Source: Candidatus Omnitrophota bacterium (GTDB lineage: Bacteria > Omnitrophota > Gorgyraeia > 2-01-FULL-45-10). Taken from it: a stretch of 64,000 nucleotides of DNA. Each line of letters begins with the position of its first letter. Within the stretch, counting starts at the first letter, position 1. Position numbers and translations under genes: made by a program. The stretch lies in assembly GCA_041650935.1 (NCBI GenBank), contig JBAZKH010000003.1:165269-229268 (forward strand), read 5' to 3'. The notes under the pieces are model-generated. The model did not search any database and had not been told where the DNA came from. It saw only the letters and a list, made by a program, of their open reading frames with translations. Of this stretch, positions 1 through 64,000 are shown piece by piece.

Positions 1-187
1 AATCTTTAAAAAAATATATGCCTAATGCCAGCGCCGTCCCCAGGTGGAGGGAGACGTCGAACGCCAGACCCTGATATTGCCATTTAAAAAAGAATGGGGC
101 TATAACCAGGTGCGCCGAACTCGATACCGGCAGAACCTCTGTCAGCCCCTGGATTATTCCCAATATTACAGCATGTGAAAACGGCAT
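1..187 (-). CDS. uppP: Undecaprenyl-diphosphatase (UppP/BacA), N-terminal fragment; the gene continues past the window start
   Basis: Minus-strand translation from the ATG at 187..185 gives MPFSHAVILGIIQGLTEVLPVSSSAHLVIAPFFF, matching the conserved UppP N-terminus (GxxQGxTEfLPxSSs/tgHL). Confidence 0.7.
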   Translation of the reverse strand, partial: MPFSHAVILGIIQGLTEVLPVSSSAHLVIAPFFFKWQYQGLAFDVSLHLGTALALGIYFFKD

Positions 188-293
188 ATTATCTTTAGTT
201 TAGCATCTAACCCGCATCATTTCAAGCAAGTTGCTTCGAGTGATTCCTGCCGTTTCCCAGCTATATGAATTTTTTTATCTTCTTTCCCATAGA

Positions 294-1682
294 CTATCCG
301 CGCCTTTCTTTTACCGGCAAAAGAAAGCAGAAGGTCGTTCCTTTGCCAAACTCCGATTCTACCCATATCTTGCCTCCATGTTTCTCTATTATCTCTTTTG
401 AAATGGCAAGGCCCAGGCCGGTCCCGGGAGTCCTTACCTTTTGCCCCGATTCTCCGCGCCAAAATTTTTGGAAGACTTTGGGGATATCCTCATGACGTAT
501 CCCTGCTCCGGTATCCGAGATTGCGATCTTTACTGCATTACCATTGACCTTTGCTGATATCCTTACACTACCTTTTTCCGTAAATTTAATTGCATTATTC
601 ACAAGGTTCATAAAGACCTGCAATATCTTATCTTTATCAAAAAATATCCTGGGGATATCTTTTGCAAAATACATAGACAGCTTTATATCCTTTTCGTTCG
701 CCAGCGGCAGCATCGTCTTATAACACTCCGCGACCACATCCTTCACGCAGTACTGCCTGGGATTGAATATGGTAATTCCGGATTCTATCTTCTGGAAATC
801 GAGCACATTGTCTATAAGCCTGTTGAGCCTGTCGACGTTCCTTTTCACTATGCCCAGTATCTTCTTATTCTTGCCGCCTATCTTCTCCTCGATCCCGTCA
901 AATACTAGAGCAATGCCTTCTCTTATCGCCGCAAGCGGGGTGCGCAGCTCATGGGAGACCGAATTTACAAAGCTATCTTTCATGGCCATTAAATTTTTAC
1001 GTTCGGTTATATCTCTTATTATGGATATAAGGCGATACCTATCGCCTATTATCGCGCGTTTTACTTTCGCTTCCACCCAGAAAATATTTCCGGACTTGGT
1101 CACGCCCTGCCATTCGAACGTCTGCGGTTCACCCAGCGCCGCTTTTTCGTAAAAATGCCTGGCGTCTTCCCACCTGTATAAAAATTCGTCTGCCATGAAG
1201 TCCTTTATATATAGTCCTTCTATCTCCTCTTTGGAGTATCCGAACATTTCGCACGCGGCCCTGTTAGCTTCGATCGTCTTATATGTCTTCATATCCCGTA
1301 TCATTATAGCATCGGTAGCCAGCTCAAATATCGACCTGTAATTGGCCTCGGATATCTGGAGGGCCGCTTCCGCGGCTTTGCGCTTTGTAGTATCCCTGAA
1401 ACTTCCTACAAGATACTTCTTACCCTTTAAATATATAAGCGACGTAGCTATGTCTGCATAAAAGACGGTGCCGTCTTTCTTCTTGATGATCATATCGGTC
1501 GCGAGCTTAAGATTCCCTTTGGCCTGGCTTGCGAAGATATCAATAACATGTGCTAACTCTTCGTCGGGATGTATATCTTTGACACCAAGGTCCTTCAGTT
1601 CCTCCTCGGTGTAACCCAGCATGCGGCATATGGCTTTATTAACCATCAAAAACTGCTTCGATTCCACATCAGCCATGATCAT
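294..1682 (-). CDS. PAS-domain sensor histidine kinase (HisKA + HATPase_c)
   Basis: Tandem PAS-like segments, an H-box HELRTPLAAIREG, and N/G1/G2 boxes (NLVNNAIKFT, DTGAGI, GTGLGLAI). Confidence 0.9.
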   Translation of the reverse strand: MIMADVESKQFLMVNKAICRMLGYTEEELKDLGVKDIHPDEELAHVIDIFASQAKGNLKLATDMIIKKKDGTVFYADIATSLIYLKGKKYLVGSFRDTTKRKAAEAALQISEANYRSIFELATDAIMIRDMKTYKTIEANRAACEMFGYSKEEIEGLYIKDFMADEFLYRWEDARHFYEKAALGEPQTFEWQGVTKSGNIFWVEAKVKRAIIGDRYRLISIIRDITERKNLMAMKDSFVNSVSHELRTPLAAIREGIALVFDGIEEKIGGKNKKILGIVKRNVDRLNRLIDNVLDFQKIESGITIFNPRQYCVKDVVAECYKTMLPLANEKDIKLSMYFAKDIPRIFFDKDKILQVFMNLVNNAIKFTEKGSVRISAKVNGNAVKIAISDTGAGIRHEDIPKVFQKFWRGESGQKVRTPGTGLGLAISKEIIEKHGGKIWVESEFGKGTTFCFLLPVKERRG

Positions 1683-1984
1683 ACCGTCTGTGGCATCGTT
1701 AAATATAGCATTGAACTTATCTTCCGATTCCGCAAGCGCCTCCGCGCGTTCTCTTATAACGCCTTCGAGATGCTCGCAGTATTTCGCGAGTTTCTCTTCC
1801 GAATACTTGCGCGTCTTTTTAGAAATAGGTGGTCTCCTTCTTTAAAGACTCTGGAAAGTAAAAGACCGGGTTTTGCTTAAATATTCAAGCAAAATCCGGT
1901 CTATAACCGCTTCTCGATCAAACACATAGATCTCCCTGTTTTTACCAAAGAGACATATATTTTATGGTATCCTCCCGGGGTTTA

Positions 1985-2362
1985 TTATGCAAGATATATT
2001 TTGTCCCCCATTGCTTCCCTGGTCGCAATGAGCTTCACGCCAAGACCGAGAAAATTATCGACTAGCGTTTCGCCGGACTTCACCGGCGAACGCACCGTAA
2101 CCTTCTTTATCTCCTCCACCGCCTTGAACAGGTCCTGCTTCGGGATCGGCTTATCGGTCCTAACAGGGATAATCTTCAAATCGAGCCCCGCGGCCGCGAC
2201 GGTAGCGGTAAAGAGCCGCGCGGGACTCACCGCTTCCGTCAAGGCGTATTTAACACCTCGCGGACATTTCGCGCCGGTCACTTTCGTAACCTTGCAATTC
2301 TCAATATCGACGGAAAGGAGACAGCTATTCGGACATTCTATACAGACCATCTTCTTAGTCAT
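1985..2362 (-). CDS. DUF1667 protein; small subunit of an anaerobic glycerol-3-phosphate dehydrogenase-like complex
   Basis: 125 aa starting MTKKMVCIECPNSC...KCPRG with a Cys cluster. Co-operonic with two flavoproteins and glpK, the usual DUF1667 context. Confidence 0.6.
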   Translation of the reverse strand: MTKKMVCIECPNSCLLSVDIENCKVTKVTGAKCPRGVKYALTEAVSPARLFTATVAAAGLDLKIIPVRTDKPIPKQDLFKAVEEIKKVTVRSPVKSGETLVDNFLGLGVKLIATREAMGDKIYLA

Positions 2363-2383
2363 TCTGCTACGCCCTCCTATGCG

Positions 2384-3364
2384 TCAATTTGAGCTTCCTC
2401 TTATATACTCTGCGGCGAGTTTACCGGCAAGCTCGCTATCGGCGGTAACGGAATCGACGTAATCGTAGACCTTGAACGAATTACCGCAAACGAAGATGCC
2501 GGGTATCGACGTCTTATTAACCTCTTTCGAAACGGGAGAATTGGTCCTTTTGTCTATAGCGGCGCCGGCCATCTCTATCATCTCATTTTCCGGGATGAGC
2601 CCGACCGATACCAGGACCGTATCGCAATCTATCACGACTTCGGTACCGGGAATTTGATTCATCGCCGTATCCACCTTAGCCGCGGTCACCCTCTCAACCC
2701 TATCCCTTCCCTCTATCTTCAATACCTTATGGTTGAAATATATAGGTATATCGAAGTCCTCGACGCATTGGACAACGTTACGGGCCAGCCCCCTCGTGGC
2801 AGGCTGGATCTCCATTATCGCTTTTACTTTAGCGCCGTTCATTGTAAAGCGCCGCGCCATGATAAGACCGATATCGCCCGAACCGATTATAACGACTTCT
2901 TTGCCCGGCAACAGGCCTTCGATATTTATCAGCTTCTGGGCGAGCCCGGCGGAGAATATGCCCGCGGGCCTTGTGCCCGGTATATGGATCATCTCGCGCG
3001 TCCTCTCACGGCAGCCGGTGGCCATTATAAGGGCCTTCGGCCGGACGAGGAACAGTCCTCCGGGCTTAAGGTATGTGACCGTCTTGTCGCCTGCAAGGCG
3101 CACAACGAACGACCTTAAGGATATTTCGATCCCGGGTATCGATTTTATCTTCTTTATGAATCTATCGGCATATTCGGGGCCGGTGAGGAGCTCTTTAAAA
3201 TAGTCGAGACCGAAGCCGGTATGTATGCACTGGTTCAATATGCCGCCCAGATACTGGTCCCGCTCGATGAGCAGTATATCCTTTACACCGTTTTCGTGCG
3301 CAGCAATAGCCGCCGCCATTCCCGCCGGTCCGCCTCCGACTACAACGAGATCTCTTTTATCCAT
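2384..3364 (-). CDS. FAD/NAD(P)-binding pyridine nucleotide-disulfide oxidoreductase-family protein (GlpB-like)
   Basis: N-terminal Rossmann motif VVVGGGPAGMAAA and a second dinucleotide motif VVIIGSGDIG. Lies in the glp operon. Confidence 0.75.
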   Translation of the reverse strand: MDKRDLVVVGGGPAGMAAAIAAHENGVKDILLIERDQYLGGILNQCIHTGFGLDYFKELLTGPEYADRFIKKIKSIPGIEISLRSFVVRLAGDKTVTYLKPGGLFLVRPKALIMATGCRERTREMIHIPGTRPAGIFSAGLAQKLINIEGLLPGKEVVIIGSGDIGLIMARRFTMNGAKVKAIMEIQPATRGLARNVVQCVEDFDIPIYFNHKVLKIEGRDRVERVTAAKVDTAMNQIPGTEVVIDCDTVLVSVGLIPENEMIEMAGAAIDKRTNSPVSKEVNKTSIPGIFVCGNSFKVYDYVDSVTADSELAGKLAAEYIRGSSN

Positions 3365-3378
3365 ATGACTTATCCACA

Positions 3379-3408
3379 GCGTAGGGGACGTTTAAACGTC
3401 CCCTACGC
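3379..3408. repeat. 30 bp perfect palindrome with a GTTTAAAC core, between the GlpA-like gene and the second flavoprotein gene
   Basis: GCGTAGGGGACGTTTAAACGTCCCCTACGC; same family as 41075..41106. Confidence 0.85.
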
Positions 3409-4836
3409 CGGGCTTCTCTCCTCTTTGACTATTTCCGAGCCGCGGCCGCGTTTTGTCACTTTGGTAATCGGCGCTTTCGTCTCTTCCGCCAGTATCCTCA
3501 TGATCCTTGTGGTGCAGAAGCTTCCATGGCACCTGCCTGCCTGGGCGCGGGTCCTGAACTTTATCCCGTCCATTGTCCGCGCGCCCCTGGCTATTGCGTC
3601 GCGCACCTCTTTGGCGGAAACCATCTCGCACCTGCAGACGATATCGCCGTAAGAGGCGTCTTTTTTTATGAAACGTTTTGTTTTTTCAGGCGGTATCGCG
3701 AATAGATGGACCTCTTTCTTCCTGTGTTTGTAAAATACCAGTTTCCTGGCCATCTTAAGGCCGTTTTTCTTTAATAAGCCGGTTACCATAAGGGCTATCG
3801 CGGGCGCGGCCGTCAGGCCCGGAGACTGTATGCCGGCGACAGTGATGAAACCCGGCACCTTCTCTTCGTGCCGGATTATGAAATCTTCCCCCGCAACCGG
3901 CCTAAGACCGGCGAAATACGCGATAATGTCATTTCCGTTTATCGAGGGGACGAGCCGTTGGGCGCCCTCGAGCGCCTTCTTTAAGCCTGCCTCGCTGGTC
4001 GAGAGGTCCTCTTTATCCTTAATATCTTCCGCTGTCGGGCCTATCATAGGATTGCCGTCGGATGTTCTTGTAACGAGCATACCTTTCGAAGTCTTCGAAG
4101 GCAGAGGAAATAATAGATGCCTGGTCAGGTTCTCCCTCTTTTTGTCGAGGAGAAATTCTTCGCCCTTGCGCGGCGTTACTTTGAAATCGGTAATACCGAC
4201 CATGCGCGATATCTCATCGGCGTATAAGCCCGCCGCATTCACTATATAACGGGCGCGGAATTTTTCGTTAGAAACGGCTATCTCAAAGCCGGGTTTTAGC
4301 GATGAAATATTTTCGACCTTTGTCCCGGTATGGATCTCGACGCCGTTCTTGGCGGCATTCTCGGCAAAATCGTAGACCCATCTGTATGGGCTGATTATAC
4401 CGGCCGTCGGGGCGTAGAGCGCGGCCTGCGCTTCACCCGACAGGTTCGGCTCATTTTTTTTAAGCCATGCCCTGTCCACTACCTTGAGGCCGGGGACTCC
4501 CAGCGCATCTCCTTCTTTCTTCAATTGCAAAAGGCGGGCGCATTCCTCATCATTGAAAGCGACTACGAGCTCGCCAACCTCTTTGAAATCTATATAAAGC
4601 TCTTTCGCGAGTTTTTTTGTTAAGCGGTTACCTTCTACGCACAGCTTCCCTCTCAGGGAATTGAGCGGGTGCTGTGTTCCCGGGTGGATGATCCCGCTAT
4701 TCGACTTCGAGACGCCGAAGGCAAGCTCCGCCTCTTTTTCGAAGAGAGCGACATGCAGCCTGTATCGCGAGAGCTCGCGCGCTATAGCGGTACCGACAAC
4801 GCCGCCTCCTATTACCGCAACATCATAAGCGTTCAC
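3403..4836 (-). CDS. FAD-dependent glycerol-3-phosphate dehydrogenase/oxidase (GlpA-like, DAO family) with a C-terminal BFD-like [2Fe-2S] domain
   Basis: N-terminal VAVIGGGVVGTAIAREL, and a C-terminal CRCEMVSAKEVRDAI...GRCHGSFC cysteine motif. Adjacent to glpK. Confidence 0.8.
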   Translation of the reverse strand: MNAYDVAVIGGGVVGTAIARELSRYRLHVALFEKEAELAFGVSKSNSGIIHPGTQHPLNSLRGKLCVEGNRLTKKLAKELYIDFKEVGELVVAFNDEECARLLQLKKEGDALGVPGLKVVDRAWLKKNEPNLSGEAQAALYAPTAGIISPYRWVYDFAENAAKNGVEIHTGTKVENISSLKPGFEIAVSNEKFRARYIVNAAGLYADEISRMVGITDFKVTPRKGEEFLLDKKRENLTRHLLFPLPSKTSKGMLVTRTSDGNPMIGPTAEDIKDKEDLSTSEAGLKKALEGAQRLVPSINGNDIIAYFAGLRPVAGEDFIIRHEEKVPGFITVAGIQSPGLTAAPAIALMVTGLLKKNGLKMARKLVFYKHRKKEVHLFAIPPEKTKRFIKKDASYGDIVCRCEMVSAKEVRDAIARGARTMDGIKFRTRAQAGRCHGSFCTTRIMRILAEETKAPITKVTKRGRGSEIVKEERSPA

Positions 4837-6315
4837 TTAAGTAAGGGTCCTTTCCACAGCATTACGCCAGCCGGCATATAGTCTAAGCGCAGTCTTAGCC
4901 GGCATCCGCGGTTTAAATATTTTATCGACCGCCCAGCATTTTTTTATCTCGCCGGTGTTTTTCCAGTAACCTACCGCAAGCCCCGCCAGATATGCCGCGC
5001 CCAGAGATGTTGTCTCTATCACCTTCGGTCTCACAACATCTATACCCAGGAGATCCGCCTGGAACCGGCAGAGGAAATTATTCGCAACCGCGCCGCCGTC
5101 GACCTTTAGACTCTTTATTTTGAGCTTCGAATCCTTCTCCATCGCGTCTACGACATCCTTCGTCTGATAACACATCGCCTCGAGCGCCGCCCTTATGATG
5201 TGGCTGGCATGCGTGCCGCGCGTAATGCCGTATATGGCGCCGCGCGCATCCTGGTCCCAGTAAGGCGCCCCCAAACCCACGAGCGCCGGCACAAAATAGA
5301 CTCCCGCGTTGTCCGCGACCGAGCCGGCCATTATCTCTGATTGCGAAGCGTGTTTCAATATCTTCAACCCATCGCGCAGCCACTGTATGGCGGCACCCGC
5401 GACGAATACGGCACCCTCCAGCACATAGATGGGGTCACCGCCGGTTCCACAACCCAGAGTCGTGATAAGCCCGTATCGCGAAACCGGCCTCCGCCTGCCG
5501 GTGTTCAGGAGGACGAAACACCCTGTGCCGTAAGTATTCTTCATGGTGCCCGGCTCAAAACACGTCTGGCCGAATAACGCTGCCTGCTGGTCGCCGGCCA
5601 CTCCCGATATCGGGATACCGGCCGGAAGGCGTCCTATACGCACCGTGCGGCCGAAAAGGCCCGACGATTTTTTGACTTCAGGCAGAATCTCTTTCGGGAT
5701 CCTCAGCTTCTTTAAGATCGCTTCGTCCCATTCGAGACGTTCGATATTAAAACACATCGTCCTGGAGGCATTCGTGTAATCGGTCGCGTGTACTCCGGCG
5801 CCGGTAAGTTTCCACAATATCCACGAGTCGGTTGTGCCGAAACATATCTCGCCTCTTCGCGCTCTAGAAAGAACGCCCGGCACATTCTTAAGTATCCACT
5901 CTATCTTTGTCGCGGAGAAATACGCATCGATGGGCAGTCCTGTCCTCCTCCTGAAAAAAGCGTGGACGCTGCTCTTAGACTTTAGCTCATCACAGCGGCC
6001 GGCGGTCCTGCGGCACTGCCACACTATCGCATTATAGACAGGCCTTCCGGTCCGGCGATCCCACATGACCGTAGTCTCGCGCTGGTTAGTTATGCCTATC
6101 GCGGCTATCGACGCCGGAGGCACTTTGCCCAAGACCTTCTGGATGGAACCATTGACGCTCTTCCACAGGTCGGACGGATCATGTTCCACCCATCCGGGGC
6201 GGGGAAAATGCTGCGGAAATTCCTGGTAAGCGGAAGCAACTTTTCTACCCTTCCTGTCATAGACGACGGCGCGGCTTCCGGTCGTTCCCTGGTCTATTGC
6301 CATTATATAACGCAT
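4837..6315 (-). CDS. glpK: Glycerol kinase
   Basis: Colinear with GlpK signatures: AIDQGTTGSRAVVYD, GWVEHDP, AIGITNQRETT, YNAIVWQCRRTA, GTTDSWILWKLTG, DQQAALFGQ, NTYGTGCF, VDGGAVANNFL. Confidence 0.95.
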   Translation of the reverse strand: MRYIMAIDQGTTGSRAVVYDRKGRKVASAYQEFPQHFPRPGWVEHDPSDLWKSVNGSIQKVLGKVPPASIAAIGITNQRETTVMWDRRTGRPVYNAIVWQCRRTAGRCDELKSKSSVHAFFRRRTGLPIDAYFSATKIEWILKNVPGVLSRARRGEICFGTTDSWILWKLTGAGVHATDYTNASRTMCFNIERLEWDEAILKKLRIPKEILPEVKKSSGLFGRTVRIGRLPAGIPISGVAGDQQAALFGQTCFEPGTMKNTYGTGCFVLLNTGRRRPVSRYGLITTLGCGTGGDPIYVLEGAVFVAGAAIQWLRDGLKILKHASQSEIMAGSVADNAGVYFVPALVGLGAPYWDQDARGAIYGITRGTHASHIIRAALEAMCYQTKDVVDAMEKDSKLKIKSLKVDGGAVANNFLCRFQADLLGIDVVRPKVIETTSLGAAYLAGLAVGYWKNTGEIKKCWAVDKIFKPRMPAKTALRLYAGWRNAVERTLT

Positions 6316-6389
6316 AAAAGACTCCTATAAAATAATGCATAGTAAATCCGGCTGACTCTTCCTATTCACTCTCCGCTATTACCTATTCA

Positions 6390-7196
6390 CTACAATCTCT
6401 TCTCCACCCAGTTTAATATTTCCATGGATACCTTCTCCTTGCCCAGATCGATCGAAAGCGCGTGGCGCATATCGGGAAATTCTACAAACATTTTGTCGGC
6501 TGCCGCGACTCTCTTAAAGACCCTTTTTGCCGCAGACGAATCTACTATTCTGTCGTCACCGGCTATAAGAAAAAGGAGCGGTATCCCTATCTTTTTTCTT
6601 CCGAAACGCGCTTTGAACTGGGATGACAATATATCGAATATCTCTATTACCGGAATCGAGCGATATTCCCGCGGGTCCTCTTCCAGTCGTCTACTGCAGG
6701 CTTCATCACGTGTGCACATCGAGGAATCGAACGGCAGCTTAAAAGACTTATGTCTGTCGCAAAGAAGGGCTGTCAGCATCTTCAGGCCGTCGGCGATTGC
6801 CAGTCTATGTCTGTTCGCAAACGCGGGTGACAGGCAGACGAGACCGCTAAAAGGAGACGGCCGGCCGGAAACGAGACTAAACGATATGAGAGCCCCCATG
6901 CTTTCGCCGACGAGAAAAACCTTTTTTTCAGGATTCTCTTTCACGGCTATTTCATAAAGCCGGGATATCTTATCGTAATAATCCCGGAACCTGTATGAGC
7001 TCTTCTCCGGAGCGCCGCGCCTGTCAAAATCTTTAAGATCGACGGCATAGGAGGCTATGCCGTTCAGCAGGAAAAAATCGGCCATCGCCTCCCATCTTCC
7101 GCTATGGGCGCCTATGCCGTGGACCAATAAAAATACGGCCCTTGGCGCGGGCGGTGTCCATTGCCTGTAACCGACATTCCCGTTATTCGCAGCCAT
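6390..7196 (-). CDS. Alpha/beta hydrolase (lysophospholipase / monoacylglycerol lipase-like)
   Basis: HGIGAHSGRW and a GESMGA nucleophile elbow. The likely start is MAANNG at 7196..7194, overlapping the upstream stop in a TAATG arrangement (translational coupling). The longer ORF to 7328 is probably an over-extension. Confidence 0.75.
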   Translation of the reverse strand: MAANNGNVGYRQWTPPAPRAVFLLVHGIGAHSGRWEAMADFFLLNGIASYAVDLKDFDRRGAPEKSSYRFRDYYDKISRLYEIAVKENPEKKVFLVGESMGALISFSLVSGRPSPFSGLVCLSPAFANRHRLAIADGLKMLTALLCDRHKSFKLPFDSSMCTRDEACSRRLEEDPREYRSIPVIEIFDILSSQFKARFGRKKIGIPLLFLIAGDDRIVDSSAAKRVFKRVAAADKMFVEFPDMRHALSIDLGKEKVSMEILNWVEKRL

Positions 7197-8206
7197 TAGT
7201 TCTTTATCTCCCCGGCTAATTTCAATATAACGGCGTATACGCCTTTCACAACCCTGGATATGTTCCGGTAGTCCAATTTTTCGCACGTGTCCTCCTTTGT
7301 ATGCATCTTCGTATTGCGGTATATGCACGTGTCGGAAATCCAGACCGATTCATATCCGAATGTCCAGAAGGACCTGTTGTCAGAGGTCATGATCTGAGGC
7401 AAAAACGGCGCGGGCACAACCAGGTATTCCAGGGGCATATCAGAGGCCTTTTTAAATTCCCGGATGGTCGTCATTAATAGCCGGTACGATGCCGCGTCGC
7501 TCGTCATACCGATGAAGTTTCCTTTATCCGGATAGAAAGGCATCAAAACAAGCGGCCTGGCTTGAGAGCCGGGCTTATCGGAATAAAATCCCAGCATGTC
7601 GAGACATATTACACCCTCTATCCTCTCGCCTCTTTTTCTTGCCGCCTCGGCATATCTGTAACTGCCCATATCCTTATCCTGGACTACCAGCTCCAGTTCT
7701 TCGTTGGTAAAGGCTATGAATTTAACGGTCCGCTCCAGGCTGGTCCTTCGAATAAGCCGCGCAAGTTCAAGGACCGCGGCAACACCGGTAGCGTTATCGT
7801 CAGCGCCCGGCGAGACCCGGTGAGTATCGTAGTGACAGCAGACGATGATAACCTCATCTTTTTTGGCCGCGCCCGATTTGACTGCAATTATGTTCCGGAA
7901 AGACGCGCCCGGCGCAGGCACAACACTCATAGCATACACCTGCTCCGCCGGCTCATATCCGTATCTTTCGAATTCGGCTTTTATGTAATCCGCCGCGCGG
8001 TTTAAATTTTCATAGTGCGCCGGGTTCCTCGGGCCGATCTGCGCGGAGAGCATCTTTACGTGCTCCTCTATCTCCTCTTCGGCAAATAGGTTGAGAGCGG
8101 AAAAGGAGAGGGCCAGGAATAATAACGATATTCGTTTGGCCAAAAAATACGGCCTCGGTAAAATTCCCGGGGCCGCCATGCGGGGGGAACAAAATATGAC
8201 TGCCAT
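7196..8206 (-). CDS. M28-family zinc aminopeptidase (secreted)
   Basis: Signal peptide. M28 motifs CHYDT..GADDNATGVA and NEE(LE) metal ligands, plus a D..H C-terminal ligand region. Confidence 0.8.
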   Translation of the reverse strand: MAVIFCSPRMAAPGILPRPYFLAKRISLLFLALSFSALNLFAEEEIEEHVKMLSAQIGPRNPAHYENLNRAADYIKAEFERYGYEPAEQVYAMSVVPAPGASFRNIIAVKSGAAKKDEVIIVCCHYDTHRVSPGADDNATGVAAVLELARLIRRTSLERTVKFIAFTNEELELVVQDKDMGSYRYAEAARKRGERIEGVICLDMLGFYSDKPGSQARPLVLMPFYPDKGNFIGMTSDAASYRLLMTTIREFKKASDMPLEYLVVPAPFLPQIMTSDNRSFWTFGYESVWISDTCIYRNTKMHTKEDTCEKLDYRNISRVVKGVYAVILKLAGEIKN

Positions 8207-9690
8207 TACTTTACCTCTTCGCGGGGATGCTTTCTCATTATATCTTCCAGCCTATCTTTATATTTCAGGAAAGCGCCGCAAACTGCCGGATCGAACTGGG
8301 TGCCGGAATTCTTTTCTATCTCTTTTATCGCATCCTTGAAATCCATCTTCACTCTATAGGGCCTATCGGTCGTCATAGCATCGAAGGCGTCGGCAACGGC
8401 CACTATTCTGGCAAGAATAGGTATTTCATCACCTTTCAATCCTTCCGGGTAACCCTTCCCGTCATATCTTTCCTGATGATAAAGGACCACGTCCTTCACA
8501 TCCGTCAGAAAATCGATACCCTCTATTATCTTGGCGCCTCTTTGAGAATGCTTCTTAATCTCTTCGAAATCCTCTTTAGTAAGCTTATCTTTTTTAAGGA
8601 GAGCGCTATCGATATATATCTTGCCTATATCGTGTAAAAAACAGCTATAGCGCAGCTGCACTATCATCTCGTGGGGAAGATGCATGGCCTTTGCGATGAG
8701 GAGAGCATACTCCTGGACCCTGCTCACGTGCGTTTTCGTATAAGAGTCTCTTTCTTCGATCGCGTTCGTAAGGGCCACGACAGATTCGAGATGCGCCCTT
8801 CTCTCCCTTGCAAGCGACACCTGCAGTTCGCTTACCTTCTTTTTGATGGATATCCTCATCAATTCAAAGGCTCTTGCAAGGTGCCCTATCTCATCGTCTG
8901 TCTTTACATCGATCTCTTTATCGTAATGTTCTTTTTCGAGATCACCAACCGCTTCATCCAATTTTTTTATAGCGGCCACCAGGGCGGTGACAAGCTGATA
9001 ACTTATTAAAGCCACCATCAAAAATCCTATAACGCATATAGCTATTATGACCGCGAGCTCTTTGCGTAACAACATAAGGTACGAATCGATCCTATAGCTT
9101 ATTTCTACTATAATCCGTAATTCTTTCGACGGGAGTAACTCGCCGGGCGCATATGCCGATATCCATACCCCGTCTTTATCTTTGTAAATACCCGTAACCT
9201 GCGTCTGCCCGGAACGAAGGGCTTCTTTGATCTCCGGCTTTATCGTATAAGCCGTGCCCACTAAAAAAACCGGTTCGCTCGTCACGGCCATAAAAAGACG
9301 GTTCTCCGACGCGACATATATGTTTATGGGACTGTCAACATTGTTCGTCTCTTTTATACTGCGGAGCAGCGCCGAATATTTTTCATATACAGCCTTCGGA
9401 TCTCCCAATGACGTATCGGCGCCGGCAAGGCTTTTTTCCGAAGATGCCAGGGGCCGCTTGATATTTTCCGAATTTTCCAGAATGAACGAAATTATTTCCG
9501 AAGGCGTGACGGTCACTATTGTATTCGAAATGCTCCTGATGGAATCCTTAAGCATCATAACGATGCGGGATTTGGAGAACTGAAAGGAGAAGTAGCCTAA
9601 AGCGGCTGTGATCAGGAAGATACAAAAGAGATTTATGCCCAGTATCTTGACCTTAATACTATTTCTTGCTATATTTTTTTTCACGAGCAA
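8206..9690 (-). CDS. Membrane sensor with an HD-GYP c-di-GMP phosphodiesterase domain (periplasmic sensor, HAMP, HD-GYP)
   Basis: Two TM segments flank a roughly 170 aa periplasmic region. HD-GYP motifs HDIGK, HHERYDGKGYP and DAFDAMTTDRPY. The ORF-track start is TTG/GTG; the true start is uncertain by a few codons. Confidence 0.85.
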   Translation of the reverse strand: MLVKKNIARNSIKVKILGINLFCIFLITAALGYFSFQFSKSRIVMMLKDSIRSISNTIVTVTPSEIISFILENSENIKRPLASSEKSLAGADTSLGDPKAVYEKYSALLRSIKETNNVDSPINIYVASENRLFMAVTSEPVFLVGTAYTIKPEIKEALRSGQTQVTGIYKDKDGVWISAYAPGELLPSKELRIIVEISYRIDSYLMLLRKELAVIIAICVIGFLMVALISYQLVTALVAAIKKLDEAVGDLEKEHYDKEIDVKTDDEIGHLARAFELMRISIKKKVSELQVSLARERRAHLESVVALTNAIEERDSYTKTHVSRVQEYALLIAKAMHLPHEMIVQLRYSCFLHDIGKIYIDSALLKKDKLTKEDFEEIKKHSQRGAKIIEGIDFLTDVKDVVLYHQERYDGKGYPEGLKGDEIPILARIVAVADAFDAMTTDRPYRVKMDFKDAIKEIEKNSGTQFDPAVCGAFLKYKDRLEDIMRKHPREEVK

Positions 9691-9790
9691 AGCTCCACCG
9701 CCTTACAGTGGCGGCTTCTTTTTTTACATGGTTCCGTTCAACTGGTTCATGGGTAAGTTTCGGCCCCGTTCCGCTGGAATTTCTTTCTCA
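9691..9790 (-). promoter_or_regulatory. Conserved leader element upstream of the HD-GYP gene (copy A)
   Basis: Blocks CTCCACCGCCTTACAGTGGCGGCTTCT, GGTTCCGTTCAA and CTGGTTCATGGGTAAGT are shared with 62995..63148. Confidence 0.5.
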
Positions 9791-9792
9791 CG

Positions 9793-10410
9793 CTAACTCT
9801 TGTTCCCGGATAACCTGACAAAAAATATCAGGATCGGCGCGATTAGAAGCGCATACATCGAAAAGAGCGGATAGACAAGAGCTATTGCCATGGCAATCAG
9901 GGAGACCAGCGGGAATATCAACAGCCTGGTCTTCTCCGCCTTGATATATGAATTGGAAAGGTTCTCGTCCACCAGATGGTGCAGCTTTGTAGCATATGCC
10001 CAGTTCAGGTAATTGAAAATGCCGACTATAAAGAGATTCGCCGCAAGGAATATCTCGGCGACAGAGGTCCCGGGAAACCTGTTCACTAATGACGAAGAGA
10101 ACGGGAGCAGCGCTATAAACATCAGCGTCAGGATATTTATCCATAAGTGATTGCGGTCCGTATGCTGGATGAAACGCGCCTGGTTATGATGGATATACCA
10201 CAGATACCCCAGGATAATGAAGACTATCATGTAAATTATTATGTCCTGGAAATATCCCGTAAGGAACTGGTCTATATTAAACTGACTGTACGCGTATATA
10301 TCATGAGGCAGTTTTATATCCAACACCAGTATCGTCATAACGATAGCAAAGACACCGTCTATCAGGGCGCTTATACGGTGGGGGAGTGTCTTATCCTGCA
10401 TCATATTCAT
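9793..10410 (-). CDS. TMEM175/DUF1211-family potassium channel-like membrane protein
   Basis: N-terminal RISALIDGVFAIVMTILVLDIK resembles the TMEM175 selectivity-helix motif (RxxxFSDGVFAIAxTLLVLE). About six TM segments. Confidence 0.6.
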   Translation of the reverse strand: MNMMQDKTLPHRISALIDGVFAIVMTILVLDIKLPHDIYAYSQFNIDQFLTGYFQDIIIYMIVFIILGYLWYIHHNQARFIQHTDRNHLWINILTLMFIALLPFSSSLVNRFPGTSVAEIFLAANLFIVGIFNYLNWAYATKLHHLVDENLSNSYIKAEKTRLLIFPLVSLIAMAIALVYPLFSMYALLIAPILIFFVRLSGNKS

Positions 10411-10432
10411 CTGTTTACCTCCGCCGTATTTG

Positions 10433-11596
10433 CTATTTCGGCTTAGCCGCAGGAACTTCCTGCGGGCCGGTTAGATCCTTCTTGATCTTCGCGAGTTCTT
10501 TTTCCGTAGGCTTCCTTATCCTCGCGATCTTATTGCGCGGAAATGAAACCTCCATACTCCCGTCGGGATGCTCCAGGTAGATGCTGTCGCTGGTCTCCCT
10601 GAGCACCTCCCCGGCCGCCAGCGTACCGCTCTTTAATTCCAGTATCATGAGTTTGCCTACGATATCCTCGACCTCCGCCGCGGTCGCGGGAGCTTCCTTA
10701 TCGCGATATGCGCCCGCCCCTACGGCAAAGACTTCGTCGCCGTATACGGCCTTCTTTACGTAAGTATGTTTTCTCGAGGAAGCCGCCTCTCCCGGTTTCG
10801 GCCATAGATAATCGACCCACCCCGCGCCCTTAGTAACGGCCGTATTTATTACCTCGCGCGTAAGATATTTTCCGGCAGGATCCTTATAATCGAACAGGTT
10901 CTTGTTCTCCACGTCGGGGAATCCGCCGTTCACGACCTCTATACCCTGCGGGGTATCGATGAATATATAGGTCCCGAGAAATACGAACTGGCTCGACTTG
11001 TCGCGCAAAGCGCCGAAGGCTTTCCGCCCTTCTCTCTCTACCAGGGCAACCGCCTCATTTACGGCATTGATGAGGAAGGCGTCCTCCACCTGTATATTAT
11101 ATAATCCGGCGCAGATGACATAGGTTTTGCCCGATGGGGCGGTTATGCGCTTGGCGAATGTGCTGTTCCAACCGGTGAAGATGCCGCCGGGTTCCGGCCA
11201 CTGAAAATGGAACCATCCCTCGTTCTTATTTGAATTGTTAGCCGTCGCCTCTATGATACCCTTTGTCACGGGCTTACCGTTAACGTCTTTGGTCTCTATC
11301 TGGTTCTTCCCGGCAAGCGCCGGATCGGGATGTTCAAGCATATTGCCGTCTGCGTCCATGACGAAGACGTAAACTTTGTCGTGCCGCCACCGGCTCCCGT
11401 CTTTTTTGAAATCCTCAAAAGCGGCTTCCCCTTTGCTCGCGACAAGCCCGGCGGCGCTCCTTACAAGGCTTACCAGGTCTTTCGTCTCCTGGTATTTATA
11501 ATCCGCCAATTCCTGCGCGCCGCACGCCGAAACCATAGCGGCAGAACAAAGTAATAGGGCCAATCCAAAAACAAGCACGCTTCTCGTCATACACAC
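10433..11596 (-). CDS. Lipoprotein with tandem Cache/PDC-like extracytoplasmic sensor domains
   Basis: Signal peptide with a lipobox (MVSAC). Two repeated modules, each with W..G..Y and GW..Y motifs. No transmembrane or output domain. Confidence 0.4.
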   Translation of the reverse strand: MCMTRSVLVFGLALLLCSAAMVSACGAQELADYKYQETKDLVSLVRSAAGLVASKGEAAFEDFKKDGSRWRHDKVYVFVMDADGNMLEHPDPALAGKNQIETKDVNGKPVTKGIIEATANNSNKNEGWFHFQWPEPGGIFTGWNSTFAKRITAPSGKTYVICAGLYNIQVEDAFLINAVNEAVALVEREGRKAFGALRDKSSQFVFLGTYIFIDTPQGIEVVNGGFPDVENKNLFDYKDPAGKYLTREVINTAVTKGAGWVDYLWPKPGEAASSRKHTYVKKAVYGDEVFAVGAGAYRDKEAPATAAEVEDIVGKLMILELKSGTLAAGEVLRETSDSIYLEHPDGSMEVSFPRNKIARIRKPTEKELAKIKKDLTGPQEVPAAKPK

Positions 11597-11713
11597 CCCT
11601 CTGATTTGTTATAGTCTAACTCCCACGCCGAAAGACTGCCATATTAAAGAATAGTATATCATAATTTCCGTCAGCGGGAAGCGCCTTTTACCCATATATA
11701 AGTACGATCTTTT

Positions 11714-12274
11714 TCATATTATATTTTTCATTCCCTTGCGGCGCGCGCGTTCAACGTACAGGAACAATACGCCGGGGCCGAATGAGAAGAACATGACCGC
11801 CAGCCCGAACGCTATTCCCATGAACGTCGAAAAACCGGCACAGCAATAGTCGCGATGCCGGATAATTATGTGCGTCGGCACCGCTACAAGAAGCTCAAGG
11901 ATACTTCCCACGAAAAGATATTTACACTGTGATCCGATAATATTGCGCGGCTGGAGGCGGGCACTTTTTTTGTAGAATACATACGCCCACACCGACCAGA
12001 CTACCAGCAGTACGGCAAGCGCCGACCACCACAACGGCGCGGCAAGAGGATCCCGCGTGATAACCTCTCCGATGGAAACCAGGAAACCCGCCGCGAGAAA
12101 GCCCATTGCCATACCGCTTGCGGCAAAAAGAAAGATTACGGGGCGCCTTGTGACAGGTCTATTTTCCGCGACCTGGACGGGAAGACGGAGCAGCGCGCAT
12201 TGCCCGATAAGCATGACAGCAACCCAGAGCCAGTAACGCCATGACGAGAATGTCAGTTCCGGGTTAATCTGCAT
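11714..12274 (-). CDS. Polytopic membrane protein of unknown function
   Basis: Five to six hydrophobic helices, and a Cys pair (YCCAGF) near the C-terminus. Confidence 0.4.
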   Translation of the reverse strand: MQINPELTFSSWRYWLWVAVMLIGQCALLRLPVQVAENRPVTRRPVIFLFAASGMAMGFLAAGFLVSIGEVITRDPLAAPLWWSALAVLLVVWSVWAYVFYKKSARLQPRNIIGSQCKYLFVGSILELLVAVPTHIIIRHRDYCCAGFSTFMGIAFGLAVMFFSFGPGVLFLYVERARRKGMKNII

Positions 12275-12400
12275 CTCTGTGCCTAAAAAAGATAATCAGC
12301 CGACCGGCAGCGTCAATACAACGATAATTACAAAATAAAGAAGCACTATCGGTATCGCCCAACGCCTCATTATCCGCCTCTGCCTTCTTTATATTACAGG

Positions 12401-13051
12401 CTATTTTGCCCGTTTTTTGAATATCGGCACCGTATAACGATTATGCAGCGTCCTCTTGCATGCGAGGCAAAAGCCGCTCCTCTTTTTGTCTATATCGGCA
12501 ATATAATTAGAAAAGGACATCGCGCATTTGGGATTTTTACAATGCGCCAGCCCCCATGTATGCCCCAGCTCATGGAGAGCTTCTTTAACGGCCCTTTCGG
12601 TAAATAACGTATTATCGGGCCTTAGGCCGTAGTATTCATTCCTGAGCCGCGCAAGAGATATGAGGCCCGTGAATTTGGATCTGTCCGCAACGCCAAACAC
12701 AAAATCGAAATCCGGTGAATAGAGATCGACGTCGGTTATTATGAGCGCGCTCTCGGTGCCGGTGTCGAGATTTATCCTTTGAGCGATGTCGCCAAGTATC
12801 ATCTCCGCAAGATACTGGCGCCGCGGCGCCGCATACGCGGATTCGGTGATCGTTTCATGCCTGTCGACTTTGACCCTCACCGTCATCGGCAGGCATGCGG
12901 GGAGACATTTCTTTACCGCTTCGACGGTCCGGGCGTCGGCATCTCCGGCCGGGAAAAGGTATATGTGCTCGTCGACCACTTTCGCCTCCGCCCCTGCCGC
13001 TAAAAATACCGCCGAGGCAATCAGCATCGCTATCAAAGCAAATCTGGCCAT
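12401..13051 (-). CDS. Archaemetzincin-family zinc metallopeptidase with an N-terminal signal peptide
   Basis: Complete archaemetzincin signature HELGHTWGLAHC-KNPK-CAM-x16-CLAC (HExxHxxGx3Cx4CxM...CxxC). The N-terminal MARFALIAMLIASAVFLAAGAEA looks like a cleavable signal peptide. Confidence 0.8.
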   Translation of the reverse strand: MARFALIAMLIASAVFLAAGAEAKVVDEHIYLFPAGDADARTVEAVKKCLPACLPMTVRVKVDRHETITESAYAAPRRQYLAEMILGDIAQRINLDTGTESALIITDVDLYSPDFDFVFGVADRSKFTGLISLARLRNEYYGLRPDNTLFTERAVKEALHELGHTWGLAHCKNPKCAMSFSNYIADIDKKRSGFCLACKRTLHNRYTVPIFKKRAK

Positions 13052-13067
13052 ACTTTCTCCGTCAGCA

Positions 13068-13889
13068 TTACCGCCAGATGATCCTGGGTTCGTTCCTTAA
13101 AGGAATACAGTTATATTCATACCTGGGATAACCGAAGAGCATGGCGCCATGGCAGACGGTCTTCGTCGAAAGTCCGGCGGCTTTTCGCGCCGGCGCGGAC
13201 GCATTGAGCGCCATCTGGAGATAACCCGCCCAGCACCCGCCCAACCCGAACGGCAGGGCGATGAGCTCGAAGTGCGCCATAGCAATAGCGCAGGCGGCCG
13301 GCGCAAGCATATCTTCTTTGAGACCATAGACGATCGCTATGTGGGGCGCTTTACGGCATATGTGGTCCTGGCCCGCGTCCCATGACGTTACGAGAGCTTC
13401 GAAGCGCAGCGATTCTGCCCGTTTATCCTTTTCGGCAACGAGAGCGCGCATCCACTCGATGGTAAGACCGGCAAGCTCCTGGACTTTTTTCGCATCATGT
13501 ATGACCGCCCAGTAGACCGACTGCCGGTTTATTCCGGACGGCGCATAACGCGCGATGTCGATCATCTTCTCTATGACGGGTTTTTCGACCGGCGTTTCTT
13601 TATAAACACGTATGGACCGGCGGCCCTTGAAGAACACTTCTACCTTTTCAGGCGTAAGACGCCAGCTGGCCGGCAGTTCTTTCAAGGTATCTATGGGCAT
13701 GGAGCCGAGCGAGAGCGCGCCCTTCGGGCAAACACAGGCACAATGGCCGCAGTCGATACATAACTTTTCGCGCTCCGCTATCGCTTTCGGGTTCTTATTT
13801 TCATCAAGCACAAGTATATTCAACGGGCACACCTCGACGCACGCTCCGCAATTGACACAATCCGCGGCATCTACTTTAATAATACTCAT
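13068..13889 (-). CDS. Ferredoxin-nitroreductase fusion (2x[4Fe-4S] domain + nitroreductase-family domain)
   Basis: CVNCGACVEVCP and CIDCGHCACVCP clusters, followed by a nitroreductase-like fold. Confidence 0.7.
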   Translation of the reverse strand: MSIIKVDAADCVNCGACVEVCPLNILVLDENKNPKAIAEREKLCIDCGHCACVCPKGALSLGSMPIDTLKELPASWRLTPEKVEVFFKGRRSIRVYKETPVEKPVIEKMIDIARYAPSGINRQSVYWAVIHDAKKVQELAGLTIEWMRALVAEKDKRAESLRFEALVTSWDAGQDHICRKAPHIAIVYGLKEDMLAPAACAIAMAHFELIALPFGLGGCWAGYLQMALNASAPARKAAGLSTKTVCHGAMLFGYPRYEYNCIPLRNEPRIIWR

Positions 13890-13908
13890 GATATTATACT
13901 CTCTCCTT

Positions 13909-15234
13909 TTATTTCTTCTCGACCTTACGGACCACCTGGCCTCCGAGGAAGATGAGGCCGATGATGATGCCTAGCATCGCTACCCACAGGATATAAGGAT
14001 GCTCTTCCGTCCAGGGCCTGGCCTCTTTGTACGGCACGTATTTATCGTTACGTATCTCGGCGGCAAGATGACCTTTGCCGAAACTCCCTATGGTCTTGCC
14101 CCTTATCACATCACCCAGGTCATAGTTGACCTGCTTTGCGGCGGGATTGCCGTAAAGAAGAGCGTAGCGCTCACTACCGTCGGGAATGATCACCAAAAAT
14201 TTCTTGAGAGAATATCCGGTCACGGATATCAGGCTGATAGGTTTATTATCGCCGTTAAATATTTTTACCTTCAGGTAGCGATACCCGCTATCCCGGAGCT
14301 CGAGGGTTAAATTCTGCTCCGGCTCATCATCGACCGATATGGAGAATATCACACCGCTGCCCGTACTGGTCCATTTTTTAAGGTCGTCGCTGCCTTCGAC
14401 TTCTACTCTCCTGAAAAAATTCGATTGCGCGGCGGCAAGATCGATCCTGGACAGCCGCAAACCCTTGGAGCCAAAATCGACTATATTCTCTACGGCCTTA
14501 TCAGCGCCGCAGGGCAAGCGGTTGATTATGGCCCCTTTGAACGAATCTTCTTCGGCCTTTACGCCGACGGCGTTGAATATTTCGAGGCTCTTTAATTTGA
14601 CCGGCTCTTTATCTTTATCATGAGGGACCGTAACGCGCACAAATTTATATGCGGACTCGGGAAACGATACAGACAGCTTATTTTCGCTATAACTCCCAAA
14701 GCCATATCCTATATAAGTTTCGTTTGTGTATTGCTCGAAGTAATGTTCCGTCGTCTGGTAGGAAAAAGAATAGACGCTGATACCTCTGCGTATGATCTCC
14801 CATCTCTTATTATCATTCGACCCTTCTATAGTTATCCGTCTTGCAAAATTATCGCTTTCCGGGATAACGACTATCCTGTTAAATGGTTTCAGCGGCGCTT
14901 TCAACTCAGCGGTTATAACGCTTTCCGCAGGCATGACCTTAGCCGATAAAACGACGGAGGACAGCTTCTCGTCTTTTGTGGTATCGGCCTGGCTGAATAT
15001 GGCGTAAGGAGACTCTCCGCCCTTCGAATCCGTCACCCTGAGGTCGCTTAATCCGGGTTTTGCCGCATTGAAGACCTGCGCGTCCAGGGGGATTGCGACG
15101 GCCCGCCGCGCCGTCTCCGATACGCGTATAGGCCTGTTGAATTCCCAGTATTTTGCCGTAACGTCGCAGAAAGCTGCCGTCGATAAAAAGATAAAGATGG
15201 CCGCTACCGGGACCAGGCTTATAAGTCTTCTCAT
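13909..15234 (-). CDS. DUF3999-family secreted, C-terminally anchored protein
   Basis: Signal peptide, a roughly 400 aa beta-rich region and a C-terminal TM. Immediately downstream of a DUF2339 gene, the usual partner. Confidence 0.45.
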   Translation of the reverse strand: MRRLISLVPVAAIFIFLSTAAFCDVTAKYWEFNRPIRVSETARRAVAIPLDAQVFNAAKPGLSDLRVTDSKGGESPYAIFSQADTTKDEKLSSVVLSAKVMPAESVITAELKAPLKPFNRIVVIPESDNFARRITIEGSNDNKRWEIIRRGISVYSFSYQTTEHYFEQYTNETYIGYGFGSYSENKLSVSFPESAYKFVRVTVPHDKDKEPVKLKSLEIFNAVGVKAEEDSFKGAIINRLPCGADKAVENIVDFGSKGLRLSRIDLAAAQSNFFRRVEVEGSDDLKKWTSTGSGVIFSISVDDEPEQNLTLELRDSGYRYLKVKIFNGDNKPISLISVTGYSLKKFLVIIPDGSERYALLYGNPAAKQVNYDLGDVIRGKTIGSFGKGHLAAEIRNDKYVPYKEARPWTEEHPYILWVAMLGIIIGLIFLGGQVVRKVEKK

Positions 15235-15257
15235 CTTGTCCTCCGCTTTTCCTTAGG

Positions 15258-17177
15258 TTAATCTTTCATCGCAAAATCACGTATCTCATTTTTATACTTC
15301 TGGTAGAAAAATGACGCCACGATAAGGACAACGCCCACCGATACGAACGAGACTATCCTGTACATACGGTCGAGCTGTGACAGGTCGACTAAGAAGATCT
15401 TGAGTATAGCGATTCCGAAGAGCACTAGCGCCATAATACGCAGAGCGCGGAACTTCCTGTAGATGCCTATCGTCACCAGCACAAGCGCATATATGACCCA
15501 TAATATCGACAACGTAAGCTCTCTGGCGCTGAAGAATTTTCCGTATTCCGTTAGAAATCCTGCGACCGGGGAAGCGGCCTTGAGATAGGCTATATGCGCA
15601 AAGTAAGTCTTCACTTCAACCGAAAGCTGTACCAGCATTACGAAATTAGCCGCCAGCACAAGGATGACCGGCATCTGTTTCTCGCCTTCCTCCATACCGT
15701 CTTTATTCTTCCTGTATAATCCGGCCGCGGCAAATATAATCAGGATGACGGCCAGGTATACGAACATGCGCTCGTTCAGGAGAAATGTATTAATTCCGAA
15801 ATCGGATGCCGAATAAGAGTAGTCGAAGAGAAGCAGTTTCAATAGAGCGATGATGCCTATTATAAGGGCGCCTTTGCGTATAGCGCGAAATCTAAGACTA
15901 AACCCAAGCCATGTAAGTACAAATGCTTCAATGGCCCAGCTTATCGCCACCCAGCCATACTTTAACTGTAACGGTATGGCGGTAGTTACAAAGATGACCG
16001 ACAGCCCTACATAGCTCAATATCACGGCCTTGTCGTCCCTGCATCGCTTCAGGGCACTGCAGGAAAACGCCGTGTAAACGCATGCCAGCGCCAGCGGCAG
16101 GAGCCCGGGGAGGGTGCCGGCGAACGGCTGCAAAATATAATAGAGGCCGACGAAATATATTATTCCGTTCGCAAGGATCAGCACTACATCCGTCTGGTCC
16201 GACTTTTCCTTATATATAAGGTTACGCACGATAGAGAGCAGGGAGAATATGACAAAGAATGCCGTGACAAACGATAGAGCAACGGGCAATTCATCCCGGG
16301 TATAATCCGAAGCGTACCAGGCATAATAAAAGGCTTGCGTCAGGAAAAAGGAGCCCATATTAAGCGCTCCCCACTTCTTATAAAGGCTTATGAATAATAC
16401 GCCCAGGTCCAGAAGTATCACGTAAGAGAATAATATGACCGCCGATATTTTCTCCGGGCCGATAAGCAGCGGCGTACAGAACCCTCCCACCAGGCCTATT
16501 ACCGCCGAACTTATCCAGCCGGTCCGGGTGGACCAGAACCCGCAATATAACGTAACGATAGTCATGAAGAGAAATGCCGGCAGTTGGCCTATGAGATGAT
16601 AGAACCCGAAGGCCGCGAATATCGACAGATATAATATGGCAACTCCTCCGCCGTGGAGCCCCTGGGCCATGATTTCATATCTCTTTCGCCGCGCGAACTC
16701 GCTGCCGGCTATCATCCCGAAGCCGACCATAAGCCCTATAATTACGCGGCCTAATTCTCCTATCCACCGGTTATCGAACGCGTATTTCAGGAAGAACGCG
16801 ACGCCAAGGAATACGGCAAGTAACCCTATACGGTTGAGCCAGACAAGCCCTATGGTGGATTCGAAGTCCTTCTCCTCTCCGCCGGACGGCGCACTAGCGG
16901 CCTTTGCATGGCCTATCGCAGGCGCGGATACTGCCTCAGGGGTGGAAATCTTTATGCGCCCGGCCGACTCTTTCGGCGGCTCGATACCGAGCTTCTTCTC
17001 AAGGCTTGTTAACCGTATATCTATCTGTTTGAAAGCCGCATTCACATCATTTACAAAACTGGGAAACCGGCCTTCCGATATGTCAGAAGAGCGCTTCTCG
17101 ATCAGCTGACTGCCGCAGCTCAAGCAGACCTTCCAGGAATCATCGAATACTTTCTTGCACTTGGGACACTCTCGCAT
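15258..17177 (-). CDS. DUF2339-family large polytopic membrane protein with an N-terminal zinc ribbon
   Basis: N-terminal CPKCKK...CLSCGS ribbon, followed by about 20 TM helices. Confidence 0.55.
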   Translation of the reverse strand: MRECPKCKKVFDDSWKVCLSCGSQLIEKRSSDISEGRFPSFVNDVNAAFKQIDIRLTSLEKKLGIEPPKESAGRIKISTPEAVSAPAIGHAKAASAPSGGEEKDFESTIGLVWLNRIGLLAVFLGVAFFLKYAFDNRWIGELGRVIIGLMVGFGMIAGSEFARRKRYEIMAQGLHGGGVAILYLSIFAAFGFYHLIGQLPAFLFMTIVTLYCGFWSTRTGWISSAVIGLVGGFCTPLLIGPEKISAVILFSYVILLDLGVLFISLYKKWGALNMGSFFLTQAFYYAWYASDYTRDELPVALSFVTAFFVIFSLLSIVRNLIYKEKSDQTDVVLILANGIIYFVGLYYILQPFAGTLPGLLPLALACVYTAFSCSALKRCRDDKAVILSYVGLSVIFVTTAIPLQLKYGWVAISWAIEAFVLTWLGFSLRFRAIRKGALIIGIIALLKLLLFDYSYSASDFGINTFLLNERMFVYLAVILIIFAAAGLYRKNKDGMEEGEKQMPVILVLAANFVMLVQLSVEVKTYFAHIAYLKAASPVAGFLTEYGKFFSARELTLSILWVIYALVLVTIGIYRKFRALRIMALVLFGIAILKIFLVDLSQLDRMYRIVSFVSVGVVLIVASFFYQKYKNEIRDFAMKD

Positions 17178-17283
17178 TTTAGCCGCCTCCTATAACAAAA
17201 AAAGCGTTAGAGCGACTCTAACGCCGTGAAAAAGTTATATTATCGACCTGGCATACATAATATAATTATATCATCTAATTATA

Positions 17284-19218
17284 TCAATGGGCGAGAAATT
17301 TTTTCTCCCCGGCCGTATATTCTTTTGTAGTCTCATCGAGCCGGACATAACAGGAATCGATCTTATCGAGCAGCTCTTTAAGTTCCCGGGATAGCTGGCT
17401 CCTGCGAATGGCCCCGATACCCGGCCTGGCCAGCTCTTTATTCATCTCTGCCGCTTTCTCTTCGGAAGCGACGATCTCTTTCTCCAGGCCCTTGACCCGC
17501 TCCTGCAGGGGTTTCAACACCCTGGATCTCATTGCGGCAAATTCCGCGCGCGCTTTTCTCTTCATCTTACCGCTATAGCCTTTTACAGCGCGAGCTGTCC
17601 CGGCTTTTGGCTGGTCCGGTGAAGGCGGCGGGATAGGAGGCAGCACAGCGCCGGTATCGGACGGGGTCTGTACTGAAACGGGTCTATGGGGCGCGGCAGC
17701 CTGTGTATTCCGGGAAGGTCTATCCGAGCCGTCATCTTCCCACCCGACACTATCCAGGAAATCCCTGTAATTACCCGGGTATAGAAATGCCCTGTCGTTC
17801 TTAAAGACGATCAGTTTCGTCGCTACCGCGTTCAGGAAATGTTCGTCGTGCGCCACTACGAGCGCCGCGCCCTCAAAATCTCTTACAGCATCCATCATCG
17901 CCTGGCAGGATTCGATATCCAGATGGTGCGTGGGCTCATCGAGAAAAAGTATATTGGAAGGCGCTACCAGCAGTTTGCCCAAAAGGACGCGGCTGCGCTC
18001 ACCGCCGGAGAGGACTTTGATCTTCTTCTCGGCGTCATCCCCCGGGAACATCATCGCCCCGCATATCCCGCGCACGCGCGATTTATCCATAAAGCCCTTG
18101 CGCGGGGATATCTCCTCTTCCACGGTAAGCTCGTCGTTTAGATCGGCCGTGTTCGCCTGTTCGTAATAAGCCGGGAGCGCCGCGGTATGCGTCTTGACAC
18201 TGCCGGCCACAGGGTTGAGCCGGCCCGAAAGTAATTTCAAGAGCGTGGTTTTGCCCTTGCCGTTTTTGCCCACGATACAGATCTTGTCATGCCTGTTTAC
18301 GGTAAAGTTCAGCCCATCGATAAGGTACGGCTCTTTTCCGCTGTATGAGAATGTGAGGTCGTTCACGTCCATGATCTGCTGGGCACGAAACGGTTCATAA
18401 TTGAATGAGAACGACAGCGTATGGATCTCTTCAAGCTTGTCCAGCTTATCCATCCGCTCGAGTTTCTTTATATTGGACTGCACGGCTTTTGCGTGGCTTG
18501 CCTTGGCGCGAAACGTCGTCACGTAATCCATGATCTGTTTGCGCCGCCGCTCGTCCTCAAGGCGTCTCTTCTCGTGCACTTCTTCATCTTTATACAGCTG
18601 GGCGTAATACTTCGCGGTCGACCCCTTCATCTTTCGCACATGCCCGCGGTGTATGCCCACTATATGCGTAGTGACGGAGTCGACAAGGTCCCTGTCGTGG
18701 CTTATTACGATCAGCTCGCCCCGCCACGACCGCAGGAATTTTTCGAGCCATCTTATCGAGACTATGTCCAGGAAGTTCGTCGGCTCATCCAGCAAAAGCA
18801 TATCCGGCTCGGAGACCAGTACCTTGGCAAGCGCAATACGCATCTGGAATCCCCCGGAAAATTCCGAGGGGCTGCGGGCAAAGTCCTCCACGCTGAAGCC
18901 AAGCCCGGAGAGTATCCGCTCCACCTTCCACTCCGCGCCCAGGTCGTCCGGCTTTAAGCCCCGGCATCCTTCTTCGAGGACCGTAGGTTTTGTGAAGATG
19001 AGGTGCTGTCCGAGATATCCTATGGTGTAGTTTTTAGGCCTGAAGACTTTGCCCTGTTCGGCCTCTTCCGCGCCGGTAATGATCCTGAATAACGTGGTCT
19101 TGCCGTGGCCGTTGCGGCCCACGAGCCCGATCTTTTCGCCGGCAAGAACATCGAAGCTCACGTCCTCGAAGAGCGCCCGGGTACCGTAACGCTTAGAGAG
19201 ATTTTTTACCGCTATCAT
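17284..19218 (-). CDS. ABC-F family ATPase (two ABC cassettes, no TMD; Uup/YbiT/EttA-like translation factor)
   Basis: Two Walker A motifs (GRNGHGKTT; GKNGKGKTT), two LSGG signatures, and a C-terminal coiled-coil/Lys-rich tail. Confidence 0.9.
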   Translation of the reverse strand: MIAVKNLSKRYGTRALFEDVSFDVLAGEKIGLVGRNGHGKTTLFRIITGAEEAEQGKVFRPKNYTIGYLGQHLIFTKPTVLEEGCRGLKPDDLGAEWKVERILSGLGFSVEDFARSPSEFSGGFQMRIALAKVLVSEPDMLLLDEPTNFLDIVSIRWLEKFLRSWRGELIVISHDRDLVDSVTTHIVGIHRGHVRKMKGSTAKYYAQLYKDEEVHEKRRLEDERRRKQIMDYVTTFRAKASHAKAVQSNIKKLERMDKLDKLEEIHTLSFSFNYEPFRAQQIMDVNDLTFSYSGKEPYLIDGLNFTVNRHDKICIVGKNGKGKTTLLKLLSGRLNPVAGSVKTHTAALPAYYEQANTADLNDELTVEEEISPRKGFMDKSRVRGICGAMMFPGDDAEKKIKVLSGGERSRVLLGKLLVAPSNILFLDEPTHHLDIESCQAMMDAVRDFEGAALVVAHDEHFLNAVATKLIVFKNDRAFLYPGNYRDFLDSVGWEDDGSDRPSRNTQAAAPHRPVSVQTPSDTGAVLPPIPPPSPDQPKAGTARAVKGYSGKMKRKARAEFAAMRSRVLKPLQERVKGLEKEIVASEEKAAEMNKELARPGIGAIRRSQLSRELKELLDKIDSCYVRLDETTKEYTAGEKKFLAH

Positions 19219-19305
19219 ATATGTATGAAAAAATAGGGACTCCCCCGAACCGTACTTTTTACGTAAATGGGAACCGTCCCTATTTTCCTTTGAGTCGGCG
19301 GAGCT

Positions 19306-19737
19306 TTACTTTTTGCGCTTGTGGGAGCCCGCTCTCTTCTTTCCAAATGGACGCTTACGCGCGCGGCCCTCTTTTGCAGCCGGATGGCTATGATGGGCGG
19401 TCATTACCGCAGGCCTATCATCATGCCTTGGCCCTGACGGTGCGCTGTTCTTGCGTTTTGAGAAGCAGTCTTTGCAATAGACCGGCCTGTCGCCGGTTGG
19501 CCTGAACGGCACTTCGCATTCTTTATTACAATCCGCGCAGATCGCTTTATAATATTGTTTCTGATGATGAAAAGGCTGCTGATGATGCTGCGGCTGTTGA
19601 TGAGGACGCATTACCTCCGCGGGCCTTGCCGCGGCTTTCTGGATAAGAACATCCACCTTCTTCTCCAAAACCACCAGCTGCAGATGCATCTTATCCAGTA
19701 ACCCTGCTATATCCGCTTCTGCTTTATCCTTCTTCAT
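19306..19737 (-). CDS. Small His/Gln-rich zinc-ribbon protein (CxxC-x17-CxxC)
   Basis: CADCNKECEVPFRPTGDRPVYCKDCF and a basic C-terminal tail. The start was trimmed to the internal MKKDK to avoid overlapping corA. Confidence 0.35.
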   Translation of the reverse strand: MKKDKAEADIAGLLDKMHLQLVVLEKKVDVLIQKAAARPAEVMRPHQQPQHHQQPFHHQKQYYKAICADCNKECEVPFRPTGDRPVYCKDCFSKRKNSAPSGPRHDDRPAVMTAHHSHPAAKEGRARKRPFGKKRAGSHKRKK

Positions 19738-19765
19738 TTTATATTCTCCGTCGCTTAATAATACA

Positions 19766-20740
19766 TTACAGCCATTTTCTGCGTCTGAAATACACAAGCA
19801 TTATGGTGGTCACGATCGCCATTATGGTAATCACCATGGGATAACCGAATTTACTTTCCAACTCCGGCATATGCTTAAAATTCATGCCATAGACACTGGC
19901 GATCAAAGTAAGAGGCATCATGATAGTGGTAATAACGGTAAGGGTCTTCATGATCTCATTAAGCCTGTTGGATACTATCGACACATACGCTTCCATAGCG
20001 CCCGCGATAACATCGCGGGAGGCTCCGACCGCGTCGTTTAAACGCGCAAGGTTATCCTGGATATTCCTGAAATAGATGATATTGCCCGGCGAAATGAACT
20101 GGAAATCCCCGCGCACGATAAGCGATATTACATCGGTCTGCGGGCCTATGGTCCGGCGCAGGTGTATGACCTCGTTCTTAAGATCATATATCTTGTGCAG
20201 CGTCCTCTGGTCAGGCTCTTTGAAAAGCGCGTCGCTCATCTCGTCGACCATGTTGTCGAACTCGGTGATGATCGGAAGGTAAGTATCGACGCAGGTATCG
20301 AGCACCGAATAGAGCAGCATGTCCGCCCCGTTTGTAATGGTAGGGGATTGTTTCTTTATACGCTCCTTGCACATCGCCACCGCCGTTATGGGCTGATCGT
20401 GGAAAGTTATAAGGAAATTCCGGCCGAGGCAGAAATCCAGCTCTTTCGTATTCACCCTGCTTGTCTTCTTGCCGTTACTCGATTCGAGCGCGAACATGAT
20501 AAGATATATGTATCCGCCGAAATTCTCGATCTTCGGCCTGGCATTCGGCATGATAAAATCTTCCGTAGTAAGAGGATGGATATTGAACGCCATCGTCAAA
20601 AGATCGATATCCACGTCATCTATCTCGGTCATGTCGACCCAGATTAAAGAACGTTCGTCTCTCAGCGCCTCCCGCATTTCATCGGGAGATACGTCGCATT
20701 TCAATCCCTGCTCGGGATGGTATAAGAACGATTCGTACAT
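19766..20740 (-). CDS. corA: CorA-family Mg2+/Co2+ transporter
   Basis: C-terminal two TM helices with a YGMNF (GMN) motif. About 320 aa, typical of CorA. Confidence 0.9.
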   Translation of the reverse strand: MYESFLYHPEQGLKCDVSPDEMREALRDERSLIWVDMTEIDDVDIDLLTMAFNIHPLTTEDFIMPNARPKIENFGGYIYLIMFALESSNGKKTSRVNTKELDFCLGRNFLITFHDQPITAVAMCKERIKKQSPTITNGADMLLYSVLDTCVDTYLPIITEFDNMVDEMSDALFKEPDQRTLHKIYDLKNEVIHLRRTIGPQTDVISLIVRGDFQFISPGNIIYFRNIQDNLARLNDAVGASRDVIAGAMEAYVSIVSNRLNEIMKTLTVITTIMMPLTLIASVYGMNFKHMPELESKFGYPMVITIMAIVTTIMLVYFRRRKWL

Positions 20741-20790
20741 TTTTAACCTCGACTCTGAATATTAGCCAATATTATACTTTATTCTTCAAA

Positions 20791-21024
20791 TTATTGGAAG
20801 CGACTTAATAGATTTTTGATGAGAGCGACTTTATCGCCCTGTATTTCGATCGCTCCGTCTTTTACGGTCCCTCCCACGCCGAGATCCGATTTGAGTTTGC
20901 GCGCGATATCCTCGAGCCTCTTTGCGCCGTATGTGTGAAGACCTGCGATAACCGTGACCGCCTTCCCCGCCCTCTTCTCCAGCCGGATCTTCGGGGCCGG
21001 CGACCGCGGATTATTTGTCAGCAT
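20791..21024 (-). CDS. yciH: SUI1/eIF1-family translation initiation factor (YciH-like)
   Basis: 77 aa. Contains RLEKRAGKAVTVIAGL...IEIQGDK, the SUI1 fold signature. Confidence 0.8.
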   Translation of the reverse strand: MLTNNPRSPAPKIRLEKRAGKAVTVIAGLHTYGAKRLEDIARKLKSDLGVGGTVKDGAIEIQGDKVALIKNLLSRFQ

Positions 21025-21034
21025 GGTTCGCCCC

Positions 21035-22417
21035 TCACTCTATAACGGTAATTCTCGTCAGATCGCGCATGGAAAAACTCCCGTCATGCGGAGTGCCGGG
21101 CGTGGGGATCGTCATACTGCCGAACGGGCAAAGCCGGGTAACGCCGCAGGCGGATAAGCCTGCGCCGTATTCGCCCGTCTCCTCACTGCCAAGACAGCAC
21201 CCTGCCGTCTGCAGGTAAAACGCGTAACCCTTGAACAGGTCCGAGAGCGTCCTTAGAGACGTGTAGCGTTTTACTCTTATGGTGCGGTTAAGCGGCGACG
21301 CCTCGAAATCTTTCGCCGAGCCTTTCTCTTCGAGGATTATAGTCCAGTCAAATGTCGCGGGGCCGATAACGGATACGGGGTCGCTCGTCATCAGGCCCTT
21401 CGCATCCGCAAGCTCCCGCGCCTTCAATATCTCCACATACTCGTCGTCCGAACGGCGGGACGGCGGAAATACGGTATTGGCCTTCTCAAGGCTCGCGGCA
21501 AGGGCGTCGACAAACTTCTTCAGTTCGCCCGCCGGAATGGACTCCTCCAGAAAAAGCGTTTGCGGGCAATTGCATGCCTTCTGGTCCCATATAGAGATAT
21601 CGAGAGCGATATTATCCGCAAGGGCCGGCAGTATGGCGGCGTCCAGCCCCGCGCGCGAGATTACGCCGAAACTTAACTTATGGCCGTGTTTTATGAGCGT
21701 TGCCGATTCGCCGAGATCCTTCTGCCAGTTCTTAAGCGCATCGACCCCTCCCCAGAAGACGATCCTGTCCATATGCTCTTTGAAATGCTTCTCTATCGCC
21801 GCGCCGCCGCCCGGCCACCACAAGACTGCAAGCCGCCCGGTTATAGCGCCCGCCTTATCGAACTGCCTGATACTTTCGGCGAATATCACCGGGAAAGCCA
21901 TGTCAGCCGTCGACATCTTCAGAAAATTCACATTCCTTGTTATGATACCGTCTATCAGGCTTTCGATGCCGGCTAAAAATACGTTACCCGAGGCCACATG
22001 CAGAACGAGGCCGGCCGGCTGTACTATATAATGTATATGGGGGTCTTTTTGCGCAACCGGACGGGCCTGGATACCGGCGCTGCCGAGTTCGCCCTCGATC
22101 TTATCCAGGAGATACCGCGGCGATATGATCTTGGCAAACTCCTCGAGCGCCAGGTCGGTAAATTCCGGGCTCAGGCCCGACTTTTTACAAAGACTGTCGA
22201 ATGCCTCGCGGCGCTTGGCATACCCCGGGTCCACCCACGCCTTTGCCAGGCCGGCGAAGACGGCAATTATCTCATCCTGGGATGGGGCCGCTACGCTCTC
22301 CCTGATCTGCCGGCCCCTAAGCACCAGCCCTTTTATTTCGTCCGGAGAGAGCGGCCGGTCCAGGGCCGCCGTCTGCCCAAAAACAAATTGTTTAAACTCG
22401 CCTTTTGCCGCAATCAT
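21035..22417 (-). CDS. LuxC-family long-chain acyl-CoA (acyl-protein) reductase
   Basis: Colinear with Vibrio LuxC blocks: HVASGNVFLAGIESLIDGIITRN (HLLAGNVPLSGI...), IVFWGGVDALKNW (VIVAWGGPDAINWA), KLSFGVI, WDQKACNCPQTLFLEE (YDQRACFSAQNIYY). Confidence 0.75.
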   Translation of the reverse strand: MIAAKGEFKQFVFGQTAALDRPLSPDEIKGLVLRGRQIRESVAAPSQDEIIAVFAGLAKAWVDPGYAKRREAFDSLCKKSGLSPEFTDLALEEFAKIISPRYLLDKIEGELGSAGIQARPVAQKDPHIHYIVQPAGLVLHVASGNVFLAGIESLIDGIITRNVNFLKMSTADMAFPVIFAESIRQFDKAGAITGRLAVLWWPGGGAAIEKHFKEHMDRIVFWGGVDALKNWQKDLGESATLIKHGHKLSFGVISRAGLDAAILPALADNIALDISIWDQKACNCPQTLFLEESIPAGELKKFVDALAASLEKANTVFPPSRRSDDEYVEILKARELADAKGLMTSDPVSVIGPATFDWTIILEEKGSAKDFEASPLNRTIRVKRYTSLRTLSDLFKGYAFYLQTAGCCLGSEETGEYGAGLSACGVTRLCPFGSMTIPTPGTPHDGSFSMRDLTRITVIE

Positions 22418-23622
22418 ATTTTTTCCATATCTTTTACATACTGGTCAGCCGTAAACGCGCAGGTGACCTTCTTGGCAACTCCGGCCCGGCCGATTATCTT
22501 TACGTACGGCCCGCCTATGGAGCAGGCGCAATCCTCTCCTATATATCCGTAATCCGTCGTCAAAAGCGACAGGGCCGGACAGCTTTCGACAAGAGGCGAA
22601 TACAGGTGTATAAGCCCTTTTTCGCCGTAACCCAGCCTCTTTAATGTGCGCGGCTCGCGCGAACAGGCCAGCGCGACATTCGGTATATGTTTATTGTGAT
22701 GAGCGCATTCGAGATAAAAGACGTCGTGCTCGATGAGGGTGTAAAGGTCCCGCATATTCTCCGTGGGAAGCGTTGTATTCTCCCGCAGGAACGCATACAG
22801 ATCGAAGTCATCCCCGTACGGATTGACGATATTCTTCCAGCCGCCTCCGCTCACGATGTAGCTGTCCTTCGGGAACTCTACCCTGCCGTATTTTTGCCGG
22901 TAACTTCTGATGACCTCACAGATGTGGTGGATAAAGCCCAGCATACGCACCGGGTAAGCCTCCTTTACGTACTGCCTCAATTTCTCGGCGGCGCGCTCTC
23001 TTAAGAATCCCACCTTGCCGCTTGCGTCCTTATCGAGACCGTAAAAGATCCCCCGGCGCGGAGTAAGATGTGACATTATGATGTCCGAAGTCGTTGTACC
23101 GAGCGTTTCGTCGAGGGATGGGTTATACGCCATCAGCAGATAATTCGCCGGCGTCGAGCTCACAAGGCCCAGCGCCCTATGTACCTGATAAAGGGAGAAC
23201 ATGAGCCGCTGGGCGGAAATCCTGTCGAGCCATATCTTCGACTTTCGCCCCGATGTGCCGCTGGACGACATCTCGCCCTTCCACATATCGTCGGTCCTGG
23301 TTTCGATCGCATACATCTTGAATACGTCGCTTAATACGAAAGGAATATCCCAGATATCCTCAAACGAATCGATACGGCGTTCGCCGAAACCTTTTTTTTG
23401 GCAGAGTTTTTTATAGAAGGCGGAATTCGAGCGATGATGGTTAAAACTCCAGCGCATGGCGTCCAGGAATTTCGGCCGCCACTCGGCAGAGTAATCGAAG
23501 GGGCGGTCGGTCAGGAGATTATCGATAACATTTTTCCGCGGACATCTGACTGTCCGGAAAAATTCGCGTATCAGGTGCTCCCGCACTATTTTTTTTATCG
23601 GCTCGATGGTCTTCGCCAGCAT
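22414..23622 (-). CDS. LuxE-family acyl-protein synthetase (long-chain fatty acid-AMP ligase component)
   Basis: About 400 aa adenylate-forming enzyme. Has LuxE-like N-terminal blocks (FNHHRSNSAFYKKLC) and overlaps the luxC-like gene by 4 nt. Confidence 0.65.
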   Translation of the reverse strand: MLAKTIEPIKKIVREHLIREFFRTVRCPRKNVIDNLLTDRPFDYSAEWRPKFLDAMRWSFNHHRSNSAFYKKLCQKKGFGERRIDSFEDIWDIPFVLSDVFKMYAIETRTDDMWKGEMSSSGTSGRKSKIWLDRISAQRLMFSLYQVHRALGLVSSTPANYLLMAYNPSLDETLGTTTSDIIMSHLTPRRGIFYGLDKDASGKVGFLRERAAEKLRQYVKEAYPVRMLGFIHHICEVIRSYRQKYGRVEFPKDSYIVSGGGWKNIVNPYGDDFDLYAFLRENTTLPTENMRDLYTLIEHDVFYLECAHHNKHIPNVALACSREPRTLKRLGYGEKGLIHLYSPLVESCPALSLLTTDYGYIGEDCACSIGGPYVKIIGRAGVAKKVTCAFTADQYVKDMEKI

Positions 23623-23657
23623 TTATATTGTGCCTTCCCGCCTCTTTATCCCCGTTA

Positions 23658-24071
23658 TTATTCGCCGTATATAGCGGCGATTATCGCGCCTTCCAATGGA
23701 GTTATGACCAGCCCCAGTATCGTCCAGTAAATAACTACGGTAGTAGCAACATTCATGAATTCATAGGTAGCAAACATACCCCGCAGTGTCCCTACGGCCC
23801 ATACGCATAATCCGAAGACAAGCCCTTTTACGAATTTATTCTTTCCGGGGATGCCTTTATTTATCAGGGCATAAACAAACGCGACTATTATAGCCAGCGC
23901 AAGACTGCCTATCATATACATAACGCCCGGGGGACCGTCCATCTGCTTCCACACATTTGTCGGTTCCAGTTTATAGACCCAGTTAAAAATACCTCCGCAC
24001 GTCACTGCGCCCACGGCCATATTGAATATGGTCGCCGCTATCCCTGCTATCAATATCTTCCCTATCTTCAT
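23658..24071 (-). CDS. Small four-TM membrane protein (DUF1761-like)
   Basis: Hydrophobicity only. Confidence 0.35.
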   Translation of the reverse strand: MKIGKILIAGIAATIFNMAVGAVTCGGIFNWVYKLEPTNVWKQMDGPPGVMYMIGSLALAIIVAFVYALINKGIPGKNKFVKGLVFGLCVWAVGTLRGMFATYEFMNVATTVVIYWTILGLVITPLEGAIIAAIYGE

Positions 24072-24107
24072 TGCTCTGCCTCCTTTTATTTAAATCTCCT
24101 ACCCGGC

Positions 24108-24653
24108 TTAAATTATCTTCTTCTCCGGCGCGTAGAAAATTCTACCGCCCAGGTGGTGAAGAACCCTCGGGCCTCTCTTTTCCGGAAGCCATCTGTCCGA
24201 AAATAAGGAGCTCTCGGCCTCCGCATATACAACATCCCCCAGGACGATATTGTACTTCTTAAGAAGCGCCTTCTCCTTACGAAGCTTACACTCAAGTACG
24301 CCTATGGCGGACCCAAGGCGCGGCGACTTGACTTTTTTTGCCCGTTCTCTCACCAGTCCGAATTTCGCGAATTTGTCCACTTTCTCACCCGAGACACCGC
24401 CCAGGCCGCGGACCGTTTCGGCCATATCGCTCGATGGGATATTGATGACGAAATCGCCCGTCTCAAGGATGGCCTTATATATGAAATGTTTCTCCCATAT
24501 CTCCAGCGCGACTATCGGAGGATCGTCCGATACAGGCATATTCCACGCTATCGGGGTAAGTCCCGGCCTCCCGCCCGATATCGAGCTGACGAGGACGACG
24601 GGTCCGGAACCTATGAGCCTGTACGCAATTTTAAGTGGAACAGATTTTTTCAT
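24108..24653 (-). CDS. Flavin reductase-like FMN-binding domain protein
   Basis: PVVLVSSISGGRPGLTPIAWNMPVS is typical of the flavin_reduct family split-barrel. Confidence 0.7.
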   Translation of the reverse strand: MKKSVPLKIAYRLIGSGPVVLVSSISGGRPGLTPIAWNMPVSDDPPIVALEIWEKHFIYKAILETGDFVINIPSSDMAETVRGLGGVSGEKVDKFAKFGLVRERAKKVKSPRLGSAIGVLECKLRKEKALLKKYNIVLGDVVYAEAESSLFSDRWLPEKRGPRVLHHLGGRIFYAPEKKII

Positions 24654-24664
24654 AACCGCCTCTC

Positions 24665-24697
24665 ACCTATAAAAACGCCGGGGATGGATGCCCCCGG
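24665..24697 (-). terminator. Rho-independent terminator after the ABC-2 exporter genes
   Basis: Minus-strand GCCGGGGGCAUCCAUCCCCGGC stem-loop, followed by GUUUUUAUAGG. Confidence 0.6.
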
Positions 24698-24818
24698 CTT
24701 AAGTTAAGATGTTTTGATCCATACTATATGTATAGCCCTGTATTGCATGGCTGTCATTATAGCATCTGGTTATATTAATAGGTGAGTAAAATTTTGATAC
24801 GTGGAACCGGGAGGGTAA

Positions 24819-25622
24819 TCAGCTCAGGGTTTCGGCGCTGTAGCGGGCTATAAGGCCGGTGCGAAGAGTGCCTTTATAGACCTTGACGAATATCCAGTAA
24901 GACAGGAGGATGTATCCGCAGGCTAAAATAGCGCTCCACATAAGCCCGGCAACAGATACTCCCCTGCCCGCGACTATGGCGCGCAGGGCTTCGAAGACGT
25001 AAGAAGGCGGTAATATCCGGGAGACGGCCTGCATCCACTGCGGAAGCGTCGAGATCGGATACAGGACTCCCACGAATGGCGAGAGCAGCGCGGGGATCGG
25101 CCAGATGAACCATTCCGATGCCGGCCCGAAGCGCAGGACGATCGCACAGCCTAAGATGCCGATCGATATGCCGAAGAGAAAAAGTATCAGGATAAACGGC
25201 ATGGCCGCGCCTCCGTAAACGACGAGCGATAATTTGAAGCAGGCGGAGGCGATTAAGAGCATAATGGAAAGGCCGATGATGCTCGTAAATATGCTCGAAA
25301 GGATAAGGCCTCCGACGTATTCGGAGACGGAGAGAGGGGTTGCGAAGATATTCAGGAAATTACGCGCCCAGACGTCTTCGAAGAATGCCATAGTAACGCC
25401 CTGCATAATGCGGATAAAGAAGTCCCAGAAGATGACCGCCCCGAGAAGCACCGGCACAAAATTAAATCCCGTCGGCGAGACCTGATTTAAATACTGCGTA
25501 AGGAATCCCCACAGTATCATATCGACGGCTATCCAGGCAAATATCGGGAAGAAGCGGGCGGCGCTGCCGCGGATGAGATAGGCCTGGCGGAGCATTATGG
25601 CGAATATGCGGTTAAACGACAT
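24819..25622 (-). CDS. ABC-2 type transporter permease
   Basis: Six TM helices with an ABC-2 family profile. Overlaps the ATPase gene. Confidence 0.8.
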   Translation of the reverse strand: MSFNRIFAIMLRQAYLIRGSAARFFPIFAWIAVDMILWGFLTQYLNQVSPTGFNFVPVLLGAVIFWDFFIRIMQGVTMAFFEDVWARNFLNIFATPLSVSEYVGGLILSSIFTSIIGLSIMLLIASACFKLSLVVYGGAAMPFILILFLFGISIGILGCAIVLRFGPASEWFIWPIPALLSPFVGVLYPISTLPQWMQAVSRILPPSYVFEALRAIVAGRGVSVAGLMWSAILACGYILLSYWIFVKVYKGTLRTGLIARYSAETLS

Positions 25623-25625
25623 AAG

Positions 25626-26375
25626 CTAGCCGGCCTCCAGCGTAAGCGGTTCGCGGGCTACCGTTATGAAGAGCTCTTCCAGCGTCTTCTTGCCGTGCTG
25701 GGCGGGCAGTTTCTTCGGATCGCCGCCCAGGAGTATCCTGCCGTGCGACAGGAAGAGGACGCGATCGCATACTTCTTCGACTTCGTACATATTGTGCGAT
25801 GTCCAGAGAACGCCGCCGCCGGCCTTCTTCATGGAATCGCGGATCGAGGGGCGGATATCGCGCGCAGTGGCAGGGTCGAGCGACGCCGTCGGTTCGTCAA
25901 GCAGCAGGAGACGCGGGTTATTCAGCATCGCCTTGGCAAGGCCGACGCGCGTCTGCTCGCCCGAAGAGAGAACGCCGCATTTCTTATCCCTGAAGCGCTC
26001 CAGGTCGAAGTGACAGAGGACCTCTCCGATGCGCCCGGGTATATCCTTGACGCCGTAGAGCAGGCCGAATACGCGAAGGTTCTGGTATACGGTCAAGTTG
26101 CCCGGCAGCGGCGCGTAGACTGCCGCAAAATTCGTACAGCCCATCGCCCGGGACCGCTCGGCCGAAAGGTCTATGCCTCCTATATGTATGCTTCCGGCGT
26201 CGGGAGCGAGTACGCTCAGGATCATATTGATAGTGGTGGTCTTGCCCGCGCCGTTAGGACCGAGCAGTCCCACTATCTCATCCGGCGCAACGTCGAAAGA
26301 TATATCATCTACGGCGAGAATGCCGCCGTATGACTTGCGCAAGCCGTTCACGGAGAGCATCTTATTTTTTTTCAT
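25626..26375 (-). CDS. ABC transporter ATP-binding protein
   Basis: Walker A GPNGAGKTTT, signature LSSGEQ and Walker B LLLLDEP. Confidence 0.9.
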   Translation of the reverse strand: MKKNKMLSVNGLRKSYGGILAVDDISFDVAPDEIVGLLGPNGAGKTTTINMILSVLAPDAGSIHIGGIDLSAERSRAMGCTNFAAVYAPLPGNLTVYQNLRVFGLLYGVKDIPGRIGEVLCHFDLERFRDKKCGVLSSGEQTRVGLAKAMLNNPRLLLLDEPTASLDPATARDIRPSIRDSMKKAGGGVLWTSHNMYEVEEVCDRVLFLSHGRILLGGDPKKLPAQHGKKTLEELFITVAREPLTLEAG

Positions 26376-26397
26376 ATACGGATAATTTAGGGTAGGA

Positions 26398-26790
26398 TCA
26401 GATCTTGCTGGCTTTCTGCCCTCTTTTTTCCAGGATGCTGGCGAATTTCAGCGTTATAACAGACAGGTCCAGCGGTTTTACGGCGTAGTCCGTGGCGCCG
26501 AGTCTCATAGCTTCTTCGGCGACTTCGTCAGATACCCATGCGGAAATTACGAGTATATCCACCTTCGGATTTAATTCTTTCGCTTCTCTTATTACATCGA
26601 TACCGCTCTTCTTCGGCATCTTGATATCGAGGAGCATCACATCGCAGGGATTCGACCTGACAAATTTGACGGCTTCCTCGCCATCCGTAGCCTCCCTGAA
26701 TTTACAGTCAAACCTTTCTTCCAGGAAGTCCATAATCATGTTGCGGGCATTGACTTCATCATCGACGATCAATACAACGGGCTTATTCAT
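26398..26790 (-). CDS. Single-domain response regulator (REC only)
   Basis: VLIVDDE ... LLDIKMP ... K, a CheY-like receiver. Confidence 0.85.
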   Translation of the reverse strand: MNKPVVLIVDDEVNARNMIMDFLEERFDCKFREATDGEEAVKFVRSNPCDVMLLDIKMPKKSGIDVIREAKELNPKVDILVISAWVSDEVAEEAMRLGATDYAVKPLDLSVITLKFASILEKRGQKASKI

Positions 26791-27163
26791 GATCTTCCTT
26801 TAGTAATTCCTGCACTTTCTTTGTGACAACTTCCTCGAGATAATCTATCCTGAACGGCTTAGTTATGTATTCGTCGGCTCCAAGCTTTTTAGCCTGTTCA
26901 ATAATCTCTTCTTCGTTGTGGACGGTAAGCATTATCACTTTTATAGATGCATCCGTGTCTTTAATATGCTTAAGGGTCTCGAGGCCGCTCATGCCTCGCA
27001 TAGTAATGTCGAGAAAGACTATGCCCGGCTTGTCCTTCTTTATAACCTCCAGGGCCTCTTCTCCACTGCTAACAGCCTTGGCGGAAAAGCCTCTATGCTC
27101 GAAGAAGCTTTTGAGCGCGTCGGTTATGCCCTTTTCGTCGTCGACTATGAGGAGTTTTATCAT
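26783..27163 (-). CDS. Single-domain response regulator (REC only)
   Basis: LLIVDDEK ... FLDITMRGMSG ... ITKP. Confidence 0.85.
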   Translation of the reverse strand: MIKLLIVDDEKGITDALKSFFEHRGFSAKAVSSGEEALEVIKKDKPGIVFLDITMRGMSGLETLKHIKDTDASIKVIMLTVHNEEEIIEQAKKLGADEYITKPFRIDYLEEVVTKKVQELLKEDHE

Positions 27164-27238
27164 ACGTATTTATTCTTTAAGAATAATGTTAATGTTTCTT
27201 ACGGGGGTCACTTTTCTTGATCACATTTTAACTCTTAT

Positions 27239-28108
27239 TCATTTCCCCTTCCTCACCAACCCATGCATAAGACATTCTTTTGCAACAAAATCCACAAGTT
27301 TCCTGTTCGATACCCTGAACCCTTCGTCGTCCATCGAATTTTGGTTGCAGAACCTGATCCCCTCTCTCTCAAGCTCGCGTAATTCAAATTCTGTCTTGGG
27401 TATAAGGCCGTGCAGTATTACCGCCTTAGGCTTATGGCTCGATTTCATCATTAGGCCGGCAAGCTCCTTTGTATCATCCATACTGAAGAGCGAGTCATAC
27501 ATTATAACTATATCGGGCTGGTAATCATAGAGAAGGTTTAAGCCTTCCTTATCGCCATAGACTACCTTTGTCTCGTATTCACCCTCGATGATACCTGATG
27601 CGGCAAAGAAGCCGCAGGTAAAGCCGTATACCATAGGATTGGGCTCTATAAATAACAACCTGGCCTTGGGCACCTTCTTTGACTCAACTTCTTCTTTCTC
27701 TTTTGAAGGATAGACTCTTGTATCGTTATGCGAAGCATCTATAACGTAGCGGATCCTGTCGATGAGTTTCGATAGGTCTATGGGTTTTGCGAAGAAGCCG
27801 TCTATGCCAAGCTTTTCGACTTCCTGCTTAACCTCACTATCATAAGCGGTCATTATGATAACTTTGGCCTTGGAGGCAGTTTTGCGGATATGTTTCAATA
27901 TCTGGATACCGTCAACGCCGGGCATCCTGACGTCCAGAAGTATGAGATCCAGGTTTTTGATAGAATCTATGACATTCAAAGCCTCTTTTCCGTCGAGCGC
28001 CGTGAGCATGTCGTAACCCAGAGCCGAAAAGAAGCCCTTTAAACTCATAGTTACTTCTTTTTCGTCATCGACTACCAGTATCACGCCTTTTTCATTATCG
28101 TCGTTCAT
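27239..28108 (-). CDS. Response regulator: N-terminal REC plus a C-terminal receiver-like (pseudo-receiver) domain
   Basis: N-terminal VILVVDDEKE...LLDVRMPGVDG...KP. The C-terminal 150 aa (LLFIEPNP...DIVIMYD...AVILHG) has a receiver-like beta-alpha pattern but lacks the acidic pocket. Confidence 0.7.
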   Translation of the reverse strand: MNDDNEKGVILVVDDEKEVTMSLKGFFSALGYDMLTALDGKEALNVIDSIKNLDLILLDVRMPGVDGIQILKHIRKTASKAKVIIMTAYDSEVKQEVEKLGIDGFFAKPIDLSKLIDRIRYVIDASHNDTRVYPSKEKEEVESKKVPKARLLFIEPNPMVYGFTCGFFAASGIIEGEYETKVVYGDKEGLNLLYDYQPDIVIMYDSLFSMDDTKELAGLMMKSSHKPKAVILHGLIPKTEFELRELEREGIRFCNQNSMDDEGFRVSNRKLVDFVAKECLMHGLVRKGK

Positions 28109-28264
28109 TAATTCCCCCGTCTCCTTTAGCGTAATCTTTCTTGATTTCTTTAAAAGTTTATTTATTATATGTTATTAGCTCTTAATAATAATTATAGACA
28201 CGCCTTAATAACATATGTAAAGCAGGTAAATTAAAGTATACCTCACTATTTAGGGAAAAACAAG

Positions 28265-28318
28265 CTAACCGGAATAAAAAATCCGGCATAAAAAATGCCA
28301 CGGTCAATCTGTGGCGGT
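28265..28318 (-). terminator. Tandem rho-independent terminators downstream of the 225 aa secreted-protein gene
   Basis: Minus strand: GCCACAGAUUGACCGUGGC + AUUUUUUAUG, then CCGGAUUUUUUAUUCCGG + UUAGCUUGUUUUU. Confidence 0.6.
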
Positions 28319-28347
28319 ATCTTCCCCGATATCCATAAGGCAAGGAA

Positions 28348-29025
28348 TTAGTCCTTGTTTTTTATGGCTTCTGTTTTCCCGAGTTTCTCTTCAATTTTTT
28401 GTTTTACCTTTATCGCCCTCGGCTTTATCTTTTCCGGCCGCGGGCTGCCGATAATTTCTTCGACAAATGACAGCGACTCAGGCGAAGCCAAATGGTACAG
28501 GGCATTTAAAAACGTCATCTTCATAGGGTAGCTCTGTCCGGGGTTTTTCCTGTACGCGCTATCTATCTTCCTGTACTGTTCGATTATCCAGGGCACGGCG
28601 CGCTTATCGCCCAATATCGCATATAGGACGGCTCTTCTTTCCGGTTGACTTATGGCACAGCCGGCCAGGTACTCATAAGCGCCCGGCCACCGGTAATAGG
28701 CCAATGTTTCCGCGGCGGCGCGCCTGTTTATCTCTAACCTGGATTTTAAGAATTTCGGGAGCACAGCCCACACCATTTTCCTGGACGCTTCATTCTCTTT
28801 GTCTATTTTACCTATTGCCGCAGGTGACGCGAAATATTCATAGCCCAGTACAAAATAGTTAGCCCTGCTGGAAAGACAAGAGATATCCTCGCTGCAATCT
28901 TTATCGATATCCGTAGCGGCGAGCTTCCCAAGATAAAGCTCCCGGGGCTCGGTGCATTCACCGGCAAAGGATGCCGACGTGATAAACAGAAGAAAAGATA
29001 CAAAAAATAGGCCGGCTGATTTCAT
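28348..29025 (-). CDS. Secreted alpha-helical (HEAT/TPR-like) protein of unknown function
   Basis: Signal peptide, with a Cys-containing N-terminal region. No recognisable catalytic motif. Confidence 0.4.
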   Translation of the reverse strand: MKSAGLFFVSFLLFITSASFAGECTEPRELYLGKLAATDIDKDCSEDISCLSSRANYFVLGYEYFASPAAIGKIDKENEASRKMVWAVLPKFLKSRLEINRRAAAETLAYYRWPGAYEYLAGCAISQPERRAVLYAILGDKRAVPWIIEQYRKIDSAYRKNPGQSYPMKMTFLNALYHLASPESLSFVEEIIGSPRPEKIKPRAIKVKQKIEEKLGKTEAIKNKD

Positions 29026-29126
29026 AAAAGCGGATAACCCTTGCCGTGAATTTCATAATATAAGGATATAGTGTTTAGTTTTGCATCAGGCATAAAGAAA
29101 GGCTCTTTCCTGTCAATAAACGCGAA

Positions 29127-29276
29127 TTATTTAATTAAAAGTATTGCAATAACCAAAACTAACATTGAAGCTATCCCCCAAAGGGACCACTTTATCCTGG
29201 ATATCTGTTTATCGGCATGCGCTATCCAGCTATGCATCTCCTTCAATTCATGTAGAATATGTTCTTCCTGACTCAT
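29127..29276 (-). CDS. Possible 49 aa tail-anchored small protein (MSQEEHILHELKEMHSWIAHADKQISRIKWSLWGIASMLVLVIAILLIK)
   Basis: ATG-initiated ORF below the 60 aa cutoff of the ORF track, with a C-terminal TM helix. No homology recognised. Confidence 0.2.
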   Translation of the reverse strand: MSQEEHILHELKEMHSWIAHADKQISRIKWSLWGIASMLVLVIAILLIK

Positions 29277-29294
29277 GATACGCCCCCCCAATTC

Positions 29295-29558
29295 TTAACT
29301 GTCTTTACTACTCTTGCCTATCTCTTTATTCAGAAAAAAACTTATAACAGTCCTTATTGCCACCATCGATCCCAGAACTGCCAATTCCTGGAGCGAAGGC
29401 CTTATCAGGGTGCGCCCCGCGAAAGAGTTGTCCCCTAAAAATCTTTTTAATTCCACGGAACAAAGATCGATTGCCGATATGAGAGAGCCCCAGACTATAA
29501 CAATTACTCCGAAAGATCCTATACCTAACGATATGGCATCAACTATCTGCATAAGCAC
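29295..29558 (-). CDS. Small two-TM membrane protein
   Basis: 87 aa and hydrophobic. Its 3' end overlaps a 65 nt repeat also found at 36771..36837. Confidence 0.35.
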   Translation of the reverse strand: MLMQIVDAISLGIGSFGVIVIVWGSLISAIDLCSVELKRFLGDNSFAGRTLIRPSLQELAVLGSMVAIRTVISFFLNKEIGKSSKDS

Positions 29559-29836
29559 ACGTCCGAGTCATACTCCAAATACGCTTCAATCTCCTTCTGA
29601 ATATCACCGTACTGGGTATAAAACTCATCATTCTTTTCCCTTTTTGCGTTTGCGAGATTGCTGTTTGCCATAATTTTGAGTGATTTTGGATATTAAAAAA
29701 AGGCGCTAGAGCTGATCTAACGCCGTAAAGTGCTGTGAATTTTCCCGCTACTATTGCCCATCTAAATACCTCAAGTTAAGGATATTATTATAGCACCTGA
29801 TCATATTATGGGGCAAGAATTACCTTGACAAAAATC

Positions 29837-29864
29837 TTGACAAAAATACGCTGTATGGTATATT
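29837..29864 (+). promoter_or_regulatory. Strong sigma70-type promoter for the YhcG-like gene
   Basis: TTGACA (29837..29842; an identical TTGACA occurs 12 bp upstream) - 16 nt spacer - extended -10 TGgTATATT (29856..29864). The downstream RBS AGGAGGAGGA lies 3 nt before the ATG at 29965. Confidence 0.6.
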
Positions 29865-29964
29865 GAGTTTGCGTCTGTAATAGGATATTAGATCCTGCTT
29901 GAATCTTTAAAAGATTCGGGCGGGATTTTTTGTTTTTATACCTTAATTACAGAAGGAGGAGGAT

Positions 29965-30984
29965 ATGGGAAAGCGGTTAATGCGTTCGAATGGGATTTAC
30001 AATAGGCTTCGCAAAATCATCGAAAATGCCAGAGGCAATATCGCTCATGCCGTAAATGCCGAGATGGTTACGGCATATTGGCATATAGGTAAGGAAATTG
30101 TTGATGCGGAGCAGAGAGGCGAGCGAAGGGCCGGCTATGGAGAAAAATTGATTCTGGCGCTTTCGCGCCGTTTATCGAACGAATTCGGTAACGGTTTCAA
30201 CGCAAGTAATTTATGGAATATGCGCCAGTTTTATCATACTTATCCAATTCTCTACGCACTGCGTAGAGAATTGAGCTGGACGCATTACCGCATCCTAATG
30301 CGTATCGACAATCCCGATGCCCGGTCTTTTTACGAGATAGAATGTAAGAATAATAAGTGGTCATCCCGTGAATTGGAGCGTCAGGTTGGGTCTTTTCTTT
30401 ACGAACGCCTCGCATTAAGTAAAGACAAAAAGGGCCTTATGGAATTGGCCCGCAAGGGCCAGGAACTGCAAACGTATAAGGATATGATAAAAGATCCATA
30501 TGTTCTGGAATTTACAGGGCTGTCTGCTGATCCAAAACTTTATGAAAGTAAGCTAGAACAAGCGCTTATTGATAACTTATCGAAGTTCTTACTCGAATTA
30601 GGCAAGGGTTTCACCTTCGTTGCCAGGCAAAAACGGATTTCGCTGGATGGCGATCATTTTTACATCGACCTGGTATTCTATAATACCATCCTTAAATGCT
30701 ATGTGCTCGTCGACCTAAAGATTGGTAAGCTTACTCATAAAGATATAGGTCAAATGCAGATGTATGTCAACTATTACGACCGCGAGCTTAAAGAGCCAAG
30801 CGACAATCCAACTGTTGGTCTTATCCTGTGCGAGCGCAAAAAGGAAGCGGTTGTCCGCTACACCCTTCCTCAAAACAACAAGCAGATATTTGCTTCGAGA
30901 TATAAACTGTATTTACCGACTAAAAAAGAACTGGCGAGAGAATTAAAAAAATTAACCAAAATCTATCCGATAGGGCATTTCTGA
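29965..30984 (+). CDS. YhcG/DUF1016-family PDDEXK nuclease-fold protein
   Basis: N-terminal helical domain (RLRKIIENARGNIAHAVNAEMVTAYWHIGKEIV, NLWNMRQFY) and a C-terminal PD-(D/E)xK core (FYIDLVFYN...VLVDLKIGKL). GC content is clearly lower than in neighbouring genes. Confidence 0.75.
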   Translation: MGKRLMRSNGIYNRLRKIIENARGNIAHAVNAEMVTAYWHIGKEIVDAEQRGERRAGYGEKLILALSRRLSNEFGNGFNASNLWNMRQFYHTYPILYALRRELSWTHYRILMRIDNPDARSFYEIECKNNKWSSRELERQVGSFLYERLALSKDKKGLMELARKGQELQTYKDMIKDPYVLEFTGLSADPKLYESKLEQALIDNLSKFLLELGKGFTFVARQKRISLDGDHFYIDLVFYNTILKCYVLVDLKIGKLTHKDIGQMQMYVNYYDRELKEPSDNPTVGLILCERKKEAVVRYTLPQNNKQIFASRYKLYLPTKKELARELKKLTKIYPIGHF

Positions 30985-31273
30985 TGGTTCGGCAGGCTCA
31001 CCACAAATATTTTGGGTCATTGGGCGAAAGTATCAAAAATGCCTCGAGGGTAGCTTTTAGCTATATTGTATAATTGCCCCTGATCAATAAAAATATTTTC
31101 CATTTATTATTTGTTGCCGCGGAAATTATATTACTTATTTCTTTGAATCCATTCCCACGCTTCCTTTGGAAGCATGCCCTGGCTCGCATAAAGATTTATT
31201 TATGAAGCTCTCCGGCCTAAAGGCCGGAGTTTCCATTCGCCTGTTGGCGGAATCCTCCGAAACAGAAAACCCC

Positions 31274-31313
31274 GAGCTTGAAAGCTCGGGGTTTTCTGCG
31301 AAGGAGGATAAAA
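31274..31313 (+). repeat. 40 nt exact repeat, copy 1 (hairpin + T-run + AAGGAGG)
   Basis: GAGCTTGAAAGCTCGGGGTTTTCTGCGAAGGAGGATAAAA is identical to 47363..47402. Here it sits in a longer AAAACCCCGAGCTT/AAGCTCGGGGTTTT bidirectional terminator-like hairpin. Confidence 0.8.
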
Positions 31314-31356
31314 CTGCGCTGAGATTGACTAAATTTGGCGGAGAGATAGGGATTCG
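31308..31356. repeat. 49 nt direct repeat (att-like), distal copy; contains the 3' terminal 22 nt of tRNA-Ser(GGA) plus 27 nt of trailer
   Basis: ATAAAACTGCGCTGAGATTGACTAAATTTGGCGGAGAGATAGGGATTCG is identical to 31469..31517, which overlaps the tRNA 3' end. Confidence 0.85.
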
Positions 31357-31468
31357 GCTATCCGCCTCGCAGAGCTCGGCTCCTAGCCAGCCAATTTTCT
31401 GTCGGGCATAGCCCTTTTCCTCCCATAAGGTCGGCGAAAATTGGCTTCGAATCCCCAGTGCTTTGCCT
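31357..31468. mobile_element. 112 bp structured insert between att-like repeats at tRNA-Ser(GGA) (miniature integrative/CIME-like element)
   Basis: Flanked by a 49 nt direct repeat that includes the tRNA 3' end. It shares an architecture with the 147 bp insert at tRNA-Ser(TGA) and the two stems show compensatory changes (10 bp stem GCCAATTTTC/GAAAATTGGC; inner GGGC-ATA-GCCC). Confidence 0.5.
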
Positions 31469-31496
31469 AATAAAACTGCGCTGAGATTGACTAAAT

Positions 31497-31588
31497 TTGG
31501 CGGAGAGATAGGGATTCGAACCCTAGGACAGCCTTTCAGCCGTCATACGCTCTCCAAGCGTACGCATTCAACCGCTCTGCCATCTCTC
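31497..31588 (-). tRNA. tRNA-Ser (anticodon GGA), type II with long variable arm, CCA encoded
   Basis: Reverse complement: GGAGAGATGGCAGAGCGGTTGAATGCGTACGCTTGGAGAGCGTATGACGGCTGAAAGGCTGTCCTAGGGTTCGAATCCCTATCTCTCCGCCA. The 7 bp acceptor, 3 bp D stem, TTCGAAT T-loop and 19 nt variable arm all fold cleanly. Anticodon loop uuGGAga. Confidence 0.9.
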
Positions 31589-31671
31589 CAATTTGCAATA
31601 TTCTAACTCGGGCAAATTGTCCCGAGCATATGTCATTTTACTCGTGATGCGAGGGACTACCACAAACTATC

Positions 31672-32904
31672 CTACTTCTTTCCCGCAAACCCCTTCACCA
31701 GCACCGTGTGGAGTTTCTCGTTCAATACGAAATTTTCCGTCCGCCAGGAGAAGGTCATCCTCCCCTTCTCCCTCGGCCATAGACTAGCGAACGTCTCGAG
31801 ACCGATCGCCGGCCCCTGGCGGTTCACCCACGGCGGATTATCGACATACCTGTAAATACCGTCGGGGAACGCGTAATTCGCTATGGTCTTGTACGTCCAG
31901 TATGTCCAGTGTATGTCGTTGGCGTTGTATATGCCGACCATATCCGCGACCCACTTCACCTCGCCGTAGTGGCCGTCACGCGCGTTCACGCCGAATTCGC
32001 CCATATATAGCGGCACTTTATTAAAATCGGCGAACATCTTATACGGCCGCGCCAGCATCTCGAAACGCGCCTTGTCCCAGACGACATTGTAAACTTTGCC
32101 GGGATAGACTAAACCCATCTTAAGGTTGTGCGTAAAATCGAACGGCGCGTAGGTGTGGATGCTGTAGACTGTGTTAGGATCCTCGGGTTTACCCAGGAAC
32201 GCCAGCCGCTGGGCCCAGAAATTACCCTCGAGGAATATTATATGCGACTTATCGGCGTCGCGGATCTCTTTCGTAACCCTCCTGTACAGGTCCTTCAGCG
32301 AGCCTTCCTTGTGGAACGGGACGACCGCTTCGTTCAGCACATCGTAACCGGCGACTGCGCTCGAATCCTTATAAAGCTCCGCCAGGAAATGCCACAAACG
32401 CAGGTAACGGTCGATATTAAATTCGTTGGTGAAAAAATCCGGCTTGCCGTTCGAGTCGGAATGCCATCCCGGGTTCTGCGAACCCGGCGCCGCGTGCAGA
32501 TCGAGTATGCAGTATATGCCGTGTTTCTCGCACCACCCGACAGCCTTATTGAGATAATCGAGACCCTCCTCGTTCAGGCTGAAGGGCCGGTCCTCGAATT
32601 CTATAAGCCTGTAGTTGAACGGTATCCTTACGCAATTCGCGCCCCAGCTCTTTATCGTCGCTATATCTTCCTCACGGATGAATGTATCGCGGAACGAACG
32701 GGTAAAGTCCTCCAGAGCATCCTTGCCCAGCGCCCGCGCGAAACCTTCCCTGAATGCCCCCTCCGGTATGTTGCGGCCGCCCAGCATGTAACCTTCCATC
32801 ATCAGCCAGCCGCCGAGGTTGACGCCTCTCAGCCTGACGGGCTTGCCGGTCCCGTCGACGATCCTGGTGCCCTTAACCAATAACTTCGGTAATCTTCCGC
32901 GCAT
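31672..32904 (-). CDS. Glycoside hydrolase family 5 (cellulase-like)
   Basis: CVRIPF, LDLHAAPGSQN, VLNEA (acid/base Glu) and YMGEFG (nucleophile Glu) in the canonical GH5 order. Confidence 0.75.
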   Translation of the reverse strand: MRGRLPKLLVKGTRIVDGTGKPVRLRGVNLGGWLMMEGYMLGGRNIPEGAFREGFARALGKDALEDFTRSFRDTFIREEDIATIKSWGANCVRIPFNYRLIEFEDRPFSLNEEGLDYLNKAVGWCEKHGIYCILDLHAAPGSQNPGWHSDSNGKPDFFTNEFNIDRYLRLWHFLAELYKDSSAVAGYDVLNEAVVPFHKEGSLKDLYRRVTKEIRDADKSHIIFLEGNFWAQRLAFLGKPEDPNTVYSIHTYAPFDFTHNLKMGLVYPGKVYNVVWDKARFEMLARPYKMFADFNKVPLYMGEFGVNARDGHYGEVKWVADMVGIYNANDIHWTYWTYKTIANYAFPDGIYRYVDNPPWVNRQGPAIGLETFASLWPREKGRMTFSWRTENFVLNEKLHTVLVKGFAGKK

Positions 32905-32915
32905 CTATGAAGCTT

Positions 32916-33752
32916 TCATTTCTTGTAGCCGCGTTCCACATAGGCTATTTCGGATTTTTTGATAAGCACCGTGCCCTCGCCGCCCGGCACGTTGACCTTA
33001 ATGGACATCTCGCGATCGCTCTCGTTTGTTATGATGCCTTCGATGCTGTTGCCGGATTTCAAAAATATTTTGGATGGCGGCTTCATTATGGGAGCGACGG
33101 CTTTTTTAATCGATATGAGCTTGTCGCGGATACCGCTCAAGTCTATCCGCACTACGTCTTGTGCTATGTACACGATAAAGGCTATGACCGCCAGCACGAT
33201 CAACGTCTTCATAAACCGTTTCAGGAACTCGGAACGTATTTTAGCATATATGGTAATCTTACCGCCGCCGCGATGCTTCGAAAAGTACATAGCCTTATCT
33301 GCCATTTCAAGCATATCGTCCAGGTCGCAGGTATCGCCGGGGCAGGATGCTATGCCGCCGCTGAAACTGAATTTAAACTCCCTGCTTTTGAATAGAAACG
33401 GCCTGGTCCTTATATTATGCTCCGTATGGTTAGCCAGGCGATAGACCTCTTTTGCCGGACGGCCGGGGAATACGGCGACGAATTCGTCCCCGCCGAAACG
33501 TATTATGGCGCAATCTTCATCGTCGAGGTTAAGACGAAGCGAACTCGAAAAATATTTCAGAGCTTCGTCGCCGAATACGTGACCATATCTATCGTTCAGT
33601 TTTTTGAAACCATCGATGTCAATAAGCAATATGGAGAATGGCTTCTTGTAAGCCATATACTCCGAGATCATCTTCTCGAGCAAAGGCACGAGCGCATCTT
33701 TGGTATAACATTGAGTAAGAGTATCTTTTTGAGCGTTATCTAATAATGCCAT
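32916..33752 (-). CDS. GGDEF-domain diguanylate cyclase with a C-terminal TM and a small beta-rich domain
   Basis: RFGGDEF active-site motif, and DIDGFKKLND. Confidence 0.8.
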   Translation of the reverse strand: MALLDNAQKDTLTQCYTKDALVPLLEKMISEYMAYKKPFSILLIDIDGFKKLNDRYGHVFGDEALKYFSSSLRLNLDDEDCAIIRFGGDEFVAVFPGRPAKEVYRLANHTEHNIRTRPFLFKSREFKFSFSGGIASCPGDTCDLDDMLEMADKAMYFSKHRGGGKITIYAKIRSEFLKRFMKTLIVLAVIAFIVYIAQDVVRIDLSGIRDKLISIKKAVAPIMKPPSKIFLKSGNSIEGIITNESDREMSIKVNVPGGEGTVLIKKSEIAYVERGYKK

Positions 33753-33819
33753 AAGCCCTTCTCCTTCTCCTTCTCCATATTATACAAAATATCCGCCTAT
33801 AAGGCAAAGTAATTGCCCC

Positions 33820-34773
33820 TTACCTGCCTGCGCCGGAATCGGTAATGCTGACAAGGCCGGGAGGATAGGGTTCGAAAAAGGTCTGCCTGGCGAGATATGC
33901 CTCGCCGAATCTCACTATATACGACTTCGCCACATTCACCGGCACGCTTAACGGGACCTTGCCGTCCCTGTACTCCGTAACAAGGGCGAGAAAGAATTTT
34001 TTCTCATCGGCGGAGAGCTTATCCTTGAAGTACCCGAGCGAATGGGTAAGTATATTTATATTCGCAGTATAACGGGAAATGCGCGCCATCGTGTTATGCA
34101 GGCACTTCTCGTATTCATCGAATACTTTATCCTGCTTCAGCCCGTCACGGTTGGCCGTGAGACTGCCCAATATAGACAGCCCTTTCTGGCTATATGACAT
34201 TATGAGAAGCTTATTCCTGGCATGAAAATCGACGAGAGCGCCCATCCGCCCTGCCTCCTTCACCCCGCGAAAACCGGCGAATGTAAAGATACGCGTAAGA
34301 AAATGTTCCCTTATCCGGTAATTCGTGAGCCGCCCTTCGGTCTCAATAGGCATATCTCCAAAACGTTCCAGGACCGCGGCGCCGAAGAAACCCGACGCCC
34401 TTGCCACGGAGGCGGAGGGTCCGATCTTAGGGTAGACCTTCACGCTGTCGATGCCGCATGAAGGCGAGCGGTCCTTTAAGATAAATCCGTCAATGTCTCC
34501 CAGCGATCCGAGAAAGTGCCCGGCGAAACTCTTCATCTCCGACGACATGTCTTTGCCCGTACTTGGCTGGACGAGGTGAAATTCGCCCGATTGCGAGACG
34601 ATCCTGATGGGGTCGCGCGGGACGCCTAACCCTGCCTCGACTTCGGGACACGTCGTCACGTATTCGACGTAAGGTTTAAGCGATTCTACGAACGCATCCC
34701 GTATCGTCACGCCATCCCAGCGGCAGGCAGCAAACCCCAGGCATTTGCTGGCAAATAATCGCGGTTTTATCAT
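33820..34773 (-). CDS. DUF523 (TudS-like) / DUF1722 two-domain protein
   Basis: N-terminal KCLGFAACRWDG...TCPE motif typical of DUF523. Confidence 0.5.
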   Translation of the reverse strand: MIKPRLFASKCLGFAACRWDGVTIRDAFVESLKPYVEYVTTCPEVEAGLGVPRDPIRIVSQSGEFHLVQPSTGKDMSSEMKSFAGHFLGSLGDIDGFILKDRSPSCGIDSVKVYPKIGPSASVARASGFFGAAVLERFGDMPIETEGRLTNYRIREHFLTRIFTFAGFRGVKEAGRMGALVDFHARNKLLIMSYSQKGLSILGSLTANRDGLKQDKVFDEYEKCLHNTMARISRYTANINILTHSLGYFKDKLSADEKKFFLALVTEYRDGKVPLSVPVNVAKSYIVRFGEAYLARQTFFEPYPPGLVSITDSGAGR

Positions 34774-34827
34774 CGCTCTTTTTTGCCTTTCATGGCAGGT
34801 GTATTTATTTGGCAGCGCGTGCCCGGC

Positions 34828-35343
34828 TCATTTCACTTCTTTTTTCAGGGCGGCCAGGGCCGCGTCATAATCGGGCGGGGAACTCAACTCTTTAACAAGC
34901 TGCACATATTTAACGCTATCGTCTTTACCAATAATGAATATCGCCCTCGCCAGAAGCCTCATCTCTTTTATAAGAACTCCGTAATTTAAACCGAAGCTCG
35001 CGTCCCTGTGGTCGGAGAGGGTCTTCACCTTATTGATATCGAATTCCTGGCAGAACCGTTTTTGGGCAAACGGCAGGTCCATACTGATAAATATGATCGC
35101 CGCGTCTTTTGAAATCTTTGCCGCCTCGTCGTTGAAACGCTTGATCTCTGTGTCGCAGACAGGGGTGTCGAGGGAAGGGACCGACGCTATGAGCTTGATC
35201 TTTCCGCTGAAATCGGAAAGTTTTCGCTCTTCGAGATCATGCGAGAGCGCTTTAAATCCGGGGGCTTTCTGCCCAACTTTTATCTCCTCCCCCTCAAGGG
35301 TCAAGGGATTGCCTTTCAGCGTAACTTCTGTCTTTCTCTCCAT
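34828..35343 (-). CDS. tpx: Thiol peroxidase (atypical 2-Cys peroxiredoxin, Tpx)
   Basis: VPSLDTPVCDTE with the resolving Cys further on. Start set at MERKTEV. Confidence 0.85.
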   Translation of the reverse strand: MERKTEVTLKGNPLTLEGEEIKVGQKAPGFKALSHDLEERKLSDFSGKIKLIASVPSLDTPVCDTEIKRFNDEAAKISKDAAIIFISMDLPFAQKRFCQEFDINKVKTLSDHRDASFGLNYGVLIKEMRLLARAIFIIGKDDSVKYVQLVKELSSPPDYDAALAALKKEVK

Positions 35344-35532
35344 ATATTTATGCCCTCCTCGCATCTCATTATACCAAAAGCCGGCTCAAAAGGTAAAAGA
35401 ATTACGCGTGCCCGGGAGGTAATTCTATCACAATACATCTCCTGAAGCATCGCTTGCCGAAAGAGCGCAATAGATATTGTCATTGGAACATTACTCTGGT
35501 AATATTGTAGCAAATGACCGGAGGGAATATCG

Positions 35533-36720
35533 ATGAGTAAGCGTTTTATAAGTTTCAATGCGTCTCTTTTTCTGGTCGAGTTGGTCTTCGTCATTGAGGT
35601 AACGGCCTGCGTCGTAATTGCGCCTTCCGCCGTAAAATCTCTTCGTCTTGATCCGTCGCTATCCGGGTTGATAGTAAACAGCTATCTGTATGTGGCTTTT
35701 GCAAGCCTTGTGATATTTCTGGCCTTAAGGAAGTGGGTAGCCCGGCTCCTTTCCGCGGGCAAATGTCTATATTGGGGCGCGTGGATCTTCGTTGCGGGCA
35801 ACCTGGCGTGCTTGCAGGCAGTATCAGTCGAGCTTTTCCTGATAGGCAGGGTTGTCCAAGGCGTCGGCGGAGCAATGGCCATGGTAGGTGAGCTGTGGTC
35901 GGCAAGCGAAGTCTATAATAAAAAGATAACGGTTGCGCTATTTTGGGCTGAATGCGGAAGCGCTATCGGCATTGTCATCGGGCCCGCGATGGGAGGTTTT
36001 ATAGCCGGAATAGGAACCGGGACATGGCGTATCTTATTTATAATCAACGCGGCGATAGGCGCGGCAAGCGCCGTGACCGCCTGGTACGCTCTGCGGGTGG
36101 AATCTATCGCAATGATCCCCGCGCCGATCAAAAAATTTCGCATTACCTGGTGGTTTATGTGGCTGATCCTTGTCCAGGCGGCGGTTGCCGCCCTGGCTAT
36201 AGGCGCTGAATTTCTGATGTCCGATTATATGCAGATCCGTCTTCACAAAAGCCCGAATTTCGTGGGGTATATGGCAACGCTGGCATCTATCGGAGCTATT
36301 ATGGGAAGCTGGATAATGTTAATGATCAACCGTTCTTTCACAAAATACGCCCAAAGCGCGCTCTGCGCCATGATCGCTCTGCATGTTTTAATGGTGTACC
36401 TTATCATGAATAACTATATAAATCTTTCTTCGGTGCCTATTTTCGGGATAGGTATGTGCCTTGGTATCGCAAATGTTGCTATTTACGCGGAAATATCAAA
36501 AAAAGTCGGGCAGGATTTTTTTCTTCCGGCAACACTGGTCTATCTCGTTGCCGTGCTGGCGGGAAACGCGCTGGGTATCGAAATGGTAGCGCTGACTGAA
36601 GGCCGGGGATGGTCCCTTTCCCGTGCCGAGCTTATCATGGTGGCCGCGCCTATTATACCTTTGGGCGCGATGATGTTATGGCGGTTTATATCCCCAAAAA
36701 CCGATGACGCCGGGTCGTAA
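35533..36720 (+). CDS. MFS transporter (12 TMS)
   Basis: 12 hydrophobic helices and a GR(V/L)VQG-type motif. Confidence 0.7.
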   Translation: MSKRFISFNASLFLVELVFVIEVTACVVIAPSAVKSLRLDPSLSGLIVNSYLYVAFASLVIFLALRKWVARLLSAGKCLYWGAWIFVAGNLACLQAVSVELFLIGRVVQGVGGAMAMVGELWSASEVYNKKITVALFWAECGSAIGIVIGPAMGGFIAGIGTGTWRILFIINAAIGAASAVTAWYALRVESIAMIPAPIKKFRITWWFMWLILVQAAVAALAIGAEFLMSDYMQIRLHKSPNFVGYMATLASIGAIMGSWIMLMINRSFTKYAQSALCAMIALHVLMVYLIMNNYINLSSVPIFGIGMCLGIANVAIYAEISKKVGQDFFLPATLVYLVAVLAGNALGIEMVALTEGRGWSLSRAELIMVAAPIIPLGAMMLWRFISPKTDDAGS

Positions 36721-36770
36721 CTTATTTTGTTCTGCCTTCGTCCCGCCTCCAGGGGGGACCTTACCTCACA

Positions 36771-36837
36771 TGCGCCCCCTATCCTTAATTATCCTCATTA
36801 CTCCTATTCATCTCTTTATTCAGAAAAAACTTAAGCC
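36771..36837. repeat. 65 nt repeat X, copy 2 (copy 1 at 29281..29345)
   Basis: The two copies align over about 65 nt with a shared core CTCTTTATTCAGAAAAAACTTA. Each lies on the promoter-distal side of a tRNA-Ser locus. Confidence 0.6.
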
Positions 36838-36848
36838 GGTCTTTTGAC

Positions 36849-36998
36849 ATGTACCTGAGACAAAACCGAAGGTTTTGTCGAATGGTTCAGGGCTGTGCCA
36901 TGTACCCAGCACCACTCGCTTCGCTCGGGTGCTGGGCGAAGCCCGAGCGTTTGCCCTGTACCACCTGTAAGCAAACGCGAGTGGTACATGGCGGAGAG
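36849..36998. repeat. About 150 bp structured direct repeat R, copy 1, abutting the 3' end of tRNA-Ser(CGA)
   Basis: Near-identical to 37199..37340. Contains hairpins GACAAAACC-GAA-GGTTTTGTC and CCCAGCACC..GGTGCTGGG and TGTACCAC..GTGGTACA, plus alternative pairings ACCACTCGC/GCGAGTGGT and GCGTTTGC/GCAAACGC. Confidence 0.8.
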
Positions 36999-37088
36999 GG
37001 AGAGATTCGAACTCTCGTACCCCGTAAAGAGTAACACGCTTTCGAGGCGTGCACCTTCAACCACTCGGTCACCTCTCCACACAAATTT
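36999..37088 (-). tRNA. tRNA-Ser (anticodon CGA), type II, CCA encoded
   Basis: Reverse complement: GGAGAGGTGACCGAGTGGTTGAAGGTGCACGCCTCGAAAGCGTGTTACTCTTTACGGGGTACGAGAGTTCGAATCTCTCCCTCTCCGCCA. Anticodon loop cuCGAaa, long variable arm. Confidence 0.9.
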
Positions 37089-37198
37089 ATCTCTATATTG
37101 CTCTGCTTCGCGCTTCGTAAGGAGCATTCTGCCCGCACAATTCCTGCGAAGCCTGAGCGTTTGCCCTGTACCAGTCGCAAAAAATCAACATGGCTGTG

Positions 37199-37340
37199 CC
37201 ATGAACCTGAGACAAAACCGAAGGTTTTATCGAGTGGTTCATGGCTGTGCCATGTACCCAGCACCACTCGCTTCGCTCGGGTGCTGGGCGAAGCCCGAGC
37301 GTTTGCCCTGTACCACCTGTAAGCAAACGCGAGTGGTACA
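37199..37340. repeat. About 150 bp structured direct repeat R, copy 2, abutting a 20 nt 3'-fragment of tRNA-Ser(TGA)
   Basis: See copy 1; only a few mismatches over about 140 nt. Confidence 0.8.
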
Positions 37341-37360
37341 TGGCGGAGGAGGTAGGATTC
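37341..37360. repeat. 20 nt direct repeat (att-like) identical to the 3' end of tRNA-Ser(TGA)
   Basis: TGGCGGAGGAGGTAGGATTC is identical to 37508..37527 inside the tRNA. Confidence 0.85.
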
Positions 37361-37507
37361 CCCTCCGCTCGGCATAGCCTCGCTCCGGGCCAGCCGAATT
37401 TGCTTTCGGCCGTAGGCCTTTTCCTCCTACTCGTCGGCGCAAATTCGGCTTCGAATCCTTCCCAAGCGCGAGTAATATAAAGCCGAGTAAAATTGAGTAT
37501 ATAATAC
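37361..37507. mobile_element. 147 bp structured insert between att-like repeats at tRNA-Ser(TGA), homologous to the insert at 31357..31468
   Basis: Has 11 bp stem GCCGAATTTGC/GCAAATTCGGC and an inner GGCC-GTA-GGCC hairpin. Shares the single-stranded CCTTTTCCTCC and GTCGGCG..GGCTTCGAATCC blocks with the other insert. Three compensatory base-pair changes occur between the two copies. Confidence 0.5.
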
Positions 37508-47404: not shown

Positions 47405-48136
47405 TTACTTCTCCTCATACTCTTTTATTATCTCGATGAAGGCCGCTTCGAGCGTCTTGACGCCGCATTCTTTCTTTATATTATCCGGAAAATCGCAGCG
47501 CAAAAGCTTGCCTTTGTGTATCAGCCCGACCCTGCGGCAGCGCTCGGCCTCGTCAAGATAGCACGTCGAACAGAATATCGTGACCCGCTCTTTGAGAAGT
47601 TCATAGAGTATACCCCAGAAATCCCTGCGCGATACGGGATCGACGCCGTTTGTGGGTTCGTCCAAAAAAAGCACTTTTGGCGTATGTATGAGCGCGCAGG
47701 CCAGGCCGAGTTTCTGCTTCATACCGCCGGAAAGCTTGCCGGCAAGACGCTCCTTGAAAGGCAGGAGCCCCGAAAACCCAAGAAGGCGGTCGATAGCCTC
47801 CGCGCGTTTTTCTTTCGCGACACCGTATACGTCGGCGTAGAAATTTATATTCTCCAGGACGCTCATCTCCTCATACAGTCCAAAGCGCTGGGACATGTAT
47901 GCGATATGCTCCTTAAGGTCTTCGGATTCTTTTACGGTGTGTTTGTCGTAAACCCATGCCTGGCCCGATGTGGGATCGAGTATACCTGTTAAAAGCCGCA
48001 TGGTGGTGGTCTTGCCGGCGCCGTCCGGGCCGACAAGCCCGAATATTTCGCCCTCCTCTACCTGGAGGTTAAGGTTATCGAGAGCCGTAAGTTCCCCGAA
48101 TTTGCGCGTAAGGTTTTCGGCCTTTATCGTAAGCAT
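47405..48136 (-). CDS. ABC ATP-binding protein (YbhF-like half)
   Basis: Walker A GPDGAGKTTT, LSGGMKQK and LFLDEP. Confidence 0.9.
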   Translation of the reverse strand: MLTIKAENLTRKFGELTALDNLNLQVEEGEIFGLVGPDGAGKTTTMRLLTGILDPTSGQAWVYDKHTVKESEDLKEHIAYMSQRFGLYEEMSVLENINFYADVYGVAKEKRAEAIDRLLGFSGLLPFKERLAGKLSGGMKQKLGLACALIHTPKVLFLDEPTNGVDPVSRRDFWGILYELLKERVTIFCSTCYLDEAERCRRVGLIHKGKLLRCDFPDNIKKECGVKTLEAAFIEIIKEYEEK

Positions 48137-49071
48137 TAATTGCCCGCGCCGGCTCGGCCAGTCATGGCATCGGACACAAGCGGAGCCGAAGGATTGATAT
48201 ACGCGTCGGCGGGCATGCCGGGTTTCAGGTCAAGCGATGTGTTGTCCACCCTGACCTTTATCCTGTAGACATATTTGACGCGCTCTTCGGTAGTTTGTAT
48301 ATACTTGGGCGTAAATTCGGTCTGCGGGGAGATAAATGAAACCCAACCTTTATATTTCTTGTTTCTATAGCTGTCGGTCATCACATACGCTTCCTGGTTC
48401 AGTTTTACACGCCCCAGGTCTTTTTCGTCGATGTAGGCGGTAACCCAGATGTCGTTTAAATCTACCGCGGTGAAGACGGGCTCGCCTATCTGGACGACTT
48501 CGCCTTCCTCGGCGCTCCTCACCAGGATGTAGCCGTTAAGGGGCGACCTCAAGTCCGCGAAATCCAGACGGGTTTTTGCAAGCTCCAATTGCGCTTGCAG
48601 CTGCTCGACCCGCGATTTGTCGGTATCGCGTTTCGTCTTGGCAGTATCCCTCTTCTGGGCCGAAATAGCGCCGGCCGTAAAGAGATTTTCGGCCCTGACG
48701 TAGTCAAGCTCATCCAGTTGGAACTGGAATTCGGCAAGCTTTAAAGAGGCTTCGGCGTCCGCTTTTATCTTGGAAAGCTCATCGGTGTTGAGAAGCGCTA
48801 CAGGATCCCCTATTTTCAGCGGGAACCCTTCGTCCACCATGAGTTTCACTATCTGCCCACCGACCCTGAACGATATCCGCACATCATAACCTTCTATGTT
48901 GCCGGAGACCTTGATCGTTTTATTATTTCTAAACTCTTTCTGCAGAAAAAATATCGCGGCGGGGATAGCAAGCGCCGCGGCTAATATTACGATGATCAAA
49001 AATTTTCTATTTTTTTTCTTCGGAATATCCGGAAGCTTGAGTTTCACTTCATTATCAGCCATGATTGTCAC
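48136..49071 (-). CDS. HlyD-family membrane fusion protein (YbhG-like)
   Basis: N-terminal TM, coiled-coil hairpin, and lipoyl/beta-barrel domains. Confidence 0.85.
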   Translation of the reverse strand: MTIMADNEVKLKLPDIPKKKNRKFLIIVILAAALAIPAAIFFLQKEFRNNKTIKVSGNIEGYDVRISFRVGGQIVKLMVDEGFPLKIGDPVALLNTDELSKIKADAEASLKLAEFQFQLDELDYVRAENLFTAGAISAQKRDTAKTKRDTDKSRVEQLQAQLELAKTRLDFADLRSPLNGYILVRSAEEGEVVQIGEPVFTAVDLNDIWVTAYIDEKDLGRVKLNQEAYVMTDSYRNKKYKGWVSFISPQTEFTPKYIQTTEERVKYVYRIKVRVDNTSLDLKPGMPADAYINPSAPLVSDAMTGRAGAGN

Positions 49072-49164
49072 TCCTTAGTATTAGGCCGCCAGCGGCCAGG
49101 CCACCATGTCGCCAGTAAAATTTATCTGGGGACCTGGCAGCCGGTGACTGGCGACCCGCTTTTC

Positions 49165-50496
49165 TCACTCATACGTTTCCCTTCCCATCAAACGATCGAG
49201 CTGGGCCCGGGCGATCAGATAATCGTAGATACCTTCCGCTAAATTTTTTTCGACCTGGCTCAGTGAAACCTGGGAATCCAGGACATCGAGGTTGGTCGTA
49301 ACACCGTTATCGTAACCGATCTCCGATATCTTCAGGGCCTCTTTTGCCTCTACGATACTATCACGCTGGGACTTGATTATCTCATCGGCCTCTTTCATGT
49401 CGAGACACGCCGTTTTGACATCGACCGCCAGCTGGTCGGAAAAATCTTCTCTCGAAAGGCGCGCCTCGCCGTACTTTGCCTTTGCCGCGTCGACCTTCGC
49501 TTTCGTCGACATACCGTCGAATATGGAGAGCCCGACGGTAACACCAACGGCCCAGTTGGAATGGCGGTAATCGAATATCGTCTCCATATTATTGGAGCGG
49601 TAATTATAACCGAAGTTCGCGTCGACCTGCGGGTAGTACCCGCTCTTGGCGTACTCTATCTCCCACTTAGATATATCTATCCCTAAAGTCTTCAGGATCA
49701 TCTCCGGGTTGCTCTTATACGCGTCTTTAAGGGAATCTGCTTCTTTCGCTTCTACCGGATCGCAGGCAAGGTGGCCCGTCAACCGGACATCCTCGTCCAG
49801 CCTCATGCTCATGACCTTCTTGAATTCCGCGCCTATGATCTGGATCGCGTTTCGCGCTTTTACGACTTCGGGTATGATCTTGGAGACCTGGACGCTCGAC
49901 TGCAGGACATCGAACTTCGAAGACGTCCCCTGGTCGAACTTATCCTTAACATCGTCATAGTGGGCTTTTGCCTGGCTAAGAAGGTTTTCCGTTATCCTCT
50001 CCGTCTCATATGCCAGGAGGAGCCCGTAATACAACCGCTTGGTCTCAAACGCAACGTCCAGTTTACGCGCGCGCAGTGTCTCTTCCTGAACCCTCACCCC
50101 GAGCCGCGCCTCTTTCAGATAGGCTATGTCGGCGCCGCCGTTATAGACGGCCTCGTTTACCGAGACGCCGACTTTGTTGTCGTTCGCGTAGCCCGAGAAT
50201 ATCCCGGGATCCTTTTTAGCGCCCCTGGCAAGCGAACCGAGGTTGAATGCATAGCCGTTATATGTATAACCATACTGGGCGGCCAGTTTCGGCCAGAACG
50301 CCGATTTCGCGCCCAACACGTTGGCCTTAGACACTTGAAGCTCCTCTTCCTGTATCTGGATAGCTTTGTTATTTAAGAAAGCTATATTGACAGAGTCTTT
50401 CAGGGAAAGTTCTTTTGGGCTCTCCGCCATCTCTGCGTATAACGATGAGGAGAGAATAAAGGATATGCAAAGCGTTATTATAATTCGTACTATCAT
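49165..50496 (-). CDS. TolC-family outer membrane efflux protein
   Basis: Signal peptide and two OEP repeats. 443 aa. Confidence 0.8.
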   Translation of the reverse strand: MIVRIIITLCISFILSSSLYAEMAESPKELSLKDSVNIAFLNNKAIQIQEEELQVSKANVLGAKSAFWPKLAAQYGYTYNGYAFNLGSLARGAKKDPGIFSGYANDNKVGVSVNEAVYNGGADIAYLKEARLGVRVQEETLRARKLDVAFETKRLYYGLLLAYETERITENLLSQAKAHYDDVKDKFDQGTSSKFDVLQSSVQVSKIIPEVVKARNAIQIIGAEFKKVMSMRLDEDVRLTGHLACDPVEAKEADSLKDAYKSNPEMILKTLGIDISKWEIEYAKSGYYPQVDANFGYNYRSNNMETIFDYRHSNWAVGVTVGLSIFDGMSTKAKVDAAKAKYGEARLSREDFSDQLAVDVKTACLDMKEADEIIKSQRDSIVEAKEALKISEIGYDNGVTTNLDVLDSQVSLSQVEKNLAEGIYDYLIARAQLDRLMGRETYE

Positions 50497-51029
50497 AGCG
50501 CAACAACCTTAGTGACAAGTATCGAGGCCCTTGCCGTGGACGTCTCTTTCTCTTTTAAAGTGATATATATCTTGGTCGTCCGGAAAAGCTCTTTCGACCC
50601 GGCCAGGTCATGCAAAAAGACCACGATCGAGTCCATCCTGCCCTCGACTTCGACTTCTATCAAAAAATATCTATACAGGTCCGTCTGCTTGGGAGGCTGG
50701 GGCTTTATATTACCTATGGCCAGGCCTGATTTGCGGGCCATATTCTCTATCACCTCGAGCAGCTTATTCACCTCTTCGCCGTCGGAATAATTTGCCTTCA
50801 CATACGGCAGGTATTTCCTGTACTCAGCGTCAATATTATCTTTCTGGTTCAGGTTGCGCAGGTTCTGCGCAAGCTGCTGCTCATTCATCCTGGTCTCGGC
50901 GTTGATCTTCCTGAATTTGGACGCTATGGGAGCGGCGACGAACCTGTCTAAAAAAGCAAAGAGGAGGATCGCCACGGCGATCGCTATCCCCGCCCTCTCT
51001 TTTTTCGACATAGTGGCAAAGAAATTCAT
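50493..51029 (-). CDS. PilO/GspM-like inner-membrane assembly protein
   Basis: Single N-terminal TM, coiled coil, and a C-terminal ferredoxin-like region. Position is downstream of PilMN. Confidence 0.5.
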   Translation of the reverse strand: MNFFATMSKKERAGIAIAVAILLFAFLDRFVAAPIASKFRKINAETRMNEQQLAQNLRNLNQKDNIDAEYRKYLPYVKANYSDGEEVNKLLEVIENMARKSGLAIGNIKPQPPKQTDLYRYFLIEVEVEGRMDSIVVFLHDLAGSKELFRTTKIYITLKEKETSTARASILVTKVVAL

Positions 51030-51039
51030 ATTTTTTCCG

Positions 51040-52566
51040 TTACTGTTTTTCGTAAGGACAGACTATCTCGAACTCAACGTACTCCATGTCCTTATCGTTC
51101 TCACGCTCTCTTCTCGAGCGTGTATAGGAGGCTTTGACGCTCGCAAAGAGCTGCGATTCTTCGAGTTTCTTGACGAATTTAAAGACGTCCGACATCGTGA
51201 AACCGCGGCCTTTCAGGACAAGCTGTTTGTTCTCGTCGATATCGATACTGTTCAAAGCTATTTCGGCAGGCACCACTTTATATATCTCCCGGAGGATATT
51301 CAGCGAGGAATTCCTGGTATCGAGCGAACGCTTGACCAGGTCGATCGTCATACGCATCCTGGCAACCTCTTCCGATTCGCCCGATGCCTCAACGGCCCTC
51401 TTCTTAAGCTGGGCAAGATACGTGTTCTTATAGTAAAAACTTATCACTAGGAGAAATGAGAGCGCCATGACAAGAAACGCAAAGAGGACGCCCATCATGG
51501 TGAGCTCCTTACGCTTCCGTTCCATCAGTTTCAATATCCGCTGTTCGGCGGGAGTAAGGTCGAGTGAAAGATCCGCGCCTTTTATCGCCATTCCGATAAG
51601 CGCGGTTATGGAAACGAGCTTCATATCCTGTTCTCTCGCGCGCCTGACGGCATCCTTTATCCTGATATTCCTGAAAGTGTCCGATTTTTCTACCGCTATA
51701 TCGAGCTTATTCGTCAGGATAATATCGACGTCCTCCATATTCCTGGCCGCTCCGGAAAGATAGAGCTTTGTTATCCGCGTATTTTTCTCTTCTATATAAT
51801 AACGCTTAAAACATCTCTCCAGCTCTTCGACGAGCTTATCCCGCCATGATTCCGACGCCTCTGCAAGGTGGTTTGCGCCCAGGAATATGTTCTTCGTGAA
51901 GACCATCTTACCGCCGCGGATCGCGATAAAGTCCGAATAATTCGAATCGACGTCCAGGAACGCCACCGTTTCGGAGACATTCGCCTTGGCGGCCGGGATG
52001 TCCGGCATATATGAAAGGGTGAACCAATCGTAAACGCCTTCGGAGCTTACCGATACTTTCCCTACGCTCACGCCGGCGTTCTTGAGCGCCTCGATCCTGA
52101 CGTCAATAATGTTCCTTTGCGCTATGGCCAGCGTAACTTTCGTGTAACCTTCCCTGTTGCTATAAAGTATCTTGTGGGCGGATACGATCTCTTCCTTGGA
52201 ATACGGGGTCTGCCTGCCGACCTGGAGGTTGATCATGTCGCTTATCTCTTTCGCGTCCGTGGAAGGCAGTTCGAGCACCCTCACCGTTATAAGATGGCGG
52301 GGTATACAAAGTATGACGGATTGCCCGTTCAGGGAAAGGTCTTTGAAGATCTTCCCTATCGCGACCGGTATATCGTCCTTGACCTGCGAAAGCTTTTGCA
52401 ATGCCAGCTTTGTGATCTCGCCGCCGGACGAAGACGGGACGCACTCCGCTATCTTGAGCCAGTCATTGCCTATCTCCACGACAACGACCGACTTTCGCAG
52501 GCTTAATTTACCGATCTTTATTTTGCCGAAAGGCAGTTTAAACATTCCCCGGCCTATTCTTTCCAA
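51040..52566 (-). CDS. PilM-PilN fusion (actin-like ATPase-fold PilM + TM + PilN)
   Basis: N-terminal 350 aa PilM-like, then TM LFAFLVMALSFLLVISF, then a PilN-like C-terminal domain. Confidence 0.7.
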   Translation of the reverse strand: MERIGRGMFKLPFGKIKIGKLSLRKSVVVVEIGNDWLKIAECVPSSSGGEITKLALQKLSQVKDDIPVAIGKIFKDLSLNGQSVILCIPRHLITVRVLELPSTDAKEISDMINLQVGRQTPYSKEEIVSAHKILYSNREGYTKVTLAIAQRNIIDVRIEALKNAGVSVGKVSVSSEGVYDWFTLSYMPDIPAAKANVSETVAFLDVDSNYSDFIAIRGGKMVFTKNIFLGANHLAEASESWRDKLVEELERCFKRYYIEEKNTRITKLYLSGAARNMEDVDIILTNKLDIAVEKSDTFRNIRIKDAVRRAREQDMKLVSITALIGMAIKGADLSLDLTPAEQRILKLMERKRKELTMMGVLFAFLVMALSFLLVISFYYKNTYLAQLKKRAVEASGESEEVARMRMTIDLVKRSLDTRNSSLNILREIYKVVPAEIALNSIDIDENKQLVLKGRGFTMSDVFKFVKKLEESQLFASVKASYTRSRRERENDKDMEYVEFEIVCPYEKQ

Positions 52567-53543
52567 TACCGTATAACTTTATTCTTACGGTCAAAGACAA
52601 AGGCTATCTTTGCCCCGCCGCCTTTTGCGGCGGCGCCGATATTACCCGCGGCTACTCCGCTGAAATTATCCGATTTCACCGATAAGAGGCCCGCCGCGAT
52701 AAGACCGCTTATCTTACCGGAGGCCTCGCCCGATATCGATTCTTTCTTCATCAGGAGCGCCGCTATCCGCGCAGGATCGTCGAATACGTTCTCGGCGGTC
52801 TGCCGGGCATTATCTCCGCGAAAATGGACTATCTTTGCGGCAAGCTCCTCGCTCATACCGATGGCCCGCAGTGCAGGAATACCGGCGGTATTCACGTTAA
52901 CCGCACCGGCGCCGTACAAAGTAAGGCAATCCCTAACTTTAGCGAATACGCCGGCGGTTATACCTTTAATAAGGACCAATTCCTCCAGAGACTCTATCGG
53001 CGCATTTTTTGCCTTGTATGGCCGCTCAAGCGTATCATAATGGAAGGCATCCGCCCCTTCCTTGTCGGCATGGTCCGCAGGACTGCGCCAATTTATGATA
53101 GAAGCGGCTATCTCCTTAGCCTCATCCGCGGGAAGACCGCCCTGTATCTGGAAAATATTCTTCAGGACCTCCTTCGGCGCTTTATTGACGTTGATCTTGC
53201 CCTCTTCATCCGACAGCCCGCATCTTACAACTTTAGCGCCGCCGGCGCCTGTGAAAGGATATACGCTATAGGTCCCGTCACCGAGCCGGACCGCTTTGAA
53301 AGCGGCGGTATTGGCGCCCCATGAATCGGTAAACGCGTCATATTCCTCGGTAGCGTCGTTCTTGATCTCGAAGATAGCTCTCTCAACGCCCGCTTTCGCC
53401 AGATAATAATCCCTGGAACGTTCCGATAATTTCTTCGACAGGTTTATCTGCGCCGTCACGTATCCGCTCATCGCCACCGCAAGCGCGCCCAGGATAAATA
53501 ACGACCACAGGACAATTATGAGGATGCTGCCTTTTCGTTTCAA
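52554..53543 (-). CDS. GspK-like minor pseudopilin
   Basis: N-terminal hydrophobic segment GSILIIVLWSLFILGALAVAM (T2SK-type, no cleavable Phe), plus two helix-hairpin-helix-like domains. About 330 aa. Confidence 0.65.
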   Translation of the reverse strand: MKRKGSILIIVLWSLFILGALAVAMSGYVTAQINLSKKLSERSRDYYLAKAGVERAIFEIKNDATEEYDAFTDSWGANTAAFKAVRLGDGTYSVYPFTGAGGAKVVRCGLSDEEGKINVNKAPKEVLKNIFQIQGGLPADEAKEIAASIINWRSPADHADKEGADAFHYDTLERPYKAKNAPIESLEELVLIKGITAGVFAKVRDCLTLYGAGAVNVNTAGIPALRAIGMSEELAAKIVHFRGDNARQTAENVFDDPARIAALLMKKESISGEASGKISGLIAAGLLSVKSDNFSGVAAGNIGAAAKGGGAKIAFVFDRKNKVIRYWKE

Positions 53544-54289
53544 GTGCTTTTCGCCTTTTTCTCTTTTTTAGCAACCGCCTCCGCGATGCGAAGCGAAACT
53601 GCCAGCGGGAAATATACGGTTCTAGTCAATATGTCTGTCCGCCCGTTATCCTCATACCCTATCTCTATCTTAACGCCGATCGGCGTATAGACCTTTACCT
53701 CCTTCCGCCGCGTAATCTCTTCGGCGGCGGTACCCAATTTAGAGGCGTCGGTGCCTTTCTTATCCTCATCCGCCTCCTTGACCCACGTATCGGCCCATAT
53801 ATAAGTTTCCGTCTTGGGTTCGTAATAATAGTAGCTGAACTTTACGCTGTCCGCGGGGACTATCTGCGTCACAATCCCTTTGCCGGATTCCTCCTGTGTC
53901 GCAGCCGAGTAGTCCTTCTCCTCGCTTACCAGGTAATGGTCATCCACATAATACGAAACACTTCCCGGGGCAAAGGCTTCCTCCGTTCCGGCAAAGCCCG
54001 CCTTAATAAGCGCCGGGAAAGTTACCCGCGTGTTCTCACCCCTGAATTCCAGCTCCGAGATATTACAGGTATTTCTCAGGTCCCGTTCGAGGCCTTCCAG
54101 TGAAAGTAAAATATCTTTTTTCGCATCGCTATAACCGCGGACCCTATCATAAACGTTTATGCCTCCTGCGAAGACGGCAAATATCGCCATAGATACAAGC
54201 CCTGCTATAGCAGCGGTAATGAGAAGCTCTATAAGTGTAAATCCACGGCCGATTTTCAATTTCCGTTTTTTATTCCGCATATTTCCCAA
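53540..54289 (-). CDS. Minor pseudopilin (prepilin-type N-terminal methylation domain; GspJ-like)
   Basis: GFTLIELLITAAIAGL. Confidence 0.7.
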   Translation of the reverse strand: MGNMRNKKRKLKIGRGFTLIELLITAAIAGLVSMAIFAVFAGGINVYDRVRGYSDAKKDILLSLEGLERDLRNTCNISELEFRGENTRVTFPALIKAGFAGTEEAFAPGSVSYYVDDHYLVSEEKDYSAATQEESGKGIVTQIVPADSVKFSYYYYEPKTETYIWADTWVKEADEDKKGTDASKLGTAAEEITRRKEVKVYTPIGVKIEIGYEDNGRTDILTRTVYFPLAVSLRIAEAVAKKEKKAKST

Positions 54290-54731
54290 GATAGGTATAT
54301 AAACTCAAATTTCGGGCGGACGGCGCGGCGCCGGAGCTTACCACAACAGAGATCTGGCATAACGTCTCTTTAATCTCATTCTCCGCGCCCTTAACCCCTG
54401 CCTTCTTCTCCGATTTATCGGCTTCTTTCATTACATCGCTTACCTCTGTCTTCCACCTGTACGCCGGATAATCTTCTCCGAATAAACCGTTACGCACACC
54501 GGAGGATGGCCCTAAATTTTCGATCGCCTCTTTCTCGATATCGGCCATCCTGTCCTTCAAAAGATAGACGGAATCTACGGTAAACCCCGACGCCGTAATA
54601 CCGTTCATAAGGGATATATAAGCGCTGATTACCCCCACCATACCTACGGCAAGTATCGTTACGGCAACGAGGACCTCGACCAGTGTAAAACCGTATCTAT
54701 TATTTGCCGCTCCAGTTCGTAATATCGTCAT
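54270..54731 (-). CDS. Minor pseudopilin (GspH/I-like)
   Basis: GFTLVEVLVAVTILAVG. Confidence 0.7.
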   Translation of the reverse strand: MTILRTGAANNRYGFTLVEVLVAVTILAVGMVGVISAYISLMNGITASGFTVDSVYLLKDRMADIEKEAIENLGPSSGVRNGLFGEDYPAYRWKTEVSDVMKEADKSEKKAGVKGAENEIKETLCQISVVVSSGAAPSARNLSLYTYLGKYAE

Positions 54732-55134
54732 CGGTTCCTTCCGCGCTGTCTTTGCCGATCGAATAGAGATCGTAGCTGGTTTTGTTATTCGTGCCGGGAG
54801 ATCTGTATTTATAGGTATTCCCCCAGGGATCTACAGGCTGTTTCTCAAGATACGGCCCGTTCCAGTTGCGCGGGACAGGCTCCGACGACGGCTTTTCGAT
54901 AAGTGCGGCCAGACCCTGTTCGGTCGTTGGGAAATTCCCGTTATCCAGCTGGTATAGTTTAAGCGCTGTGGCTATATTGGCATTTATATCCGACTGGGCA
55001 ACGGCCACTTTTGCCTGCTCGGCCCTGCCTGACAGGCGCGGGACGATCATAGCGGCAAGCGCGGCAATTATTATTACCACGATCATGAGTTCAATAAGAG
55101 TAAACGCCATTCTCCTCATAACTTTACCCTCCAT
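54700..55134 (-). CDS. gspG: Major pseudopilin GspG
   Basis: AFTLIELMIVVIIIAALAAMIVPRL...QAKVAVAQSDI...LYQLDNGNFPTTEQGL...W.DPWGN.Y.Y, the classic GspG. The true start is probably MRRMAF. Confidence 0.9.
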   Translation of the reverse strand: MEGKVMRRMAFTLIELMIVVIIIAALAAMIVPRLSGRAEQAKVAVAQSDINANIATALKLYQLDNGNFPTTEQGLAALIEKPSSEPVPRNWNGPYLEKQPVDPWGNTYKYRSPGTNNKTSYDLYSIGKDSAEGTDDDITNWSGK

Positions 55135-55948
55135 AGTATTTTAACCATTCCTTCTCAAGCTCGTCCACATTCCGGACGGCATCCGAATAGACGGCGGAAA
55201 GCGCCGCATTCACCGTATCCCCGTCTCTCAGCTGGCGGCAGAAGAGCGTGAAACGCGACTGGCCGTGCTGCTTGATCAAAAAACCGACTATCGTAACCGC
55301 TTCGACATAGAACTTAAGCGATACTTCCGAATCGCTGACTTCCGCTACATTCATCTGCATCAAATGCGACAGCGGTATTATATCTTTTTTGGCTATGAGT
55401 ACTTTTAGCGCGTCTACAGCCGCCCTTCTCTTGTCCTCCTCTTCCCACTGCGCCACTCCTTCGTCGAGCCATATCGGCACCTCTCCTTTAAAACCCACGA
55501 AATCTCTGAATACGAGATGAGTCAACTCGTGAGGCAGGAGCGTATTAAGGAACCGCTCGCTGTGGGCATAACTTACTATAGCCTTTGCCCCGTAAGAGGC
55601 GAGGCCGTAAGACCATTCCTTGGCGCCGGTAGCTCTGATATATTCGTCACGGGTGCGGTATATAAATATCTTTGCGCGGTTATCCCACGTCCAGAAGTTG
55701 TCATACCTGACGTAACCCAGGTCGGCGGCTATCTTGCTATAATATTGCTCGGCCCTGCGGGAAACCTCCGAGGCGAAATTTTCGTCTTCGATATAATTTA
55801 CTATGAAATGCTCGCTCTTTATCTCCCTCCATCCCTCCACAGCGTTCGCGAAACAGTGCGTGAACAAAAGAAGGCAGAATAAAATAGCGCATAGTGGATA
55901 GTGAAGGGTGAGGAGCCTCGTAATTACCCGGTCTTTTTCACTATGCAC
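55124..55948 (-). CDS. Secreted HExxH gluzincin-like protein embedded in the secretion operon
   Basis: Signal peptide. HELTHLVF with Glu at +19 and +27 (GEVP, DEG). No closer family assignment possible. Confidence 0.4.
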   Translation of the reverse strand: MHSEKDRVITRLLTLHYPLCAILFCLLLFTHCFANAVEGWREIKSEHFIVNYIEDENFASEVSRRAEQYYSKIAADLGYVRYDNFWTWDNRAKIFIYRTRDEYIRATGAKEWSYGLASYGAKAIVSYAHSERFLNTLLPHELTHLVFRDFVGFKGEVPIWLDEGVAQWEEEDKRRAAVDALKVLIAKKDIIPLSHLMQMNVAEVSDSEVSLKFYVEAVTIVGFLIKQHGQSRFTLFCRQLRDGDTVNAALSAVYSDAVRNVDELEKEWLKYYGG

Positions 55949-55981
55949 TATCCACTCTCCACTATTACACTATACACTTTT

Positions 55982-57244
55982 TTATCGTGCCATCATCCCG
56001 ATGTTGAAGACGGGCAAGAGCATGGCGAATACTATGAAACCGACGACCGCGCCGACCGTTAGTATAAGCAGCGGCTCTAAAAGGGATGACATTATCTTTA
56101 TCGACTGGTCGACTTCTCTTTCGTAAACGACGGCGATGTCTTCCAACGCCTCGACCAGCCTGCCCGACTGCTCACCAACCGCTATCATGTTTAGCGTAAA
56201 GTCAGGGAAGACGCCCGTTCTCTTGAAACTCTCGGAAAGCGACAACCCCTGCTCGACGATACCTTTTCCCGCCGCTTTTATGGACCCTTTCAACGCATCG
56301 TTATCGACGGTGTCGGCGGCAAGGGCAAGGCTCTCATAGATAGGAAGGCCGTTTTTGATAAGTATGCCGAGCGACCTGGCAAATCTCGATATCTGGGTGT
56401 TGCGCGTAAATTTTTGCATGAAAGGCAGGCGTAATTTTATGGCATCGAAGAGCATCTTCCTCTTCGACCCTCTCTTCACCCCGCCTAACATAACGGCGAG
56501 GCACATTACGACTATTAAAAAGAGATACCAGTGTTTCGACATAAAATCGGTCACACCCATCAATATCTTGGTCGGCAGGGGCAGCTGCTGTTTCATGCCT
56601 TTGAATATAGCCGTCAACTTCGGTAGAAAATAGGTGAGCATGACATATATGGTTACTACTCCGACGGTGATAACGAGGATGGGGTAAGCGAGAGCGGCCT
56701 GTATCTTCTGCCTCAGCTCCTGTTCACGCTCACGATGGTCCGCCAGGCGGAAGAGCGCCTGGTCGAGGGTGCCGCTCTTTTCACCGGCCCGGACAAGGCT
56801 CAGGTACATATTGTTGAATATATCGGGGAAAACCGCCATCGATTCCGAGAGCATCTTACCGTCTTTTACCGACCGCGCCATGTCGGCAACGACAGCTTTA
56901 AGCGTCTTACTCTCCGTCTGCTGCGCAAGAAGCGCCAGCCCCTGGAGTATGGGTATGCCCGATTTGACGAGACTCGCCAGCTGGCGGGTAAACGTATCGA
57001 GATCCCTGGACTTTACTTTTTTCGAATAAATACCCGGCGGGCGGGATGACTGTTCGGGCGCGGCCCTACCGGCCGGAGAGGCCTCTCCTTCTTTGCGGGC
57101 ATGGCCAACCGTCGCTTCTATCTTTATCGGGACAAGCCCCATATGCTCGAGTCGCGTAAAGACCTCGGCCTGGGTCCTGGCCTCTATCTCGCCGGTCACC
57201 AGCTGTGTGGGTCCGCGCTTGGCATGATAAATGAATACAGGCAC
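55982..57244 (-). CDS. gspF: GspF/PilC-family inner membrane platform protein
   Basis: Two T2SSF repeats and three TM helices. 420 aa. Confidence 0.9.
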   Translation of the reverse strand: MPVFIYHAKRGPTQLVTGEIEARTQAEVFTRLEHMGLVPIKIEATVGHARKEGEASPAGRAAPEQSSRPPGIYSKKVKSRDLDTFTRQLASLVKSGIPILQGLALLAQQTESKTLKAVVADMARSVKDGKMLSESMAVFPDIFNNMYLSLVRAGEKSGTLDQALFRLADHREREQELRQKIQAALAYPILVITVGVVTIYVMLTYFLPKLTAIFKGMKQQLPLPTKILMGVTDFMSKHWYLFLIVVMCLAVMLGGVKRGSKRKMLFDAIKLRLPFMQKFTRNTQISRFARSLGILIKNGLPIYESLALAADTVDNDALKGSIKAAGKGIVEQGLSLSESFKRTGVFPDFTLNMIAVGEQSGRLVEALEDIAVVYEREVDQSIKIMSSLLEPLLILTVGAVVGFIVFAMLLPVFNIGMMAR

Positions 57245-57265
57245 GATCTTCCTATCTTTAAAAAA

Positions 57266-58978
57266 TTACTGCTCTAACTGCGTAACCCTCATTATCTCTT
57301 CGACCGTCGTCACTCCCGACCGGATCTTTTCCCATCCATCCTGCAGTAATGTGCGCATACCGAGCTCGACAGCCTTCTTTTTTATTACCTCGGAAGGTGT
57401 CTTCTTGATAATAAGCTCCCTGATCTCGTCGGTAACTATAAGTATCTCGTAGATGCCCGTCCTGCCCGAGTATCCTGTATGGTTGCACGCCTTGCATCCC
57501 CGGCCATGGTAGGCAACTATCTCTTTGGACATATTTATACCGTCGATCTTAAGCTTCCCGTTTTTAAGCGCTATCTCTTCTTTGCAATTCTTGCATATGA
57601 GCCGCACCAGCCTCTGCGCGATAAACGCGTTGACCGAAGACGCCACAAGATAAGGCTCTACCCCGATATCTATAAGGCGCGTCGCGCCGCTGGCGGCGTC
57701 GTTGGTATGGATGGTGGAGAAGACTAAATGGCCCGTAAGGGCCGTCTGTATGGTAACGTCTGCTGTCTCGACGTCGCGCACTTCGCCGACCATCATTATA
57801 TCCGGATCGTGTCTGAGCATACTCCGGAGCATCGTAGCAAACGTGAGACCTATCTTAGGATTTATCTGTGTCTGCGATATGCCCTTAAGCTCGTACTCTA
57901 TCGGATCCTCGATGGTCACTATCTTCACTTCGCGCGTATTGAGCTTGCTCAAACACGCGTAGAGCGTTGTCGTCTTGCCGCTTCCCGTAGGGCCCGTGAC
58001 GAAGATTATGCCATGGGGCTGGCTGATAAGCTCCATCAGGATCTTATCATCACCTTTAGACATACCGAGATCGGCAATGCTGAAGAGCATCGTCGTCGGC
58101 AGGATCCTTATTACTATATTCTCGCCGTAAAGCGTCGGTATCGCGGAGATACGCAGCTCGTATTCTTTCTGGCCGATGCGCACCTTCGCCCTGCCGTCCT
58201 GCGGCAGGCGCCTTTCCACTATATCCATATTGGCCATTATCTTGATGCGCGATATGACGGCCGGATAGAGATATTTGATATTTTCACTTACCTGGGTGTC
58301 ATAAAGGATGCCGTCTATCCTGTAACGCAGGAATACATCCTCCCTGAAATGCTCGAGATGGATATCGGTAGCCCTGTCGTTTATCGCCTGCTGCAGGATC
58401 TGGTTGACGAGCTTGATAACAGAGGCATCGCCGGCTAATTTTTCGAGATCCTCGACCTTCTCCCTCTCGGCGACATCGATCGGGGTAGACCGGTCTTCTT
58501 CCTTCGAGAGAAGGCTCTCTATGGTATCCGCGCCGACGCCGTAATATTTTTTTATGGCTTCCGCTATATCCGAGGGCGCCGACAGCACCCTTTCCACTTT
58601 ATAACCAAGGTGCGCTTCCAGGTCATCTACCGGCCACATATCGAAAGGATCCGAGACCGCCAGCGTCAGTATATTATTATCGATATTCACCGGTATAATC
58701 TTGTAATGCCATATGAATTTTGCCGGGACGCCCTTTATGGCTTTGTCGCTTATGTGGATATCTTTGATATCCACGAAGAGCATACCCTGCTGTTCGGCAA
58801 GCGCCTCCAGCATCTGTTTTTCGGTCACAAATTTCAACCTCACCAGGATCCTGCCGAGCGCCTCGCCGGTCTTCAGTTGTTCCTCAACGGCCATCTTCAG
58901 CCGTTCCTGTGTGGTAAAACCTTTTTTAACCAGAATATCGCCTATTCGTAACGCCATATCATAGCTCCTTGTAACCAT
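57266..58978 (-). CDS. gspE: GspE/PilB-family secretion ATPase
   Basis: N-terminal GspE_N domain, Walker A GPTGSGKTTT, Asp and His boxes, and a tetracysteine zinc site CKNC...CKAC. Confidence 0.95.
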   Translation of the reverse strand: MVTRSYDMALRIGDILVKKGFTTQERLKMAVEEQLKTGEALGRILVRLKFVTEKQMLEALAEQQGMLFVDIKDIHISDKAIKGVPAKFIWHYKIIPVNIDNNILTLAVSDPFDMWPVDDLEAHLGYKVERVLSAPSDIAEAIKKYYGVGADTIESLLSKEEDRSTPIDVAEREKVEDLEKLAGDASVIKLVNQILQQAINDRATDIHLEHFREDVFLRYRIDGILYDTQVSENIKYLYPAVISRIKIMANMDIVERRLPQDGRAKVRIGQKEYELRISAIPTLYGENIVIRILPTTMLFSIADLGMSKGDDKILMELISQPHGIIFVTGPTGSGKTTTLYACLSKLNTREVKIVTIEDPIEYELKGISQTQINPKIGLTFATMLRSMLRHDPDIMMVGEVRDVETADVTIQTALTGHLVFSTIHTNDAASGATRLIDIGVEPYLVASSVNAFIAQRLVRLICKNCKEEIALKNGKLKIDGINMSKEIVAYHGRGCKACNHTGYSGRTGIYEILIVTDEIRELIIKKTPSEVIKKKAVELGMRTLLQDGWEKIRSGVTTVEEIMRVTQLEQ

Positions 58979-59006
58979 GGCTGCCGGTAGTCAGGTCACC
59001 GGCGAC

Positions 59007-61266
<2,260 letters not shown>

Positions 61267-61271
61267 TGTTT

Positions 61272-62723
61272 TTAGCGCTTACGCTCCTTGAAAAACTTCG
61301 TTATACATTCATCGCAGCGTCTCTTATCGTTATCACCGAATTCCCGGCCTATTTCAAGCTTCTTAGCCATGTCCGGGTAATCCTCAACGAGAAAGGCATA
61401 GATGCCGTTCTTAAAGATCTCGCATTCTTCAACCGGCAGGTTATCCAGCGCTCCGGCCCGCAACGCGTAGAAGAAGATAAGTTGTTCGGCTAGCGGCGAC
61501 GGGCGGTTATTCTCCTGCATCAATATAAGCTCTATCCGTTCTCCGTGCTTAAGGCGCGCCTTCACGTCTTCGGATACGGCCGCCCTCAGTCTTGTAGCCT
61601 TAAGGAGTTCTTTATACTGGATGTAAGCCAGGCCCAGGTCCTTCGTCAGCTCCCTCATGAGCGGAGACTGGACCTTATTACCGATACGTGAAACAGATAG
61701 CCCGATATCTATGGCCGGCTTAAAACCTTCGGCAAATAGGACGGAGTTCAGGAAGACCTGGCCGTCCGTCATCGATATGGCATTGGTGGGTATGAAGCCG
61801 GTAATATCCCCCTGGAGCGTCGAGACGATAGGCAGTAACGTCATCGAGCCGCCGCCCAGGCGGGGAGCCAATTTAGCGCCGCGCTCCATGAGCTGGGCAT
61901 GCAGATAGAAGATATCGCCCGGATAGGCCTCTCTGCCGGGGGCCCTGCCCAAAAGAAGCGAAAGCTCGCGGTATGCCCAGGCGTGCTTAGTAAGGTCGTC
62001 GAATACTACGAGCACATCTTTGCCGGAATACATGAAATATTCGCCGAGCGTAGCGGCGGCATACGGGGCGAGATATTGCTCGCCGATCGAGGAAGAGGCA
62101 AGCGCGGCGACGACAATGGTGTAATCAAAAGCCCCCGTTTCCGAAAAACGCGTCAGGACCTTCTCGAACGAAGCATAATCGCGGCCGATACAGCAATAGA
62201 TACATACGGCATCTTTACCCTTCTGGTTTATTATGGAATCTATCGTTATGGCGGTCTTGCCGGTCATGCGGTCACCGATGATAAGCTGTCTCTGACCCTT
62301 GCCTATCGGGAGCAGCGCATCTATTATGCGTATGCCGGTCGAGAACATATCTTCGATCGGGACCCTGTCGAGTATAGCCGCGGCGTCCCTGAATATATAT
62401 TCGAAACCATCCGCTCTTATATGGCCTTTGCCGTCGAGAGGCTGGCAGAGAGGATTCACTACCCTGCCGATAAAATCCTTTCCCACAGGTATCCTGAATG
62501 CCTCCTCCTCCGAAGATACCTCTTCCCCCGCCTTTATCTCCGTCGGGTTACCGAGGAGCAGCACCAACACTTCATCTTCGGTAAAGCCCATTACAAAACC
62601 CTTTGTCCTGTCACTAAAATTCACAAGCTGGCCCAGCATACAATTCGGCAGGCCCTCTATCTTGACGATAGATCTCCTTATCTCCTTTATCCTGCCTACC
62701 TCTTTAACGCTTACGGTGTTCAT
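61272..62723 (-). CDS. atpA: F1 ATP synthase alpha subunit
   Basis: GDRMTGKTAITIDSIINQ P-loop. 483 aa. Confidence 0.9.
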   Translation of the reverse strand: MNTVSVKEVGRIKEIRRSIVKIEGLPNCMLGQLVNFSDRTKGFVMGFTEDEVLVLLLGNPTEIKAGEEVSSEEEAFRIPVGKDFIGRVVNPLCQPLDGKGHIRADGFEYIFRDAAAILDRVPIEDMFSTGIRIIDALLPIGKGQRQLIIGDRMTGKTAITIDSIINQKGKDAVCIYCCIGRDYASFEKVLTRFSETGAFDYTIVVAALASSSIGEQYLAPYAAATLGEYFMYSGKDVLVVFDDLTKHAWAYRELSLLLGRAPGREAYPGDIFYLHAQLMERGAKLAPRLGGGSMTLLPIVSTLQGDITGFIPTNAISMTDGQVFLNSVLFAEGFKPAIDIGLSVSRIGNKVQSPLMRELTKDLGLAYIQYKELLKATRLRAAVSEDVKARLKHGERIELILMQENNRPSPLAEQLIFFYALRAGALDNLPVEECEIFKNGIYAFLVEDYPDMAKKLEIGREFGDNDKRRCDECITKFFKERKR

Positions 62724-62781
62724 TTTCCTCCGGTATCTGTTAAAACATCCGGCAGCACACCTTTTGGAGGTGCGCTGCTAC

Positions 62782-62994
62782 TCACCTGCTGAACAGCTGA
62801 AAGACCACGAGCAGCGAGATAACAGCCACCGCTTCCGCGAATATAAGGGCTATTATCATAGCAAGCAATATCTTCGGCGCCGAAGACGGATTTCTCCCAA
62901 GCGCCCGTATCGAGCCATACGCTATTATCCCTATAACCGTCGATGGCCCCAGGATAGTGGCAAGCATAAGTACGATTATGAGCAGTGTACGCAT
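62782..62994 (-). CDS. atpE: F0 ATP synthase c subunit
   Basis: 70 aa helical hairpin with a polar loop RNPS and a conserved carboxylate in ALIFAEAVAV. Confidence 0.8.
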   Translation of the reverse strand: MRTLLIIVLMLATILGPSTVIGIIAYGSIRALGRNPSSAPKILLAMIIALIFAEAVAVISLLVVFQLFSR

Positions 62995-63148
62995 AGTGAA
63001 GCTCCTCCGCCTTACAGTGGCGGCTTCTCTTCCAGCAGGGTTCCGTTCAAGCGGAGCGGAACCCTGAACCGAAAGCCATTCACCTACACCCTTACAGGCG
63101 TGGCTTTCTGGTTCATGGGTGAGTCAGTTCCTAGTGTTAGGCCACACG
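62995..63148 (-). promoter_or_regulatory. Conserved leader element upstream of atpE (copy B)
   Basis: Shares three colinear blocks with the HD-GYP leader at 9691..9790 (see the finding below). Confidence 0.5.
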
Positions 63149-63862
63149 TCATTTCAGTCTCTCCTGTATCTGTTTCAGCTTATTCTCGAGACTGCCGTCG
63201 ATTATAAGGCTGTCCAATTTTATCACGACACCGGCGACGAGCGCTTTATCCAAGCTCTCGGTTAAAGTAATCGTCCGGCCCACGCGCTCGTTTATAAGAG
63301 CGGCTATCTTTTCTTTATCCTGTTTCTTCACCGCACAGGGCGTAAGAAATTCGGCCCTGGATGACTTCACCTTGAACATCTCCTTCTCCATCTTCTTTAT
63401 CTTATCTATGACGCCTTTTACCAGGTCCTCATGCATCATCTCCCGCGCTTCGGCGGGTAAGGCTTCCTTGAAGATACGCAATGCCGCGGCGGGGATCATA
63501 CCTTTCAACTCGTTATATATCTCTTCCTTTATCTTTTCTTTGGAATTGACCGCGGCCTTTACCATATCCTCGGCCTTATCGCGCGCTTTTTCGACGAGAG
63601 AATCTTTCATCCGCTCGGCCTCTTTTTCTTTGGCGCTCATATAATCCTGGGCCTCTTTTTCGGCCCTGGCCACCTTCTCCTCGGCGTCCCTGACAGCCGC
63701 ATCTATCCTCACCTGCAGCTCTTTCTCTTTCCTGGTAAACTCCTCCCTCAGCTTCGCCAGTCTCGCGGCTTCCTTGGCGGTTTCATTATACAAAAGTTTC
63801 TTCAGCACAAGCACTATCACCAGAAACGTTATTATCTGGATTATGATCAATTGTATAAGCAT
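63149..63862 (-). CDS. atpF: F0 b subunit fused to a delta (OSCP) C-terminal-like domain
   Basis: N-terminal TM plus a long coiled coil (b subunit). C-terminal ...ALVAGVVIKLDSLIIDGSLENKLKQIQERLK matches the delta C-terminal IDGS motif. Confidence 0.6.
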   Translation of the reverse strand: MLIQLIIIQIITFLVIVLVLKKLLYNETAKEAARLAKLREEFTRKEKELQVRIDAAVRDAEEKVARAEKEAQDYMSAKEKEAERMKDSLVEKARDKAEDMVKAAVNSKEKIKEEIYNELKGMIPAAALRIFKEALPAEAREMMHEDLVKGVIDKIKKMEKEMFKVKSSRAEFLTPCAVKKQDKEKIAALINERVGRTITLTESLDKALVAGVVIKLDSLIIDGSLENKLKQIQERLK

Positions 63863-63882
63863 GTGTCCTCTCTTATATTATC

Positions 63883-64000
63883 TCACTCTTCTACAACCGC
63901 TACCAGCTCATCGCCGGCCATGCGCACGGCACCGCGTTTTATGGGAATCCTATTCTGGCCGTTAACGATTATCTTTCCTTTTTTTAACAGGCTGACAATA
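63883..64000 (-). CDS. Partial CDS (C-terminal 38 aa ...KGKIIVNGQNRIPIKRGAVRMAGDELVAVVEE) of unknown identity, upstream of atpF
   Basis: Open frame running to the window edge, with an RBS-like AGAGAGGA before atpF. No family recognised. Confidence 0.3.
   Translation of the reverse strand, partial: IVSLLKKGKIIVNGQNRIPIKRGAVRMAGDELVAVVEE

Follow-up and report, generated by a model that had tools for sequence, protein, structure and literature searches.

We found that a 144-nt repeat, R, lying beside the tRNA-Ser genes of the window (the 64,000-nt stretch of Candidatus Omnitrophota DNA analyzed here) belongs to a family of modular hairpin elements that, with few exceptions, begin exactly after the CCA end of a tRNA-like gene. 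The family has apparently not been described before and is, as far as we have seen, confined to Candidatus Omnitrophota. In the window R is two copies of a two-unit composite, a unit a of 99 nt followed by a unit b of about 50 nt. Comparison of orthologous sites in related genomes shows the units to be dispensable, coming and going, and R behaves like a dispensable, site-specific selfish repeat. With slightly more belief than doubt, we read it as a non-autonomous, CCA-end-targeted nested-hairpin repeat that resembles the single-strand elements of the IS200/IS605-REP type and is passively co-transcribed; a functional 3'-trailer RNA is a serious rival.

A repeat search and recount located a 164-nt direct repeat (36845-37008 and 37197-37360) with 154 of 164 positions identical. 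Twenty of the 164 nucleotides are tRNA 3' end and hold five of the ten differences, and in the remaining 144 nt, the element proper, the copies R1 and R2 agree at 139 positions, including all of the first 98. Both copies are on the minus strand. R1 starts at the base directly after the CCA of tRNA-Ser(CGA), which is encoded at 36989-36991 and forms the left junction, and R2 starts directly after a 20-nt duplicate of the tRNA-Ser(UGA) 3' end, whose CCA likewise forms the left junction (Table 1). The initial annotation had placed two copies, differing at few positions over about 140 nt, at these sites, and ARAGORN, Rfam and the repeat search confirm it. It had also described the repeat as better conserved than the tRNAs it follows, and this holds: tRNA-Ser(CGA) and tRNA-Ser(UGA) are identical at 67 of 90 positions (74%), versus 139 of 144 for R. 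Since unit a is identical over 98 nt despite tRNAs this diverged, R1 and R2 point to recent copying, so that of the two causes proposed earlier in place of passive co-duplication, function or recent copying, the second accounts for the high identity; gene conversion may lie behind it.

Table 1. Features of the tRNA-Ser region of the window.
Feature	Position	Strand	Basis
tRNA-Ser(UGA), intact	37508..37597	-	ARAGORN; Rfam
45-nt spacer and element E (E core about 37361-37462)	37361..37507	-	Homologs; consensus fold
20-nt duplicate of tRNA-Ser(UGA) 3' end, from T-loop (GAATCC) to CCA	37341..37360	-	Sequence comparison
R2 unit a, 99 nt, GCCA at end	37242..37340	-	Covariance model match, 40 bits
R2 unit b, 51 nt, TGAACCACTCG...GGTTCATGGCACAGCCA, intact, stacked on the GCCA of unit a	37191..37241	-	Fold; comparison
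Partial third unit, TGTTGATTTTTTGCGAC TGGTACAGGGCAAACGCTCAGGCTTCGC, 3' half of C/D hairpin plus B'	37146..37190	-	Repeat search; shuffles
Remnant of the 'F' tRNA-trailer family, GGCTTCGCAGGAAT...GCAGAATGCTCC	37121..37153	-	By-eye comparison with L021 and L037 trailers
tRNA-Ser(CGA)	36989..37078	-	ARAGORN; Rfam tRNA, 57.7 bits
R1 unit a, 99 nt, TGTACC...GGCACAGCCC	36890..36988	-	Covariance model match, 37 bits; fold
R1 unit b, degenerate short hairpin, TGAACCATTCG-AAAACC TTCG GGTTTT-CTCAGGTACATGTCA	36845..36889	-	Stacked on end of unit a

Unit a of R1 is a family variant that lacks the C/D hairpin and has an extra 'E-module' hairpin, and b-type units are also present at loci outside the window. 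A third occurrence of a 28-nt core, at 37146-37173 and unmatched in 100 shuffles, falls within the partial third unit, a module that also follows copies at loci L012 and L045; its T-run, with the small hairpin preceding it, is the sole terminator-like site in this region. The two R copies lie in direct orientation, 352 bp apart, with identity peaking next to the tRNA, which is the arrangement expected of a mere local duplication of tRNA plus trailer, kept uniform by gene conversion and having no wider family or function. As a complete explanation, this is refuted by the 44 further copies that we recovered beyond the window, in metagenome and Omnitrophota MAG contigs, at other tRNAs and at tmRNA genes. 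Neither copy is present at the orthologous loci of relatives, and we consider local duplication scarcely credible.

These further copies came from the wider search that the initial annotation had proposed. A metagenome scan with a motif lacking CCA gave 41 loci, which together with four loci in Omnitrophota MAGs and the window make 46 copies, a sample biased toward that motif because all copies were found through it. An 18-mer genome scan returned about as many matches as expected by chance, only the four Omnitrophota matches being real, and no similar DNA was found in the E. coli genomes, plasmids, phages and viral contigs searched. A covariance model found no further full copy in the 384 kb of DNA scanned, and the literature on tRNA-associated repeats, MITEs and Omnitrophota held no description of such an element.

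In 43 of the 46 copies the first base directly follows (+1) the CCA of a tRNA, tmRNA or tRNA remnant; by left flank, 29 follow a complete tRNA, 4 a tmRNA gene, 7 an E-type element with a tRNA 3' fragment and 3 other tRNA remnants, while 3 are at non-tRNA sites, one of them at the last codon of an ORF. Copies following tRNA fragments and a bare minihelix are part of the family. The junction CA/TG is present in every copy (46/46) and CCA in 43/46, though the search motif held no CCA. With 43 of 46 copies abutting a tRNA-like CCA end, R is no generic repeat dispersed over non-tRNA sites. The tRNAs followed by R represent 12 amino-acid types and at least 19 anticodon types, and a minority of tRNAs carry it. 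One copy (L044) is part of a 16S-23S operon, with tRNA-Ile and tRNA-Ala on either side of it and the 23S rRNA downstream. Sequence 3' of R is unrelated between loci.

The tRNA fragment before R2 comes from element E, not from R. E is a separate structured insertion that parts tRNA-Ser(UGA) from a duplicate of its own 3' end; it has one homolog in the window at 31361-31454 and others at L023, L038, L030, L049 and L060, and 17 of 37 pairs in its consensus fold are compensatory. The E insertion would be the older of the two, with R2 on its far side. E shares the duplication from T-loop to 3' end that is typical of tRNA-targeting islands and prophages, and R shares with them the class of target gene, including tmRNA. 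This overlap with classical island targets, together with the duplicated tRNA 3' segment directly before R2 and, in one relative (L056), a gene for a large serine recombinase next to the orthologous tRNA-Ser(UGA), would suit an att-type site or the remnant of a tRNA-integrated island left by a tyrosine or serine recombinase, and the initial annotation had named a recombination site among its options. However, the duplicated segment belongs to E, whereas R begins after the gene, duplicates nothing and holds no genes; R1 and 32 other copies follow intact genes (33 in all) without duplication. The window itself carries no recombinase gene, at least 19 anticodon types are more than any single att specificity can account for, and compensatory changes in stems do not characterize double-stranded att sites. 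We regard an att site as very improbable.

The junctions reveal a simple grammar. Each unit opens with TG right after the A of a CCA end and closes in GCCA, and the CCA ahead of a unit is that of a tRNA, a tmRNA, a tRNA remnant or the GCCA closing another unit. At L025, L039, L045 and L049, as in the window, a terminal GCCA is directly followed by stacked b units or other trailer modules, and at L014, L017, L032, L034, L042 and L047 b units are inserted within other units; units are truncated in places, and modules have been lost between internal GGTACA repeats. Of the three copies at non-tRNA sites, the two whose flank is not CCA, with ACA (L020) and TCA (L049), still close in GCCA, and no target-site duplication was seen, a result that comes from few informative cases (L020, L049 and the filled and empty tmRNA sites). 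Such units, beginning right after CCA, ending in CCA and stacked head to tail on GCCA, are also what an RNA intermediate might leave. A reverse transcriptase would copy the R transcript from its 3' minihelix and GCCA and template-switch from the R 5' end to the CCA-3' of a mature tRNA, tmRNA or other R RNA, and the cDNA would recombine into the tRNA locus. The Neurospora Mauriceville retroplasmid, which acquired tRNA sequences, offers a parallel. tmRNA and tRNA have little in common beyond their mature 3' structure, and some copies are joined to tRNA 3' fragments that begin near T-loop position 57/58, both of which fit this route. Against it, a Pfam scan of 57 window ORFs found no reverse transcriptase (nor any transposase or integrase), three copies follow sequences that are not stable RNAs, and the cDNA would have to recombine on both sides to integrate. 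The junction gives no RNA signature, since every one of the inspected tRNA and tmRNA genes (76/76) encodes its CCA. We consider an RNA intermediate improbable.

Orthologous sites with and without R indicate that the units are dispensable. Among tmRNA loci, L032, L035, L039 and L047 carry R and L033 lacks it, the insertion falling exactly after CCA; apart from the element, filled and empty sites do not differ. In nine loci of relatives with an 85-87% identical SerRS (P0003, P0004, P0006, P0007, P0010 and P0013 were compared), the orthologous tRNA-Ser(UGA) and tRNA-Ser(CGA) are without R. Locus L060 matches the window for spacer, E and tRNA fragment, with a different hairpin in place of R2, and the orthologous tRNA-Ser(GGA) is followed by R in L025 and by none in the window. 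Genomes with the same gene order differ in which tRNA carries R.

The initial annotation had described the window copies as highly structured, and the structure of R is conserved across the family. Both strands fold far better than shuffled sequence (z-scores -5.0, -8.2 and -5.2), and in the family alignment the proportion of paired cells is 98.5%, versus 93% for shuffles and 26-46% for slid controls. Four helices (A, B/B', C and P0), two of them mutually exclusive, have undergone compensatory changes, and position 6 covaries with both alternative partners, indicating that both conformers are kept. The alternative pairings named earlier are present and conserved. The D hairpin has at least 10 different stems. 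The left hairpin (TGTACCAC/GTGGTACA) has a core sequence in common with the hairpins on the right side (CTGTACC/GGTACAG or CTGCACC/GGTGCAG), but it begins right at the junction, leaving no linker in which a guide sequence could lie. The left arm of an inverted repeat, CCATGTACC...GGTACATGG, takes in the flanking CCA, so that this CCA and the first six bases of R are complementary to the internal GGTACATGG, and the right tip of R, an 11-nt tail (TGGCACAGCCA), lies outside the repeat.

These features also underlie the main rival, in which R is a functional 3'-trailer RNA transcribed with its tRNA or tmRNA: P0 would pair the CCA end and A release it, and R would control or direct 3' maturation, protect the precursor, or yield a stable small RNA after cleavage at CCA. 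R abuts the CCA exactly, helix P0 takes in the tRNA CCA, both conformers are maintained, and RNAalifold alone predicts the P0, B and C fold. Between genomes whose proteins share only 25-65% identity the core sequence of R is still 85-96% identical, a conservation that fits strong functional constraint and also recognition by an enzyme that is itself conserved. Because R occurs in an rRNA operon spacer and after tmRNA genes, it is certainly transcribed. In the trailers of other tRNAs a stem starts at +1 or +2 in 15 of 39 cases (shuffle mean 4.2), and a CCA-abutting hairpin could have a role in these organisms. However, only a minority of tRNAs bear R, the same tRNA-Ser genes lack it in relatives, and the R-bearing tRNA varies among genomes of the same gene order. 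Copies at tRNA fragments, at a bare minihelix and at three non-tRNA sites, and units that are stacked, nested and partial, are likewise difficult for a trailer function. In a test of RNA-level versus DNA-level selection, unique arm variants included 15 G.T and 10 A.C mismatches and showed no clear RNA-type bias, G.U not being in clear excess. Though a serious rival, a functional trailer RNA is in our judgment unlikely.

Other structured-RNA candidates were rejected. Rfam 15 at gathering thresholds reached only tRNA, rRNA, tmRNA and RNase P and assigned neither R nor E to a family; relaxing the cutoff to E ≤ 1-10 brought up no credible match over either element, HDV-like, hatchet and rtT models included, and matches to sX4 (34 and 26 bits, threshold 70) were driven by the tRNA. 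HDV-like ribozymes cleave at their own 5' end, and cleavage at the position of R would release a CCA-ended tRNA; the R strand order A-B-A'-hairpin-B' also matches the HDV-like P1-P2-P1'-P4-P2'. However, only 4-6 nt separate B from A', leaving no room for P3/L3, there is no J4/2 strand for the catalytic C, and the first base of R is U where HDV-like ribozymes have G. An intrinsic terminator is ruled out by the copy inside the rRNA operon; canonical units have no T tract, a T-run occurring only in the extra module after R2. The attenuator or switchable RNA suggested by the initial annotation found no support, as stable-RNA genes precede R, the sequence after it is unrelated, and one copy is in an rRNA operon.

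The closest likeness is to known single-strand elements. IS200/IS605 elements, their non-autonomous derivatives (PATEs) and the REP/BIME sequences moved by RAYT (TnpA-REP) insert 3' of a short fixed left-flank sequence, in one orientation, without duplication and with subterminal hairpins, and in IS200/IS605 and REP the active strand is on the lagging-strand template and stems are kept by compensatory change (PMC3201880, PMC5934647, PMC5027513, PMC6006769). R shares with this group a fixed left flank, strict orientation, absence of target duplication and of terminal inverted repeats, compensatory stems, and many short non-coding copies in clusters and mosaics. It differs in that no Y1 enzyme is linked to it, its target is the CCA end of tRNA-like genes rather than any occurrence of a tetranucleotide, its left hairpin starts at the junction where IS608 has a linker for the guide sequence, and its units are larger and modular with long-range or pseudoknot-type B/B' pairing. 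REPs are scattered through intergenic DNA at hundreds of sites; R occurs almost exclusively at tRNA ends.

MITEs have inverted repeats at their very tips and target duplications of 2-10 bp (PMC11602168). Correia/NEMIS, ERIC, RUP and BOX elements resemble R in being short, non-coding, multi-copy and co-transcribed with their neighbors, with long hairpins, but R has its 11-nt tail beyond the inverted repeat and no target duplication at L020, L049 and the tmRNA loci. At E. coli tyrT, 178-bp downstream repeats that each start with the last 19 nt of tRNA-Tyr give rtT RNA (Rfam RF00391). Like E, the tRNA fragment and R in the window, they form a tRNA operon trailer that includes a copy of the tRNA 3' end and is processed from the tRNA transcript; however, they arose by local tandem duplication at one locus in one lineage, have no sequence or structural similarity to R, and contain a tRNA segment that R itself lacks. 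Structured RNAs also lie directly downstream of tRNAs in 3'ETS-leuZ of E. coli and the TMERs of MHV68, which are single loci with defined targets. Their 5' ends, like that of R, would arise by tRNA 3' processing, whereas R is multi-copy and patchily distributed, with nested and truncated copies.

If R is a mobile CCA-end-targeted repeat, as we favor, a putative enzyme acting in trans would insert new copies into a folded single strand, on the 3' side of a CCA that lies exposed beside a stem, as in the 'peel and paste' of the HUH Y1 enzymes of IS200/IS605 and REP/RAYT. Pairing of the CCA and first six bases with the internal complement could be the target-reading step, and the inserted element would be co-transcribed with the tRNA and cleared by normal 3' processing. 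The tRNA sense strand is probably the lagging-strand template in the window, as the minus strand bears 57 of 61 ORFs and the plus-strand GC skew is negative throughout; gene orientation and skew fit this template, although R orientation is tied to that of the tRNA gene and is therefore not independent. A Y1 transposase search of about 480 kb of DNA with an approximate IS608 TnpA query, a weak test, gave no match, and a search for orphan right ends far from left ends, the sign of an autonomous or cargo version, found none. A trinucleotide target alone cannot explain the restriction to tRNA-like ends, which counts against the mobile reading.

A bolder proposal, which we offer tentatively as a possibility we lean against, is that R, the b hairpins and the 'F'/AATT +1 trailers form a new mobile class that reads a folded tRNA-like 3' end (a stem with an exposed CCA) as its insertion site, through a putative dedicated enzyme or an RNA intermediate. 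The GCCA closing each unit would regenerate the target, making the class a prokaryotic counterpart of eukaryotic tRNA-targeted elements. To our knowledge, based on the literature and databases searched, there is no known bacterial repeat family whose start coincides exactly with the CCA end of whichever tRNA-like gene it follows. If R is mobile, it would represent a new kind of target choice, by structure plus CCA, and would point to an enzyme worth finding in an uncultivated phylum that could become a tool for defined safe-site insertion. If it acts as an RNA, it would be a structured motif, new and widespread, that is linked to the 3' maturation of tRNA and tmRNA.

On either reading, R elements put repeats in tRNA and rRNA operons, may explain contig breaks at tRNA loci in Omnitrophota assemblies, and create spurious ORFs. 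In the window, overlapping ORFs of 160-162 aa (36887-37375, minus strand; 36895-37377, plus strand) span a tRNA gene plus the repeat and match elsewhere only other copies of it, which makes them the artefacts that the initial annotation had taken them for. Taken overall, that annotation was right on recent copying, structure, alternative pairings and ORF artefacts, and its attenuator reading found no support. The two-unit composite, the phylum-wide modular family, the tmRNA sites, the R-less orthologs in relatives and the origin of the tRNA fragment in E were not part of it. The spacer upstream of tRNA-Ser(CGA) also holds the 'F' remnant, which belongs to a trailer family different from R.

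The two copies of repeat R in the window, R1 behind tRNA-Ser(CGA) and R2 behind a short duplicate of the 3' end of tRNA-Ser(UGA), were recovered by repeat search as a 164-nt match, of which a recount found 154 positions identical. The non-tRNA part is identical at 139 of 144 positions, without interruption over the first 98, while the tRNAs share 67 of 90, bearing out the initial annotation's claim that the two-copy repeat is better conserved than its tRNAs. The overlapping ORFs it had dismissed as artefacts (160-162 aa) indeed span a tRNA gene and match other R copies only. Folding of R surpasses that of shuffled sequence by far on both strands (z = -5.0 to -8.2), and each copy is composite: a 99-nt unit a precedes a short hairpin, unit b, that has decayed in R1 and is whole in R2 (51 nt, with a terminal GCCA). 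The window's seryl-tRNA synthetase (SerRS) is 100% identical to MFA5143618.1, a serine--tRNA ligase from Candidatus Omnitrophota bacterium; Omnitrophota are an uncultivated phylum in which ultra-small cells predominate (PMC10066038).

Positions of the window features around R, in minus-strand order, and of elements E and F (tRNA-linked structured insertion and second tRNA-trailer family)
Feature	Locus	Position	Strand	Remark
Archease	window	41120-41536	minus	first in order
RtcB	window	39615-41063	minus	
SerRS	window	38321-39604	minus	
ORF218, 218-aa membrane ORF	window	37671-38327	minus	HExxH motif
tRNA-Ser(UGA)	window	37508-37597	minus	
E, 147 nt	window	37361-37507	minus	
Copy of tRNA-Ser(UGA) 3' end, 20 nt	window	37341-37360	minus	
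R2	window	37197-37340	minus	then patchwork spacer
tRNA-Ser(CGA)	window	36989-37078	minus	
R1	window	36845-36988	minus	then end of convergent MFS gene
E	window	31358-31469		
Duplicated tRNA-Ser(GGA) 3' end, 48 nt	window	31310-31357 / 31470-31517		includes trailer
E	L023	3728-3868		
E	L038	1833-1976		
E	L030	328-489		
E	L049	1647-1771		
E	L060	4541-4705		
F	window	37121-37153		
F	L003	1673-		
F	L004	3476-		
F	L007	1172-		
F	L014, L021, L037, L039			
F	L025	4914-		

Scans of genome and metagenome collections yielded a family of 46 copies, window included. A first scan with an 18-mer from the R core, against one genome per species, returned ten loci, about the chance expectation; four were Omnitrophota MAGs, and all four matches fall in an R-like element directly after a tRNA-type CCA, preceded by an intact tRNA in three and by a tRNA 3' fragment in L003. 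A second scan, of a metagenome collection with a degenerate motif from the 5' hairpin that deliberately excluded the CCA, gave 41 loci, two of them chance matches lacking the rest of the element. The total includes near-duplicate loci (L007/L013/L043, L038/L048, L030/L041) and, since all copies outside the window were found via one 5' motif (the four MAGs via one 18-mer), leaves divergent subfamilies and motif-less copies unseen. The assignment to Omnitrophota follows four MAG titles and the names of SerRS relatives, most metagenome contigs being taxonomically unlabelled. A covariance model built from 15 copies detected no additional complete copy in the 384 kb searched; the family was not found in E. 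coli genomes, plasmids, phages or viral contigs, the comparison with Rfam 15 that had also been suggested gave no family, and no description appeared in the literature searched. That R is a purely local duplication, as its paired occurrence in the window might suggest, is very hard to credit beside these dispersed copies.

A complete tRNA lies directly upstream of 29 copies (Lys, Leu, Val, Ala, Met, Pro, Ser, Cys, Ile, Gly, Arg), a tmRNA gene of four, an E-type element with a tRNA 3' fragment of seven, and another tRNA remnant of three, in one case (L028) just an acceptor-like minihelix of 7 bp that ends in ACCA; the last three copies lie away from any tRNA-like sequence. At least 19 anticodons are followed by R, fragment cases included. 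R starts at the base after CCA in every tRNA and tmRNA case, and the junction is CA/TG in 46/46 copies. Spread through an RNA intermediate, with template switching at CCA-3' ends, we think improbable. In L028 the minihelix (GGGGAGA-GGATAT-TCTCCCC-ACCA, ~740-765, minus) replaces the tRNA, upstream of a tRNA-Val(CAC) that bears a second, nearly identical R.

In tRNA sense and directly after CCA, the canonical unit reads TGTACCAC TC GCGTTTGCC TGTAG GTGGTACA T GCCCTGTACC (hairpin D) GGTACAGGGC AAACGC TCGG (optional extra hairpin) GTACATGG CACAGCCA. TGTACCAC and GTGGTACA together form helix A, which is excluded by helix P0; the latter takes in the tRNA's CCA by pairing CCA plus TGTACC with GGTACATGG. 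Helix B/B' joins GCGTTTGC, in the loop of A, to GCAAACGC, and is nested with P0 while forming a pseudoknot with A; helix C surrounds the variable hairpin D. The 5'-end pairing noted earlier, ACCACTCGC with GCGAGTGGT, was found again, the 5' end in the window variant pairing with GCGAGTGGTGCTGG. Among 28 distinct copies, standard pairs occupy 98.5% of cells versus 93% after shuffling and 26-46% with partners slid, although the relatedness of the sequences means that shuffle counts in the pairing and covariation tests cannot be read as probabilities. Position 15-87 of B/B' is C-G (16), G-C (5), U-A (5) or U-G (2), helix C shows double changes at four pairs, and position 6 covaries with each of its two partners, in A and in P0, indicating that both helices are maintained. 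RNAalifold predicted the P0, B and C fold unguided. Hairpin D has at least ten different stems, with a C-GAA-G closure and tandem G.A flanks in nearly all. The window copies and L009 represent a variant without C/D, lost between two GGTACA repeats with the optional extra hairpin retained, and minimal versions of ~45-50 nt occur in L012, L016, L022 and L027.

Comparison of orthologous sites points to gain and loss. Five related tmRNA loci have identical gene ends; R directly follows the CCA in four and is absent from L033, where it sits on the neighbouring tRNA-Leu(CAG) instead. Relatives with a SerRS 85-87% identical to that of the window supplied nine orthologous loci. Each has the order (archease-)RtcB-SerRS-ORF218-tRNA-Ser(UGA), and none contains an R copy; in three, tRNA-Ser(CGA) ends as in the window and unrelated sequence then follows. 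L060 and the window have in common a 45-nt spacer, E and the 20-nt fragment, with a ATTTTTGCC...GCAAAAAT hairpin after the fragment's CCA in L060 at the place of R2, and L057 retains the spacer and a truncated E. E therefore goes back further than the divergence of these lineages, and R was either gained more recently in the lineage of the window or lost elsewhere. Similarly, tRNA-Ser(GGA), whose upstream genes are 65% identical between the window and L025, bears R in L025 and not in the window, and the tRNA cluster Arg-Leu-Lys-Gly, itself conserved, has R behind Lys in L004 and behind Leu in L007, L013 and L043.

Units are also stacked and nested. Exactly after a unit's terminal GCCA begin unit b (window, L039, L049), an F-type hairpin (L025) or the module TGTTGATTTTTTGCG (window, L012, L045); short b hairpins lie inside other units in L014, L017, L032, L034, L042 and L047, and one b is nested in another in the L035 trailer. 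Of the three copies away from tRNA-like ends, the one in L016 follows the last codon (CCA) of a 152-aa ORF, the element's first three bases (TGA) supplying the stop. The other two stand behind ACA (L020) and TCA (L049) and nevertheless have GCCA at their far end, which makes the terminal CCA the element's own and not a duplicated target. An att-site origin for this repeat at tRNA 3' ends appears very unlikely. L044 has R between tRNA-Ile and tRNA-Ala within a 16S-23S-5S operon, where it must be transcribed without terminating transcription. This copy led us to reject a terminator, and the position of R downstream of stable-RNA genes the attenuator proposed in the initial annotation; an HDV-like ribozyme was likewise rejected, as P3/L3 and J4/2 are missing and Rfam comparisons at threshold and permissive settings gave no ribozyme match.

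We lean towards R being a dispensable, copied, CCA-targeted repeat. Its main alternative, a functional 3'-trailer RNA, seems to us possible but distinctly less likely. As would be expected of such an RNA, a conserved helix engages the CCA in competition with another helix that is also conserved, and R is 85-96% identical between genomes whose proteins share 25-65%; the patchy distribution, the orthologous sites without R, the copies on tRNA remnants and non-tRNA sites, and the stacking of partial units all speak against it. Trailers in general also bear on this alternative: among 39 tRNA/tmRNA trailers without R (L003-L051 and the window; stems of at least 6 bp), the 5' arm of a stem starts 1-2 nt after CCA in 15 (shuffle mean 4.2, maximum 10), hinting at a general rule. 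Stem counts are 12, 12 and 8 at offsets 0-2 and 2-4 at offsets 3-8, and CCA-abutting hairpins seem to be a general habit of these genomes. The mobile-repeat and trailer-RNA readings are compatible with each other, as REP sequences show.

R combines a position 3' of a short fixed sequence, a single orientation, the lack of a target duplication, ends that hairpins with a common core (TGTACC/GGTACA) appear to define, stacking on a regenerated target, nesting and mosaic clusters, and stems kept by compensation. Such combined features are the signature of single-strand 'peel and paste' IS200/IS605 elements and of RAYT-moved REPs (PMC3201880, PMC5934647, PMC5027513, PMC6006769). Because R combines the features of that signature, we suggest that it may be a non-autonomous element working in a peel-and-paste manner, mobilised as in IS200/IS605 or REP-RAYT systems. 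Its limitation to tRNA-like ends would arise if insertion requires a CCA left exposed next to a stable stem when the single strand folds, with the internal TGG of GGTACATGG as candidate reader of the CCA. We hold an HUH-type mechanism specifically with about half the confidence given to the copied repeat itself, and would liken R to IS200/IS605 and REP in behaviour only, without filing it as a member of either. No mobilising enzyme was found among the 57 window ORFs examined or with a loose probe on the DNA of the collected loci.

Selection on a structured RNA normally leaves a clear excess of G.U. In helices A-C, the unique arm variants contain 15 G.T and 10 A.C mismatches, a ratio close to the neutral-transition 1:1 that gives no RNA signature and is not decisive. 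R folds equally well on either strand. In single-stranded DNA, C-GAA-G loops and tandem G.A pairs are known for their high stability; on the other side, unit b of the window has a C-UUCG-G loop, typical of RNA.

Element E is a conserved insert of ~100 nt, flanked by an intact tRNA on one side and by a second copy of that tRNA's 3' end on the other. With the fragment it folds into a three-way junction, closed by a helix between the 5' end of E and the fragment's T-loop and T-stem; in 17 of the 37 predicted pairs both bases vary among six sequences, a loop contains the conserved AGGAGGAAAAGG, and no Rfam family matches. An E 90% identical, with a tRNA-His fragment, lies behind tRNA-Arg in L049. 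Family F starts at +1 after CCA, as T(T/C)CTGCTTCGC ... GCTTCGCAGGAAT ... GCAGAATGCTCC, with inserted hairpins in its loop; in the window, a 3' half of it is found within the spacer that precedes tRNA-Ser(CGA). Repeats of ~110 nt whose opening 12 nt are those of tRNA-Lys (GCCCGCATAGCT), and which from there on bear no relation to the tRNA, are 5'-fragment repeats, the counterpart of E's 3'-fragment repeats: three lie upstream of tRNA-Lys in L007 (1530-1830, minus) and one in L004 (3540-3660).

The co-oriented block from archease to tRNA-Ser(UGA) (37671-41536), including the RtcB RNA ligase, is conserved across Omnitrophota relatives; among L052-L060, a DUF4139 gene replaces archease in L059 and several RtcB proteins carry an intein (989-995 aa). 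L055 and L056 have identical SerRS. In L056, a large serine recombinase gene (Resolvase, Recombinase and Zn ribbon; 6938-8482, minus) is called over and just beyond tRNA-Ser(UGA); in L055 no gene is called there, and the first ~200 nt after the tRNA, the extent of the comparison, are identical. Some sequence comparisons among loci were made by eye.

Of the 61 long ORFs in the whole window, 57 lie on the minus strand, and GC skew on the plus strand stays below zero in each 8-kb bin. The window seems to fall within a single replichore with genes almost fully co-oriented, and on these grounds the lagging-strand template is probably the tRNA sense strand. Just downstream of tRNA-Ser(GGA)/E, the seldom-used plus strand carries an unknown ORF and a gene for a YhcG/DUF1016 PDDEXK nuclease (29314-30984), which may be a small island beside the tRNA; the 8-kb bin 24001-32000 has the lowest GC in the window (0.47). 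Inside ORF 28348-29025, TGCCCTGTACCATTTGGCTTCGCC (28482-28505, minus) matches two R pieces, GCCCTGTACC and GGCTTCGCC, probably by chance.
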